A model generated the notes under the pieces. It did no database searches and was not told the DNA's origin. It saw only the letters and a program-made list of their open reading frames with translations. A stretch of DNA of 64,000 bases, from assembly GCA_964252035.1 (NCBI GenBank), contig OZ176204.1. The stretch is one strand, 5' to 3'. Shown piece after piece: positions 1-64,000 of this stretch; position 1 is the first letter of the stretch; each line of letters begins with the position of its first letter. A program made the position numbers and the translations under genes. The stretch comes from Podarcis erhardii. Its lineage: Eukaryota.

Positions 1-2222
1 ATGCACATCACCCAATTACATTACAATTAATTGCATTAATCGTCTCTCCAGTCAGCCTTTTTGACATGGTTTTAGAGCAGGGCTACTTCCCATATGGGAA
101 ATCAAATGTATAAGCAAGGGCAGATGTAGTAATAAATCATTGTTCCTTAGCTTGACACAACATGCATATAATGCTGCATAAAGTTACATTTTTGGTCCAT
201 ATGAAAAAAGGCAACAGTTGAAATAAAACTATTTCTGGCAAAGGGTAACAAAATGATGGCAATTTGTTATTAGAATTTTGGGCTAGACAGGTGCCCTTTG
301 CCTAAAAGTAACCATTTAATATTCTGAAGTACTTGTATTTATGGAAATTATGTGAGCAAAATTTAGAAGAATATTATGGTAACTTTAACAGGCCAGTTAT
401 ATCGCCCAACGTTAATTCCAACACACAGCATTTTGGTGCACAGTTCACATCTTCAGCCAAGAACCATTAGGTGGTGATAGATCAAGTGATGTACATATAT
501 CTGTAAACCATTCCCAATACCCCATGATTTCTAGGATTTAACTACTATACAGCCAATGGGGCAGTGTACTGAGGAATATACTCTTCCCAACATGATGGGA
601 AACATGGGTATGGGTGTGGGTGTGTTGCCGGGTGTTTGTGACTTTCCAGAGATAAGATTACAGAAATTCCACATGTGGATGTCTGTGTATACACCATGTG
701 ATCCAGAGGTCATGTAATGTAACAGTACATGAACAGACCATCATGCATACAATATGTTTGGATCTGAGACTGTGAAAACTAGCCATCTGTATGCTGGGGA
801 AAAACCAGTGAGGTATGAAAACAGAAGTTTTGCCTAGCTTTGAAAGGGCTGCAATCTGTACTACCAATGCTCACTGCAGGCCGAGCTACAAATTTCTCAA
901 GATGGAAGGACTTGCTTCTGTTTCAGTGGACATTATAACTGCAGTGCAGCTACGTCCTTCCACTGTAGCAAACACTGCAGTGCATTCATTTGTAATCCTT
1001 ACTCAATGAAAAGAAGAATTAAACACCTTTAAAATAATTCGTAAGGCAGTTCCAACCCCATGCTATGTTCAGTGCATTATACATGTTTATGTCTCAAATA
1101 TTTTCAATTACAAATTCTACTTTTCCACATATATTTCTCACCACTGATATTTAATTGCTAAGAATGCAGAAAATATACAAATAGTTGTCACCACCACATT
1201 TATACCAAGAGCCATTTTTAAAATTTCCTGCCCCTTTTTTTTTCTTCTCACATGAACCAATGCTATTTATCAAAAGCTGCTTTTCAGAACTGTATAGGTA
1301 TTTTAGGAACTAAATATCAGCAAGATCAAACAGAGGAAACCTATTTTCTTTCGCCTGCAAGCACCTAGTCCTGAAAGGCGCAGAACCCCTTCAAGTCTCA
1401 ATGAAGTAATGGCAAATTGTATATGGTCAGTCTCTTAAGACCATACAAGTATTATCAAGGTATGGAGGTGGGCATTACAGGAAACTACTGTACTTTTTAG
1501 ATAATTGAGCCAATTACTGTTTTCCCTTCAGGTGTGCTTGCTTGCTTACTTACTTACTTACTGTTTTAACAGGCAGGAAGTTAGCAGTCTATGGAGTCTC
1601 AAAAAGATCCTGCATTGTGACACACAGCCCCACAACCATGTTCCCCTTTGAGCTGCCATCTCACTAGTTACCATTTTTTATTTTAATTGTACATGGTCTT
1701 CCAGTCTTGGGAGACACTGAGGTTGGAATGGGCAACAGGTTATATAATATGACTCTCCTGCAGGAGAGTCTGCATTTTCTCCTCACATTTCTATTTCAGG
1801 CCACTATACAACATTTCAGCAAAATGTTTTTTAAGGAGTGTCCAGCCCAACATGAACACTGTATCAAATGGAGAATGCACCACCTTCCTAAGAAGTCTGT
1901 TCCAGTGGTTAAATTATTATATAACATAACCTACTATTGTGCATTTGGTTTGCTTTAACAGCCAAACATTGGTTTTTGTGTCTTCCTTTGCTACACTATA
2001 GCTTTTTAGTACACAGTACTTTCACCTTGTGAAGGTATCAGTACAGGCCTAAACAAATCTTACTTTCTCAGTAAGCTAAAAGCCCATTTCTACTGGTGCC
2101 ATTGCTTTGGTGGTGTTGCTGTACATTAATGGAGCTCAACAAAATTATCTACATCATCTTCCAATTAGTCAGGGTATTAAGACCTCCCAAAACTTCAACA
2201 GAAACAGATTTTGAATGTTGGG

Positions 2223-3101
2223 CTAGCAGTTTTCATATTTGTCAAAAGTCTCATAGAACCCTGGTCTGACTTTTCTGATGCTCATACGTATATGTTGACA
2301 TTCAGGTGCAACTGACTCGCTATAGCTAGTTGAAGATGCTGTCCCAGTAATCCAGCCAGAAGATAGGCGCTTTCTTTTTGCCTTATGTGAAAAGTTCCCA
2401 ATTCCTTTGCTGCGTCCAAGGCAAGGGTCATCTTTCTTCCTACTGCTGACATCTTCAACTGGCTGCTCATCTCTATTGGAAGTCATTCCTTTACGCTTAC
2501 ATGCATTTTTCTCTTCTTCTGCAATCTTCCTGAAGTGCTCCAGTGATTCTACTTTTCTTCGTCTTTCTATTGTTTCCATTTGTTTCTTGTCCACGAAGTC
2601 CTCAAAGTACATTTTTCTTTCACTCCTCTGATCTTCAAGAAATTTCCATTCAATGTCAGTCATCTTCACACCACTGTATTGCTCCAATTTCTCTCTTGTT
2701 CCTGTGTCTGTACAAAATATGTCAAAAAGCTGCTCTGAACTCCTGTTGAAATCATCTGCTTTCTGTGTAAACAACTCATTTTTTCTTCGCTTTCTGGACT
2801 GATATAATTTTGAAAACTCCTCATACACCTTAAGAATATGCTTCTTTATGCTTTGTGTTGCTATGGTATACAAATTGCAAAACAACCAGTGCTCCTGCAG
2901 AAGTTCAGCAAGCAACTGGGCAGCATCTTCTTTGGATCGCTGGGCTTGCCCAGCCCTTTTCGGGTGCAATAGATATAGCATGTTTTGAATGACATCCTTC
3001 TTGGTAGGCAGAATTCCTTGTGCAAATTCTGATGACTCCACATAATCAACTGTTCCCAGAGTTTTTTTTGCTTTTGCTTTAGTATCCAAAGCCGCCATCA
3101 T
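2223..3101 (-). CDS. Uncharacterised 292-aa protein resembling the N-terminal non-catalytic region of a DNA transposase (CC8L18.2-like / possibly hATm-type); candidate domesticated gene
   Basis: Uninterrupted 879-bp ORF in AT-rich DNA. Minus-strand acceptor tctcttttatttcag|C gives an exon start at 3130; the second ATG (ATGATGG) has strong Kozak context. Motifs LPTKKDV..MLY, EHW..CN.YT, LFDIFC.D, GVKMT..E..FLEDQR..RKM....VD and C.HIR.S.RKVR..FYET.DK match my recollection of invertebrate transposase N-termini. No DDE core follows the stop. Confidence 0.7.
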   Translation of the reverse strand: MMAALDTKAKAKKTLGTVDYVESSEFAQGILPTKKDVIQNMLYLLHPKRAGQAQRSKEDAAQLLAELLQEHWLFCNLYTIATQSIKKHILKVYEEFSKLYQSRKRRKNELFTQKADDFNRSSEQLFDIFCTDTGTREKLEQYSGVKMTDIEWKFLEDQRSERKMYFEDFVDKKQMETIERRRKVESLEHFRKIAEEEKNACKRKGMTSNRDEQPVEDVSSRKKDDPCLGRSKGIGNFSHKAKRKRLSSGWITGTASSTSYSESVAPECQHIRMSIRKVRPGFYETFDKYENC

Positions 3102-4189
3102 TCCTTTCCAGTGTCTCTTTATACCAAAAGCTGAAATAAAAGAGATATTAGACAGCTGAAATAGAGTAGAAACAAGAATGAAAAGAAAAACTTAATTATG
3201 TGAAGCTAAGAATATGTAAGTCAAGGTGGTCAAAGTGTTCAGGACTGCAGCCAACATAAAAAATCACGTAATTTATGGAGAGAGCATTACTTAGTTCCAC
3301 CCATTTGGATTAAGTAAGCTCCTATCTGAAAAACAAAACTGACTTGTCAAGCAGTAAAGTATTTTATTCATGTTAGCTGCAGTCTGAATTTCCCACATGA
3401 TCTGTCATTGGCACAGCTAAATCATACATATAAAATTCAGTATGTTCTTATATTTTAATATTTAAAAATATAGTGCAATATCACACAAGGTAGACCCAGA
3501 GTACTTGTCCGTTGATTTCAGTGGGTCTCCTTTGAGCACGATTAACATTAGATACCATCTATTAAACCCTATTAGGGAATTCACAAAAAGCCTTCTAGCA
3601 ATGGCACAGGTGTTTCTCCGATTAACACCTCAACAAGCAGTCTTAATATTTTGTCCGTTATAACTCAGAAATCTGTGGTGGCCAAGTTACCTTCAAATCT
3701 TTAAAAATATTTATTTACAACATTTCAAGCCTGCTCTCCCATCACACAGGTAGCCTTTAACAGATTGCACTGCAACAGTTCCAAGTAGCTGTGCTTGGAA
3801 TCCTCAATCTTGCTTTTTCAAAGCTGCCTGCTGCAATAAGTGCTCTGGTATAATTACATTAATCTTCCTGTCAGTGCAACCTGATGCATATATATTCACA
3901 AGCAAGTCCCAATGAGTTGACTATAGCATTTCCTCCCAGATGTGCATAGTGTTGCAATCTGAAATGGAACAGTATTTTCTAAAGGAAACCTGAATCCCAG
4001 AATTGAAACAGGCAAATAAATACAAATAGCACCTGTCAGCACATATACAATGATGCTTCCAAGTTTTCGCATTCAAGCAATTTCCTATTGTCAAACTGTA
4101 AGCAAATTCTCAACTGAAGGGCTCAAAACTTGGATTTTTAAGGAGATGCAATCACAAAATTTATGAAAGTCCGCTCTAGGTCCTGGAAA

Positions 4190-5720
4190 CTATGAGCGAG
4201 GGTAGTGCACTAAACCAAAGGGGCTTGAGAGCATAACGTCCGGGGATCACGTTCTGGAGGCCAACGGGGGGATTAAAGCAGCCCACCGAGAAGGAAGGGA
4301 TCTTTCTAAAACCTGTCAAGCGGACCAACCCTGCACCGCCTCAAAGCACCGGGCTGTCAAGAGCACCAGAGAACACCTGCGCACCCCATTGCCCGCCTGC
4401 AAGGCAGGGACCAGGCACTCCGCGTACGGCAGTTGCCAGCCCTTATTCCTGCCTGGAAAATAACGCCGATGAGGCGAAAGCCGCCACAGGCGCCATGAGG
4501 CGGATGGGGGTGGGGCCCGGCCGCCCTCCCTCTCAGCCCTGGCAAGTTCCTCCCCACTCCCAGGCCGAAGCCGCCTGAGGCCCAGGCGCCGTTTCCCTTG
4601 CCCGGCCGGCCAACCATTGAATAGCCCGGCCTGGCCGGCTCTAATCCCGCCTATCCCGTTATCCCCAATACCTGCCTTCGATCAGCAGAATCAGCCAGAA
4701 GAGGTAAAGCGTCAATTAAAAGCCCGCGGCCCATCCTTCGCCATCTTGGTAAGTGAGAGCGAGCGAGCGAGCCCTACGCAGCGGGAAAAGGGAAAGCGGT
4801 GCCGCCTCCGCCATCTTGAGAAAGGGCAGCGCGAGCAACCCTTCCCCTGTGGTGGTCTCTCATGCCGACGTCTCTATGATCTCAACTGTCATTCACCGAG
4901 TTGCTTTGAAAAAATAAACTGGGCGTTGGTAGCTAATATATGGTCCCGTTTTTGCAGCTGAGGCGAAAACCGAGCCTGTGAGGCCTCCTTGTGGGGAAAA
5001 AAAGACGAACAAGTAACGACGACGGCAAAAAAAAAAAAAAGACCCAGTCGCCAACTACCGTCAGGTGAGCAGAACCAGTAAGCGAAGCCAAGGCAAATGG
5101 ACGAAGGGGTCTTGCTTCTTAAGGGGAAGGTCGGAGGCAGGTTATCGTCAGTGCGAGGCAACCGATTGGTTAACTAACGCAGCCGTGCCCTGCTGAGCGC
5201 CATTACGCACTGGCGGAGGAGGAAGCTGATTGGTTCTTGAGGAGGCAACCCGTCTGGTCGCTATTAAACTAATAGCCTTTCTTGGGCGGAAGCTGAAGCC
5301 GCACCAGTACCAGACTCGACCATAGACCAATGCCCTCTTTCGGGAGACTGTCGTCATATTACTAATGATAGTGAGAGTGGGAAGAGAGAGTCAGCGGATG
5401 CCCCGGCTCCTGCGTTTCTACTACGCGTCAACCCGCCTTGCCACTGTCAGTCCGAATTGTGTGGCGCGGATCTGATTCGTCGGTGGCTGGAGTGTTAAGC
5501 AGCCTCAGCAGCCAATAGCTACCTGGTGAGTTGGAGGACGCGGATTGGTTCGTCGCTGAAATTATGCCGTAGTAGCCAATAGGTGCGTCGCGAAGTTTGT
5601 ATAAAAATGGTCGCGTTGAGGCGGAAGGTTGTGCAGTCCAGCATTCTGTTTTTAGCTGTTTTTGGATAGGCATCTTTCACCCGGGGGGCGGGAGTAGTCG
5701 TATCTTTGCTATGTCTCTAT
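4190..5720. promoter_or_regulatory. CpG island / bidirectional promoter (SCLY on +, transposase-derived ORF on -)
   Basis: Abrupt rise in GC and CpG. YY1-type AAGATGGCG on the minus strand at 4739-4747 and 4809-4817. CCAAT/ATTGG boxes at 5165, 5229, 5327, 5512, 5544 and 5576. TATAAAA at 5600-5606. Confidence 0.85.
5400..5525 (+). other. SCLY: Candidate non-coding first exon of SCLY (start approximate)
   Basis: Strong donor CTG|GTGAGT at 5525/5526 inside the CpG island. The first coding exon (7900) has an acceptor, so an upstream exon is required. Alternative + strand donors at 4749 and 5065 are not excluded. Confidence 0.35.
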
Positions 5721-6439
5721 TAAGATATACGCTCCCAAGTACAAAGGGAGGTTCAGTTTATGTCTTGTGGGCAAGAGCTGAGGAGAACAGTTCTCCATTT
5801 TGTTCAGCACAATTTCAGCAGTAAAAAACATATCAGTGTAAATAAAAGGAACCAACTTGGTGACTCATATAAATTGTGTTGGTTTTTTTTGTATTAATGG
5901 TAGTATGGTGCCATCCACGTTCATGAGGCTTGGCAACAAAACAAGAAGGAGCTGATAGGTCCCTGCCCCAAGGGGTTCACAATCCAGAAATAGGCAATGA
6001 CAGAAACGGGAGGGAAGCAGAGACAAGGCTTAGATAAGCAGTTATTTCAGGTACATGTATTTAGGGTTAATTACAGTAGGCCATTGGGATTAGAAGGTTG
6101 TGCTAAAATCTTAATGGAAAGGGCGGGGTTTCGGTGCAAAAACAAAGCAATGATAATTACAAACGGAGAGGAACGATAACAACTGTGGATAGGACTGCAA
6201 GACATCTAAGGGTCTTTCATATACAGTAGTGTGAGGCTCTCCCATTCCACTCAACAACCCTCCGTTGTTGAGTGATTAGCTACACAACAAAATTTTATTC
6301 TGGTAATGTGTTGGAAGTGTCTGAAGCTAGAAGCAGGTCTTTGCCCATAAACAGTGCCTATGCATTGAGCCTGTGAGAGAAAATGGAGTAGCAGGTGAAA
6401 ATTGTAACGGAATAACTACCATCACTGCAGATTGAACTA

Positions 6440-6598
6440 CAAATTAGAATTTTTGGGTTTCTATGGGTTTTTAAACTGTGGGGAGTATTGTTTTTGTTTG
6501 CTATTATGGTATGTATGGTATGTATTTTTGTGTTTTTATATTGTCAACCACCCTATGGATGAAGGGCGGTATAGAAATTTAATAAATAATGATAATAA
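6440..6598 (+). mobile_element. L2-like LINE 3' tail fragment
   Basis: T-rich run ending in gaagggcggtatagaaatttaataaataat, typical of L2-clade tails. Similar tails at ~24660-25210(-), ~44305-44430(-), ~46460-46665(+) and ~49720-49810(-). Confidence 0.5.
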
Positions 6599-6653
6599 TT
6601 TCCCCTCTACTATGAGCTTCCTTGGGGACATTAGGCAATTCACCTTTGAGGAA

Positions 6654-6780
6654 GAGTTGTAGCTTGGTAGTGTAAAGCACATGCTTTGCATGCAAAAGGT
6701 CCAGATTCACTTTCAGTCTCTGGCATTTCCAGGTAGGATTTTTTTTTTGGGGGGGGATTCTGGAGAGCCACTGTCAGTCC
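6654..6780 (+). mobile_element. Degenerate tRNA-Ala-derived SINE (Squam2-like)
   Basis: Similar to the copies at 14090 and 60671 (gctttgcatgca...aggtcc...ttcca ggtagg). Confidence 0.6.
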
Positions 6781-6978
6781 TAAAACATATCTCCCATATA
6801 CAAATCTTTTGACAATGTGTGTGACTCTTCCTTTGACTGCCTCCCAGCTGGAAACCAGGGAGGATAGCATATCAGTCCTAGGAAGACAGGGAATCTGAGA
6901 GATGGGAAATATTTCTTCTAACTTTCTTATGTCCATCTTTGGAAGTACCTCTACAGAATGGTAATGCAATATTCTTGA

Positions 6979-7765
6979 CATAGGTGCCATCTCTATAGGA
7001 TTGGACCCCCTCAATATTTGTAGGCAGGCCAAGCCCCCCCACCCCCATGTTGAGGGAGTGGAGGAAGCCTCCCAATGATGTGTGTCTAGTCCTTGGGCTC
7101 CTCCCACCACCACCATCCTGCCTACGAATGCAGCTGGACTACCTCAAACCGCTGCTGCCTGCCGCCTAACCTCCGCTGGAGGCCTTGCAGAAGAGACCTT
7201 GGCATAGCTGCTGCAGTGGCTGTGGAGAGCTAGTGGAGGTAAGGCAGTGCACGGGTGGTGGCGTTCTGGTTTGCAGTTGAAAGCAGGGGGCAGTGGTGTT
7301 GGGCTTCATTGTACAGTGGTGCCTCGCAAGACGAAATTAATCCGTTCCGTGAGGCTCTTCGTATAGCGGTTTTTTCGTCTTGCGAAGCAAGCCCATTGAC
7401 AGCTTAGCGGATTAGCGCTATTAGCAGTTTAGCGGCTTTTAGCGATCAGCTGTTAAGCGGCTTATCAGCGGATCAGCTGATAAGCGGCTTAGCGGCTTAG
7501 GAAAAGGGGGGGGAGGGAAAAAACCCCGCAGGAACTCGCAAGACATTTTCGTCTTGCGAAGCAAGCCCATAGGGAAATTCGTTTTGCGAAGCGCCTCCAA
7601 AACGGAAAACCCTTTCATCTAGCGGGTTTTCCGTCTTGCGAGGTGTTCGTCTTGCGGGGCACCACTGTATACCCATTGTCCTCACACGTGTGATGTCATG
7701 ATGTCATGTTGCGCTTGCGTGCGATGCTGGGCCACTCCAATCTGGGGCGCAAGTCAGTGCCTCTG
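6979..7765. mobile_element. hAT-type MITE containing a nested Tigger-like MITE
   Basis: Degenerate TIRs cataggtgcc... / ...agtcagtgcctctg; 8-bp TSD attcttga (6971-6978) / attcctga (7766-7773). Confidence 0.65.
7314..7667. mobile_element. Tigger/pogo-like (Tc1-mariner) MITE, 354 bp
   Basis: TIR cagtggtgcctcgcaagacgaa / ttcgtcttgcggggcaccactg; TA on both sides; CpG-rich, so probably young. Confidence 0.9.
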
Positions 7766-7910
7766 ATTCCTGAAGATACAGCAGAACGAGTAGTGGTGTC
7801 CTTTTGATTAATGGGCAAAGGCATGTCATAATTTATTTGTGCGCTATTTGAAGTCTAATGTTTCATGGAACAAAGTGGGTTGTGTTTTTCTTAAAATAGG
7901 TTGGTATAGA

Positions 7911-8008
7911 ATGGAAGAGAACCAAATGAAGAAAGTATTAGGGAACGAAGGAAATGAGAACAGAGAGAAAATTGGCTTTGATGGGGAAGAGAACAACTCC
8001 TCAAACAG
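7911..8008 (+). CDS. SCLY: SCLY first coding exon (exon 7900-8008; MEENQMKK...NSSNR)
   Basis: Acceptor ttttcttaaaatag|G at 7899/7900, ATG at 7911. Donor AG|gtttgt leaves phase 2, matching the next exon (AG+G = Arg). Confidence 0.75.
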
Positions 8009-11000
8009 GTTTGTAGCTTCCCTTGACTTTAAAAAATGGAGACAATTTTTTGACAATGGTAAGTGCTGAGATTTTGCTATTTTACCCACAATATACCTTG
8101 GGAATGAGTCCTGTTGAATTAAGTGGAACTTACTTCCAAGTAAATGTGTGTAGTTTGGATTGCAAAACTCCAAGCAAGTAAAAAAATCTTAGGATTGAGC
8201 TCTAGGAACTGAAAGATTATTATAGTAGTCAACTTCTTAAGTGCTAGAATGCTGTGATTTTCAGCAAAATCACTTTAAAGATTAGCAAATGCATTGTGGC
8301 ATATGCTTTCATGGGCCTGGGCCCACTCTGTCACATTCATGTGAGTGTGCCATATGATGTAGTCATCAAAACTGGCACCACATTTTAAAGCTTGGGGAGA
8401 GATAGTGATGTTTTATTTCAAAACCCCAGTATCATCTTTGTGGTTGTGGCAATGACGACTTCAGAAGTGGTTTGGTTAGGGCAGCATTTTTCATAACCAA
8501 CGATGCAACTTTGGCCCAAAGAGTGCTAGTGTGAATGTATCTTATTCCTTTTTCTGTTGTAACTATTCTTGCATTCTGTTCCCTTCAGGAAGATATACCT
8601 AGATTACAATGCAACCACCCCTCTGGCTCCAGAGGTGATTGAGACAGTTACAGAAGCCATGCATGAAGCATGGGGCAATCCGAGCAGCTCTTACACAGAA
8701 GGTGAGAGCAAGTAATAAATGCTCATGCAAGGAACACAGAGCCAAATCTGGCACTTCTTGTTACCAGAAATAATTATTCTGTATCAAAACAATTAAACTC
8801 TTCCAGAATTTGGGTGGACTTAATAATTTGTTTATTTATCACTTTATTATATCCTGGAACTCAAAGTGGTAGTCTTCCCCTAATGCCACTCTTTGGAGAC
8901 TTCCCCCCACCTTGCCTTGATAATAAGGTAAATGTGCCTTTGATTTCACAGGTCGAAGGGCTAAAAATATTATAGACGGAGCCCGTGAAAGTCTGGCTAG
9001 AATGGTAGGGGGACGACCCCAGGACATCGTCTTCACTTCTGGTGGGACAGAGGTGAGATATGAGATGCTGCTAGCACTGTTTTGACCTGGTAGTCATGTA
9101 AGAGATCAACCCATAACATGCTAGCTGTCTTTTTTCCTCAATGGAGTCTGACTTTATTTGCTTCTCATAGCATTGGTGATTCCATTCTTAATTAGTGCCA
9201 AGTAAGACCCAGCAAACACTCATCAGATAAAAAGAAAGTCTATCCCTCTTCTGTTGAATGGCTCTATCTTTTATTTAAAACCTGCGAAGGAGCATGTATT
9301 GCAATTTGATTCACTCACATGGAGGTAATGACTACAAATCAGTCCTCTGCCTCTGATCCTTCTGAGACTGAAAGACAAATCTGCCACTGAACTGGTTTTT
9401 GGGTAAGAAATTCAGCATTGTCTACTCCAGAGGACTGCACTGGTAAATCTGGATATTCATATGAACATATGAAATTGGGATTTGTATCCTTCCTTTTTCC
9501 ATTCAGGCAAACAATTTAGTGATCCACACTGTAGTGAAGCATTTTAAGGAAAGCAACAAGCAAAGTTCTGATGGACCAAGAGAAGATAAACAAAAGACTC
9601 TGGGGATGTGTCCACATTTAATTACATCTTGCATTGAGCATGACTCAGTCCGGCTCCCTGTGGAGCACCTGGTGAAAGAGCATGAGGCTGGTGAGTATAC
9701 TGTAGTGGATAGTCAGAGATTGCTGATAAAATTATACACACTTGCCAGATTCTGCTTCGGCAAAAGCTCTCTTTTTTTTAAAGCAATTTTAGTTTCTGAG
9801 TAGCAAATACTACTTTTTTTTGGTGTTGTTTAGTTGTCTTAGTTGTGTTCGACTCTCTGTGACCCCATGAACATGAGCATGCCTTGGAAACTCTCTCTTT
9901 CTTCTCAAAGCTTCTCCTTTTTTATGTCCATGGAGTTTTCTTGGCAAAATACTGGAGTGAATGGCCAGTTCCTTCTCCAGGTGGATCACATTTAGTCTAA
10001 ACTCTCTGCTATGACCTGTCCGTCTTGGGCGGCCCTGCACGGCATAGCTCAGAGCTTCTTGGAGTTATTCAAGCCCCTTGCCACGACAAGGCAGTGATCC
10101 ATTAAGGGGTTTTTGGGTATACTGTCTCTTTATTGTTTACTCCAAATGTGAGCTGTCTAAAGGTGGCTCAGCAGTACTTTCACTGTGGTGCTAATGGTCC
10201 AGAATTGGGGGCAATTCTGAACCTTTAATTCAAATTNNNNNNNNNNNNNNNNNNNNNNNNNNNNNNNNNNNNNNNNNNNNNNNNNNNNNNNNNNNNNNNN
10301 NNNNNNNNNNNNNNNNNNNNNNNNNNNNNNNNNNNNNNNNNNNNNNNNNNNNNNNNNNNNNNNNNTATCATCTCCTATCCTATTCTATCCTATCCTATCC
10401 TTCTCGCCTGTCAAATAGTGACCAACACATGGAGTCAAAGATGGCATTCCTAACCTGGCTGATAAGTGGTCTTATCACTGCATAGGGAGGGAGGAATATA
10501 TAGCTTGTGTTCAAACGGTGCTAGGTTTAATCTCTGGTGCTTCTCCAATTGGGCAGGATCATGGCAGAACTCAGTATGAGACTCAGAGCTCTTAGTGGGG
10601 GCTTTTGCAAACTGAAGAGACTTAAACAGCACGCAGCATTTCCCCTCGGCTTCCTCCTCTCTTATCTTCCAAGTATCCAGCTGAGCTCCAGGAAAATCCA
10701 TTTTTGCTCACCTGCTTCTTTCATTAAATGCTGCTTCTAAGTCAATAGCCACTTCCTCCCAAATTCCCTTATGACAGCCATATCTTAATCTTTCAAGACT
10801 AAGGAGCGCTTGCCTGTTGCCTAGCAATAGCTCTGCTATTCCCTGTGACTTTCTCCACTGCTGCCAGATACATAGTAACTGCTGATGAACGTGCTGAGCT
10901 ATGGGATCAACATCTTTTTTTTGCATCCTGATTTACAGAAGCCACTTTTGTACCTGTGTCCAAAGTGACAGGACAGGTGGAAGTAGATGAAGTTGTTGCA

Positions 11001-14000
11001 GCAATCCGTCCAACTACATGTCTAGTTTCCATTATGCTGGCCAATAATGAAACTGGGGTTATCATGGTGAGTTGTGCCTTCAGTTCTGATTACATGTTTA
11101 AGGATATGAGGTTCATATATGTGGTCAGATGATCCCAAGAGCCCATGAGAGGGAGCTGATGCTCCCCCAAAATATTTCTACTCTCCTTTCACTCCACCAA
11201 CTTTCAATCTCAGTATGTTTTAGGTATACAGTAAGCCCTACAACTCCTCCTGCCAACCTAGCAGTTCGAAAGCACATCAAAGTGCAAGTAGATAAATAGG
11301 TACTGCTCTGGCAGGAAGGTGTACGACGTTTCCGTACACTGCTCTGGGTCACCAGAAGCAGCTTAGTCATGCTGGCCACATGACCCGGAAGCTGTACGCC
11401 GGCTCCCTCGGCCAATAAAGCGAGATGAGCGCTGCAACCCCAGAGTTGGCCACGACTGGACCTAATGGTCAGGGGTCCCTTTACCTTTTTAAGCCCCGCA
11501 ACTTACACAGGTGTTTTAGTTCTGGGGATAGTGCATAAAGCCAAAATCATGTGTAGTCAAAACACACTGGATGCAACGCCAGGTGGGATTGCCGAAGTTT
11601 TCCCCCCAGATGCCCGCTCCTCTTTCTGCCCCCCTTTTAATTTTTTTTTTTTTTTGCGAAGTGCCTAAAGCTAAATGCGCACATGTTAAATGTACATAAA
11701 TTACAGGTCTACTGTATAGCAAAACCTTTAGTTCAACAATTTTTGTCACCTCATTGCTCCCCCAATCTAGTTTGGAATTACAGGTTTTGCTCTCCGGAGA
11801 CACAGAGACATAGCCCTATGCCGTGAACCATGGTCTCCCTGTGTAGGGTTATGTGTTTTGTGGAGTTTATATGTGGTGTCCTTTGTTTGGATGCTGAGTT
11901 ACACCAAATGCTATCTTCTCCCTTGATCGCCAAGGCGGGGCAGTTGTACTACATAACAATAAAGCCATATAATACCATCAATAAAAGTTCAAAGGTAACC
12001 ATCAGCTTTCCAGGCAAGTTATTCCGTGAAGGCATCATATGCCAGCCAGTAGGGCAGTAGCCAAAGAGAGAGTCAGAACACTTGTGTTCCTGGTGAGATG
12101 ATGCCTCCTGATGGTGCTTTCTTTTATCAGCCTGTCTCCGAACTCAGCCAACGGATTCAAGCTCTCAATCGGAAGAGAATGGCATCTGGTCTGCCACGGA
12201 TCTTGGTACACACAGATGCAGCACAGATGATTGGGAAAGGTCAAGTGGACGTGCAGGATCTGGGAGTGGATTACCTCACTATTGTGGGGCACAAGGTATG
12301 GTGCTTCTCTCTTCTGCCTGCAATGCAGTTTCTACATGCAGGGTAAGAGATGTCCATGCATCTAGGTCATCCCCCAACATGGTAAATCCAATATCCATGG
12401 AGCAGAGAGTTGCTGTCAGCCCATAGAGTCATCCTTTATTGTTGATAAAACATTTAGAGAGAAAAATAAGAAGGAACATACCAGGGCTCCCTGAACACCA
12501 GCCATCATTCTGAGAACCAGACAGTGACCATAATCCAGAGGTGCTTTGTGTGACAGAAAGCTGGCAGTAAAAACGTTTGGTGTTCATGATTGATTCTCTC
12601 ACTCACAATTCTCATTGTGCAGGATTGCAGACTGACTCTATTGGGGCGAAAGGTGTTTTTCTTATGTTGTTTATTAAATGTGTCTAATGCTATCGACATC
12701 CTGGTTTCCAAAACTTTTTTTTTATTTGAAAGTTTGTAAAAACAGTGCACAATATGTACACACAAAGAATAAACAATGAGGCCACCTCACTTTAGCCTTT
12801 TGTGAACTTTGGGAGATTCCATGTGCTAGAGCAGCAGTTTCTCAAGTTTTTTTTAAATTGAGAACCATTGTTGATTTGCTTGCTGCTGACAATTGTATTT
12901 TGCTACAGCTGCCATGCAGATTGTCATTTGGTGACTGTAATGTAAAGTCTGCCCTGAACAGTATCGTGGCCCTCTTCTCTGCAGCCCATGAATCTAGCAT
13001 GGTTGCACAGGAATGCAGAAAGTGTTGTTTATATTGTCTTTTATTTTCACCATGAACTCTTGGAACACCTAAAAACATAGTGGACAGTCGATAACTCACT
13101 TCTTAGTATGCAATGCAACTCAACAGCTTCTCCACCAGATGGCAATCTGGGAACAATGTTGAGTGAATTTGTCCACATTTTCACATTGCGCAGGAGAGCA
13201 TGACACACAGCAGGAGATGTCCAGTGTGTCAACATCACTTTCCATTACAGTATTCAAAAACAGCTTTTCATTTTTTTATTTATTTTGACAGTAGCCAAGT
13301 AATGATTCAAGTTAATCTCCAGGCGTAATTAGTTTAATAACTGTGGCATCTGGGAACATGTTTGTCATGTATTTTTTGAAGCACACAAATGCCTGTCAAG
13401 TGATACAGAACAGGGGGAGAAAACACAGGAAACTCTTCGGTTATGTGTGAAATAGCACTGAGATAGTCTAGGGAACGGGTAGCAGTGAGCATAGGATTCA
13501 CCCATACTTCTCTCCCACGGGCAACCATGATTTCCCCAAGGATTAATGTTTGCTTCTCTGCTCTTGTCAGCCTTACTTCTCTGTGGTCAAAGCACCTCAG
13601 TTTCCTGTTGGACACACCACTTAGTTCTTGTCTGGAGGCATTAGCTTTGTGATTTATCGTTGCAGTTCTATGCCCCGCGTATTGGAGCGCTGTATGTGCG
13701 AGGCCCTGGTGTCACCACTCCTCTCCATCCCATGCTGTTTGGAGGTGGGCAGGAACGGAACTTCCGCCCTGGGTAAGAAGGATGAGGGCACAGAGGGAGC
13801 CAGTTAATCCAGGGAGAGACCAAGTAAGGTGGGGACCTCTCTTGGATGTGGGAGCAATATGTGGGTAGCCCATGTTCCTCTTCTTCATGCGGGTGAGGGG
13901 CTGCAAGAGAAGACACCAAGCAGTTTTTTTTGAAGATAGTTTTCTTTGAGACTCCAAGGATGTATAGATTAGTGAGTGAAAGGCTCAGCTTTTGAAAACC

Positions 14001-17000
14001 TTTCCCTTTCGTATCATGTTTCTCATTTGGCAAAGTGTGAAGAGTTTCAGGATAAGCAGCTGGGAAATGCAGTGTAGGGTTTGTATCATGGGCTGTAGCT
14101 GAGTGCTAGCACACACACACTTTTCATGCAAAAAGATTCTAGGTTCAATCCCCAACATTTCCAGGTAGGGTTGGGAAAGACCACAGCCTGAAACCTTGGA
14201 ATGCTACTGCTGGTCAGTAATACTGAGCTCAATGGACCAGTGGTCTGACTTGGTATAAGGCAGCATCTGCGCTTCCTAAGTCACATTCAGATAACAAGAA
14301 AGACCAGATCTCCTCCCCCCACAACCGAGTAGCTCAGGAGCAGTAGCTCCTATCATGCAGTAGCGCCATCTTCAGTCCCTGCATTATGCTAGTTACCCAA
14401 GTAGATATAGCCCCTGTGCTTGTGTCACTTTTATTATGCTTTAGGAATAAATACACACTGCACTTCTCTGTTCTAGGACTGAGAATACACCAATGATTGC
14501 TGGCCTTGGCAAGGTAAGCTCAGAAGTGATGAGGGATAAAAATGTCAGTTATGGATTCAACATGAGATGCTGTCCTGGTAGCAAGGCTCAGATTTCAACC
14601 CAGCATCCTTCTTACAAAAATTTAAAGGCAGAAGATTTCCCTGGGTTTGCTTATCTGTGCTGGTGCTTCTCTTCCCTCACACCCTCATGCTCTCATACCA
14701 GAGGTGGAGTTGACCTATGGAGCAAAAATTCTAAATCTGTGCACAGTGGGACAAGGATGCTTACAAATGCATTACTGTAAACTCCGGTTGTTTCCCATCA
14801 TTGTAAGGATCTGGTTACTGAGGACTTGTTGAAATACTAGAGGTTGTTCTTCTAGGCATATTTTTCAGAGCAAATAGCTAATCTTTACAGTTTTCCCTGT
14901 GGCTCTGTGTGAATAGCATGCCAGAACAAGAAAGGCACATCAAGTTGGCCTATATATACACTGGGGTGGGGGGGGGGGAAGTGTTCTCAATAACTCAACA
15001 CCCAGCCACTGTTTTAAGGTCTGTTGGAGAATATGTCCAGATTTTCTCTAGTAGCCCTCTTCATGTGCTGCTTTCACAAAGGGACAACATACATACCAGG
15101 AGCTGTAGGTCAGCATCTTTAGCCCCATGTCTAAGGTTGTGTAGCTCCTCCCAGCTTCTGCTATTGCCTTTTTGGCCAAATGCCTCCTCCCCAAGTAGTA
15201 AACAGTGTATTAAAACAAAATGCACCATAGAGGAATAGGTTTTAAAGCAGGGAGCCTTTACTATCTGTGTAGGCTGCCAATGCAATTTAGAACCCTGGTA
15301 GATCAGGTGAGTAAACTTATGAAGAGAGCTTATGTCACTGAGGTTGCAGGTATATAGTTATATGATTAATGGGTTTTCTTTTAGTTGATTGAGAGTAGTG
15401 GGTATCTTGCAGGTGTGCTCTAGAGAGAGAGGCTCGTGCAAAATTGTGCCATGTAGACTTTCCTTGGTCTCTGACAAATCACTGTCAGACCAAAGGAATC
15501 ACATTATGAATAGGCACAAAAGATGATTCCATTCAGATTGCCTACCCATTTCAGTACTGCATCGAATATCCTGATCTGTCTGGATGGGGACATTCTATGG
15601 GAATCATCATTCCCTTTATGGTTCTGTCTTTTGTTGTAGCCACTGAGAAACATGTTATGCTGATTGTGTTCCTTTGCAGGCAGCAGACTTGGTGAGCAGA
15701 CACTGTGAGGTTTATGAAGCTCACATGAGGAAGGTCCGGGATTACCTGGAAGAGAGACTTGAAGTGAGTTCTCTGGGTGCCTGTTTTCTGGATTCACCTG
15801 CAACCTTTACACAGGGAAGGGAGGATTGACCCCTGTTTGTAGATAGAATTGTATGACTTTCTTCTTGCTGCCTTCCTTTGTAGGAATGCTAAGCTGGGGG
15901 ATAGTGAAGTGAGGCCAATCATTAACAAACATTTCTTGAAAGTATTATTTTTGCACATTTTAGGCCGCGTTTGAAGAGCAAGGAGTTTATTTTAACTGCA
16001 GACTGAAAGGCTCAAGGAGACTGTGCAACACTTGTAACTTTTCTGTCATGGGCTCAGGACTAAAAGGTAATCCCCTAGGGCTCTAAATTTTCACCATTCC
16101 TATATGGCTGCTGTCAGTCTACTTTAGGTGTTGTTGGGGGGTTTTTTTGCCTACAGCTTCCTCGGTGACCAACACATGTTAATCCTATCTATAGATCTCA
16201 AGACTGCATTGCTCTTAAGATAGTTTCAGAGCAGATTAAAACCAGACTGCTGCTGTGTGAGGGAGAGTGGGGAGATGCTAAAATATGGTGTTGGAAATTG
16301 GTTTTCTAATTGCTCAAAGAAATTACAAATTGTGAAATTTTGCAAATACAGTGGAACTTCGGGTTACGTATCATCCCCTTACGGGTAATGAGCTCCACTA
16401 ACCTGGAAGTACAGTGGTACCTCTGGTTACAAACTTAATTCGTTCCAGAGGTCCGTTCTTAACCTGAAACTGTTCTTAACCTGAGGTACCACTTTAGCTA
16501 ATGGGGCTTCCCACAGCCGCTGCACCACCGCCTCACGATTTCTCTTCTCATCCTGGGGCAAAGTTCTTAACCCGATGTGCTACTTCCTGGTTAGTGGAGT
16601 CTGTAACCCAAAGTGTTTGTAACCCAATATGTTTGTAACCCGAGGTACGACTGTAGATACTCCTGGTAGCAAACTTTGCCCCAGGATGCGAGCGGAAGTT
16701 ACGCAGTGGTGGTGGTGCAGCGGCAGCCCCATTAGCGAAAGCACGCCTCAGGTTAAGAACAGTTTCATGTTAAGAATGGACCTCCAGAACGAATAAAGTT
16801 CATAACTGGAGGTACCACTGTAAACAAAGGAAATGAGTTTTAAGCTTTGGCTTTTTATAATCTCAGCATGAATTTCATATTTATCTCAGGAGGGATTCTA
16901 ATTGTAAAAGCCACATCCTGATTTTATCTATTAAACCTTTTTGTCATTAAAACGCTACTTTGTCTTTTCAGATCTGCATTTGACAATTTTATATGTATGA

Positions 17001-19703
17001 TGTGCATAACTTTCGCATTTGTTTTTTCCCCCCTTCCTTCCATCTTTAGTGAGAAGCCAGTTCTAGCAAAAGTGTAGATGGGATAAGCATTGAATGGAGT
17101 GAGAGGAGGTTGAAAACCAATTCTATGGGTTCCTTCCTCCACCAGGTCCTTGGGTATTTCATGGCATGCCTATGTCTTGTGTTTTCTGCAGGTCGGCTGG
17201 TGCTGTCTCACTGTAGGACTTTGCTTGCCAGTGTTGGTGCTGCATGCCACTCCGAGAAGGGTGACCGGTAAGGAACCATGTTGGGAAACTGGGCATTCTG
17301 TGGCTGGAGGGGACAGATCCATCTGATGTAGAAAAGTGAAAGCAAAGGATGCAACACCTGTACTCACCTACCTCCTCAGGGAACTCTGCTTCTTAATGGT
17401 TGTATTAGTGTGTGTGTGTGTGACAATAGTAGGATTCACCCAACCTGCCCTGTCAGCAGCAGCCCTGCACAAGGCCTTGCACTTGCACAATGAAACCTTC
17501 CCATCTCTCACCGTGTGCCCCAAAATTGGCTCAGGGAGGGGAGTCAGGAGAACCCCACAACAGTGGGTGGAGATGGTGGGATCATTTCATCTGGGAAGCT
17601 GAAATGCTTGTGCAGGCAAAATGATTGGAAGAGCACAATGTTGAATTCCACCCTATGACACTAAAGCCAGCCCTTACATCTGACGGTCTTCCCTCCTGCC
17701 CCCCAAAGATGTACCAAAGGAACGTTTTCCATTTTCAAACGTGAAATCCTCCTGCTTTAGGAGAAGACTGCCAGAGACATGTGACACCGCCTCCCACAAT
17801 CGCTCACCCTGCTTCCAAGCCATGCCATTTGCCCCTGGACAATGGGCAGACAAATCCTGTCCCTCCACTTAGCTGTGTGAACTGCCCTTCTCCTGGCTTT
17901 AAAGAGCTGCTGGTCCAGGACTAAGAAGTGGAAGGGGTTGTATAGTTGCCACAGTGCCAGTCCCACTTTCCCCCCAGGTGGTAAGGGCAGCACAGGAAAG
18001 GGTGCTAGCAGTAGGGGGTTACTGAGATAGTGTTGCAGACTGTTGCCGCTTATTCAGGAGCTGAGCTTATTATGGAAGCTGGTCAATCTGTTTTAAGTTC
18101 ATAAGCTGGTTAATGTATTTGTATCTTAGTGGAAAGTGTTTTCTTTGCACTTTTGTACAAGCCAACATTTGCATAAGCTGTGGCCTTTCTACCTTGGCAT
18201 CCACTCTTTTGGAACTCACAGGGGATGGTTCCAGCTGGGCAGGGAAATAGGTGATCAGCTAAGTGCCTAGGATTAGGATATCATCAAGTGGTTTTCCTTT
18301 GAATAGAGAGAGCAGTGTAGTGTGACAGATCATGTGTCTGAGCAGCAACTTGCTCCCCTGCTGTTGTGCGCTGCTTGTTTCAAATACTGGAGAGAGCGGT
18401 GGAAACCTAAGTGCCTTGTATTGTATTTCTTTCATCTAAAGATTTTCCTAGAATGCTTGTGGTTCAACTTTATGTCTGAGGCCTTCAAAATCATATGAGA
18501 ATATTGGTATGACAAGCCTTGTGTACCAATTGATTAGCTACATAATGCTGAAGCCAAATCTGAGAACAGAATGTGCTAGAATCGAGGCTTTTGCTCCCAT
18601 ACCTACTCCAGAGATAATACATTTCAGTTCCATGTTTCCACATGGATGCGCACAGGATCACGTTCAAAAGCAGGTTCCTGAATAGCAAGCGTGAAGGGCC
18701 AAACAAAATTCAGATGCCATTCACACAAGTAACAACCGCAGGAATGAGGGGCCAGTCTGGACTGGCACCCTGTTATTGGGGGAGAGAACTGAACCACTCC
18801 TCCCCTGCCATGGTGGCCCCAATCTGGATGGGGCTGCCTGTGCCTACTATATGCATGGGGGGAAAGCTTCCACTGGAGAGGACAGAAACATTTTCCCCCC
18901 AATGTGATTAACAGGGGCAGGGGTCCACAGCAGGGTCCGAGCTCCCTTACAGTACCTCCATGCCAGGGTCCCCATCCAGCTCTTCTTGCTAACACTAGAT
19001 GGTGTTGCATCTAGTTTGGGCTTAAGTCAGATTTATTTGTTTGTTTTTTACATTTCTTTCTCATGCTTTGATGAGTTCAGAGCAGCATACACAGTTCTTT
19101 GACCCTCTTTGACACCAAACCTGTGAGGAGGTTAGCTAGTCACTAGCTCAAGGTCAGTTAATTATGTTTGAGCTGGGACCTAGGCTCTCCCCAGTTGTAA
19201 TCTGACACTCTAACCACTCTACATACCAGTAGATGGGGAACCTTTTTTAGCCACATTCCCTCCTGGGCAACATTTCAGAGGCTGTGCCTGCAAGAGAAAA
19301 GTGTTGCCTATCATTTAAAACCAACACTGCAGTGGATCTGCACCTAAGCTGGGGTGACTGCAGCATTCTTAGGAAGAACAGTGATGTGAATGTGCTCTAC
19401 AGAGGCAGAGTTCTTTGCGGCTCATATTGGAAACTAATGAGACTTAGAAATAAGTATAGGACTGCATAATTTTTGCTTCCTTCCTCTGTTCACTTCTTGG
19501 AACCACTGTAGGGAATTTTAGGAGGTTAAACTTGACTTACTTTATCTTTGTTCACCAGGCCATCCGCTATCCTGCTTAGCTGCGGAATTCCTTATGACGT
19601 GGCACAGAACGCCTTGCGTCTCAGTGTGGGTCGTGCTACCAGCAAGGAGGATGTGGACCTGATTGTGGAAGATCTGAAGCAGGCTGTGGCTCAGCTACAA
19701 TAG
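7911..19703 (+). CDS. SCLY: Selenocysteine lyase, full gene: join(7911-8008,8589-8701,8952-9052,9507-9690,10939-11066,12131-12295,13666-13772,14477-14513,15680-15763,15964-16066,17192-17267,19559-19703), 1341 nt, 446 aa
   Basis: NifS/class V PLP enzyme motifs: [45 protein letters not shown] (PLP Lys), GTEN and SVGAACHS (catalytic Cys). All introns are GT-AG with consistent phase. Confidence 0.97.
8589..8701 (+). CDS. SCLY: SCLY coding exon 2 ([11 protein letters not shown]...[10 protein letters not shown])
   Basis: cag|G ... G|gtgaga; 113 bp. Confidence 0.95.
8952..9052 (+). CDS. SCLY: SCLY coding exon 3 (GRRAK...FTSGGTE)
   Basis: cag|GT ... GAG|gtgaga; 101 bp. Confidence 0.95.
9507..9690 (+). 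CDS. SCLY: SCLY coding exon 4 (ANNLVIH...[13 protein letters not shown])
   Basis: cag|GCA ... G|gtgagt; 184 bp. Confidence 0.95.
9822..10106 (-). mobile_element. BovB (RTE)-derived short element: BovB 5' end joined to BovB 3' end (Bov-A-like)
   Basis: Reverse complement reads atggatcactgccttgtcgtggc.aggggcttg...ggagaaggaactggc...ccagtatt.tgccaagaaaactccatggac...catggggtcacagagagtcgaacacaact...aaacaac, the recalled BovB termini. Confidence 0.75.
10237..10365. other. Assembly gap (129 N) next to a (TATCC)n-like microsatellite
   Basis: N run; tatcctattctatcctatcctatcc follows it. Confidence 1.
10939..11066 (+). CDS. SCLY: SCLY coding exon 5 (ATFVPVSK...[11 protein letters not shown])
   Basis: cag|AA ... 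ATG|gtgagt; 128 bp. Confidence 0.95.
11229..11714. mobile_element. Tigger-like MITE interrupted by a Sauria SINE
   Basis: TA|cagtaagccc.. and ..aggtctactg|TA ends. Confidence 0.65.
11246..11490 (+). mobile_element. Sauria SINE (Squam1/POM-type), 5'-truncated
   Basis: cctgccaacctagcagttcgaaagcac...ggccacatgacccggaag...acgactggacctaatggtcaggggtccctttacct; 13-bp TSD aagccc(ta/cg)caact. Confidence 0.9.
12131..12295 (+). CDS. SCLY: SCLY coding exon 6 (PVSELSQR...HTDAAQ...VGHK)
   Basis: cag|CCT ... AAG|gtatgg; 165 bp; ends in the PLP-binding Lys. Confidence 0.95.
13666..13772 (+). CDS. SCLY: SCLY coding exon 7 ([10 protein letters not shown]...[10 protein letters not shown])
   Basis: cag|TTC ... 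GG|gtaaga; 107 bp. Confidence 0.95.
14090..14278 (+). mobile_element. tRNA-Ala-derived SINE (Squam2-like)
   Basis: gggctgtagct... B-box ggttcaatcc ... aatactgagctcaatggaccagtggtctgact...ataaggcagc. Confidence 0.8.
14477..14513 (+). CDS. SCLY: SCLY coding exon 8 ([12 protein letters not shown])
   Basis: tag|G ... AAG|gtaagc; 37 bp. Confidence 0.95.
15680..15763 (+). CDS. SCLY: SCLY coding exon 9 (AADLV...[10 protein letters not shown])
   Basis: cag|GCA ... GAA|gtgagt; 84 bp. Confidence 0.95.
15964..16066 (+). CDS. SCLY: SCLY coding exon 10 (AAFEEQG...[10 protein letters not shown])
   Basis: tag|GCC ... G|gtaatc; 103 bp. Confidence 0.92.
16349..16820. mobile_element. Tigger-like MITE with a second copy of the same family (16412-16653) inserted in inverted orientation
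   Basis: Outer TA|cagtggaacttcgggttac ... gaggtaccactg|TA. Inner TA|cagtggtacctc ... gaggtacgactg|TA. The reverse complement of the inner copy aligns to the rejoined outer copy. Confidence 0.9.
17192..17267 (+). CDS. SCLY: SCLY coding exon 11 (RLVLSHC...[12 protein letters not shown])
   Basis: cag|GT ... CG|gtaagg; 76 bp; contains the catalytic Cys. Confidence 0.95.
19033..19230 (-). mobile_element. Degenerate tRNA-derived SINE (Squam3-like)
   Basis: Ends in acactctaaccactctac, similar to the copies at 28405 and 33028. Confidence 0.5.
19559..19703 (+). CDS. SCLY: SCLY last coding exon (PSAILLSCG...LRLSVGR...AVAQLQ*)
   Basis: cag|G; TAG at 19701-19703. Confidence 0.95.
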
Positions 19704-20411
19704 GCCAGATTTTCAGTCACCTAGTGAGACAGTTTTGCCCTCTGAAACCAGGAATTGAGCTTACCTGACCCTAATTTCCCATTGCTCTGGGTGCTATTAC
19801 ATTTAACAGAATGAGGCTAGATAACATTCTAGTCAGCTTCTGGCCACTGAATTCTTATTGAATAATCTCTAGTGATTCCCCAGCCCTTGAATACAGCAGG
19901 CCAGAAATCAGTGCTCCCTGAATGTAGTCACTATGCTGAGCAGGCTCTGCCAGCAGATTTTACTCATTGAAGTGGGTAAACATTTCTAGTTGGATGTTTA
20001 GATCTACGATTGAGGTTTTTGTGTGGGTTCAGGAAACAAGCCTAAATATTATGGTTTGAATGGACAGGTGAATCCCAAAATATTGAAAAATTGGGAGCTT
20101 GCCTTGGTACCTGGAAACAGCCACTCTTTTGATGCCACCCTTCTGGGGTATTCCTTACCAGGAATGAAAAGCAGTTGCCCTCTATATAAACACTGAAGGA
20201 ACATGAATATTTCTTCTTGCTGCAGCAACAGGTTGTAGCTGCTATAGTATTGCACTGTGTTTAGCATTGAGATGTGCAGTGGGACTAGAATGTGCATTCT
20301 TCTAGAGCTGAAGACGAGAGAGAGAAAGAGAAAGAGAAAGAGAGAAACTTTCATTTCACATTGCTGTGTTTTGTGTTATGAAGGCTGCATAGATACCAAC
20401 CTCTCTAACCT

Positions 20412-20636
20412 AGGGCTTATCCACACTTCCATTGTCCTGCTGCTTTTTCTAGAGAAAACTGCTCTTTAGTGCTCAATCAGAGCAAATGGCAATTTGGGTT
20501 TTCCCCGGATTGCTATTTGTTCTGATTTGTTGCTAAAGAGCGAGTTTTCCCTTGCAAAGGAGTGGGTCAAGCAGAAACTTCCTCAAAAGTCATACTTTCT
20601 AGGCACTGCACAAGTAGAAGTGTGGATGATCCCCCT
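20412..20636. mobile_element. Palindromic MITE, PIF/Harbinger-like
   Basis: TIR agggcttatccacactt / aagtgtggatgatcccc; internal inverted blocks gaaaactgctctttag / ctaaagagcgagttttc; CTAG at both ends. Confidence 0.6.
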
Positions 20637-21278
20637 AGTGCTAAAGGGCTATTTAAGTTATGAAAAGAATCCTACTGGAAATGGCAGTGGTGATGGTGGG
20701 GGATTTGAACCAGGAATTGTTACTGCTACTATCTGCCCTGGTCGCCAAAAGGAGGAAATCAATCATAGCTGTCATCTCCTCACGTAGCTCTTGCAACAAC
20801 AGATCCTGGTTGTAGCTGTTGCTGCTGGTTTACCCTGAATGGAGAAATACTCTAACGATGGGGCAGGTGATGTCAAGAGAGCCAGCATAGCAATCATTTC
20901 CCATCAGCAAATGGTAGACAACTGCATGCTGGTTCTCTTGTCATTGCCTGCCCAGCTGGCTTGCATCTTGATCAAGCCAACAGCAAGGATCTGACAGGCA
21001 ATGGTTTTCTTTCCCATAAGAACAGGTGGTGGGGAGAATTCTGGCTTTCCAGGCACTTCTCTTCTGCTGCTCTTTGTCTTGCCTACAAGGCATTCTGAAT
21101 ACCCTGATCTTCCTTGTCAGGATGCATGGCAGGGGTTGCTCTTACAGTGAGTTTCCCCCTGCAGGGAAGGACAGGTACCACATGGACCCATTGCTATAAC
21201 TGCTTACCTTGTCTGTGAGAAGGAGGCACCTATATGCAAGAATATCATGGGGGATTTTGTCATTTTTTATATATATAG

Positions 21279-21980
21279 AAAGTTACAAGCCTGGTGAATC
21301 AAGGGGATGCTGTGGATGTCATGTAGCTTGATTTCACTAAGACTTTCGATAAAGTCTCCCATGAGATTCCTATGGAGAAGCTGGTAAAATGTGGGCTGGA
21401 CAAGGTTATTGTTAGATGGATTTGTAGCTCCCAAACCCAAAGAGTGTTCAGTAATGGTTCCTCATCATCCTGGGAAAAAGTGACAAGTCAGGTGCCACAG
21501 AGTTCTGTCCTGGCCCCATTGCTGTTCAACATCTTTATAAATGAATTTCATGAAGGAATTGAGAGGGTGACAGTCAAATTTGCAGATGACACTAAACTTG
21601 GAGAGGTACCTAATGCTGCAAAATACAAAACTGGGATTCAAGATGACCTTAACAGATTGGAGAATTGGCCCAAACTAACAAAATTTCAATAGGGAGTTGG
21701 GCTAGATGACGTTAAGAATCCCTTCCAACTCTATAATCCTATGAAATGTAAGGTTCTGCACTTAGGCAGGAATGGGGGACACCTGGCTTGCCAGTAGTAG
21801 TTGTGAAAATGATCTAGGGGTCTTAGTAGATCACAAGCTTAACATGAGTCAACAGGGTTTTGACAAGCTAGAACATGTGCAGAAGAAGAACTGTTGAGGG
21901 AGTTGAGTACGTTTAGCCTGGAAAAGAGGAGAATGAGAGGAAATATGGTAGCCATTTTCACATACCTAAAGGTCTGCCAC
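21279..21980 (+). mobile_element. CR1 LINE ORF2 (reverse transcriptase) fragment, decayed, containing an embedded CR1 3' terminus at 21692-21744
   Basis: Recognisable DF.K.FDKV.H, VPQ.SVL.PLLFNIFIN, KFADDTKL, CKVLHLGR and DLGVLVD.KLNMSQQ blocks, with stops, frameshifts and deletions. Confidence 0.9.
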
Positions 21981-24849
21981 CTTGACCTGTGCAGCATATT
22001 ATGCAGTTGCCACTGCAGGCACTGTGTTTTATAGCATGGAGAGTGAGGGGAAGGATGAAGGTTATGCCTTCTCACTTATATAAGCAAGTTAGCACATTAA
22101 GCTACCATAGTCCATCTCTGTGCTAAACACTGTGTTGCACGGTGCTCTCTTTTCTAGCATGAAAGAGCCAGTACTTTTGTTACAAAGGAGGGAACTGGAG
22201 AAGGGGGTGGGGCAAGGACAGAAGAGTGGCAAGGCAAGCAGAGTTCAGATCCTCACTCCTTTTGGTTAGCACCTTCAGATCTTATCTGGGGTCCCTGGAT
22301 TGCTGCAGCCTTGATAGGTATTATAAAATAGTAATTTAGTCAGGATGGATTGTATACCCCATAGTGCTAAGGTGAATATTCTGTTGGTGCAAGAACATCT
22401 TGCACAGTAGAACATTCTCCCCCTGTGTAACGCTGAATCTGTTATGGGGGTTCACCCAACCCTCTGGAGCAGATTTGGAGGGGAATCACAGGGGGAGGAG
22501 AGGGGTGGGGTCCCACTACACTAATGCAACTATTTAGCTGAATACTGTCCTATATTATTTTGTTTGGGGGCAGGAGAAGGGACCAATACATATATATTCA
22601 AAGCCCCAGGTGTGACACATAGGTAGGCTGGTTATATTATCAGAGACAATTGTTAGCACCAGAAGCAAATGCCCACATGCAGTTCCTCAGTTTTGTGCAT
22701 GGGAAGCTAGTAGGTCTAATCCTACAGGAATAGGAACGATTTTACTCAACTCAGGGAGACAGGCACCATTGTATTTCCTTAGACTGACTACCCTCAAATA
22801 GGGTACTAATATTTGTTTCCTGTAAAAAGAGTTCAGAGAATTTAGAGAAAATAAGAATCTTGCCTGGTATCCTCTTTCCCAGTAGATGGTGCCTAATGCT
22901 TTTAGGGGATTTGTCACATCTGTAGGAACAAATGCTTTATTTTTTAACTGGTTAGCCTTTTCCTTTATTTTCCTGGCACGTAAGCTGATTTCGTATCAGC
23001 TCCCTGAACTGTCTTTTGTTTGTATCCATGAAAAGAAGACCCCAAGGACCTTTGTAACTGTCATAGGAAAACATCAGACCTGCTGTGAAGAATGTCTTGC
23101 TGGCCCTGATTGATGGGGAAACACTGATAAAATGAAACTTGCTGGATTGGGGAGGACAGCCAGGCACAAATATAGGGGGGGGGGATGTCTGACTGGAAAT
23201 GTTATGTGTTATGCTATATTATGTGTATTTCTTGAAAGCTTTTGAGTTTCAGAACCATTGTGGAAGGAATTCAAAGAAGACAATTAAGTAGGGCCTAGGA
23301 TAGACTCACGTCTATTTCAACTTATTTTGCTGCACAGATACAGCCAGTCCAGCTGATAATAGGGATAAGAAGACAAGATCAAGGGTTGGTTTCACGATTC
23401 TGTGGCTTTTTATAAATGTGAAATCACAAGCTATTTGCTGACCTATCAAAATGTTAATCTGGTATGCTGCTGTCTGTAGCCTTGTTCTGTGGAGCCAAGG
23501 TGGGTAACACTGTAAAACAGATATTAACTTAAAGTCTAAAATACATTAAAATGTATTAAGTTAAAAGTAAGCCTGTATCAATGCCAGCCTGATTTATTTA
23601 TTTTTTAAGTCTTGCTATGACACAGCATTTTTCGCTAGTCACAGAAGTGTAGATTTTACATTGTGAAAGCTTCAGCCAGCCAGTGTATCTGTACTTAATT
23701 TTATCATACTTTAGGGCTAATTTGAAGATTCTATTCTCATACACCCTCATGCTTCCTGCACTGAATATCTCAATTCTCTCTGTTTTGGGGCATTTGAAGA
23801 GAAGTAGCCAAAGAGCTGTCGTCAGGATATTTGTGAGCGTCTCTGCCTAGTCATTCTGCTGTCTGGGGGAAAGCCAATCAGTCTGAAATCCCTCAAGACT
23901 TACCTCTTTTCCTGCTTTAGCATGAGTGCTTCCAGTTATTAGCTTTGACCACAGGTCTAGAGACCTGGAGTTCAGTCTTATAACACCTTGCATGACTTGC
24001 CCAGATTGAAAGGATGGCAGTTTCCCTTCTGTCAAAAGGCTGAATTCCTCTTTCTGACTGGGACCACAGTCAAGATAAAGGCTGTATTTACCCACTCATT
24101 ACTTTTGTGCAGCTGTTCTGAGCATTGCATTTATTGCTCCAGCTGAGTTATTGTGCACCAGAACTTTGTAATCATAGTCCATTATTCCAACCTGATCACC
24201 AATAGGGCCAGAGGTCTGGCATTCTGGCCACCAGCGGCTTGTGTATGTTTGTGTGCTCTATCTGTAAAATATTTTATGTCACAGGCCATCCATGACTGTG
24301 CATCAGAAAATACATCTGCCCCCTTGGCTAGTGTCTGGAAGATAAGAGTAGCCCACAAGAAGGTGGAGGATGGCTGTCATTGATAATGTATGAAATTGAA
24401 GAGGAGAGAATTTTCCAGCATCAATCTACTAGACTTCAAAAATGTGTTTGTTTGTAGAATTCACAGAGACTTCTATTATTAAGCTTCATGTAATGGTGTA
24501 TATTCAGCTCATATGCAAAAATTCAAAAGAAGTGGGCTCCATAGTTACCTGCAATTCTATGCTTTTCCTTTGTATTTTTTTTTAATAACAGGGTGAAAGA
24601 TTTCTAGGAGGATGGAAATACACATACTAAGCCACACAGCTTATTTGCTCTACTTGAGGCATTTGTTTATTTTATTTATTTGCCTGTCCTTCACCTGCAG
24701 GTCCCAGGATGACCAGAATTTAAAATTCAGTATTAAAAACAGTCAAAACAAATTGCAGTTGAAGGGCTAGGACGGGTCCTGAAAACACCTCAGGTATGAA
24801 AGGCCAGAGTAAAGAGGTGCATCTTCAACATTTGTTGAAACCTGTATAG

Positions 24850-25177
24850 CGGGGGTCAGCAACTTTTTTCAGCAGTGGGCCAGTCCACCGTCCCTCAGAC
24901 CATGTGGTGGGCCAGACTATATTTTTTTTTTGGGGGGGGGGGATGAATGTATTCCTATACCCGACAAATAACCCAGAGATGTATTTTAAATAAAAGCACT
25001 CATTCTACTCATGTAAAAACACCAGACAGGCCCCACTAATAACCCAGAGATGCATTTTAAATAAAAGGACACATTCCTCTCATGTAAAAGCACGCTGATT
25101 CCTGGACCATCCGTGGGCCGGATTGAGAAGGTGATTGGGCCATATCCGGCCCACGGGCCTTAGGTTGCCTACCCCTG
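24850..25177. mobile_element. hAT MITE, 328 bp, inserted in an L2-like fragment
   Basis: TIR c(a/g)ggggtcagcaac / gttgcctacccctg; perfect 8-bp TSD ctgtatag; internal ~60-bp direct repeat. Confidence 0.9.
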
Positions 25178-25237
25178 CTGTATAGTGAAGCTGTCAGGCG
25201 CATCCCTGTACTCAGCTGGTTGACTGACAACCTATGT

Positions 25238-25373
25238 CAGGCTTCTTCAACCTTGGCCCTCCAGATGTTTTTGGCCTACAACTCCCATGATCCCTAGCTA
25301 GCAGGACTAGTGTTCAGGGATGATGGGAATTGTAGTCTCAAATCATCTGTAGGGCTGAGGTTGAGGAAGCCTG
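25238..25373. mobile_element. Short palindromic hAT MITE, 136 bp (actacaactccc family)
   Basis: TIR caggcttcttcaacct / aggttgaggaagcctg; perfect 8-bp TSD acctatgt. Related copies at ~44565-44670 and ~45480-45611. Confidence 0.9.
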
Positions 25374-26724
25374 ACCTATGTTTTACATGCAGAAGTTTAC
25401 AGGGTCAAGCTTTGGCATCTCGTAACTACAAGAATTTGGGGTACCAGCCTAGGGATGACATGGCCTAAGACCCTGGATTGCTGACAAAGGCAGCTCCATG
25501 TGTTCATGTATGATCTAGCAGGTGTGGCATAGAATGCACTTTGTCATATAAGATACTGGAAGGGGTAGGTGCATAATGAATGGGGATTTGGGTTTGAAGC
25601 CTGTCTTAGCTCAAGTAAAAGTGAACTGATCTGCATTGCAGGCACAGCTGTAGAGTGAATGGAGATAAAATTATTCTCCTTGGGAGATTGTGTACCCTCA
25701 CAACAAGTGCTGATGCAATGATCCAAATGGGAAGACCCTGGGAAAAGTTGTTTGTGTTCTGGCGGCAGAAAAATATTCTATGTGATCATTTGTTCATGTG
25801 ATTTCCACAGATTTATTATGAAACAATTATAGGAAACCATAGGGAAGATCTGATTGGAAGATTGATTATGGAACATTTATAGTTGCTTTAAATATTTTGG
25901 ATTGGGAACAAAATGTGTTAAATAGAGAAAGATACCGGTAACTGGTGATTGTATATTATCTGTTTTAGTTCAATATAAAGAAAATGGAGAAAAATAATAA
26001 GGCAGCTTTGACATCTTGCCTCTGTAGAAACCCTCTTTATTAATTCACAATATTTGCCCTCTTTGGTAATATTAGAACACTAATTTCTTTGACGGTGGAG
26101 GATTGTTGCAATCCCAATGTGGCAGAAGTCTGTAGAACCGAATTATTTAGTGTTGTATCATCATCAGTATTTAACCTATCTCTCTTGAATTTCTGTTATT
26201 TGAACAGAAATACAGAAATCAGCCACACCATACTAGAGACATGTACATCACAATTATAGGGGAAATATTAGCTTTCCTGTTTACAGCTGTGGTTTTTACA
26301 AATTTGAATCTAACTCATAAACCATCTCGCAGCATATTTTCTGTGTTTTATCAGTCAATGCAGGAAAATACAGTAGGAACTGAAACACACGCTAATTGCA
26401 TCATAGAGCTGTTGCTCCTGAAAGCCTGGCTCGTATTTTTCAAACGAACACCAAGCTTACTTTCTATTTTATCACACCACTCTTTATAACAATTCAGGTT
26501 CAGTGCCACAAGTGGAAGAAGAGTTAATAACATCCCTGATTCTGCCAGGAGCTTTTAGCTGTTCTCATGTGCCCCTTCTTAAAAAAAACACACCCTGCAG
26601 TACATATGCTTTCTACAGTACCTTACCCGGTAACCAGAGACACATAGCACCTGGCTGGTACATAAAACAAGAGACTCTGCGAAAGTAGGTCCTTCCAGTG
26701 AAGACAACAGCAAGGCTCCCAGAG

Positions 26725-27018
26725 ATGGGAGACCAAAGGGCTATTTTAGCTGCCAAGGAAGGAGACTTGCCTATGCTGGAGCAGCTGCACATTGATGGTA
26801 CTCTCGACCAGAACATCACTGACTGCTCGGGAGCAGGCCTGGTGCATCATGCGTCACGAGCAGGCAGGCTGGAGTGCCTCAAGTTCCTGGTACTGCAAGC
26901 AAAGCTTCCCGGGAATCAGAGAGCAAACAATGGGGCAACCCCAGCACATGATGCAGCAGCCATGGGCAACTTGGCTGAGCTGAAGTGGCTGATCAAAGAT
27001 GGAGGCTACAGCATGCAG
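26725..27018 (+). CDS. ESPNL: ESPNL coding exon 1 (ankyrin repeats)
   Basis: ATG at 26725; CAG|gtaagg; 294 bp. Confidence 0.93.
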
Positions 27019-27392
27019 GTAAGGGGCCTGACAAACGGGGATCTAAACAGCGGGAGCAAGTTAGAACGCTGGTTGCAGCTAGACATTCAATAAGTTTTCC
27101 TTTCGGGCTCATTTAATTAAGGTAAGTTAGTAATGGCCATTAACGACAATAGGTCTACTCTGAGTAGGAGCAGCATTGAATACTACCCAGTGTTTTGACT
27201 GGGGTGGCAGAGAGTGCAGGCACCCCTTGTCTACAAACAACCCTTGCTGGACTACCAACAGCATTTAACTTTTCTTGTCCAAGGGAGACTGGTGTTTAGC
27301 AAGTCCTTTGTGGTGGGTGTTGTGTTTAAAGTGGGCTTGTTCATTGCCAAAAGTCTGAAGTGAGTTCAGTATATGCTCTCCATGGAGACACA

Positions 27393-27430
<38 letters not shown>

Positions 27431-30400
27431 GGCTTACAGCATATAATGATACATAATAAAACATCAAAAATTCAAAACTTCCCGATACATGGCAGCAATT
27501 GTATCTCCCGCAGGATATTTGTCACTGAGTGCTGGATCACGAAGTGTTAATGGGAAAGGGCAAATTTTGACCCCATGGCAATGTCCCCCAAGTGCAGCTC
27601 TTTCCCTACTCCCACATGGAGAAAGCAAGCAAGTGTGCTGGGGACATCATTGGGGTGGAGCATTAACTTGCTCCCTGCCCCTCTTGCCCCAGCTATTTAA
27701 AATCAAGCTCCTTGTCTGTATAGCCGACTGAGTTATGGTTTTCTCTAACATTGGATTTTGGGGAATTGGCTTTTTGATTAACATGGTGCCACTTCAAGCT
27801 GCAGCATATGCTAGCAAAGGATGCAAATGAAAGTATAACACTGCAATAACGGTTAGAAAAGCTGGTGCTTGTCTTTCTAATAATAATTACTGCTTCCAGA
27901 TGTCACTACGTAGGACCACTGTATTAAAATCCCATTCACTCATCCAAAGAATGCATGGAGGGGATCAGCAGGGCTGTGCCTGAGGGCTGCCTACACTCAT
28001 TCAGGTGAAGGCATGCCATCAGTGCCACATCCTGTGGACATGGCCCCTCTCCCTCTTCTACTTGTTTAATGAACATGTGGACATAAATGAGTGAAAATAG
28101 AGGCAACGACCAATTCATGTGCATCCGATTGCACATGCATGCATGGTGCCAAACCCGGAAGTGACCCAAAAACATACCTGGAAGGGGTGGAACGCTTTAC
28201 ACAGGCCCCGCCAATGCGCATGGGGGTCCAGAACGTAACCCCTGCACAAAGTGAGCATTGCCTGTAGCTTAAAATCATTCTGGGTTCCTGGATCTTTTGA
28301 TAGGCCAGCTGAGGCAGTTTTTGTTGGGATATCCTGATTACCTTCAGGATGAGGACATACAACACAAGTACGTACGTATAAAGACATAGCCTGATTTAGC
28401 TGCTTTACTTATTTATCAAGATTTCTATCCCACTTTTCCTCCCAGGGGCTCAAAGCGGCAGCATACATGGTTTCCCCTATTTTATCCTCACAACAACCCT
28501 GCGATGTTATTTAGGTCTGAGGTCACCCAGTGTGTTTCTTGACTAAGTGGGGATTTGAACCCTGGTCTCCCAGACCACAGACCAACACTCTAACCACTAT
28601 GCTACATTGGCTCTTTAATGGTTCTGGCTAGAGGCAGGCTCACAAAAAGGCAATCATCTCATTACTTGTTCTCTAGTGAGACGCTGGGTTGAGAATAGAT
28701 GGCTGAAGTCATGTTTCCTTTTGCCCCACCTATGGTTTTTTTTAAAAAAAAACAAAAGACATGCATTTGTACAGAACTATACTGGCCTTCTTCCATACAA
28801 ACGATTTACATTGTTTCCAGGCCATATTCACACTAACACTTCCATTTTCCAAATCCTCAGTATACTTTCACTTCTGTTGTATTCTAACGAAATGGCTGAT
28901 CATGAGTGCAGCAGCTTGCTAACGGAGAAACGTAAGAAGTTGCCCAAACTGAAACAGACTGGGAGTGATTCTTTCAGGCCAGAGGTCTTTCTCAACTCTT
29001 CCCAGAGATGACAGGGATTGAACCTGGGACCTTTTGCATGTAAATCCTATAAAGATGCAGGATCTCATCATCCTCCAAGTCCAACACACGGTGCATGGTC
29101 TCTGGGTCATGACGCACTATTGTTACTTAATACATTTATATAGTCCATCAATAAATATTCCACCGCATTAAGTTTGGTAAATGGGTATGTGGGCCTGTTT
29201 CAACATCCCCCAGAAGAGGCTGTTTCAGGTGGTCTCTGGGTCACAATTACAAAGCAGTCATGAGATGGATGTTAAGGAGTGAGAGTGGGTGGGGAAGAGT
29301 TAACCACTGCTCCTGAACTGTTTCTTCTCCTCTCCATAGGAGCAAGATGCTTCAGGGGCTTCTCCCCTCCACTTAGCTGCTCGCTTTGGACATCCAGAGG
29401 CCATTGAGTGGCTGGTCCAGGCAGGCTTTGACACTGCGATGAAGACAAGGGAAGGTGCCGTGCCAGCTCATTATGCCGCAGCTAAGGGTGATCTCACTTG
29501 CCTCAAACTGCTGGTTGCTGCAGACCACAGGTAGGTAAAAGCACAGCATACTGATATTCAGTATAATGCTATTGCAAGGCACTGTTTCCTCACTTGGAGC
29601 TGTCACTCAGGCCTGCACTATGCACATGCAATGCATGGGGACATTATTTTCTGTGTTTGCCCCAGTGCAGTTCTACATTTACCACCTCCTTCTGCCGCAT
29701 GCAGTGATGTTCTCAAGTCAGAACTTGGAGGCAAAAGTCTAGGGTCCCACTCAGAGGAGGGCTCCCCAGCACAGCAGGGCTGGATAACCACATTTTGAAG
29801 TAATACCACACATAGTCATCTAAGGAACAAATGCACGCCAGTACAATCATTTACCAGAGTTGCTGTGCCTGCCTGTGTGGTTTAGAGAACACATACTGTT
29901 GATACAAAAATTATTCAGTGAAATGAAATCAGTGTAGCTGACCATGACGGCAGCACACCCCTCCTGGGCCATTCATGTGGCCAGGGCTGATGGGAGGTAT
30001 AGTCCAGCAACCTCTGGGAAGGGCACAAAACTGATGGATTGCATGAAGAAAGTGCTCTGGGAGCTGAGTGTGTTTTTGCACGACTTCTACAATTGCAACT
30101 GTGTTTTCTGGTGCTGTTATTGTGCTGTGATCATGGAAGATGCTGTGACCAGGGGAAATGCTTTCCTGGGCAGAGCATACTGGTGTACTTGCTCTTTGTG
30201 CTGGACTTTCTTCCTGCAACAGTACACTGGGACAGCTTGTATGGAGGAAAAAGCAGCTCACAGCAACCATTTTCAGAGTTCTGAGAGTACATAGCTAAGT
30301 TAGCCTAGCAGCGTAGAGTTTTCCTTAGTGTTTTGTTTCCATACCACAGCATTTCCCAGATGCTCTGTGTTTGTTTGTTGACAGGACAGAAGGCAGGCGC

Positions 30401-33400
30401 TTAAGATCTTTGCTGAAGCGGATTGTGTTTCCAAAGGCAGACGCCTCATAACCATCTGCCTGAGTGCTTTTAATCTCTTCCCTCATCTACTACAGCCCAA
30501 CATCTTTTCCTCCTTCTCTCCCTCCATATATATATTTTTTCTCATTCATTCTGCAAAGCCATGCAGAAGCTGTACAGTGCAAGAATGACAGATATGAAAG
30601 ATCAGCAATGCAAGTTGTGGGAACATAGGGAGCTGTTATAAGGTGGTCCTTGTGACAGATTTTTACATGGCATCTGTGTGTGCAAATTTAATATACTTAG
30701 ATACAAATCTAAACATAATTACTACAACGTACATAGATACACAATGCATCTCACTGTAGTGGGGAAGACGATGCTTTGTATGGAGACATGTCCCTGTGAG
30801 TCTGCTGTCCAGACGCTAGCAGCTGATGGGAAGCATCAAGTCCCCTTCTCCTACTCTCTCTTCTTATGGTTCTTTATCTTGGACCAGGGAATCTTCTCTC
30901 CTTGGTCAAGGACACATGGCCACCCTAGTCTTATATCAGGTCAGACTATTTGTCCATTTGGCCCAGTACTGTCTATTCTGACTACTCTCTAGGATCTCAG
31001 GCAAGAGAGGTATTTCCCATCACTTGCTTCTACCTGAGCAACTTCACTAGAGATTCCAGAGTTTGACATGGGGACCTTATGCACTCAAGCAGGTGCCTTC
31101 TTCTCTTGCCTAAAGCATCCAGAATTCAAAGAAGTCTATCTGGGAGCTCTTTTCATTCCCTTCTTTCAGTGGGATGTGACCCCACTCAGAGAAACAGGTT
31201 CCGTCTGAGGGGCATCTGGTTCTTTGTGTTTATCTACCACCTTTCCACAGTGAGCTGTGCCCAGTGCGGCCTACAGCAAACACCCACTTATTATCATATA
31301 CAAAACATTGGTTGGTGAAGGTTGGGGGAGAAAACCGTTAACAAAATGTATCACTAAATTCAAAGAAGAGAAAGATCAACAATTCAGCAAACATAAAGTA
31401 AATTCAGTATCACAAAAGAAACTATCTAGACTTAAATGCTTAAGTACAAAGCAATGTGTTCTTGTTATGATTGAGGCTGTTGCTGCCCAGTCAATGTCTT
31501 TCTGATGTGCTTATCGTTTGGGTGGATTTTCCAATATATCTCTGATAGATATTCCCAAAGGGTCAGATTCCTAGTTTCCAGAAGGCTGTTGCCCCCTAGA
31601 GCCCTCGTGTGTTGTTACAATTCCCTCAAGCTCATCTTTCACACAGAGCCCCCAAAGGCTTGTTATCTGTTAGTATCACTAGACTCCCTCAGCTGTTTAC
31701 TCTGCTTCCTCTTGGGGAAACATGAGGAGCAAAAATGCTGGGAAAGACAGAGCTAAGGGAGAGGAAAATGTAGAGCAACTCATCAAAGCACAGTTGAGGC
31801 AGGCTGTGGAGTGCACTAAAGCCATTGGGGTCAATATTTAAGATTGGCTTGTTTGCCCCAAAGGCTGAATACATTGTGAGAAACCTTTTTATACTCACTG
31901 TTAGGGATGGAGGAGAAATTAGATAGGCTAGTGTGTGTGTTAAAATGCATGTGTTAGTAAACATGACATACACAAATGCATGCTATTAGAGGAAATTGCT
32001 TTGCAAGAATGTGTAGATAGGCAAAATAGCATATAAAGATGTGTAGAAAAGGAGAAATGTGCCCTTGAATGCTGATGAATTTCCACGATGACTTTAACGA
32101 AAAATAAATTCGCAAACTAGTGTGAAATTTTTCAAGAAATGAATTTAAAATTGAAGTGGGGAGGGGAGGAGAAACTAAGAGAAACTGAAATTGACAAGAG
32201 TCACCTATCTCTACTCTCTCTGTGTGTCTTTTCCCTTTTACAGTAGCAATATATAAGGCTAGGCCCTTAATTAGGCAGAGGGAGGCAACTACCTTAGGCA
32301 GTTTATTATAGGCACCATGAAAGAGCAATAGTTTATTACTTATTTATTATTCTAGTATTTTTTTATTGCTAGGGAGGGGAGAGAGGCTTGTGGGATTTTC
32401 TACCTCAGGTGCAAGAATAACATGACAGGCCATGCACCTTGGTTTGTTGGTGGGGCATAGTTGATATTTGCTGCTGTGCCTCAGGCAGCAAAACGTCTTG
32501 GGCTGGCCCTGGTACTATGAAATATTGGCTACAGGAGACAGGTCAGAGGGAGGGAAGCTCACTGAGAGGTGATAGGAAGGCTGGCCTAGGCCATTATCAC
32601 ATGAACTCTAAGCATTTACCACCTTATTGTTGTTGCTGTGGTGGAGAAAGTGGTGAGGAAGCATTTATAATGAAGCATTCTGGCCAAGAGCAATTGTCCT
32701 TTGCATTAACAGCTATTGAAGTAAGAGCCACTTTGAAATCCTGGGTGCAAAAATGCCTTAAGAGTCAACAGCACACCTCTAGTCCAAAGAAGCTTTTTTA
32801 ATGAATGCAGCCAGCAATCCTATATCCCCCAGACCTTATTCAGGAAGCAAGAGGAGAGTGATATAAAATAAACATGGTTGCCCTCTGCTGGTAATGGCAG
32901 TGACTGAAGTCCACTATAAAACCCCTAATGTGAACTGCTTCCAATCTGTTTCCTTCACTTCTTGCTTTTAAAGGGTTAAAATGTTTTAGTAAAAAAAAAA
33001 AAGTTTATCTACATGAATCTGAAAACTGTTATTTAGTTATTACAATTTATTCCACTTTTTTTCAAGAAGCTCAGGGCAGCAGACGTGGTTCTCTCCTCTC
33101 TTCCCCAGACAACCTAATTTTATTTTCACAATAAACTTGTAGGTAGGTTTGGTTTAGAAGGAATGACGGGCCCAAAGTCACCTGGTGAGTTTCATGATAG
33201 AGTGGAGATACGAACCTGGGTCTCCCTTTTCCAACATTAGCTGTTGCACTGCTCTAGTTCTTTATACACACGAGCGTTTTCACATTTAATTCAATATGCA
33301 TTTTTTGTGTGCGCCATTTCCCCCGAGATACTAAGTCCTCTTGATTAATCATAGGATTCCAATTCAACAACAATTTTGCATTTTTTTGTCCCAAACCTCT

Positions 33401-36400
33401 ATTTCTGCATTATAATAAAGTTACATTTTTGCTGCTACCCCCACCGTGCTGCAGCTCCTTCTGCTGCTATTTCTGTTATTGCTGCTGCTGCTGTCTCCAT
33501 TTCCACTCCTTTATAACTTGTGTCATATTCCATGTACTATACCTGGTGCCAGGTACATTTCTCAGTGCTTTGGGGCTTTGTTGCATTTGGGAAGTTCTCT
33601 TTTTTAATAGAGCTTTTCAATTTTCCAATCCCCCATTTCCATCAGGTGCTCCCCTTTGCTTTCATGTTAGAGTATTTTCCCCAGTGTCTTCAATAAGTTA
33701 TTTCCCCTGAAAAACGTCAAAATACAGGGAAAGTTCTGCTATAAGACATCTGGCTCCTCAAGCTCTGCCTTTCAAATACAGCTTTCAGCCTTGCTCTCAG
33801 ATGCCCTCATCACCTGGGCTTTTGGCTTGTCACCTTTGACCTGGCAGAGAATCTGTGCCTCTGACAGCTTCATGATATATATAAATTCCACGTGTCACTC
33901 TGGGAATGTGCCTGTGTACATGCAAAAATACATTAAGTAAGGAACTATGTAAGTATCACACAGAGGCAATGAATTCCCAACCCCCATCCCTTCTAATATT
34001 GGCATATTTCCTCTCCTCCAACAGTTGCGTGAACAAGCAAACTCAGAGTGGAGCTACCCCGCTGTATCTTGCGTGCCAGGAGGGCCACCTGCACATCGTC
34101 CAGTTCCTGGTGAAGGACTGTGAGGCTGATGTGCACCTGAGAGCACATGATGGCATGACAGTGCTCCATGCAGCTGCCTGTAGTGGTCATTACGCTGTTG
34201 TCGTCTGGCTGGTAAACCTGTACTTTTATATTTTAGGTAGCGAGTGTCGTTTCTCGACAAGAATATGAATATGTTTCTCTGGATAACTGTGCTACTGAAG
34301 GCCCCTTCATAATTCCTTTTTATTGCACATTCATGATGTTTTCTGTCCCTTATGTTATTGGGACAGTCACACACAATCCCACTTTTTCCCTTTTCTTTAA
34401 AAAAATATATTCATTGATACTTGTCCAAAGATATACAAAAATTCATACCCATTGTGAACTATCTTTTTATAATGAAATAATATAAAAAAGAACAGAGGCA
34501 GAAAGAGTATAAGAAAGAAAAGGAAAAGAGACAGAGAAGAAAGATAAAAGACTTCTGATTCTCTGTCCTGCAGCTAAATATACCGTAGTATTCACTGATT
34601 AACGTCCAACCAGTCTGTCTTCCATAAACCAGTATTTTTTTCAATCTTCAAATCCAGATAAGCAAGAAACATTTACATTTTAGCAATGGGAGTATATTAT
34701 TTGAATCAACCATGACATCATTTTGTCCACTATAGATTGTTCTGCAGTCATATGCCAGCCATGGAGCTCAATATTCCTTTTTTATCATTCATGTTCTTAA
34801 ATGCTGCATTGTTAACTAATTTGATTGCCACTCATATCTTTAATAATCAGAAACTTCCAGAATACAGAGGTCTGCCACCAAAAGGTTTAATTGCCCTTGT
34901 ACATCCTTCTGTATTTAATATAAAAGGTATGCAGTCTTAGTTTCATTAATTTCTAACACCCCTCATGTCAGGCACAATTCTGTGGTATGTATGGCATGCA
35001 GTGTATATAGAAAACAAATTGCAGAAATGGAGGGTGCTTCCACGCTATTTATCTGTTTGCAAATTCCCTCTGCTTTCTGTGCTAAAGTACCCAAGGCAGC
35101 TGTAGAAATAGGTGAATGAAAAAACAACAGCTCATCTTAAAAAAAACCATTTGGCTTTGATTCCTATGTAACCCTCCTTTCCCCCCCTTCATGTAGGTTA
35201 CCTTCACTGATCTCGGCCTCACAGCTCAGGATGCAGAAGGAGCCACTGCACTCCATTTTGCTGCCAGAGAGGGACACACTGCAATTGTTGACAGACTCCT
35301 CCTTATGGGAGCTAACGTGGTGCTGGACCATTGGGGAGGAACCCCACTCCACGATGCAGCTGAGAATGGGCATCTCGAGGTATTTGGTGATACCATGTAG
35401 CGAGGGAAATGAGTATTGGATCAGAACTCAATTGATGGCACAGCCGTACTCACACGGTGTGTTCAGCGATGGTTGATCATGACGTGTGCGTGCCATCACT
35501 CCCCTCTCCTATGTGGCTGACAGGAGGATTTGAAATAATAATAGTAAAAAGACCTGGAACTGCGTTCTGGTGCGTTCCACCAGAAAAAAAAGCATTGCTT
35601 TCCCGAACATTTACTCTTCTCCCCCCACCTGCCTCCCAGGAAACCATCCGTGTGGTTACTTAACAGATTCAGAGTAGCCCACTCTTGGCTGTTTAAACAA
35701 TCAGCTCATGCATCTTGTGTTTGTGTCAATCCAGCATCCATAGTGTTTAAACAGCATAGGGAGGATTTTTTAAATGGAAGCACAAAATGTACAAATGATG
35801 GAGTTCAATGGGAATAGATTTTTAAGCAATGTCAGCCTACCTTCTTTAGTTGATGCAAAAAGCTTACCTTGAATAATTATTGATTTATTTGACTGTTCCT
35901 TGACTGGCAAAAAAAAATAATGAAGAAAAAGCCCCTGTTGCATTCATGATTCCCTTATTTGCTATAAATTGGTTGTACTGATTAGGGTGATGGTGGTTGT
36001 TTATGCATTTATTTGCAGTGCTGTCAAACCCTGATCTCCCACCAAATAGATCCAGGCATCCATGACAGGGATGGTTACACTGCGCGAGACCTGGCAGAAT
36101 ACAATGGACACAGGCAGTGTGCATGTTACCTACAGGAAGCAGAGAAGCTGGTAATCTAAACATTATATTTTGATTATGTACAAGTCTTAGTGTTCATGTG
36201 AGTCACTGGAGACAGAGGCTTCTGTACTGTTTGCCCGGTGAGCTGGATATGTCACCACAAGGCAGAAGACCACCCCACGAGAAAGGTAAATTATCCAGGC
36301 TTCCATAATATTATGTATCCCTTGTTAAAAATCAAAGCAGAAACCTTCTCAAAACATTACTCTAAAAAAAAAAAAAAATGAGCAGTGTGAACATTTTCAG

Positions 36401-39400
36401 CTCATGGTCATTGAAAGCTGACTTCCACGAGTCATTAACATGCAGCAGGTCAGTGGACAAGCCAGGGCAGATGTTCCTGATGTTCTAGCTTGCTAGGAGC
36501 AAGAGGGTTTGTTTCTTTTCTTTGTTGCCTGGTGCAGTCTTCCGGTCCACTTGTTGAGTGGTGTTCTGAGCTACAAGCACTCATTGAAGCAGGTGGGCAG
36601 TGGAGGGGTGGGGAAATGGAGTATCCTGAATGAAGGTATAGCTAGTCGGCTGGCTGGAACACTGAGCAGGAGCAGTCTTGCTATGTAATTTTGCATAGCA
36701 GGCTCTGCTTGTTAGATATATTAGTCACTGGGTGACTAATTAGTCACTGAGCCTGTCCCCTCTGAATCCTTAGATCTGTTTGCCTCATACCCATTCAATC
36801 CACATAAATTTATCGCCCTATCTCAACAATTGCTGAGTGCCAGACAAATATTAGGAAGTTATGTCATTGGGCTTCCACAATCTCCGCTCTGAAACAAGTG
36901 GTTGGCTCCCTTCTGCAGCCCTGATGGAATTCATTCTGTGCTCCTCTTGCCTTTGCAGCTATTTTTGGCATGCTGTTGAGCAGAGTGGAAAATTTCCACC
37001 TATTTATGTCCCTAGCACGGGGCAACAAGTGGGCAAGCATGTTGAAGAGCCTCCTGGATTCCTCTGCCAGTGTGAGGACATGGATACTAGACAGCAATTA
37101 GCCAGCAACTGATGGTGAGATAAGAAGGGTCTGAAGGAGGAGCTCAGAGGCTGCTGAGTGAGAGCCTTCAGTAGGGCAGCGGCAAGTTTCCACGGCTGAG
37201 GCTCTTCAGCAGCAAGAGAGAAGCACCATGGGGCATCGGAATGGCACTGTGGCTAACTTGAGAAGCTGGCTCTGAAATCCTAATCAAGCTCTTAGGTTTC
37301 ACCGAACAAAGCATAGTAAATCCTTGCCACAGCCTGAGATTTGGAATGGGAACTTTTGAAACCAGAACCTCTTCCCATCACTCAGTTTGCCATTAAAATA
37401 TTAATGGGGGGAAAAAATCTATCCAGAACACTCTTTGGCGATGACTAATTAACTCAGTGCTGATGCCCACATGTGGGTCGGGGTTCTGGAGACACAAGGG
37501 CCTGTGGATCTCTCTTGCTCAAGCCTTATGGGCTGAGGGAGGGGTAAAGACTAAAACAACTTCAGTCATGGATGAGCGCAGTCAGTTCATGCTGTAATTC
37601 ATAGGCGACAACTCCTAGAGGCCGAGGCAGTTTTGGGGGCCCTCATGTATTTTTTGAGGGGGCCCAGCTCCTCATGTTTGGAGGAGCCCCTTTGTTCCTC
37701 CTTTTGCACAAGCAATGACTAAGCCAGGAAGTCCCAAACTAACCATAGTTTCTTGTTGTCCAGGAAACAATGTTTACCAGCTCTGGAACATAAGATTCTG
37801 CTTTGTTCCAAAGCGGGTAAACCATAGTTTGTATAAAATGGAAATATATGGTTCATTACACATTTCCTCATTTAATTGCAAGCAGAGACTGAAGGCTCAG
37901 GCAAGAGACTTGTGCATCTCTTGGGTTAATAAACTAAGATATCATCATTGAAATACTGTTGCTAAATGTGCTAAATGTAAATATAGGTATGGAAGTACTT
38001 TCAAATTTCAATCTTCTCCATTTCTAGATTTTCCAATCTTAGTTCAATTCTCCACACTTCTGGATTTTTCTATGTTATTTCTACTACAGTGGTACCTCAG
38101 TTTAAGAACAGTTCTGTTTACAAACGATTCAGTTTACGAACTCTGCAAAACTGGAAATAGTATCCTGGTTTGCGAACTTTACCTTAGTCTAAGAACCAAG
38201 GAGTGCCTGGCGTGCTCTGGTCCATGGGGTCACGAAGAGTCGGACATGACTAAACGACTAAACAACAACAAAGAACGGAATCTGAACAGTAGAAGGGCAC
38301 TTGCAGCAGGAGGGAAAATGTGCCTTGGTTTAAGACCGTTTCGGTTTAAGAACGGACTTCCGGAACAGATTAAGTTCATAAACCGAGGTACCACTGTAAT
38401 ATATTCATTTTCAATGCACGTGCTTTCTGAAAATATACATTTTTCTAAACATTGGTTGGAGGACTATATCACAAAATTTGGATAATTGTGAATTTTGAAG
38501 GATGGCTGTGTTTCTATTCTCATATTGTTTCAGAAAGTGAGAATCTGATAAATTTGATTTCAAATATGAACTGAACCATATTTCTCCTCCATCCCTTATG
38601 TGTACATAGCCAAAGTCGCATAATGTATAGAGTGTGTTAGGATGAAATTAACTATATTTCCCCACCAGCTGTGAGCATAAGATGGTGCCTGGCTAAGAGG
38701 CCGTTGGCTTTTTATGTGGTAGACATTTGCTGGTGTTCTGTTCTCTGCCTGTAATTAGCACCACTGTACATAGTTGCCTATGCTGAGAGAGGCTTTGTTC
38801 ACTAACATCCTTGGTTAGAATTACATGTCCTTCTCAGCACCTTTGACACACATACTTTGATCCAATTTCCTCCTTGCTAGCACAACCTTTGTTCCTTCAT
38901 GGGCCCGTTACTTCTTGCATTTGTGCAATGTCTTACAGTAAATGTTAGGGGAAACCTTTTGGGAGGCAGCTGCAAGAGGAGCAAAGTGTGCCAGCTCCTC
39001 TGTGACATCCTTAAGAACGCCTCCTTCTGGGGAAGCCATCTTTCTCAGCCATGCTCAGAGTTGGAAGGTTAACCCAAAGCACGCTCTTTATCAAATGGCC
39101 ATCAAATTGTTACTGTTTTAATTTAGTGTTAATGTGACATTTTGCATTTTTACATTCCCCAAGAGTTTGAGATGGGCTTAACGCTAGCAGTAAAATCGGA
39201 TTAATAGATCAAATGTTTAGGAAACGGAGAGAAGCATTATTTTGGAGTAACACTTGAAAACTTCATCCACTTGAAAACTGCTAGCTGGATGGGGGCAGTA
39301 ATTATCTCCCTGAACTCTGCGAATAGCTCTGAGTTCATTAGTCTCATAGTTCATTATTTTATTCTAGCCCCGTACTTAAATTACACTTTTGTAATCTATC

Positions 39401-40024
39401 ACTGCCAATCCATTATATCCATATATAATGTATGGAGGCTGATCTGATGAGAGAAGTTATTCATGTAAAGACCATACCACACAGGACATGGGCATTCCAT
39501 GGTCAGATCTCTCAACTTTAAAAAAAAATTCATTGAGAGGGCTCCCATTTTGAACCAAGCGATGATGATGAAAAAGAAGGGAAGTTTAGCTCCTTTCTCT
39601 CTCTGCTATTCTTCTGAAATAACTACTCTGAACCTGCCATTAGCTCTGCAGCTTTAAAAAAAAACAGGCATGATATAAGTGCTCCTCTCACCCAACTGCA
39701 CAGTTTATAGCAGCTTCAGGCTGGGGGGTAGCAATGTAAATGTACAAAATAGCATGAGGGGAAAGAAAAATCAAATACTCTCTCCACAGTGCTGCTGCTG
39801 TGATCAAAATTGCAGTGCTGTGTGACTCCTTTAAGGTTTATTTGCCTTTTTAACAAAAGTCATCACATGATTTATCTTAAGGCTTTGCAGAGGAATATGG
39901 GAGAATTCAGGAACTCATTTTCCTCAGGATGCCTGCGGAAACTGGAACAATTCAGGCAGCCTCTGGGCCTAAATATTTTCTTGACCCTGCTGACCTCTAG
40001 GGCTGGCTACCAACAGACTGACGG

Positions 40025-40061
<37 letters not shown>

Positions 40062-40067
40062 CTCGCG

Positions 40068-40104
<37 letters not shown>

Positions 40105-43100
40105 TGTGTTGGCTCCACTAAACCCAGCTGAGCACTCTCTTTCTATACAAAACTTATTCATTTAAGAAAATGAATGGAAAAGGAAGAAGGGCGCAGGCAG
40201 TTCAGTCTCCTGGTTACAGCTAAAGGTTCTAGACCCCTTGGGCTGCTTTGCCAGTTGCCACCTGATGCCCAGCCTTCAAATATTAATGCAATGCTAATTG
40301 TGACTCCCTGACCTCCACCCTTTCTCCTGCTGGCATTTGCCACACAATGCAGTTTCTGGCTGCCTCTAGACCGAGTGGGTTCTCCAGTTTCTCCTCCTTT
40401 TAAGAGTAGTTATTAATATTCCCTGGTTTGTTATGAAATTCTGATCTCCCTAAGGGCTGGATCTAATCTGAGCAGCGTTTGTTCATCTTTTCCCTTCCGT
40501 TCCAAATGGACCCCACAAAGGACAGGAGGTGAATAACTGGTATGTACCGGTACATCTTTGGAGCAGTTCCATAAATTTCTGCCTGTCATTTCTGCCTGGT
40601 GGATAATATGGGGGCCCCCTGGTGGCAGAGAAGAATTCAGGGCAGTGCGACCAGTTATGCCACACTGGGCTGCAGGGCATCACAACTATGACTTAGTGAA
40701 TTCAGAAGAACGGAAGGGGGGCATGCCAGATTTTGGGCTCACACAGGGCACAGGAAATTTGTAAGACCAAAGTTGACCCCTGCTGGTTGTGGTAGAGTTG
40801 GGGGTTAGCACTTTGGGTGATGGTGTAACAATCTAAAATCTAGCCTTTGGGTGTCAATTCAAGAAATACAGAACAAACCTACAGCATGTTAATGTCTTGA
40901 ACTCCAGCTGTGCTGTGCAATGTTTGTTTTTGACTGATTTTCTGAAATGCAGTGTCACTGATGGAATGTTTCAATATCGGAACACATGTTTCTGTTGATT
41001 TAGCTGAACATATCACTAATTTAATTCTAATGCCTTTTAATTCTTTTTATTCTAATGCCTTTAGAATTAAAGGCACACTTGTTTATATTTTTAAGAATTA
41101 AAAGTACTAGTGTTTTAGTGAAACAAGTAGAAATAGCATATTATCTCTCACCTCTTTTAGTGCCTTTATATTGAGGTCCTGGTGATATGCAAATATATGC
41201 CAGTCAAATGAACCAGTGGTTGTTAAAAGGCAGAGTATTATCAACTAAGCACCTTTGCTGGCGTGGTGTAGTGGTTAGAGTGCTGCATTAGGACCTGGGA
41301 GACGAGGGTTCAAATCCTCACTTGGCCATGAAGCTCACTGGGTGACCTTGGGCCCATCACTCTCTCTCGGCCTAACCTACCTCACAGGGTTGTTGTGAGA
41401 ATAAAAATGGAGGGGGAAATAAGTGTGTATGCCATCTTGAGCTCTTTGGAGAAAAGGTGGAATATAAATGTAATAATAATAATAATAATAATGTAATATT
41501 TTTTAATTGGATGACAGCCCTTATGTTAACTAAATGCATAAGACTAATGCTAATACCAAGCTGTAAAGGGCAAATAGCACAACCATTCAATGGACACGGA
41601 TACAATGGCAAACTTATACCGACACAGGTCACCCCTGACAACTGTACACAGTCCTCTAAAACAGATCCCCATACATATTGGACGACACAAGATTTACCCA
41701 CCCGGGAAGAATGGCAGATGAAGTTGATGGACTACATGGAACTGGCGGAAATGACTGGCAGAATCGGAGACCAGGGAGAAGAGTCGGTGGAAGAAGACTG
41801 GAAAAAGTTTAAAGATTATTTACGGAAATACTGTAAAATTAATGAATGCTAGGAAAATGTTGGAATGAAGTTATATGGCTTTAGTAGAAATGTTATAAGG
41901 AATTAAGTATAAATAGATTAATAGAGTATTAAAGGGAAAAATAAGGTTAGAATGTGTTAAGATAATTATAGGATAGAAAACAGAGAAAGATGGAAAGGAA
42001 TTGCTGAAACAGTTAACAGAAGTGGAATACAAAAAGGGAGGTGTGAGGAGGTCGCGGAAATAAGTGAATGAAAGATAAGATATTGAAATTATTTGATGTG
42101 TATTAAATTTTTTGTTTGTTTGGTTGGTTTTGTTAGTTTAAATGTGTTGGTGTTTTGTGGTGTTTTTGTGTTGTATTGTATTGTTCTTTTTTTTGTAGTG
42201 TTTAAATTGGGAAAGTAATAAATATTATTAAAAAAATAAAATAAAACAGACCCCCATACATACTCTCCCTGTGCCTAGTCACAAACCAGAGAGTGGACTG
42301 CAAACAGCAGAAAGTACTGTACAATTAAGCACAAATTTAGTGAATGACAGTATGGTAGATTGAATGATAGGATGCCAGCTAGCTTGTAGGCAGGAGCGCA
42401 TCTTAGATGCAGTTTGGGATCAGGTTGTAAAGCCAATATATACCTTTCTATCTTAGTTTCTTTAACTGTACGGTTACTGCTTTGCATTTTTCTATCACAC
42501 CATGTAACTGAGTCCTTCAGCCCTATGCTTTGCAATTCCTTTCAATGTTTATTCTTTTTCTTCTCATGACTTTTATTGTGCTCTTATTCAGAAAGCTGTG
42601 CATCCCATATTGTTCACTACCACCCCCGCCGTACAGCAATGTTTTTCCTCAGGATCATACAGAGCTACAAGGGAGTACTATGTGATGATTTGTTCTGCTA
42701 TCCTCTACAATTCTTGATGCTCTGATTGACTAGAAGGGGAAACGGCAATACAGCCATGCAAATGTGCAAGAAGCTTTTGTATTTAGAACCTCCTGTATGC
42801 TTTCCATGGGGCTGATGTACTGATTCCTCTCTTATTATCTATAGTCCACAATGGATAACCAAACAAACCTCACTGTACACAGACATGCACTTAGAAGCTT
42901 GTGCGTGAACTAGTGATCTAGGCCTAGACATGAACCTGCTCATACGCAGTGTTCAACATTTGTTCTGCCAACTTTGTTTTTTTTTTTAATAATATTTTTA
43001 TTAAGTTTATAAAATACAGAAAAAAAGAAAAAAAGATAGATATAGAAAATAAAGTAAAGAAGTTACAAATTTCCATAATCCTTTTTTTCAGCCAATCCAA

Positions 43101-46100
43101 TGGACTTCCCCGCATCTTCCTAACCCTGCGTTCTCTGTGATACAAAACATCAGCAATTTGTTAGCTTATTTCAAAACTTATTGTATCTTTCATTTTATCA
43201 TGTTATCTAATTTCCAAAATGTTGTAACCGACATCATCATGAAATAATGAAATAACTTTATTATGTTCAAGCTAAAACGTATAAGATGTCTGTTCTGCCA
43301 ACTTTGGAGGGGTGCTTGGTGGGGGCACAGGAACAGGCTTCTTGGTACTGGCACCCAAATTGCGGGACTCCCTCCCAAAAAGGGGTTTGATTGCCTCCTC
43401 TTTTGAGCCTTGCAAGGGTGGCAAAGATTTTTTGATTCTACCATGCCTTTAAGCTGCTTGAACTTCCAAACATATTGCTCTGCTTTCCTTTGATCCACAT
43501 CAGTGAGGCCAAGGAGTGGGTCTTGTCCTCTGAGCACCCCAGGACCTCCATACACACTGCCTGGGCTTGCACCCTGGAGGGGTCACTTTGGTGCTGCTAA
43601 CACAGCAAAATCAATATGGGCGGCAGAGTTACCAATCTCTCACCCCTGGGGGCACACTCCATTGTCTCTCGAGACAGATGGACGCCAACAACAGAACAAA
43701 CCAGGCCAGAGACAGAAAAAACGCTTTTAGTTTTCAAAGGTTACATCTCTAATCTTCCCTTGTGTATTTTTAGATCCAGCAGCCAATGAGACCTCTTCAA
43801 TCAGATGTAAGTGCTGCATCAAATATGCAGAAAAAAGATACTAATAGCGCTCTTCATAGAGCACCTGGTGAGTAACGCCACCCAATTAACTTTCCTGTGA
43901 AAAATATAAAAACTGAGCATCCCTGAAATTCAGTAGAGTAGACTCTTTCACATGTTAAGTGACCTCAAAGCATTCATATAAAGCTTGAAACTTGACCTTC
44001 ATAATAGGAGAACCTGCCTTTTACAGGGTTCCCAGTTGTGCAGAAAGAGCCTATGTGTATGCAGGAACCTCATTAGACCTTTTAAAGAAACATGGGGGTT
44101 GGTTGTGGAGACAGAGTGTTAGATACGGAGTGTTAGATATGTTCTCTGAACACCTGCAAAAGGCTAATGTGGAGGGGATGTTGTGGGAAAGCCAGTCAGT
44201 TTATGCCACAAAGCAGACTGTTTCTTCTCACAATTTGGGATAGGAGTGACTGTGTAGACCTACATCAGTATCCCATTTGCCACAGAGATGTTAGAGGAGG
44301 GGTTATTTATTTATAAGATTTCTTACCCACCCTCCACCATAAGTTCCCAGGGCAGGTTACAACTATAGAATATCCAATTATAAAATCAATGATAAAACAC
44401 ATAAAAATGGAGCAGAACAGGGGTCTCACAAAAAAAAAGGTGAGACCTTAACTGTCAGAGGCCAGGGTAAAGATGTGTATATTAGTAACCACTTCGAGTA
44501 CACATGTATATATGAATAAACTCATGATCATCATCATCTCCAGCATGTGGCAAAAGCTGTACAATAAAGTGGCCAAAATGGTCTCCTCTGGATCTTGCTG
44601 AACTACATCTCCCATCATCCCTGACCATGCTGGGTGGCTCTGATGGGAGGTGGAGTCCATTCCAGAGATTAAAAAATACTTTGTTTGCTTGTGATTGAGA
44701 GTGTCCTTGAGAAAGATTAGTTTAAAATACATTGGATGAGATCTAATAAGATATACTGGATATCTCAAATAGCAACTTTCCGTGGAAGGTGGTTTCAATC
44801 ATGTCAAGGGATGGACGATTCCCTGCAGTAACTCCTTTGCTCTTTAAAAACAACAGCGTGGGAGATCTTGTTAACAGATCTCCCACATCATGCCTAGTTT
44901 GCCCTTCATATTATGGGGGTAGGCAGGCATAATTGTGCAATGTTCCTTTGTTTACGTCCTTTGCTGGCATGACAAATACTGTTGTGTGGATGTCTACATA
45001 ATTTGGAAGGAAATTAACCTGTTCTCAATGGTGCAGAACAGAAATGTCTTAAGCTTATCAGTGGTCAATTCAATCTTCTAGCTCTCAGTGTGGATTTTGG
45101 TGCATCACTGTAGGATTACACTATGTTTGTCTTTCTTCCAGCTTCAATGTCGTTCAGCATGGTGAAACCCACTGAATCAAACAAATCACTGATACCCGAG
45201 CTGAAGATCAATAAATCTCTGCAGAAGGCGAGAATCACCACATTGTTCTCAAGCTCTGTATGTTGTATGATAATCTACACCTCTTTGTCTCTCATCTGTT
45301 TTGTATTCGTAATCCCCATGATCTCTCCTGTGGTTCTCTTCCATCTAATTCCTTTGTTTTATTTTTCTTTCTCTTTTCCTGCTAGATTTAGCCATTTGGC
45401 TGACCTGCCTCCAAACACATCCTTTCAGAAGGGTTAAAAACAACCTACAAATGGAGATATATAACTTTATGTTCCACAACAGGGACAGGGAACCTGTTGA
45501 CCCTCTGGATTTAGGTGGACTACAACTCCCATCGTATGTGGCCAGGCTGACTGGGGCTGATGGGAACTGGAGTCCAGCAACATCTGGAGGGCCACAGGTT
45601 CTCCAGCTTTGCTGTAGGTAGCCCTTCTGATAACGTTGGGCTTCCTGAGAAGATACGTGCCATAATGTTTTGAGGATCAATTGTGGTAGATTCATGAGCA
45701 TCTGTTCTTCTTTAAACTCCTTAAAAGTTGCTAACAAGTTAGGTGTCCTCCACGCAGGGTGAGAAGAGAGAGACACCAGATGCTGCAGTACCAGGCAACC
45801 TGCTCTCAATGCTGGATGAGCTAGGAACATCGGACATTGATGCCTTGGTGCCTACTCATGATGAGCAAGGTTGTTCAATTCCAGAGTGGAAGCGGCAGGT
45901 GATGGTGAGGAAATTACAGGCGCAGCTGGCATCCGAAGAAGGGATGGGCAGGAAGGTACTGTATTGAGCCAATAGAAGGAAACTGTGTCACTGTACTGTC
46001 TTACCCGATTCATACGCTGGCCTCCGTTTTTATTGCAATTAGGTTGCCCTAAGAGCAGACGGGCAAATAATATACACATTGTGTATGTTTTGTAAATGTG

Positions 46101-48604
46101 CTCTGCTAAGATCTTGGAAATTTGGATTTCAAAGTAATTCCCAGCACTTCCTTTTGCATGACTCTGTTGCTCCCGGATCAATAAATAACCAGACAAGACA
46201 GTGAATGTAAATTTGGGATCAAATAGGCCACAACTTTATAGATTACAGATGTGAATGGTTTGGTTTGAAGGCACATAAAGCCACCACCATGCTTAGCAGG
46301 GTTGGGCCTGGTCAGTTCCTAGATGGGGGATTGTCCAGGAACAACATGTAGTATTGACATCAGGTATACACCTTCACTGTACTCTTTTTGGTGCCTGCTG
46401 TTTAGACAAGCCTACACAGATATGTAGAATGCTAATATGTATTTTAATCTGTTTTTATCATTGAATTTATTTATTTATTTGAATATTTTAAATAGCTGTT
46501 TTTAACTGCTTTTACATATATTTTTATTGCTTTATTTCTTTTTTAAAATAATAATAATAATAGTAGTAGTAGTAGTAGTTTTTGTAAACGACTCTGAGGT
46601 GGGGTTTTTTTGAATAGTCAAGCAGTATATAAATTTTATGCAATGAATAACTAAAATAAATAAATACGTTGCCTTGGATTCCATGATAGACAAAAGGCAG
46701 GTCACATTAGTAAGTAAGTAAGTAATAAGTAAGTAAGAAAGTAAGTAAGTAGTAAGTACATCTATATTCAATCACTCAGGCAGGTGGCTGACTTTACAGT
46801 TGTATATCCAAGGTATAAGTGTAGCTGATAGTAAATAGTTCTGTGACAAGATGAAATTCTTTGTTCTGACTGAGGCCAGGACTTGATGATCTGTTCCAGC
46901 CCTATATTTCTATGAATCTGTGATGTGCTCATCTGACTCTTCATTTTTGGCAGGCTGGGGAAAGGGGCCTGAAGTGATGTCTTTGAATTTAACTGATGGC
47001 AGTCTTTCTTTCTTTCTTCCCTGCTGCCCCCACCCATCTAGAACAAGGAAAGTTGCACACTGGAGATGGATGACTGGCAATATTCTCAGTCTTACAATGC
47101 CATCCTGGGCCCTTTTGGGGAATTACTCACTGAAGATGACCTGCTGTACTTAGAGAAGCAGATTGAGAAACTGCAGATGAAGAAGAAATGCCAGGAGTAT
47201 GAGAGTGAGCTAGGACGCCTGACAGAGGAGCTGCAGACCGTTCTTCCTGCTCCTGTCGTCAATATCACAGTCAACCGTCAGTTTCTGCAACAGGGTTCAG
47301 AGGATGGCAGCCAGGAGCTCCCTGCCTGGTGCAGTCATGTGTCTGGACTGGTAAAAAGCATGTCCATGATGCTCACCAATGTCAATGGCATGAAAAAAGC
47401 AGCTAATGAGAAGCTGGCTCTAAGGGACTCCCATAAGTCAAGCAAGACCAAGTGTATTTCAGGTGGCACTGTCAAGAGAGAAATCCTGGAGTGTGGCGTC
47501 TCTGTCAGGAATCTGAGGGGCAATTTTGAAAAGCAGGATCTTTGGAGACAAGACAAAGCTTTTGAGCAGCGAGGGTTGAATGCCATGCCCTGGGAACAAG
47601 GGACAGCCAAGGAGTCATCCCCTCAAATGTTTCTAGGTACCTGTAAAAACAAGAAGCAATTGGTTTGTGAGGAACATGAGTTTGGAGACATGGAGAACGC
47701 CAGTGATTCTGGCATCAGCTGTGAGGGAGCCTCCTCTGTGAGTGGTTCTTGCGTCTCAACAGCAGAGTCTAGCAACCTCCGAAAAGAGCGCATTGTGCTT
47801 CTTTTTCTCAGTCACTGGAAGAAATCTGCCTATACGCCTTCCTTGAAACTCATGGCCAGAAGGACTCTTGACACCCAGCTGCCTGGAAAAATGGGACTGG
47901 TAGATGTGATGGCAGAGCTCAAGAAACAGCAGCCTCCAATGCAGAAGCCCTTGGTGGAAATGAACAAGCTTGGCCATTTAGTTCAACAGAGATACACTAT
48001 CAAAAATCTGATCAGTCACTGGAAAGACATCATCTCCCTTGTACCATCTCGACAGATCAGGCGCCTCAATCACCGGCATGCAATCTACTCTCCAGAACAA
48101 TTCCTGCCATATGTCAATGGTGAGCCTATTGACTACAATAGCTTAACTCTTGACCTGTTTATGCTCGGCTATTTCCACATCCTAGAGCTGGCCCTCTCTC
48201 CAGAAGAGCGTAAGGCTAGGCATCTCCTTTGCTTCGAAGTTTTTGACCACTTGGGTGGGCATCGGTGGGAAACAGTGCGGGCCTTCCACAAAGCAGTGAT
48301 TGATGAGATTGCTGCAGGCAAAAGAAGCTGGAAAGACAGTTTTGAGGATATTAAGAAACAATTTTTTGGTAATAACAAGGACCCAGCTGTGAACATGGAA
48401 ATCAAAACATCACCAGTGGAAACAAATCTGAAACCAGTACCCAAAACAAGGGTCCCAAACATCTCTCTGGAGGAGGGAGACTCTGCCCCTGGAAAATGCT
48501 TTGAACTAGACACCTTTAGCAATGATGAGATCTGCAGGTATATAAACAGGAGTTTTGCTTTCTGGAAAGAAAAAGAAGCAGAGATCTTTAGCTTAGAGGG
48601 ATGA
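26725..48604 (+). CDS. ESPNL: Espin-like protein, full gene: join(26725-27018,29340-29530,34025-34211,35197-35379,36019-36150,43774-43867,45142-45257,45758-45955,47042-48604), 2958 nt, 985 aa
   Basis: N-terminal ankyrin repeats ([36 protein letters not shown]), espin-family [14 protein letters not shown] and [14 protein letters not shown]-terminal [15 protein letters not shown]. Lies between SCLY and KLHL30, as in human. Confidence 0.95.
27394..27430. repeat. (ATT)n microsatellite
   Basis: About 12 units. Confidence 0.95.
28405..28614 (-). mobile_element. tRNA-derived SINE (Squam3-like)
   Basis: Reverse complement starts agagccaatgtagcatagtggttagagtgttgg...gggttcaaatcccc. Confidence 0.75.
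28945..29045 (-). mobile_element. tRNA-Ala-derived SINE fragment (another at ~30935-31095)
   Basis: gggattgaacctgggaccttttgcatg is the reverse complement of the SINE head. Confidence 0.6.
29340..29530 (+). CDS. ESPNL: ESPNL coding exon 2 ([18 protein letters not shown]...)
   Basis: tag|GAG ... AG|gtaggt; 191 bp. Confidence 0.95.
31902..32213 (+). mobile_element. Old TAGGGATG-terminated non-autonomous DNA element (other copies 37984-38597, 58741-59170, ~62545-62802)
   Basis: Shared internal blocks (aaatgtgtagataggcaaaat, gctgatgaatttccac, gaaactgaaattgac) across copies; tagggatgg / ccatcccta-like termini. Confidence 0.6.
33028..33255 (-). mobile_element. tRNA-derived SINE (Squam3-like), degenerate
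   Basis: cccaaagtcacctggtgagtttcatg...gaacctgggtctcc. Confidence 0.6.
34025..34211 (+). CDS. ESPNL: ESPNL coding exon 3 ([21 protein letters not shown]...)
   Basis: cag|T ... CTG|gtaaac; 187 bp. Confidence 0.95.
34400..34670 (-). mobile_element. L1-like LINE 3' fragment
   Basis: A-rich + strand run followed by gacttctgattctc...aaccagtctgtcttcc, resembling squamate L1 3' ends. Confidence 0.45.
35197..35379 (+). CDS. ESPNL: ESPNL coding exon 4 (VTFTD...[14 protein letters not shown])
   Basis: tag|GTT ... GAG|gtattt; 183 bp. Confidence 0.95.
36019..36150 (+). CDS. ESPNL: ESPNL coding exon 5 (CCQTL...DLAEYNGH...AEKL)
   Basis: cag|TGC ... CTG|gtaatc; 132 bp. Confidence 0.95.
38087..38396. mobile_element. 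Tigger-like MITE carrying a BovB-tail SINE fragment (38197-38270), itself inside an older DNA element
   Basis: TA|cagtggtacctc ... gaggtaccactg|TA; insert ccatggggtcacgaagagtcggacatgactaaacgactaaacaacaaca flanked by TSD aagaac. Confidence 0.88.
40028..40109. repeat. Compound (CT)n-(GT)n microsatellite
   Basis: About 60 bp of CT repeat with a gctctcgcgc interruption, then (GT)11. Confidence 0.95.
41257..41492 (+). mobile_element. tRNA-derived SINE (Squam3-like) with (TAA)n tail
   Basis: A-box tggtgtagtggttaga, B-box gggttcaaatcc, gggtgaccttgggc core. Confidence 0.85.
41678..42241 (+). mobile_element. 5'-truncated L1 LINE (ORF2 C-terminus + 3'UTR + A-tail)
   Basis: [25 protein letters not shown]...[10 protein letters not shown]; aataaa and A-tail; 21-bp TSD taaaacaga(t/c)ccccatacata at 41657-41677 and 42242-42262. 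Confidence 0.85.
42977..43290 (-). mobile_element. 5'-truncated L1-type retroposed insertion (3'UTR)
   Basis: Poly-T at the left end; perfect 16-bp TSD tgttctgccaactttg at 42961-42976 and 43291-43306. Confidence 0.8.
43774..43867 (+). CDS. ESPNL: ESPNL coding exon 6 (IQQPMRP...ALHRAP), poorly conserved linker
   Basis: tttttag|ATC ... CTG|gtgagt; 94 bp, open; phase 0 to 1 bridges exon 5 and exon 7. Called on splice signals and phase, not on homology. Confidence 0.7.
45142..45257 (+). CDS. ESPNL: ESPNL coding exon 7 ([28 protein letters not shown]...)
   Basis: ttccag|CT ... TCT|gtatgt; 116 bp; resembles the espin WH2 region. Confidence 0.85.
45758..45955 (+). CDS. ESPNL: ESPNL coding exon 8 ([27 protein letters not shown])
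   Basis: cag|GGT ... AAG|gtactg; 198 bp. Confidence 0.93.
46709..46756. repeat. (TAAG)n imperfect microsatellite
   Basis: agtaagtaagtaagtaataagtaagtaag... Confidence 0.85.
47042..48604 (+). CDS. ESPNL: ESPNL last coding exon (520 aa plus stop)
   Basis: ctag|AAC in frame with ORF 47066-48604; TGA at 48602-48604. Confidence 0.95.
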   Translation, partial: NKESCTLEMDDWQYSQSYNAILGPFGELLTEDDLLYLEKQIEKLQMKKKCQEYESELGRLTEELQTVLPAPVVNITVNRQFLQQGSEDGSQELPAWCSHVSGLVKSMSMMLTNVNGMKKAANEKLALRDSHKSSKTKCISGGTVKREILECGVSVRNLRGNFEKQDLWRQDKAFEQRGLNAMPWEQGTAKESSPQMFLGTCKNKKQLVCEEHEFGDMENASDSGISCEGASSVSGSCVSTAESSNLRKERIVLLFLSHWKKSAYTPSLKLMARRTLDTQLPGKMGLVDVMAELKKQQPPMQKPLVEMNKLGHLVQQRYTIKNLISHWKDIISLVPSRQIRRLNHRHAIYSPEQFLPYVNGEPIDYNSLTLDLFMLGYFHILELALSPEERKARHLLCFEVFDHLGGHRWETVRAFHKAVIDEIAAGKRSWKDSFEDIKKQFFGNNKDPAVNMEIKTSPVETNLKPVPKTRVPNISLEEGDSAPGKCFELDTFSNDEICRYINRSFAFWKEKEAEIFSLEG

Positions 48605-49462
48605 GGATCTTTACATTAACAGTCTTCATTTGTGAATAGGTGTCTATAAGATTCAGAGTGCACAGAGTGGCCTGTCAGCACTATGACATGGAATAGACAG
48701 ACATTGACTGTTCATTTTGCAAATGGCTACAAATGCCTGCAAGATTAATTTGCAAAGGGGTAAACGACGAGTGATACAGATGAAGGGTCAAGTCTTCACT
48801 TCTTCTCCGTTGCTTCTTCCCTTTAAAAAAAGGAACAAGAAATGTCAGTGCTTCATTACATATGGCTTCCCTTGACACAAGCACCCTGAAAAGGGCAAAA
48901 AGACTATGCCCACTCTGATGTCAAGTTTAAAAAATAAATAAACAGAAGGAGAACTGAAAGAAAAAAGAGTGAAAAGCTTTCCTCCCACCAGAGCATTGCT
49001 GACAGGGCTTAGGAAGTGATGGGTTCTCTGCCATGAAATATTCACCTTGGGATTGCTTAGTTTGTATTCAGTGTGTCTTTGTAAGAGTTCAAAAAGAGAT
49101 AATGAGTTTTCCAGACATTTCCATTATATCTATATTTATAAGTTACAAACAGTGTATCAGCAAAATGATCCAACCTGGGAAGGCCCCCAAGACTGTTTCT
49201 TTCACTGTTTCTCTTTTCATATCTTCAGAGGACTGACCAGAGATATCAACTGTTGTTATCCACTTTTGGCATGTATTTGAGTCTCTTTGGCATCCACTGC
49301 AATTAATCATTTACTGCTGAACCTGAAATGCACAGGTCTCATGTTCTACTACTTGCTTACTAGGCTTCATGGACTTAAAACACCTGAATGGATGTCCAAG
49401 TATAAATAATTTCATTTTGTAACTGTACATACATTTTCTATTTTAAATTAGATTGCGTGTTT

Positions 49463-49468
49463 AATAAA
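49463..49468 (+). terminator. Probable ESPNL polyadenylation signal AATAAA
   Basis: AATAAA about 860 nt after the stop, in AT-rich context with GT-rich sequence downstream. Confidence 0.45.
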
Positions 49469-51315
49469 AACATTTCTCTCAGTAGAAACAAAAGGTACTT
49501 CCATCAAATTATTACTTAGAGAAATCACTAGGTTGTGTGTGTTCTTAAAAAAACGATCAGAAATAATGCAGGTTTTTTTTTTTTTTACTTGAGAATCTCC
49601 ATCTAGAAACACAAAACTAGTGTCCGTTTCTTACAGAAGGAAATACAATGGGCTTGTTTAGGGACTGCATGAAACCACTCATAATATACATTCAATAATG
49701 ATGGCAATGAGGTATTGCCTGCCCTTCACTCTTAAGGCCCCAGGGCAGGTTAGAACAATTTAAAATACAACACTAGAAATTGTTTTACAATGTACAATTT
49801 AAAATTTAAAATTATGAAATGTAGGGAACAAAATTTCTGTGCTTATCACTGCAGTAACAGTTGCTAAGGAAGAGACTGCTAAGGAAGAGATGGATCCAGT
49901 GCGCTGGGAATGGGCAAATAGAAGAGATCTTGGGTGCACAAAGCATCAGTCAGGCTGAGTCACCACGGAACCTCCATACATTTCCTTTTGCTTTCCCATT
50001 GCCACAGTCAGACCCTTAATTTATGGCGTGATGTGGGACAGTAAAAGTAGCTCACTCTTTACTGTAGGTGGAAATGCTACCCTCTGTGACTGTTGCCCTG
50101 GTTTATTTGTGGACATTCTTGGGAAAGCAGCAGGGCACTACATAGGCAACCCACTGCAAGCTCTAGAATAAGCTCACTGGACTATATTTAGCAGCCAACA
50201 GTGTGATTGGCAGAAAGGTTTACAGAATGAGAGTGAGTGCTTGAATCATCGTCACTGAATAAATGCGGGGATGAGGGACCTTTCTTTACATTGCTATCCT
50301 TTTGTACAGTTTCTAATTAAATAACAGGGCATGTGTTGAATCTATTTCTGGCAGTCCATGGCTCATAAGCTACCCCTCCGCTCCTCCTGAATTTTGCACT
50401 TTAGACTATTAGTTCAAAAAGGCATACATCTATAGTGCATTGGTCAGAACCATCGCACATTCTCAAGTGCTTTTGCATTTCTCCCAGCCTGCCAAACAGG
50501 GGTGTGTGAATGTGTGAATGGCTTCACCCCACACTGGCTCTGGCCTCTCTTACTGGAATGCAGGCCCTTTCAGGGGTCCAGGGAGGCCCAAATCACTTCC
50601 AGATTTTGATGCCTGTAGCAGCAGCAACGGCAGCGATGAAGACAGCAACACATGACAACAAACGAAAACAATATAAGGCACGAAAAAGAGTGAGTGGTTT
50701 ATATAATCATACATTTTGAAAGGGCATGTTTGTAACCCAACCTTGTGCCATCTAAACCAATATATTTTTTCTTTTCTTTTCTTTTGACATTCTTAACTCT
50801 TAACTATGACTATGTATCCGCTAACAAAAGAATTATATCTTTTGCAAAACTGAATCTCCTGTTTGCTTTAATTTGCAGCTTTAAGTGAGGCAGTGTGTCA
50901 CATTTTGATCCAATGCACACAAAAACAAGTTGTGAAACTTACCAGATGCCAAAAGAACCCCAGCAAGTGTCTAAATCTGAGGTCCCTTTGAACATGAGGC
51001 CCAAGCCCAGTGCCCCCCCCTGCCCCAATTGGCTCTGGGGGCATGCATCTCTTACCCACTGCTGCTGCTGGCCTCAGAGATAAAAAGATTGCCCCCAGCC
51101 CCCCCAGTCTGATTAGCTAACACGTGTCTGTCTCAGCCTACCCCCAACAACTAACTATGGTTGTCTGAGGCCATGGTTTTAAGTTGGTTTAGCTCCTTTT
51201 AACAGTGGTTTGCTGTTACACCTAAATCCAGTATCCTGGCTTAATCCTAATTTGCTGAGTCATTCCATCCCTGCTGCCCACCTGGCTACAGGGGCACAAG
51301 TAATGCCCCTGCTGG

Positions 51316-51473
51316 CAGTGGCGTAGCGTGGGTTGTCAGCACCCGGGGCAAGGCAAGTAATTTGCGCCCCCTAACCCGTGGATTTGCGCCCCCTAACCCG
51401 TGGATTTGCCCTAACCCCAGATGTTGCGCCCGGTGCGGCCGGCCCCCCCTGCACCCCCCACGCTACGCCACTG
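51316..51473. mobile_element. Young GC-rich hAT MITE, 158 bp
   Basis: Perfect 17-bp TIR cagtggcgtagcgtggg / cccacgctacgccactg; perfect 8-bp TSD cctgctgg. Confidence 0.93.
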
Positions 51474-52739
51474 CCTGCTGGTCCTTTCTGGTCCCTCCAG
51501 AACAAGCTCCTTTTTTCCACCCACTTCCTCTTCACTGACAATGGCTGCGTCCACATGTCGTTTTATGTTAGAATCAATGGAGACTGGGTACTTGTTTTTT
51601 CTGTGGAATCAACACACAATGTAGATCTGTTGCATACTTTTTGCACCTGAAATGCACTTCTTGAGAAACTGATTTCATTCTGAAAATAAAAACTCGTTGC
51701 AGATTGATTCTGCATTATCCCCGCACCGTGCCTATTTGAAAACAGATGTAAGTGCACAATCTCTTGAGCAGCTTCATATCTGCTTCCAATGGGCACATGA
51801 CATGCTTTCCTTCCAATGCCCTCGTCTTATCTCTTCGTTGGTGTGTTGCTTTAAGAGCAGGTGGCCTGGAGAGAATAACTGTCAACACACTTCCCAGCCC
51901 TCTCTGGCTGTAAGCCTCAGTCTAAATATATATATACATACAGAGAAACAAGCATTGGTTGCCTCCAGCCTACAACGGCCTTAAAAAAACACACCACCCA
52001 AACCAACTCAGGGTAACTGCCTCCTCCCAGGGTCAAGGCAAGCCATTCCCCAAGCATTATTCGAGCTCTGACTGTCTGGCTGGATGTAAGAGAAGTTAAC
52101 AAGGTAAGAACCGGAGGCCAGACGGTTTTGATTTCTGGCAGGGCTGAATGGGACAACATGAGATGAGAGGGAACAAGCAAACTGGATTTGGGAAGGTGGA
52201 ACTGTCAACTCAAAAATAGTGTACAGGCCATTAACATGAAGCACGAGGAGCTGCCTCAGTTATAAGCCATTATCTGCTAGGAAGCTAAGTATCAAACTTT
52301 TGCAGAGATCAAATACCAAGAAGTTCTTATCAATGCAGCACTGCTGAACAGCAAGCTACTGAGAGGCAAGTTTCCTGGATATCGGGAAGGAAAGGGGGTC
52401 AATATAACCACTAACTAAAATGAGAATATAACCACTAATATTATTACTGGGGATTTTATTATCGGTAGTGTTTTGCTACTTAATATGGCATAAGTCTGAT
52501 ATTCAATTACTTTCTAGGTCAGCACTGAGGACCTGGTAGAGTAGATTGGGAAGGCAGGAACAAATTTCCCCCACCAAATTTCATTGCTTATGAACTACAA
52601 ACTGTTCCTTTATTAAGAATGACAACTGGAGTAAGACTGCTTACGATACTGTTTTGTCTCCACACATCATATATGGGACTGTGTGTGTCATGTTTCTGTG
52701 GAAGCTCATAAAAGCACCGAATTTGTTATTAGGGTCATA

Positions 52740-52908
52740 GGGGAAGGAAGCTTGATAGCAGAGCAATTGCTTTGCGTACAAAATGCCACAGGTTCAATGC
52801 CTGGCATGTCCAGGTAGGGCTGGGAAATCAGGAACCCTGGAGAATTGCTGCCAGCCCGTGTACACAATACTGAGCCAGATAGGCCCCATGGTAGAAGGCA
52901 GTTTCCTA
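52740..52908 (+). mobile_element. tRNA-Ala-derived SINE (Squam2-like), degenerate
   Basis: ggttcaatgcctggcatgtccaggtagggctggga...aatactgagcc. Confidence 0.7.
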
Positions 52909-53722
52909 GAAACAGAATTCAGCAGCCTTCTGGTAACTTTAGTTTTCATTAACACAACAGCCCACCATCACAATGAAGATGGGAATGAAAGTGTTTGGGC
53001 AAGGCTGGTAAAGCCTTAGATGCCATAGTGGGCTCCTGGAGGGGCTTTTGGTGGCCTTCCTTCCTCATAACTAGAAAAAGCAGGATAAATTATGCAAACT
53101 AATTTACAGAAACAAAGGTAGCTGTATTGGTCGGTAAGTACCTTTATTGGGAAGAACAAAAAAGTCACAAAAATGTGGCAAGCTTTCAATTACTCAGAAT
53201 GCTTCATGAAGCAAGATGCAGCTTTCTCTGTTTTTGAGAACACCATTTAAGAAAGTGGAGTTTCAGAACAGAGAGATTTGAATAAGGTCCGTAGCTCATT
53301 CCTCGTTCTATGCAAGGAAAATGGACAAGTACTTTTGAGAGTCTGAAAGCTTTCAGGGGTGGGGGACATCAGTATAGATTTTTCCTTTGTTATCCCTGCA
53401 AGTTCCTTGTAGATACTTTGATCAGGACACACACATATGGCACTGTCATATTCAGTTGTTTGGGGGTACGGGGTTATATGCCTAGTGTTATTATTTGGAC
53501 ATACCAGGTCATAACAGTTTGCGCTTCCTTTCAAGGAGTTCCATTGATCCAAAAATGTCACTATGGAGATTTCACTTCAAGTCATGGTTGATGAAAAATA
53601 TTTCCCATTTGAAGCACAAAACTTATTTGCTTCTTCTTTGCTTTCTGATTAGGACTAGGAAAAGTTTCTGTTCCATTGAAGTCATCTAAGGCCATTTCCC
53701 ACGACAGGAGTGGAGCACCAGC

Positions 53723-54496
53723 ATGGTGAGGAACATCGATGACTTCGATTTTTGCCTTCCATCCCACCCCCAGTCTATTCTGGAAGGACTTCAGACCCTT
53801 CGCTCCAATCCAAAACTCTCAGATGTCACCTTGATAGTTGAGGGACATGAATTCCCCTGCCACCGCAGTATCCTGGCCCTCTGCAGCCACTATTTCAATG
53901 CCATGTTTGCTGGTGACTTCTTGGAAAGCATTTCAGCTCGTGTAGAGATCAAAGAGGTGGATCCAGCCATTATGGAGACCTTGATTGACTTTGCTTACAC
54001 AGGGAAGGTGACCATCAACCAAGGGAATGTGGAAGCCTTAATTCGGACATCCAACCAACTCCACTTCCCCGTCCTCCGGAAAGTCTGCAGTCGGTACCTG
54101 AGGCAGCAGATGGATGCGACCAACTGTTTGGGCATTTGTGAATTTGGGGAGCTGCATGGCTGCCCAGAAGTGTCATCCAAGGCCTGGTCATTTCTGCAGG
54201 AGAATTTTGAACTTGTGTCTCAACAAGAGGAGTTCCTGCAGCTCTCCAAAGAGAGGCTGGTTATCTACCTGTCCAACAACTTGCTCCAAGTACAAGAAGA
54301 GCAGAGTCTAGTTGAGGCTGTGCTGAGGTGGGTGAAGTATGAAAAGTCTGCGAGAGCCATGCACCTTCCAGAACTCCTTGATCTAGTGCATCTGGTTTCA
54401 TTGCCAGATCAGTACCTGCAGAACCTCTTGTCATCAGAACCACTGATTCAAGAATCGGAGGCTTGCAAGACCATCATCACTAGACATCGTAGCACG
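53723..54496 (+). CDS. KLHL30: KLHL30 first coding exon (BTB + BACK; exon starts 53708)
   Basis: cag|GAG acceptor at 53707/53708; ACG|gtcagt donor; 774 bp of CDS. Confidence 0.95.
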
Positions 54497-57400
54497 GTCA
54501 GTTCTTGGAGGCACCACAGTACCCTGATTAAGCTCCAGTTTCAGCCCCAAAGCTAGAAAAGGGGTGCTGTGATCCAATAGCTATAGGTGTCCTTAACTGC
54601 AGTGCCTAGAATCTGTTCATCTTGGTATGCCAACTTCTTGTTTGAGATAAGTTTTCATTTCTTAATTAGCCTATGAACTGTCACCTTTGATTGGCAGTGG
54701 AAGAGTTCCTGACCTTTCCCCACTAGTTCCCCTCTTTCTTCTCCTCTCCCCGCCTGCCCATCCATCACTAAGTCCATTGACTCAGGAGGAGCAAGGGTGT
54801 ATGTGCATGCAGTTTTCCTAGAGATGCCACTGTGAGGAGCAATGACTGACTTCTTGGTGTACGTGGATTATGGTTATGTCTTTCCCAAAGACAGTTATAA
54901 TTGGATAATTACCAAAAAGGATAGTTTATTTAGATGAGCCTATCTGAATTAACGAGGGAATATGTGCCCCAAAGCCTGAATTTAAAGTGATCACAATTCC
55001 TGAGAAACACACTTTGTTCTAGCGCTTATATTTTAAGAAGGTTTAAAGTATGGTCCAAGTGTTCCTAAATCAGTGCATCCAAATTAGTCTAAACAACAGT
55101 GGGAAGTGGCAACAACCATCTGTGAGGAAAGCAGCTAGAAGTCCTTGCCATGGTCTAGCATTTGCAGTGAAGTATCCCAGAGTTTTATTTGGGAATTTTG
55201 CTTTACTGAATTACATCATACAAGGTCATTGTATAAAGTGTTGGAGAAAGGGGAGAGGTGTTGGGCTTCCAGAATCATTGGGGTTTTTTTTCCTTGTCTC
55301 AGTTGGAGAACAAGCCATTTGTCCAGCAGAGACTGAAGGCCCTTCCACAAAAGCTTGAGGAGGTTCTAGTGGTGGTGGGAGGCAGAGCTCTGGAAGAGAA
55401 TGAAGAAGATGAACAGCAACCACTAATCTCCAGGAATTTTGCCTTTTATAACACCAAGACTAGTAAGTATCTGTCCCCAAACAATGCCAGAACTGCACAC
55501 TCCAGCTCAGAGCATCTTTGCGACAGGGAGCAACTAGGCTCACGGTGCTAGGCACTGCAAGGGATGGCAACAACTGAACGGGTGTAGCGTTTAGAGGTAG
55601 GGGAAATAAAGTCTTCACCTTGGTACCTGTTGCTATCATCTTTATGAGTTGGCCTTTACAGGGTGGATCATGTTTGATGGTGCCACTCTGTAGTGTTTTG
55701 AGGAAATGCATGTTTCCAGACCCTTGGTGGTGGGTGGATGGAAAAGATGAGACCTGAATCCCTCAGAAACAAGACAGAGAACCAATTATGGCAGAATAAC
55801 CAGAATATGAATACAGAGGGCCTAGTATACTACAGCTCCCATCAACCCCAGCAAGCACAACCAATGGTCAGGGGTGATGGAACCAGTATTGCAACAAAAT
55901 CCAGAGGTCCTGCCAGTTATCTCATTGATTTTGTGTACACTCAGTCAGGTTGTTTTAGCTCTTAGCAAGCAGTTTGGTAGAATATTACACGTGCTGTTGT
56001 CTTTCTATCACAGCCCCCCCCCCCAAAAAAAACCCCACAATGAGCTGGAAGTTTAACTTCATTTGCTCCTTTCGCTTTCTCTTCCTTTACGGAATTCCTC
56101 TGGAATCAACAATAAAACCTCTCACCCTTCCTCCACAGAGTGGTTCCACTCTTTTATTGTTACTTATTTATCTGGTGATTATCCACTTCTTAGATTTGCC
56201 TTTATCTATTTGCTGTTAAGTGAAAAAGTTTGAAAAATATAGGTATATAAACATTTAACATTTAGACTTGCCAACTCAAAACACCTAACATTATCCAAAC
56301 CCACTTTCTGTAGCAGAAACACTGGTGAGGGCAGAAGCAACCATGCCTTGGACTTCGACCTAGAATAATGCAGGCACCGACAAACAAGGATTTCAGTATG
56401 ATGTAATGCTCTGTGCTCTTTTGGCGTTGGTGACTGCTGAGCAGCTGCATTCATCTCAGGCCAATGTTGACGTTGGAAGCTGTCGGGCAGGCCTGCAATT
56501 GCAGTGCATTGGGTAGAAAAACTAATTTGGAGAAGAGGACCTTTCTCATCGTTGGCATTATCTACGCAATATGATGCAATCGGAATGTATTCTGATAACA
56601 CTGTGAACAATGAAGCAGATAATGTCCATAGATAATTACCTTCAAACACACGTAGGTTTGAATAGAACTGTTTCAATATGGAAAAGTTCCATGGAAAAGA
56701 AGTGCATTTGGTCTAATCATATCACTGTCATGGGTCATGGTCTTGATTTAAGGTAGTACTATGGAGTGATGGAACTCATAGGGGGCAAAGTCTCTTCACC
56801 CGAGAGTAGTAAAGAGTCTCAGAAAAACTAGAGCGCTTACTGGTTATACTGGTTACCTGGTTATAACACTTTGAGGGCCACTTACATATTTGGTTCTATT
56901 ATTTCAGAAAGATGGAACGCTCTACCTGATTTTCCAGACTACAATAAATGGGGTTTTTCTGTGATTGCTCTAAATAATGATGTTTATGTCACAGGTAAGG
57001 ATAGTGCTCTCTCCAAGTCTATGTTGTTACTAAGCCTTTGAACCTTTTTGGTGTGTTCCCATACTAAGACATTCTGCTGAGATCTTTGGAGGATGGATTT
57101 GGTTGTTTGGGGTGTGTTCTGGTCTAAAACAGATAATTTAAATCAGGGCAGCCAGATTGCATAGTTATCTAATAAAATGTAAACTGAACCACAATCCACC
57201 ATTTTGAGTCATATTTTGCTCACTAATTCCACAAGATTTTCAAGAGAACCAGAACTCCTAGCAAAAATATCATGAGAGTGTTAAGCCGTAATAAACTATT
57301 AAGCCGTAATATTGAAGTGCTTTAAACTGGTACAAAAGTGGGTACTAGGACTCTGTGTGAGTATGATTGCTATTTCTGTTTTCAGGTGGCTCCAGAGGAT

Positions 57401-60400
57401 CACGGAATGACACATGGTCAACAACTCAGTCCTGGTGCTTCTGCCTCAAGGATGGTGCCTGGAAGCCCATTGCACCAATGCTGAAGCCACGAACCAACCA
57501 TGCCAGTGCTGTCCTCAACGGAGAGATCTATGCCATTGGTGGTAGGGAATGAGATCTGTAACGTGGGGGACTCTTGCTTTATGTGCATGGGAACAACAGG
57601 CACTAACAAGGATGAGGCCGGTTTAGTGTGGACAATATCATAACGTGCTCTCTGGCCATTCCAAGTCCCTATACTACAGCTTGAGCAGAAGAACCTGCCT
57701 TTGTAGGACTGAATTTCATACAGAAGGTTGTGTCTAATTCACTTATATTCAGAGGACTTGGCTTCTTAAGAGCCAGTGTGGTGTAGTGGTTAAGAGTAGA
57801 CTTGTAATCTGGTGAACCGGGTTCGCTTCCCTGCTCCTCCACATGCAGCTGCTGGGTGACCTTGGGCCAGTCACACTTCTCTGAAGTCTCTCAGCCTCAC
57901 TCACCTCACAGAGTGTTTGTTGTGGTGGAGGAAGGGAAAGGAGAATGTTCGCCGCTTTGAGACTCCTTTGGGTAGTGATAAAGCGGGATATCAAATCCAA
58001 ACTACTCCTCCTCCTCTTCTTCTTCTTCTTCTTCTTCTTCAGTCAATCGATTTCATTGGTGTACTGTGACTATGATTTAGTTGGAGACACAACCCAGACC
58101 CTACATATTAGACTCGTGGGTTATTTTAGCACTAGTGTTGCTCAGTGCAAATATCTGTAGGTCTTGACTGTGCTCAAACCTCCTTTCCCCCCACTTCTCA
58201 CATTGTCTGTAGGCACCGCGGTAGATGTTGTGGAGGTGGAATGTTATGATCCTTATAATGACAGCTGGTGCTTTGTGAGCCCTGCCTTGAAGTACGTCAG
58301 CAACTTCACCATCGCCGGGTGTCTTGGGAAGTTGTACCTCATTGGCTCTTGTGCTGTCAAATACAACGCATTAACCCTGCAGTGTTACAACCCTGCAATA
58401 GGTAAGAAGGAACAGAGGGGAACGTGTATGAATGGCTTTTCCAAAGCAGGCCATGGGCTCACAGAGCAGGCCAAGGCGGGTGGGGCTGGTGCAAAACCAG
58501 AATCCTTTCTATTCTGCAAACTTGGAAATGGGCCCTGTGTCAGGGGCTTTGCTAGGTACTTAAAAGACCTGGGGCATAGACCCATGTCACAGAGCTGCCT
58601 CTGCAAAAATCAAAATGGCTGAGGTCGGGTTTCACTGGCACTGTGCTTTGTAACATGTCCAGCCACCCTGTTTGCAGGGTGTGTGTGGTTGAAAATGGGG
58701 GGGGGGGGGCAGGAGATCCAGGGCCCAGGGCAAAAAGGAATAGGGGAGAAATTTGGTTCGGTTCATACTTAAAAGCAAACTTACTTTATTTGTACTTCCT
58801 GAAAAAATTTGCAAACCGAAACGCAACCATCTTTTGAAATTTGCACCTCTCTTAATTTCACAATGCAGTTCCCCAGCCAATAAATGTGCACGAAAATGCA
58901 TTTATTAAGGTAAAATGGGCATAATAAAATACAAAAACACATTGAATTAGGCCAAATGTCTTGTAAAATGTGTATTAGATAAAATTGCATGAATATGTAT
59001 ATTTAAGGATAATTTCATACAAAAATCCTGATGATTTTTTATGGGGACTTTTTATATTTTAAAAAGTTCATACTGATGAGGAAATGTGATGAATCAAACT
59101 TAAGGTTGGAAAAAATGAGAGGAAATGAAAGAAAGTGAAATTGATGTGAAACTGAATTTGCCCATTCCTACTTTTGCCCATTGCCTCCCTTCCCATGCCC
59201 AGCAATGCCCCCCTGCCCTGGTTTAGTTCTAAATTTCTTGTGAAAATGTTTTTGTCATCATTAGTATTGAAACTGAAGCCATTACTTCCTACCACATGTC
59301 CTTAGAAGAATATACAAGACGTTCAAAATGCTTTTCATGATAAAGGGTGGGATGTGTGTTGAGGGACATAGTACTTTTCCCCTCCTTCTCATTGGATTAA
59401 ATAAATATAAATCTGGCGTGTTGTTGATTTGCAGGAGAGGCCCTTTTGAGAACGCCATCACTTACAGAGGCATGAGGGATGTCTTTTGTGTTGCTTGCAG
59501 ATTGTGAAATGCACCCCCTTCAGAGCTACGATAGTCCCCCACTCTTTCTGTTTCTAGAAACAGTGTCAAGAAGACACATAATTTTAATTTGACCTTTTAG
59601 ATTGCTTTTAGTACCGCTGTTGCTTGCAATGTTTTAAATGAAGCTTTATTGTTTTAAGGTATTTATGATTATGATGTTGTTTTCATTGGTTTGGTTTGCT
59701 TAGTTTTATAGTTTTTAGTTTTGTTCTCCTTGCAGCTGAGCACCTCTACCTAAGTGCAGTGCTTTATTTTTCCATTTCTGAGGTAATGCCAACCATGTTT
59801 TCTCCCTCTTAAGGGTAAAGGTGTGCATTCACACACCCCTGTGAAGCGAGGCCTACATCTGCTGCCAGCCTGTGGTGATGACAGCCCCTGTGAATCGTTC
59901 TTTCCCCCATCCACAGAATAGCCCCATCTTTCCTTCTGTTTCTTGGCCATGCCAAAGTGTTGTGGAATGTGGGCAGCTCAGTTTTATGTATGCAAATATG
60001 AACGGTGGGTTTGCTGTTAATTGCCTGCGGCCCATTTGACCTGTTTGAACCCTGATGCTGCTTTGGCATGCCTTTTTATTTCAATTGGTCTTATGTCCCA
60101 AAAGCTAATTTATATGGGGTGGAGGGAGAAGTTGTTAATGGGGTGTGACTTCCTGCACTGGCTCGCAGCCCAGAGTATCTTCCGGCAGCTAATGCTAGAC
60201 TTCATTAGTGTCTTTCTGCTGGAGACACAGCCTACTCCATTTCCTACTTCAGTTTCTGGAGTTGCTCCTAGTGCTCCTTGATCCAGCTGCCTATACTTAG
60301 ATGTGCAAGTGATATATTTGCCATGTCTTTTAGAAAAACTCTCAGCTAGCATCAATTTGCTTCACGTAATCAGGGAAGGTATTTGGTACGATGTGACTCA

Positions 60401-63400
60401 GGTTTAGTTGCCTGTGGGGGCCATGTGGCAAACTGCAGGACCTTCCATTTTTGTCTCATGATGTTATGCTATATAGGAAGGACGTCATTCATCCGTTTGT
60501 CATGTCAGCTCCCACCCACAAGCCCATCTCAGGATGTTACACAGCAAACACTAATAGTGCTTTGGTATTCTTGATACCTTTGACACTTTTAAATGTGGCT
60601 TTTACTCATGGGCTCTTACACTGTTACCTGCCAGAAGACCTTTTATACTCCTTTGACTATTAACACAGAAGGGCTGTAGCTCAGTGGTAGGGCTTCTGCT
60701 ATGCCTGCAGAAGACTCCAGGTTCAATCCCTGCCATCTTCAGGTAGGGGAATGCCCCCCTGCCAGAAACCCTTGAGGGCCACTGCCAGTCAGTGCATGCA
60801 ATACTGAGCTAGTCGGACCAATGGTCTGACTCAGTAGAAACCCGGTTCCTGTGAACCTATGCAGACGTTGTTTTCCTGTGATTCTGTTGCTTCCTAGCCC
60901 AGTAAAGGCAGCGGTGATGACGGGAATGATGTGATTAGAAGTAGGACAAAGTGTGTTGAAAACTCACATAAACACACATGTCTATTGCAGCCAGGCTGAA
61001 ATCAGGACAGGCTGCTTTCACTGACAAGGGTTTTACATGTAAACAATCCTGACCTTTGCAGGACTGATCTAGGGCAGTCTCTTGTGACAATCTGCCCCTG
61101 CTCCATTTCTTGTCCATCTTCCTTTTTAGCTCCCCCCCCCCCCGAGATTCATATGTCATTCTAATATAGAATGTTTTTAATATATAAAATTACTACTACT
61201 ACTATTGTTATCTTCTAGATGTTTGGAGTGTAATTGCATCCCCTTTCATCCCAAAATACCTCTCTGCTCCTCGATGTGCCTCTCTGCATGGAGCCATCTA
61301 CCTTATTGGCGACAACACAAAGAAAGTCTATGTGTATGATCCAGATGCTAATATATGGCAGAAGGTGGGTAAGGGAGTAATGTTCTTTCACTACTATGTT
61401 TCCAGGGAGGGTATGTGGCTGTAGCACCCATAGAAGTAAATACAGATTTCTGTGGCCTATAGGTTTGTTATGGGGAGGGGGCATTTTAAAATGCTGTATT
61501 TCTTTCCCCTGCTTTTTCCCCCTTGACACTTTTCCAGAATGCATAACACAAAGTAATATGTGAGCAATGCCTGAAGGATGAGTGTCCATGTTCCAGCATG
61601 GCAGGAAGCCTATTCCTTGAGTGAGGATACCCCTGGTAGCAAGCACAGCATGGCCTGTTCCTCCAGCCTGTTTGGCTTCAGTGAAGATGTGTGTAATGTT
61701 GTTGGAGGGTTGGTTTACGCAGCGTCATTCTCAAACCCTGCGGCAGCTGTTCGCATGGCGTCAGTGCTCAGCTGACTGTGTAGCGCCCACTCCAGTCCTC
61801 AGGACAGGTGCAAAGAATGCCCTGCCAGTCTCTCCATCTCCGTAGATCTATGAATAATGGTTAGTGCCGTCAGTTTCCGGCCTTCCATTGGTTATGCTCT
61901 TGACGGCGGCCTCTTTAACACTTTCATGGCAACATCTTGTCATCAAGCAGTTTCACAGCAAGCGTTTTGCCTGGTTGGACCCAAGAACTATTCCTCTGCC
62001 ACTTCGCCCTGTGATCTTTTCATGGTGTTCTTCAGGAGAGGTTAATAGAAGTTAGGACAAACAAGAATATAGCCCAGCCTTGTTAACAGTGTAACTACAT
62101 ACAGTTGCGGGGGCGGGGGGAGACAGAGGATAAAGGAGAGGGGTGACTTTTACAATTCAAAGGACTACACCACTGGTGGCCAGTCTTTTCGGCAGGTGTA
62201 AGTTCGCAGCATAGCAGGGGCATTATAGTACACACGCAGCCTCCCTCTGTGCTTCATGACAGTTTAGCATCTTCTCTACCGAGCTGGGAAGCAGACAGCA
62301 ATGTGGTATTAAAGAAATCAGCTGGCGTGCAGCCCTGACCTTGTGCCACAGGCTCAGGGGTCAGCCTGCCACAAACTCCTGCTGCATCCACCACTTCTGG
62401 CATATGCGCCCTACTAGATTGGACACCCATTGCTATGCCATATCAGGAATGGCATGTCTATACATGCCTAAACATAGGCAACGAGACAAGGTGAACTCAA
62501 GTATATGTAGCATTTCAGATTTGCTTAGCTTAGTAGACAGAAATAGGTAAATGTGTCAAAAATGTATAGTTAGAGTGTGCTTAAAATGCATATATTCAAG
62601 AAAATAGAAGGCATTCTATTAGGGGAAATTGCTTTGTAAAAAATGTGTGTATTAGGCAAATTTGCTTACAAAAATGTGAACATTACAAGAAAATTACACT
62701 AAAGTGCTGAAGAATTTCCATGATGTCTTAAAAAACATATCTGCAAACCAAATTTAAGAGTGGAAAAACAGAAACTGAAATCAATCAGTTCATCCATCTC
62801 TAATCCTGCAATACTATACACACTTACCTAGGAGTCAGTCCCACTGAATTTAATGGAACTTGCTTCAGGATAGACATGCATAGAATTGCACTGCTAATGT
62901 CTTCGGAATTAGAGCTCTTAACTGAATAACGTTGTTAATATACAAATAAATATATCCTGCATTCATGTAATTGTAGATATGTTACTCACTGCCATTGCAA
63001 AGAGCCTCATCCTCCAATCTGAGGATGGTTCACATGCTCCTCCATCACACACCTGTGTCTTGGCCTGTTCTCTGAAGTACGGGCTACTATAATCAAACTT
63101 TTTGCATCCCCTTGTAATAAGCAAGAGATGCAAAAAGGACCCCATTTGGACTTTTCTGCTGAACAAGGTATCTAAGGCTACTGTGTACCAAATCAAGTTT
63201 TTTTTACCTCTTATAGAAATACCCAGACAACACCTTAATAACTCTGCTAAGGAAAGGGTGAGAGACCCCCCCAAGTGGTTTGATGATATTAACTTGCACT
63301 ATATATTTCAGCCACTGGATGGCAGCACAAACCCCCACCATATGATTCCATCAAGGAACTAGGTGCAAACTGTATGTTGCCAATCTGCTGTCTTGTTTAC

Positions 63401-63725
63401 AGCGGTTTCTGCTGCGGTTGTTGTATATGATTTGCCACATAAACACAGATCCAAATCATGTCCACTCTGTTTGCAGGTGCAACAGCTTCACACCCTCCAC
63501 GAAAACGGAGGGATGGTACCTCTTGGAGGTAAACTCTTTGTCACCGGAGGATACTGGAAGGGCATGGATGGTGACTATCAGGTGGAGATGGAAATTTATG
63601 ACTGCACTAAGGATGTCTGGAGAAGGGAAGGAGCCCTCCCATGCTTATGGCTCTACCACAGCTCCTCTTCTATCTTCATGGATACTTCGAGGTGGAGGGA
63701 ACCTTTCCTAGGAGACCATTTGTGA
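53723..63725 (+). CDS. KLHL30: Kelch-like protein 30, full gene: join(53723-54496,55303-55462,56908-56994,57386-57541,58213-58401,61219-61364,63477-63725), 1761 nt, 586 aa
   Basis: MVRN.DD.DF.LPSH start, BTB ([19 protein letters not shown]), BACK domain and kelch repeats (VVVGG, YVTGG, YAIGG, LFVTGG). All introns are GT-AG with consistent phase. Confidence 0.97.
55303..55462 (+). CDS. KLHL30: KLHL30 coding exon 2 ([13 protein letters not shown]...)
   Basis: cag|TTG ... A|gtaagt; 160 bp. Confidence 0.92.
56908..56994 (+). CDS. KLHL30: KLHL30 coding exon 3 ([17 protein letters not shown]...)
   Basis: cag|AA ... G|gtaagg; 87 bp. Confidence 0.95.
57386..57541 (+). CDS. KLHL30: KLHL30 coding exon 4 ([14 protein letters not shown]...EIYAIG)
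   Basis: cag|GT ... G|gtaggg; 156 bp. Confidence 0.95.
57769..58040 (+). mobile_element. Squam3-type SINE, near full length, with (CTT)n tail
   Basis: gagccagtgtggtgtagtggttaagag...ccgctttgagactcctttgggtagtgataaagcggg...(ctt)n. Confidence 0.9.
58213..58401 (+). CDS. KLHL30: KLHL30 coding exon 5 ([11 protein letters not shown]...LQCYNP)
   Basis: tag|GC ... G|gtaaga; 189 bp. Confidence 0.95.
60671..60859 (+). mobile_element. tRNA-Ala-derived SINE (Squam2-like), near full length
   Basis: gggctgtagctcagtggtag...ggttcaatccc, then the SINE body ...gaccaatggtctgactcagta. Confidence 0.85.
61219..61364 (+). CDS. KLHL30: KLHL30 coding exon 6 ([18 protein letters not shown]...WQK)
   Basis: tag|AT ... 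AAG|gtgggt; 146 bp. Confidence 0.95.
62803..62890. repeat. ~85-bp palindromic MITE-like remnant (tgcaat...agtccca..gaa..aatgg.actt...attgca family)
   Basis: Related degenerate copies at ~3883-3958, ~8085-8163 and ~43905-43950. Confidence 0.5.
63477..63725 (+). CDS. KLHL30: KLHL30 last coding exon ([14 protein letters not shown]...FLGDHL*)
   Basis: cag|GTG; TGA at 63723-63725. Confidence 0.95.
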
Positions 63726-64000
63726 ACAGAGGATGGAACAAGGCCTCACAGCACAGCAGCTCCTGCCACAAGTTCGGAAAAGGAACAGAGTTTTCAATAT
63801 CACACTTGTACACTTCCTTTTGCCTTTTTTGTTCAGACCGTTTGAATGGTTCTATCCCCCCCCCCCCCCCCGCCCACTACAGCTCTTGTTGGGCTGAATC
63901 ACCTTGCCCACATAATTAGGATGGATAACTTTGGTCACAGCACTAGCACGAAAGCACCAGTGCAGAACATGAAATGATAACCTGCCTTTATAAATTGCAA

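Follow-up and report, generated by a model that had tools for sequence, protein, structure and literature searches.

The window, the whole 64-kb stretch of DNA analysed, hosts an intact frame of 292 codons, which starts with ATGATG and is closed by a TAG at 2223-2225 (Table 1). This frame lies on the minus strand, and SCLY, the gene encoding selenocysteine lyase, on the plus strand; the two genes are therefore arranged head-to-head, as the original prediction had described them. The ATG exon of SCLY is followed by 11 more coding exons, at 8575 to about 19697. A non-coding exon 1 of SCLY probably falls in the 4.9-5.1 kb part of a CpG-rich island; the foreign SCLY 5'UTR aligns only weakly there, to 4872-5089.

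Table 1. Coordinates of the 292-aa gene, of the segments of its protein and of the SCLY region in the window
Feature	Position	Strand	Basis or remark
CDS, 292 aa + stop	2223..3101	-	whole CDS within last exon
5'UTR part of coding exon, 29 nt	3102..3130	-	sequence and RNA contigs
Splice acceptor (polypyrimidine tract + AG)	3131..3145	-	AG at 3132-3131
5'UTR intron, ~1.54 kb	3131..4671	-	gap between two RNA-contig blocks (L009, L010, L014)
Non-coding exon 1, within CpG island	4672..4862	-	boundaries approximate; L010 1801-1985 aligned to 4862..4682
3'UTR, at least 1.1 kb	1107..2222	-	RNA contig colinear down to 1107
CpG-rich island, GC 0.51-0.68	4200..5700	.	composition; both mRNAs linked through the region by RNA contigs
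SCLY (selenocysteine lyase, Aminotran_5)	7900..19697	+	ATG exon from 7900, preceded by acceptor
Residues 10-165, folded helical N-terminal domain with short N-terminal beta-hairpin	2607..3074	-	AF2 pLDDT mostly >90
Residues 166-206, long charged helical segment	2484..2606	-	predicted helices 172-183 and 186-206; mean sauropsid identity 56%
Residues 207-262, disordered fast-evolving linker	2316..2483	-	pLDDT <50; mean sauropsid identity 34%
Residues 240-245, KAKRKR, basic cluster	2367..2384	-	conserved inside variable linker
Residues 263-292, conserved C-terminal motif (P.E.QHIR.SIRKVRPGFYET.DK)	2226..2315	-	75% mean identity

The 292-aa gene is made of two exons, a non-coding exon 1 located in the CpG island, and an exon 2 including the full coding sequence and a long 3'UTR. 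On the minus strand, the tract tctcttttatttcag runs down to 3131, and sets the predicted start of exon 2 at 3130, 29 nt upstream of the ATG. A polypyrimidine tract followed by TTTCAG is found about 29-34 nt 5' of the ATG also in Sceloporus, ostrich, Gopherus and Alligator, that is, in five sauropsid lineages including the window. At the opposite end of the intron the sequence CAG/GTATTG is a candidate donor, which would place the end of exon 1 at 4672. Exon 1 carries two AAGATGGCG(G/A) YY1-like motifs, on the strand of the 292-aa gene. In Sceloporus the block 4710-4845 in the exon 1 region is conserved, and the stretch 3192..1060, spanning the coding exon and 3'UTR, is 78% identical. The 3'UTR probably extends beyond 1.1 kb; AATAAA or ATTAAA signals are found at about 1687, 1155 and 320. 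No Rfam match was detected in the interval 1-9000 of the window.

The transcript evidence derives from RNA assemblies of another squamate, not of Podarcis erhardii. In contigs from six sequencing runs, an intronless SCLY cDNA is joined head-to-head to the 292-aa ORF. These contigs map to the window at 4862-4682, and then at 3132-1107, and the jump lands exactly on the acceptor that had been predicted from the sequence, thus providing the minus-strand splicing into 3130. In this squamate, the gene is transcribed and spliced from the CpG island shared with SCLY, where expression had been supposed to start, and the island serves as bidirectional promoter region for both genes. An alligator Logan contig (L005) and bird contigs (L015-L022) were discarded as splicing evidence, being colinear with genomic DNA and hence uninformative. 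The start of the SCLY gene call in the Sceloporus contig (L001) is not SCLY-like and was similarly set aside.

Conservation of the gene in sauropsids

Searches with the protein retrieved 63 homologues. All the sauropsid members measure 274-318 aa, and the identity of orthologues to the window protein ranges from 92% (Sceloporus) down to 59% (tinamou). The gene is head-to-head with an Aminotran_5 gene, SCLY, in the window and in Sceloporus (fence lizard), Gopherus (tortoise), Alligator and ostrich. The annotations of many squamates list it once, as an 'uncharacterized LOC', and give several transcript isoforms for each species. The databases consulted provide no other name, and no description of the gene was found in a literature search.

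The dN/dS ratio (NG86) is 0.075 for the comparison of the window with Sceloporus (dS 0.51), and 0.076-0.196 for the others, over nine computable pairs in all, none of them near 1; one further pair is saturated at dS. In the phylogenetic tree the sauropsid proteins form one clade (100/100 support) with the topology of the species tree and short branches. This clade is nested (98/95) among transposable element (TE) copies of amphioxus, starfish, a crustacean, fish and metagenomes. The 292-aa gene is a genuine sauropsid host gene, carried by squamates, turtles, crocodilians and birds under strong purifying selection. The domesticated gene envisaged in the original prediction is thereby borne out by synteny across Sauropsida, constraint and monophyly. 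No stand-alone orthologue was found in other vertebrates among named database matches, and no mammalian or amphibian counterpart among annotated proteins.

The locus was also inspected for traces of a mobile element. The 64-kb window contains neither a second copy of the gene nor remnants of a catalytic domain, 3' of the stop or elsewhere. No inverted repeats flank the ORF, and the terminal inverted repeat (TIR) motif of the related transposon family described below has no match in the window, in keeping with the early remark that no TIRs or target site duplications (TSDs) are visible.

The protein and its transposon relatives

The window protein has no match in Pfam, nor in the PDB in a profile search by sequence. 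Comparison of its model to the PDB (Foldseek, VIA) was similarly fruitless: the best structural matches of the N-terminal domain are winged-helix/HTH proteins with Z up to 3.6, which is noise level. SAP/HeH-domain neighbours suggested by a protein language model score 0.64-0.69, below the reliable range, and a search of the ESM Atlas returned only the family itself. The fold of the N-terminal domain is otherwise seen only at the N-termini of TE-like invertebrate proteins. Residues 10-165 are the most conserved part of the protein, with mean identity of 82% among sauropsids and 44% to TE proteins. The protein has a pI of 9.2 and a net charge only mildly basic. Both NLS-like patches pointed out at the outset, SRKRRK and KAKRKR, are present; the latter is a candidate nuclear localisation signal. 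The corresponding alignment block, K/R-R-K-R, is retained in sauropsids, and TE proteins have KKRR there.

Over its whole length the window protein can be aligned to the first ~290 residues of invertebrate and fish proteins of about 930 aa. All the sauropsid proteins end at one alignment position, where the longer relatives run on into a 600-aa domain, the transposase core. The AF2 model of one full-length relative (pLDDT 77.8) retrieved the Hermes transposase at ranks 1-12 in Foldseek (E from 2.7e-5). In VIA, residues 313-781 of the model match Hermes 135-609 with Z 14.2 over 340 residues; for comparison, integrase cores score about 10 and RAG1 8.2. Residues D368, D437, C464 and H467 are invariant, and E745 is conserved in 22 of the 23 full-length members.

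Two genomic copies of the elements encoding these proteins have 15-bp TIRs starting with TAGGG or TAGCC (TIR motif TAGGGGG.GGTGTTA), and are flanked by exact 7-bp duplications, TTGTTAA in one (L007) and ATACTAT, located inside a microsatellite, in the other (L008). A toadfish hosts at least five copies more than 90% identical to one another, on five chromosome-size contigs. None of 26 family members has a Pfam match even at E up to 1, the hAT dimerisation model PF05699 included; the structural alignment nevertheless extends to the Hermes C-terminus, residue 609. No Cys/His finger pattern, and hence no BED-type finger, is found at the N-terminus in the family alignment. The duplications are of 7 bp in both copies examined, not of the 8 bp usual in the hAT superfamily, and with TSDs from these two copies the source family is termed hAT-like and not counted as an established member of that superfamily. 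It apparently is an unclassified, still active hAT-like transposon lineage of marine animals.

The window gene is homologous to, and nested among, proteins of mobile elements, and its ancestry is a transposase. The N-terminal origin initially proposed agrees with the homology to the first ~290 residues of Hermes-like transposases of about 930 aa equipped with TIRs and TSDs. The term 'catalytically dead' applied to the protein does not fit, because the catalytic domain is missing altogether.

Origin and possible functions

We consider it likely that the locus hosts a sauropsid gene domesticated from the N-terminal part, some 290 residues, of a hAT-like transposase. A single domestication would have occurred before the last common ancestor of sauropsids, the source being a hAT-like DNA transposase with the Hermes fold; this transposon may have been acquired horizontally, as conjectured at the outset. 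The whole RNase-H-like catalytic domain, together with its insertion domain, has been lost, about 300 million years ago. What was retained is a compact helical domain with a hitherto undescribed fold, charged helices, a disordered linker with a basic cluster, and a basic C-terminal motif.

That the open frame is the fortuitous product of a recent or decaying transposon fragment, as homology to transposon proteins might suggest, has negligible probability. The reading is refuted by synteny in five lineages, dN/dS values of 0.075-0.20, the conserved 5'UTR intron and the spliced transcripts, as well as by the absence of TIR, TSD or second copy in the window. The reverse course of events, in which a transposase captured the domain of an old host gene, is very improbable. 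Transposases do capture host domains, and the fold of the N-terminal domain stands at the head of several TE-like architectures, some of them in proteins with MULE or SWIM labels. However, the stand-alone form is found in sauropsids only, as a single derived clade inside TE diversity, and other vertebrates have no stand-alone orthologue among named matches. Moreover, the common end point of all the sauropsid proteins falls inside a region that TE proteins have without interruption.

The function of the retained module is a separate matter. In eukaryotic cut-and-paste transposases the N-terminal region recognises the transposon ends, and THAP, BED and Myb-like Harbinger derivatives, kept without the nuclease, act as DNA-binding regulators. 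The part retained in sauropsids being such an N-terminal region, the protein may act in the nucleus as a sequence-specific DNA binder that regulates transcription or chromatin, an assignment that we regard as tentative. A protein of the same origin could have another job, and serve as a protein-protein or oligomerisation module, or as a leftover KP-type repressor of transposition, in which a truncated N-terminal piece of the transposase poisons the complete enzyme. An interaction role is in line with an N-terminal domain that has no recognisable DNA-binding fold, and the charged helical segment 166-206 could mediate oligomerisation. In Hermes the region just N-terminal of the catalytic core contributes to dimerisation (PDB 2BW3/4D1Q), and the sauropsid protein stops just before model position 291, the earliest start of the Hermes alignment (Hermes residue 114). 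A pure anti-transposon repressor, however, would be expected to decay after its transposon family has disappeared, yet strong constraint is observed in every sauropsid lineage. Copies of the family and its TIR motifs are absent from the window, and no full-length sauropsid copy emerged in the homologue search. On the whole, such an alternative job is rather unlikely.

Returning to the DNA-binding regulator, a more specific formulation is conceivable, and should be taken with greater reserve than the general one. The N-terminal module might represent a new class of sequence-specific DNA-binding domain, and the protein a sauropsid transcription or chromatin factor about 300 million years old, derived from an unclassified hAT-like lineage (non-BED, 7-bp TSD) and expressed together with SCLY from a single bidirectional promoter.

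Domesticated transposases rank among the principal sources of lineage-specific regulators, such as the RAG1, THAP, ZBED and PGBD families, and nearly all of those characterised are, to our knowledge, mammalian or pan-vertebrate. The gene described here has been retained in every major sauropsid lineage, and has neither a Pfam domain nor a matching solved structure. Its transposase ancestry supplies a testable functional hypothesis for an uncharacterised sauropsid gene, and the N-terminal domain of the marine hAT-like transposon lineage would be the natural system for finding the DNA target.

Comparison with known systems

The full-length relatives share with Hermes and hAT transposases (PDB 2BW3, 4D1Q, 6DWZ, 8SJD) the RNase-H-like core and the large all-alpha insertion domain, the invariant D, D and E, and a CxxH after the second D. 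Their TIRs begin with TAG, which is counted as a further likeness to hAT, and their C-terminal N-x-x-x-E-R-x-V-G block resembles what we take to be the hAT 'SERxFS' block. They differ because the N-terminus is a helical domain without Pfam or PDB match in place of a BED zinc finger, the TSD is of 7 bp (two copies) and not of the usual 8 bp, and the Pfam hAT dimerisation model is silent. The window protein itself has no Hermes-like part.

The N-terminal fold is common to arthropod and cnidarian TE-like proteins, 'Cc8K15.2-like' and other uncharacterised ones (AFDB clusters A0A164TKT7, S6D4N7, J9JUN6 and others; P0130, P0152), with Foldseek E values of 1e-7 to 4e-3. These are 33-38% identical to the window protein over residues 6-165, feature the same sequence motifs, and have, by eye, a D...D...C..H core downstream of the N-terminal domain. 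They represent a lineage more distant from the window gene. One of the fold matches, from Daphnia and called 'Cc8K15.2-like protein', is a counterpart of the name 'CC8L18.2-like' given in the original prediction.

Domesticated genes reduced to the DNA-binding region of a transposase are known: THAP proteins derive from P elements, BED-only ZBED proteins from hAT and NAIF1 from Harbinger. Their modules belong to known DNA-binding folds and have been shown to bind DNA, whereas the fold of the window gene is undescribed and binding putative. Unlike them, the window gene extends over the whole of Sauropsida, and the annotated proteins of mammals include no counterpart. Like them, it is syntenic, present in one copy within the window, free of TIRs and under purifying selection, and has lost the nuclease and kept the N-terminal module.

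The ORF adjoining SCLY and its transcripts

The ORF located at 2223-3101 (minus strand) spans 292 codons with no interruption, starts with ATGATG and ends with TAG. The minus-strand tract tctcttttatttcag terminates at 3131, and an exon beginning at 3130 leaves 29 nt of 5'UTR ahead of the ATG. The basic patch SRKRRK is found in the first half of the encoded protein, and KAKRKR corresponds to residues 240-245, within the disordered linker. In the window, neither inverted repeats flanking the ORF nor remnants of a catalytic part 3' of its stop codon were found. SCLY (selenocysteine lyase) exons, placed by comparison with a squamate cDNA and, using tblastx, with the compact gene of ostrich, map on the opposite strand at 7900-7999, then 8575-19697. 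Since ORF, acceptor, patches and SCLY orientation were all located, the original prediction of an intact 292-codon frame with two basic patches, lacking TIRs and head-to-head with SCLY, is an accurate description. SCLY intron 1 hosts a second GC-rich patch (6900-7800, GC up to 0.58), which carries a 158-aa minus-strand ORF (6640-7116); no conservation of the patch with Sceloporus was detected by blastn.

A polypyrimidine-TTTCAG sequence is found about 29-34 nt 5' of the ATG in all the five lineages examined. Splicing was monitored in six Logan assemblies (SRR12656981, SRR12656982, SRR12656989, SRR12657011, SRR12657022, SRR12657023) from another squamate, which shares 87% protein identity with the window. 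Five feature a contiguous 439-aa SCLY frame on one strand and the ORF of the gene on the other; in the sixth the SCLY coding sequence is limited to its first part. Because the SCLY coding sequence is contiguous, the source can only be spliced RNA. In L010, an RNA-derived contig from this squamate, about 360 nt separate the SCLY and ORF ATGs. The SCLY part of the RNA contigs aligns with the window as twelve blocks that span 19820 to 7926. The stretch leading into the ORF maps at 4862-4682, within the CpG island; the contigs then jump from 4682 to 3132/3130 and are colinear across the coding sequence down to 1665, an additional block (1292-1107) being located in the 3'UTR. The acceptor predicted at 3130 is therefore used in minus-strand transcripts of this squamate, and expression from the SCLY CpG island, also anticipated, fits the position of the upstream block.

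The nearest donor past the aligned exon in the window is CAG/GTATTG (exon end 4672), and we infer that exon 1 ends there. Exon 1 includes, on the strand of the gene (minus), two AAGATGGCG(G/A) motifs (YY1-like) at 4700-4850, conserved in the transcript of the other squamate; the block 4710-4845 is shared with Sceloporus too. The plus strand of the 4700-4850 interval contains consensus-like donors, CTTG/GTAAGT at ~4748 and GAG/GTAAAG at ~4703. The SCLY ATG exon starts at 7900, immediately 3' of an acceptor (aaaatag), and upstream of it no continuation of the foreign cDNA 5'UTR was found. SCLY too has therefore a non-coding first exon, approximately positioned, in the same island as exon 1 of the gene. 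Six runs yielded contigs that join both mRNAs, whose 5' ends must therefore overlap or abut, as is characteristic of a bidirectional promoter.

Conservation in sauropsids and structure of the retained module

Against 5.8 billion clustered proteins, the window protein had 63 matches. The best are 274-318 aa long and are named 'uncharacterized protein LOC...'; identity is 92% and 89% in lizards, 88% in a snake, 67-70% in turtles, 59-65% in birds and 62% in Alligator. According to the cluster records, the protein has one annotated entry for each genome in geckos, skinks, lacertids, Varanus, an amphisbaenian and many snakes, squamate annotations usually featuring several transcript isoforms each. 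The ORF adjoins SCLY (an Aminotran_5 gene), in divergent orientation, in Sceloporus, ostrich, Gopherus and Alligator, as expected of a syntenic host gene. The dN/dS ratio (Nei-Gojobori) is 0.075 between window and Sceloporus (dS 0.51, unsaturated) and ranges from 0.075 to 0.20, hence not near 1, over nine computable pairs; one pair with saturated dS was left out. In the maximum-likelihood tree sauropsid proteins form a single clade (100/100 support) with short branches, in which squamates are set apart from turtles + (alligator + birds). Constraint follows a domain-like pattern: mean identity reaches 82% at residues 10-165, drops to 34% across the linker (207-262) and is 75% over the C-terminal 30 residues. 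The ORF is a gene rather than a transposon remnant, and exhibits all the features usually asked of a domesticated transposase gene.

SCLY coding start and ORF ATG are ~1.4 kb apart in ostrich vs 4.8 kb in the window. On the other side of the ORF, the ostrich neighbour (L002:15793-18611) encodes an HSR + PHD protein (SP100/SP140-like). The deposited Sceloporus SCLY call opens with a non-SCLY-like peptide, MRLVQNGF... (L001:5600-5905), and its first exon is probably mis-predicted.

The AF2 model of the window protein (pLDDT 72.9) is summarized in the table. Its domain has no Pfam match, and Foldseek found no PDB match to the model (best E 1.5). In an unfiltered structural scan the best Z was 3.6, and the top rows were winged-helix/HTH DNA binders at noise level. 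All matches in AlphaFold DB clusters and ESM Atlas are to the N-terminal ends of uncharacterised proteins from arthropods, cnidarians and chordates, among which a Daphnia 'Cc8K15.2-like protein' and others labelled MULE or SWIM-containing; judging from these models, the N-terminal domain is therefore confined to transposon-like proteins and this gene.

Features of the gene, of the encoded protein and of related transposons
Feature	Location	Strand	Details	Basis
Exon 1, non-coding	within GC-rich island 4200-5700	-		RNA-contig mapping
Helical domain, confident	residues 10-165		beta-hairpin ahead of helices	AF2 model
Helical segment, long, charged	after residues 10-165			AF2 model
Disordered stretch			about 60 residues	AF2 model
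C-terminal segment, moderately confident				AF2 model
Full-length transposon (Branchiostoma belcheri)	L007:9227-13634		15-bp TIRs, TAGGGGG.GGTGTTA-like; exact 7-bp target duplication	
Full-length transposon (metagenome-derived contig)	L008:9647-13147		15-bp TIRs, TAGGGGG.GGTGTTA-like; exact 7-bp target duplication	

Full-length relatives and their mobility

The predicted transposase similarity was borne out by the 457 relatives that HMMER retrieved when run exhaustively over 1.84 billion representatives, and by the alignment and fold of longer proteins. In all the longer relatives (469-742 aa) the match sits at the N-terminus. A query made of the C-terminal portion of one such protein retrieved about a hundred proteins, many intact, ~930-940 aa long and encoded on 3.3-4 kb contigs; genomic copies were found in Branchiostoma, Patella, Octopus and a toadfish. 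Sauropsid proteins align motif by motif with the first ~290 residues, and all end at one alignment column (...FYET.DK..NC), past which the long proteins continue. With the AlphaFold2 model of a 936-aa member (pLDDT 77.8), Foldseek ranked the Hermes hAT transposase 1-12 (E from 2.7e-5, probability 1.0), followed by the P-element transposase. VIA-align superposed residues 313-781 on Hermes 135-609 (Z 14.2 over 340 residues); retroviral integrase cores scored ~10 and RAG1 8.2. D368, D437, C464 and H467 do not vary among 26 members, and 22 of 23 full-length members have E745. Sauropsid proteins are nested as a clade (98/95) in a subgroup with amphioxus, starfish, toadfish and mantis-shrimp copies, and the window protein shares 52% identity with the toadfish copy across all 292 residues. 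P0012, a 405-aa Asterias rubens protein, features two tandem N-terminal modules and no catalytic domain; it is either a further truncated derivative or an annotation of nested/tandem TE fragments.

The B. belcheri copy ends with TAGGGAGGGGTGTTA and its imperfect inverse, and is flanked on both sides by the direct repeat TTGTTAA. A second copy ends with TAGGGGGTGGTGTTA and TAGGGGGGGGTGTTA, and is flanked by ATACTAT, although its location is within a microsatellite. Thalassophryne amazonica, a toadfish, hosts at least five copies, >90% mutually identical, on five chromosome-size contigs. TIRs, 7-bp duplications and toadfish multiplicity identify the full-length relatives as cut-and-paste transposons. 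Imperfect subterminal inverted repeats of ~220 bp carrying AGGTCAAAGGTCAC motifs are found in L007. Near the L008 element (1-20000 of a 1.9-Mb contig) lie a fragment of a reverse transcriptase and several DUF4246 genes. In toadfish the copies are 565 aa long, owing to an internal deletion, and lack the insertion domain. The toadfish P0293 and the P0044 protein of the mantis shrimp Oratosquilla are 64% identical, are sister rows in the tree (99/90), and are nearer each other than either is to amphioxus copies; their closeness could reflect horizontal transfer among marine animals.

Proposed role and relation to hAT transposons

The data show a spliced and conserved gene that derives from the N-terminus of a transposase, is devoid of the catalytic domain and has its divergent transcription start in the promoter island of SCLY; a TE fragment left open by chance is excluded. 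The reverse path, in which a transposon captured the domain of a host gene, is highly improbable, given the nesting of the sauropsid clade among transposon copies and the truncation point common to sauropsid proteins.

Eukaryotic cut-and-paste transposases bind the ends of the transposon through the part that precedes the catalytic core, by means of BED in hAT, THAP in P and HTH in Tc1/mariner elements. The basic cluster kept in the otherwise variable linker resembles an NLS. By analogy, the retained module would act as a nuclear DNA-binding regulator, tentatively the most likely role. A protein-interaction or oligomerisation module, the main rival, seems less probable. A pure anti-transposon repressor is unlikely, because no element of the family was seen in sauropsid data, and constraint is nevertheless maintained across all sauropsid lineages.

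The gene is present in databases solely as an uncharacterised locus, and a full-text search on gene identifiers and sauropsid transposase domestication found no published description; it is notable for age, lineage restriction and an undescribed domain. The source element resembles hAT transposons in its way of working, Hermes being structurally closest, but has no BED finger, and Pfam detects no hAT dimerisation domain in it. Target duplications of the two copies analysed are 7 bp long, which is unusual, as 8 bp is the rule for Hermes-like transposases. On these grounds the source element is best regarded as hAT-like rather than as a proven hAT member.
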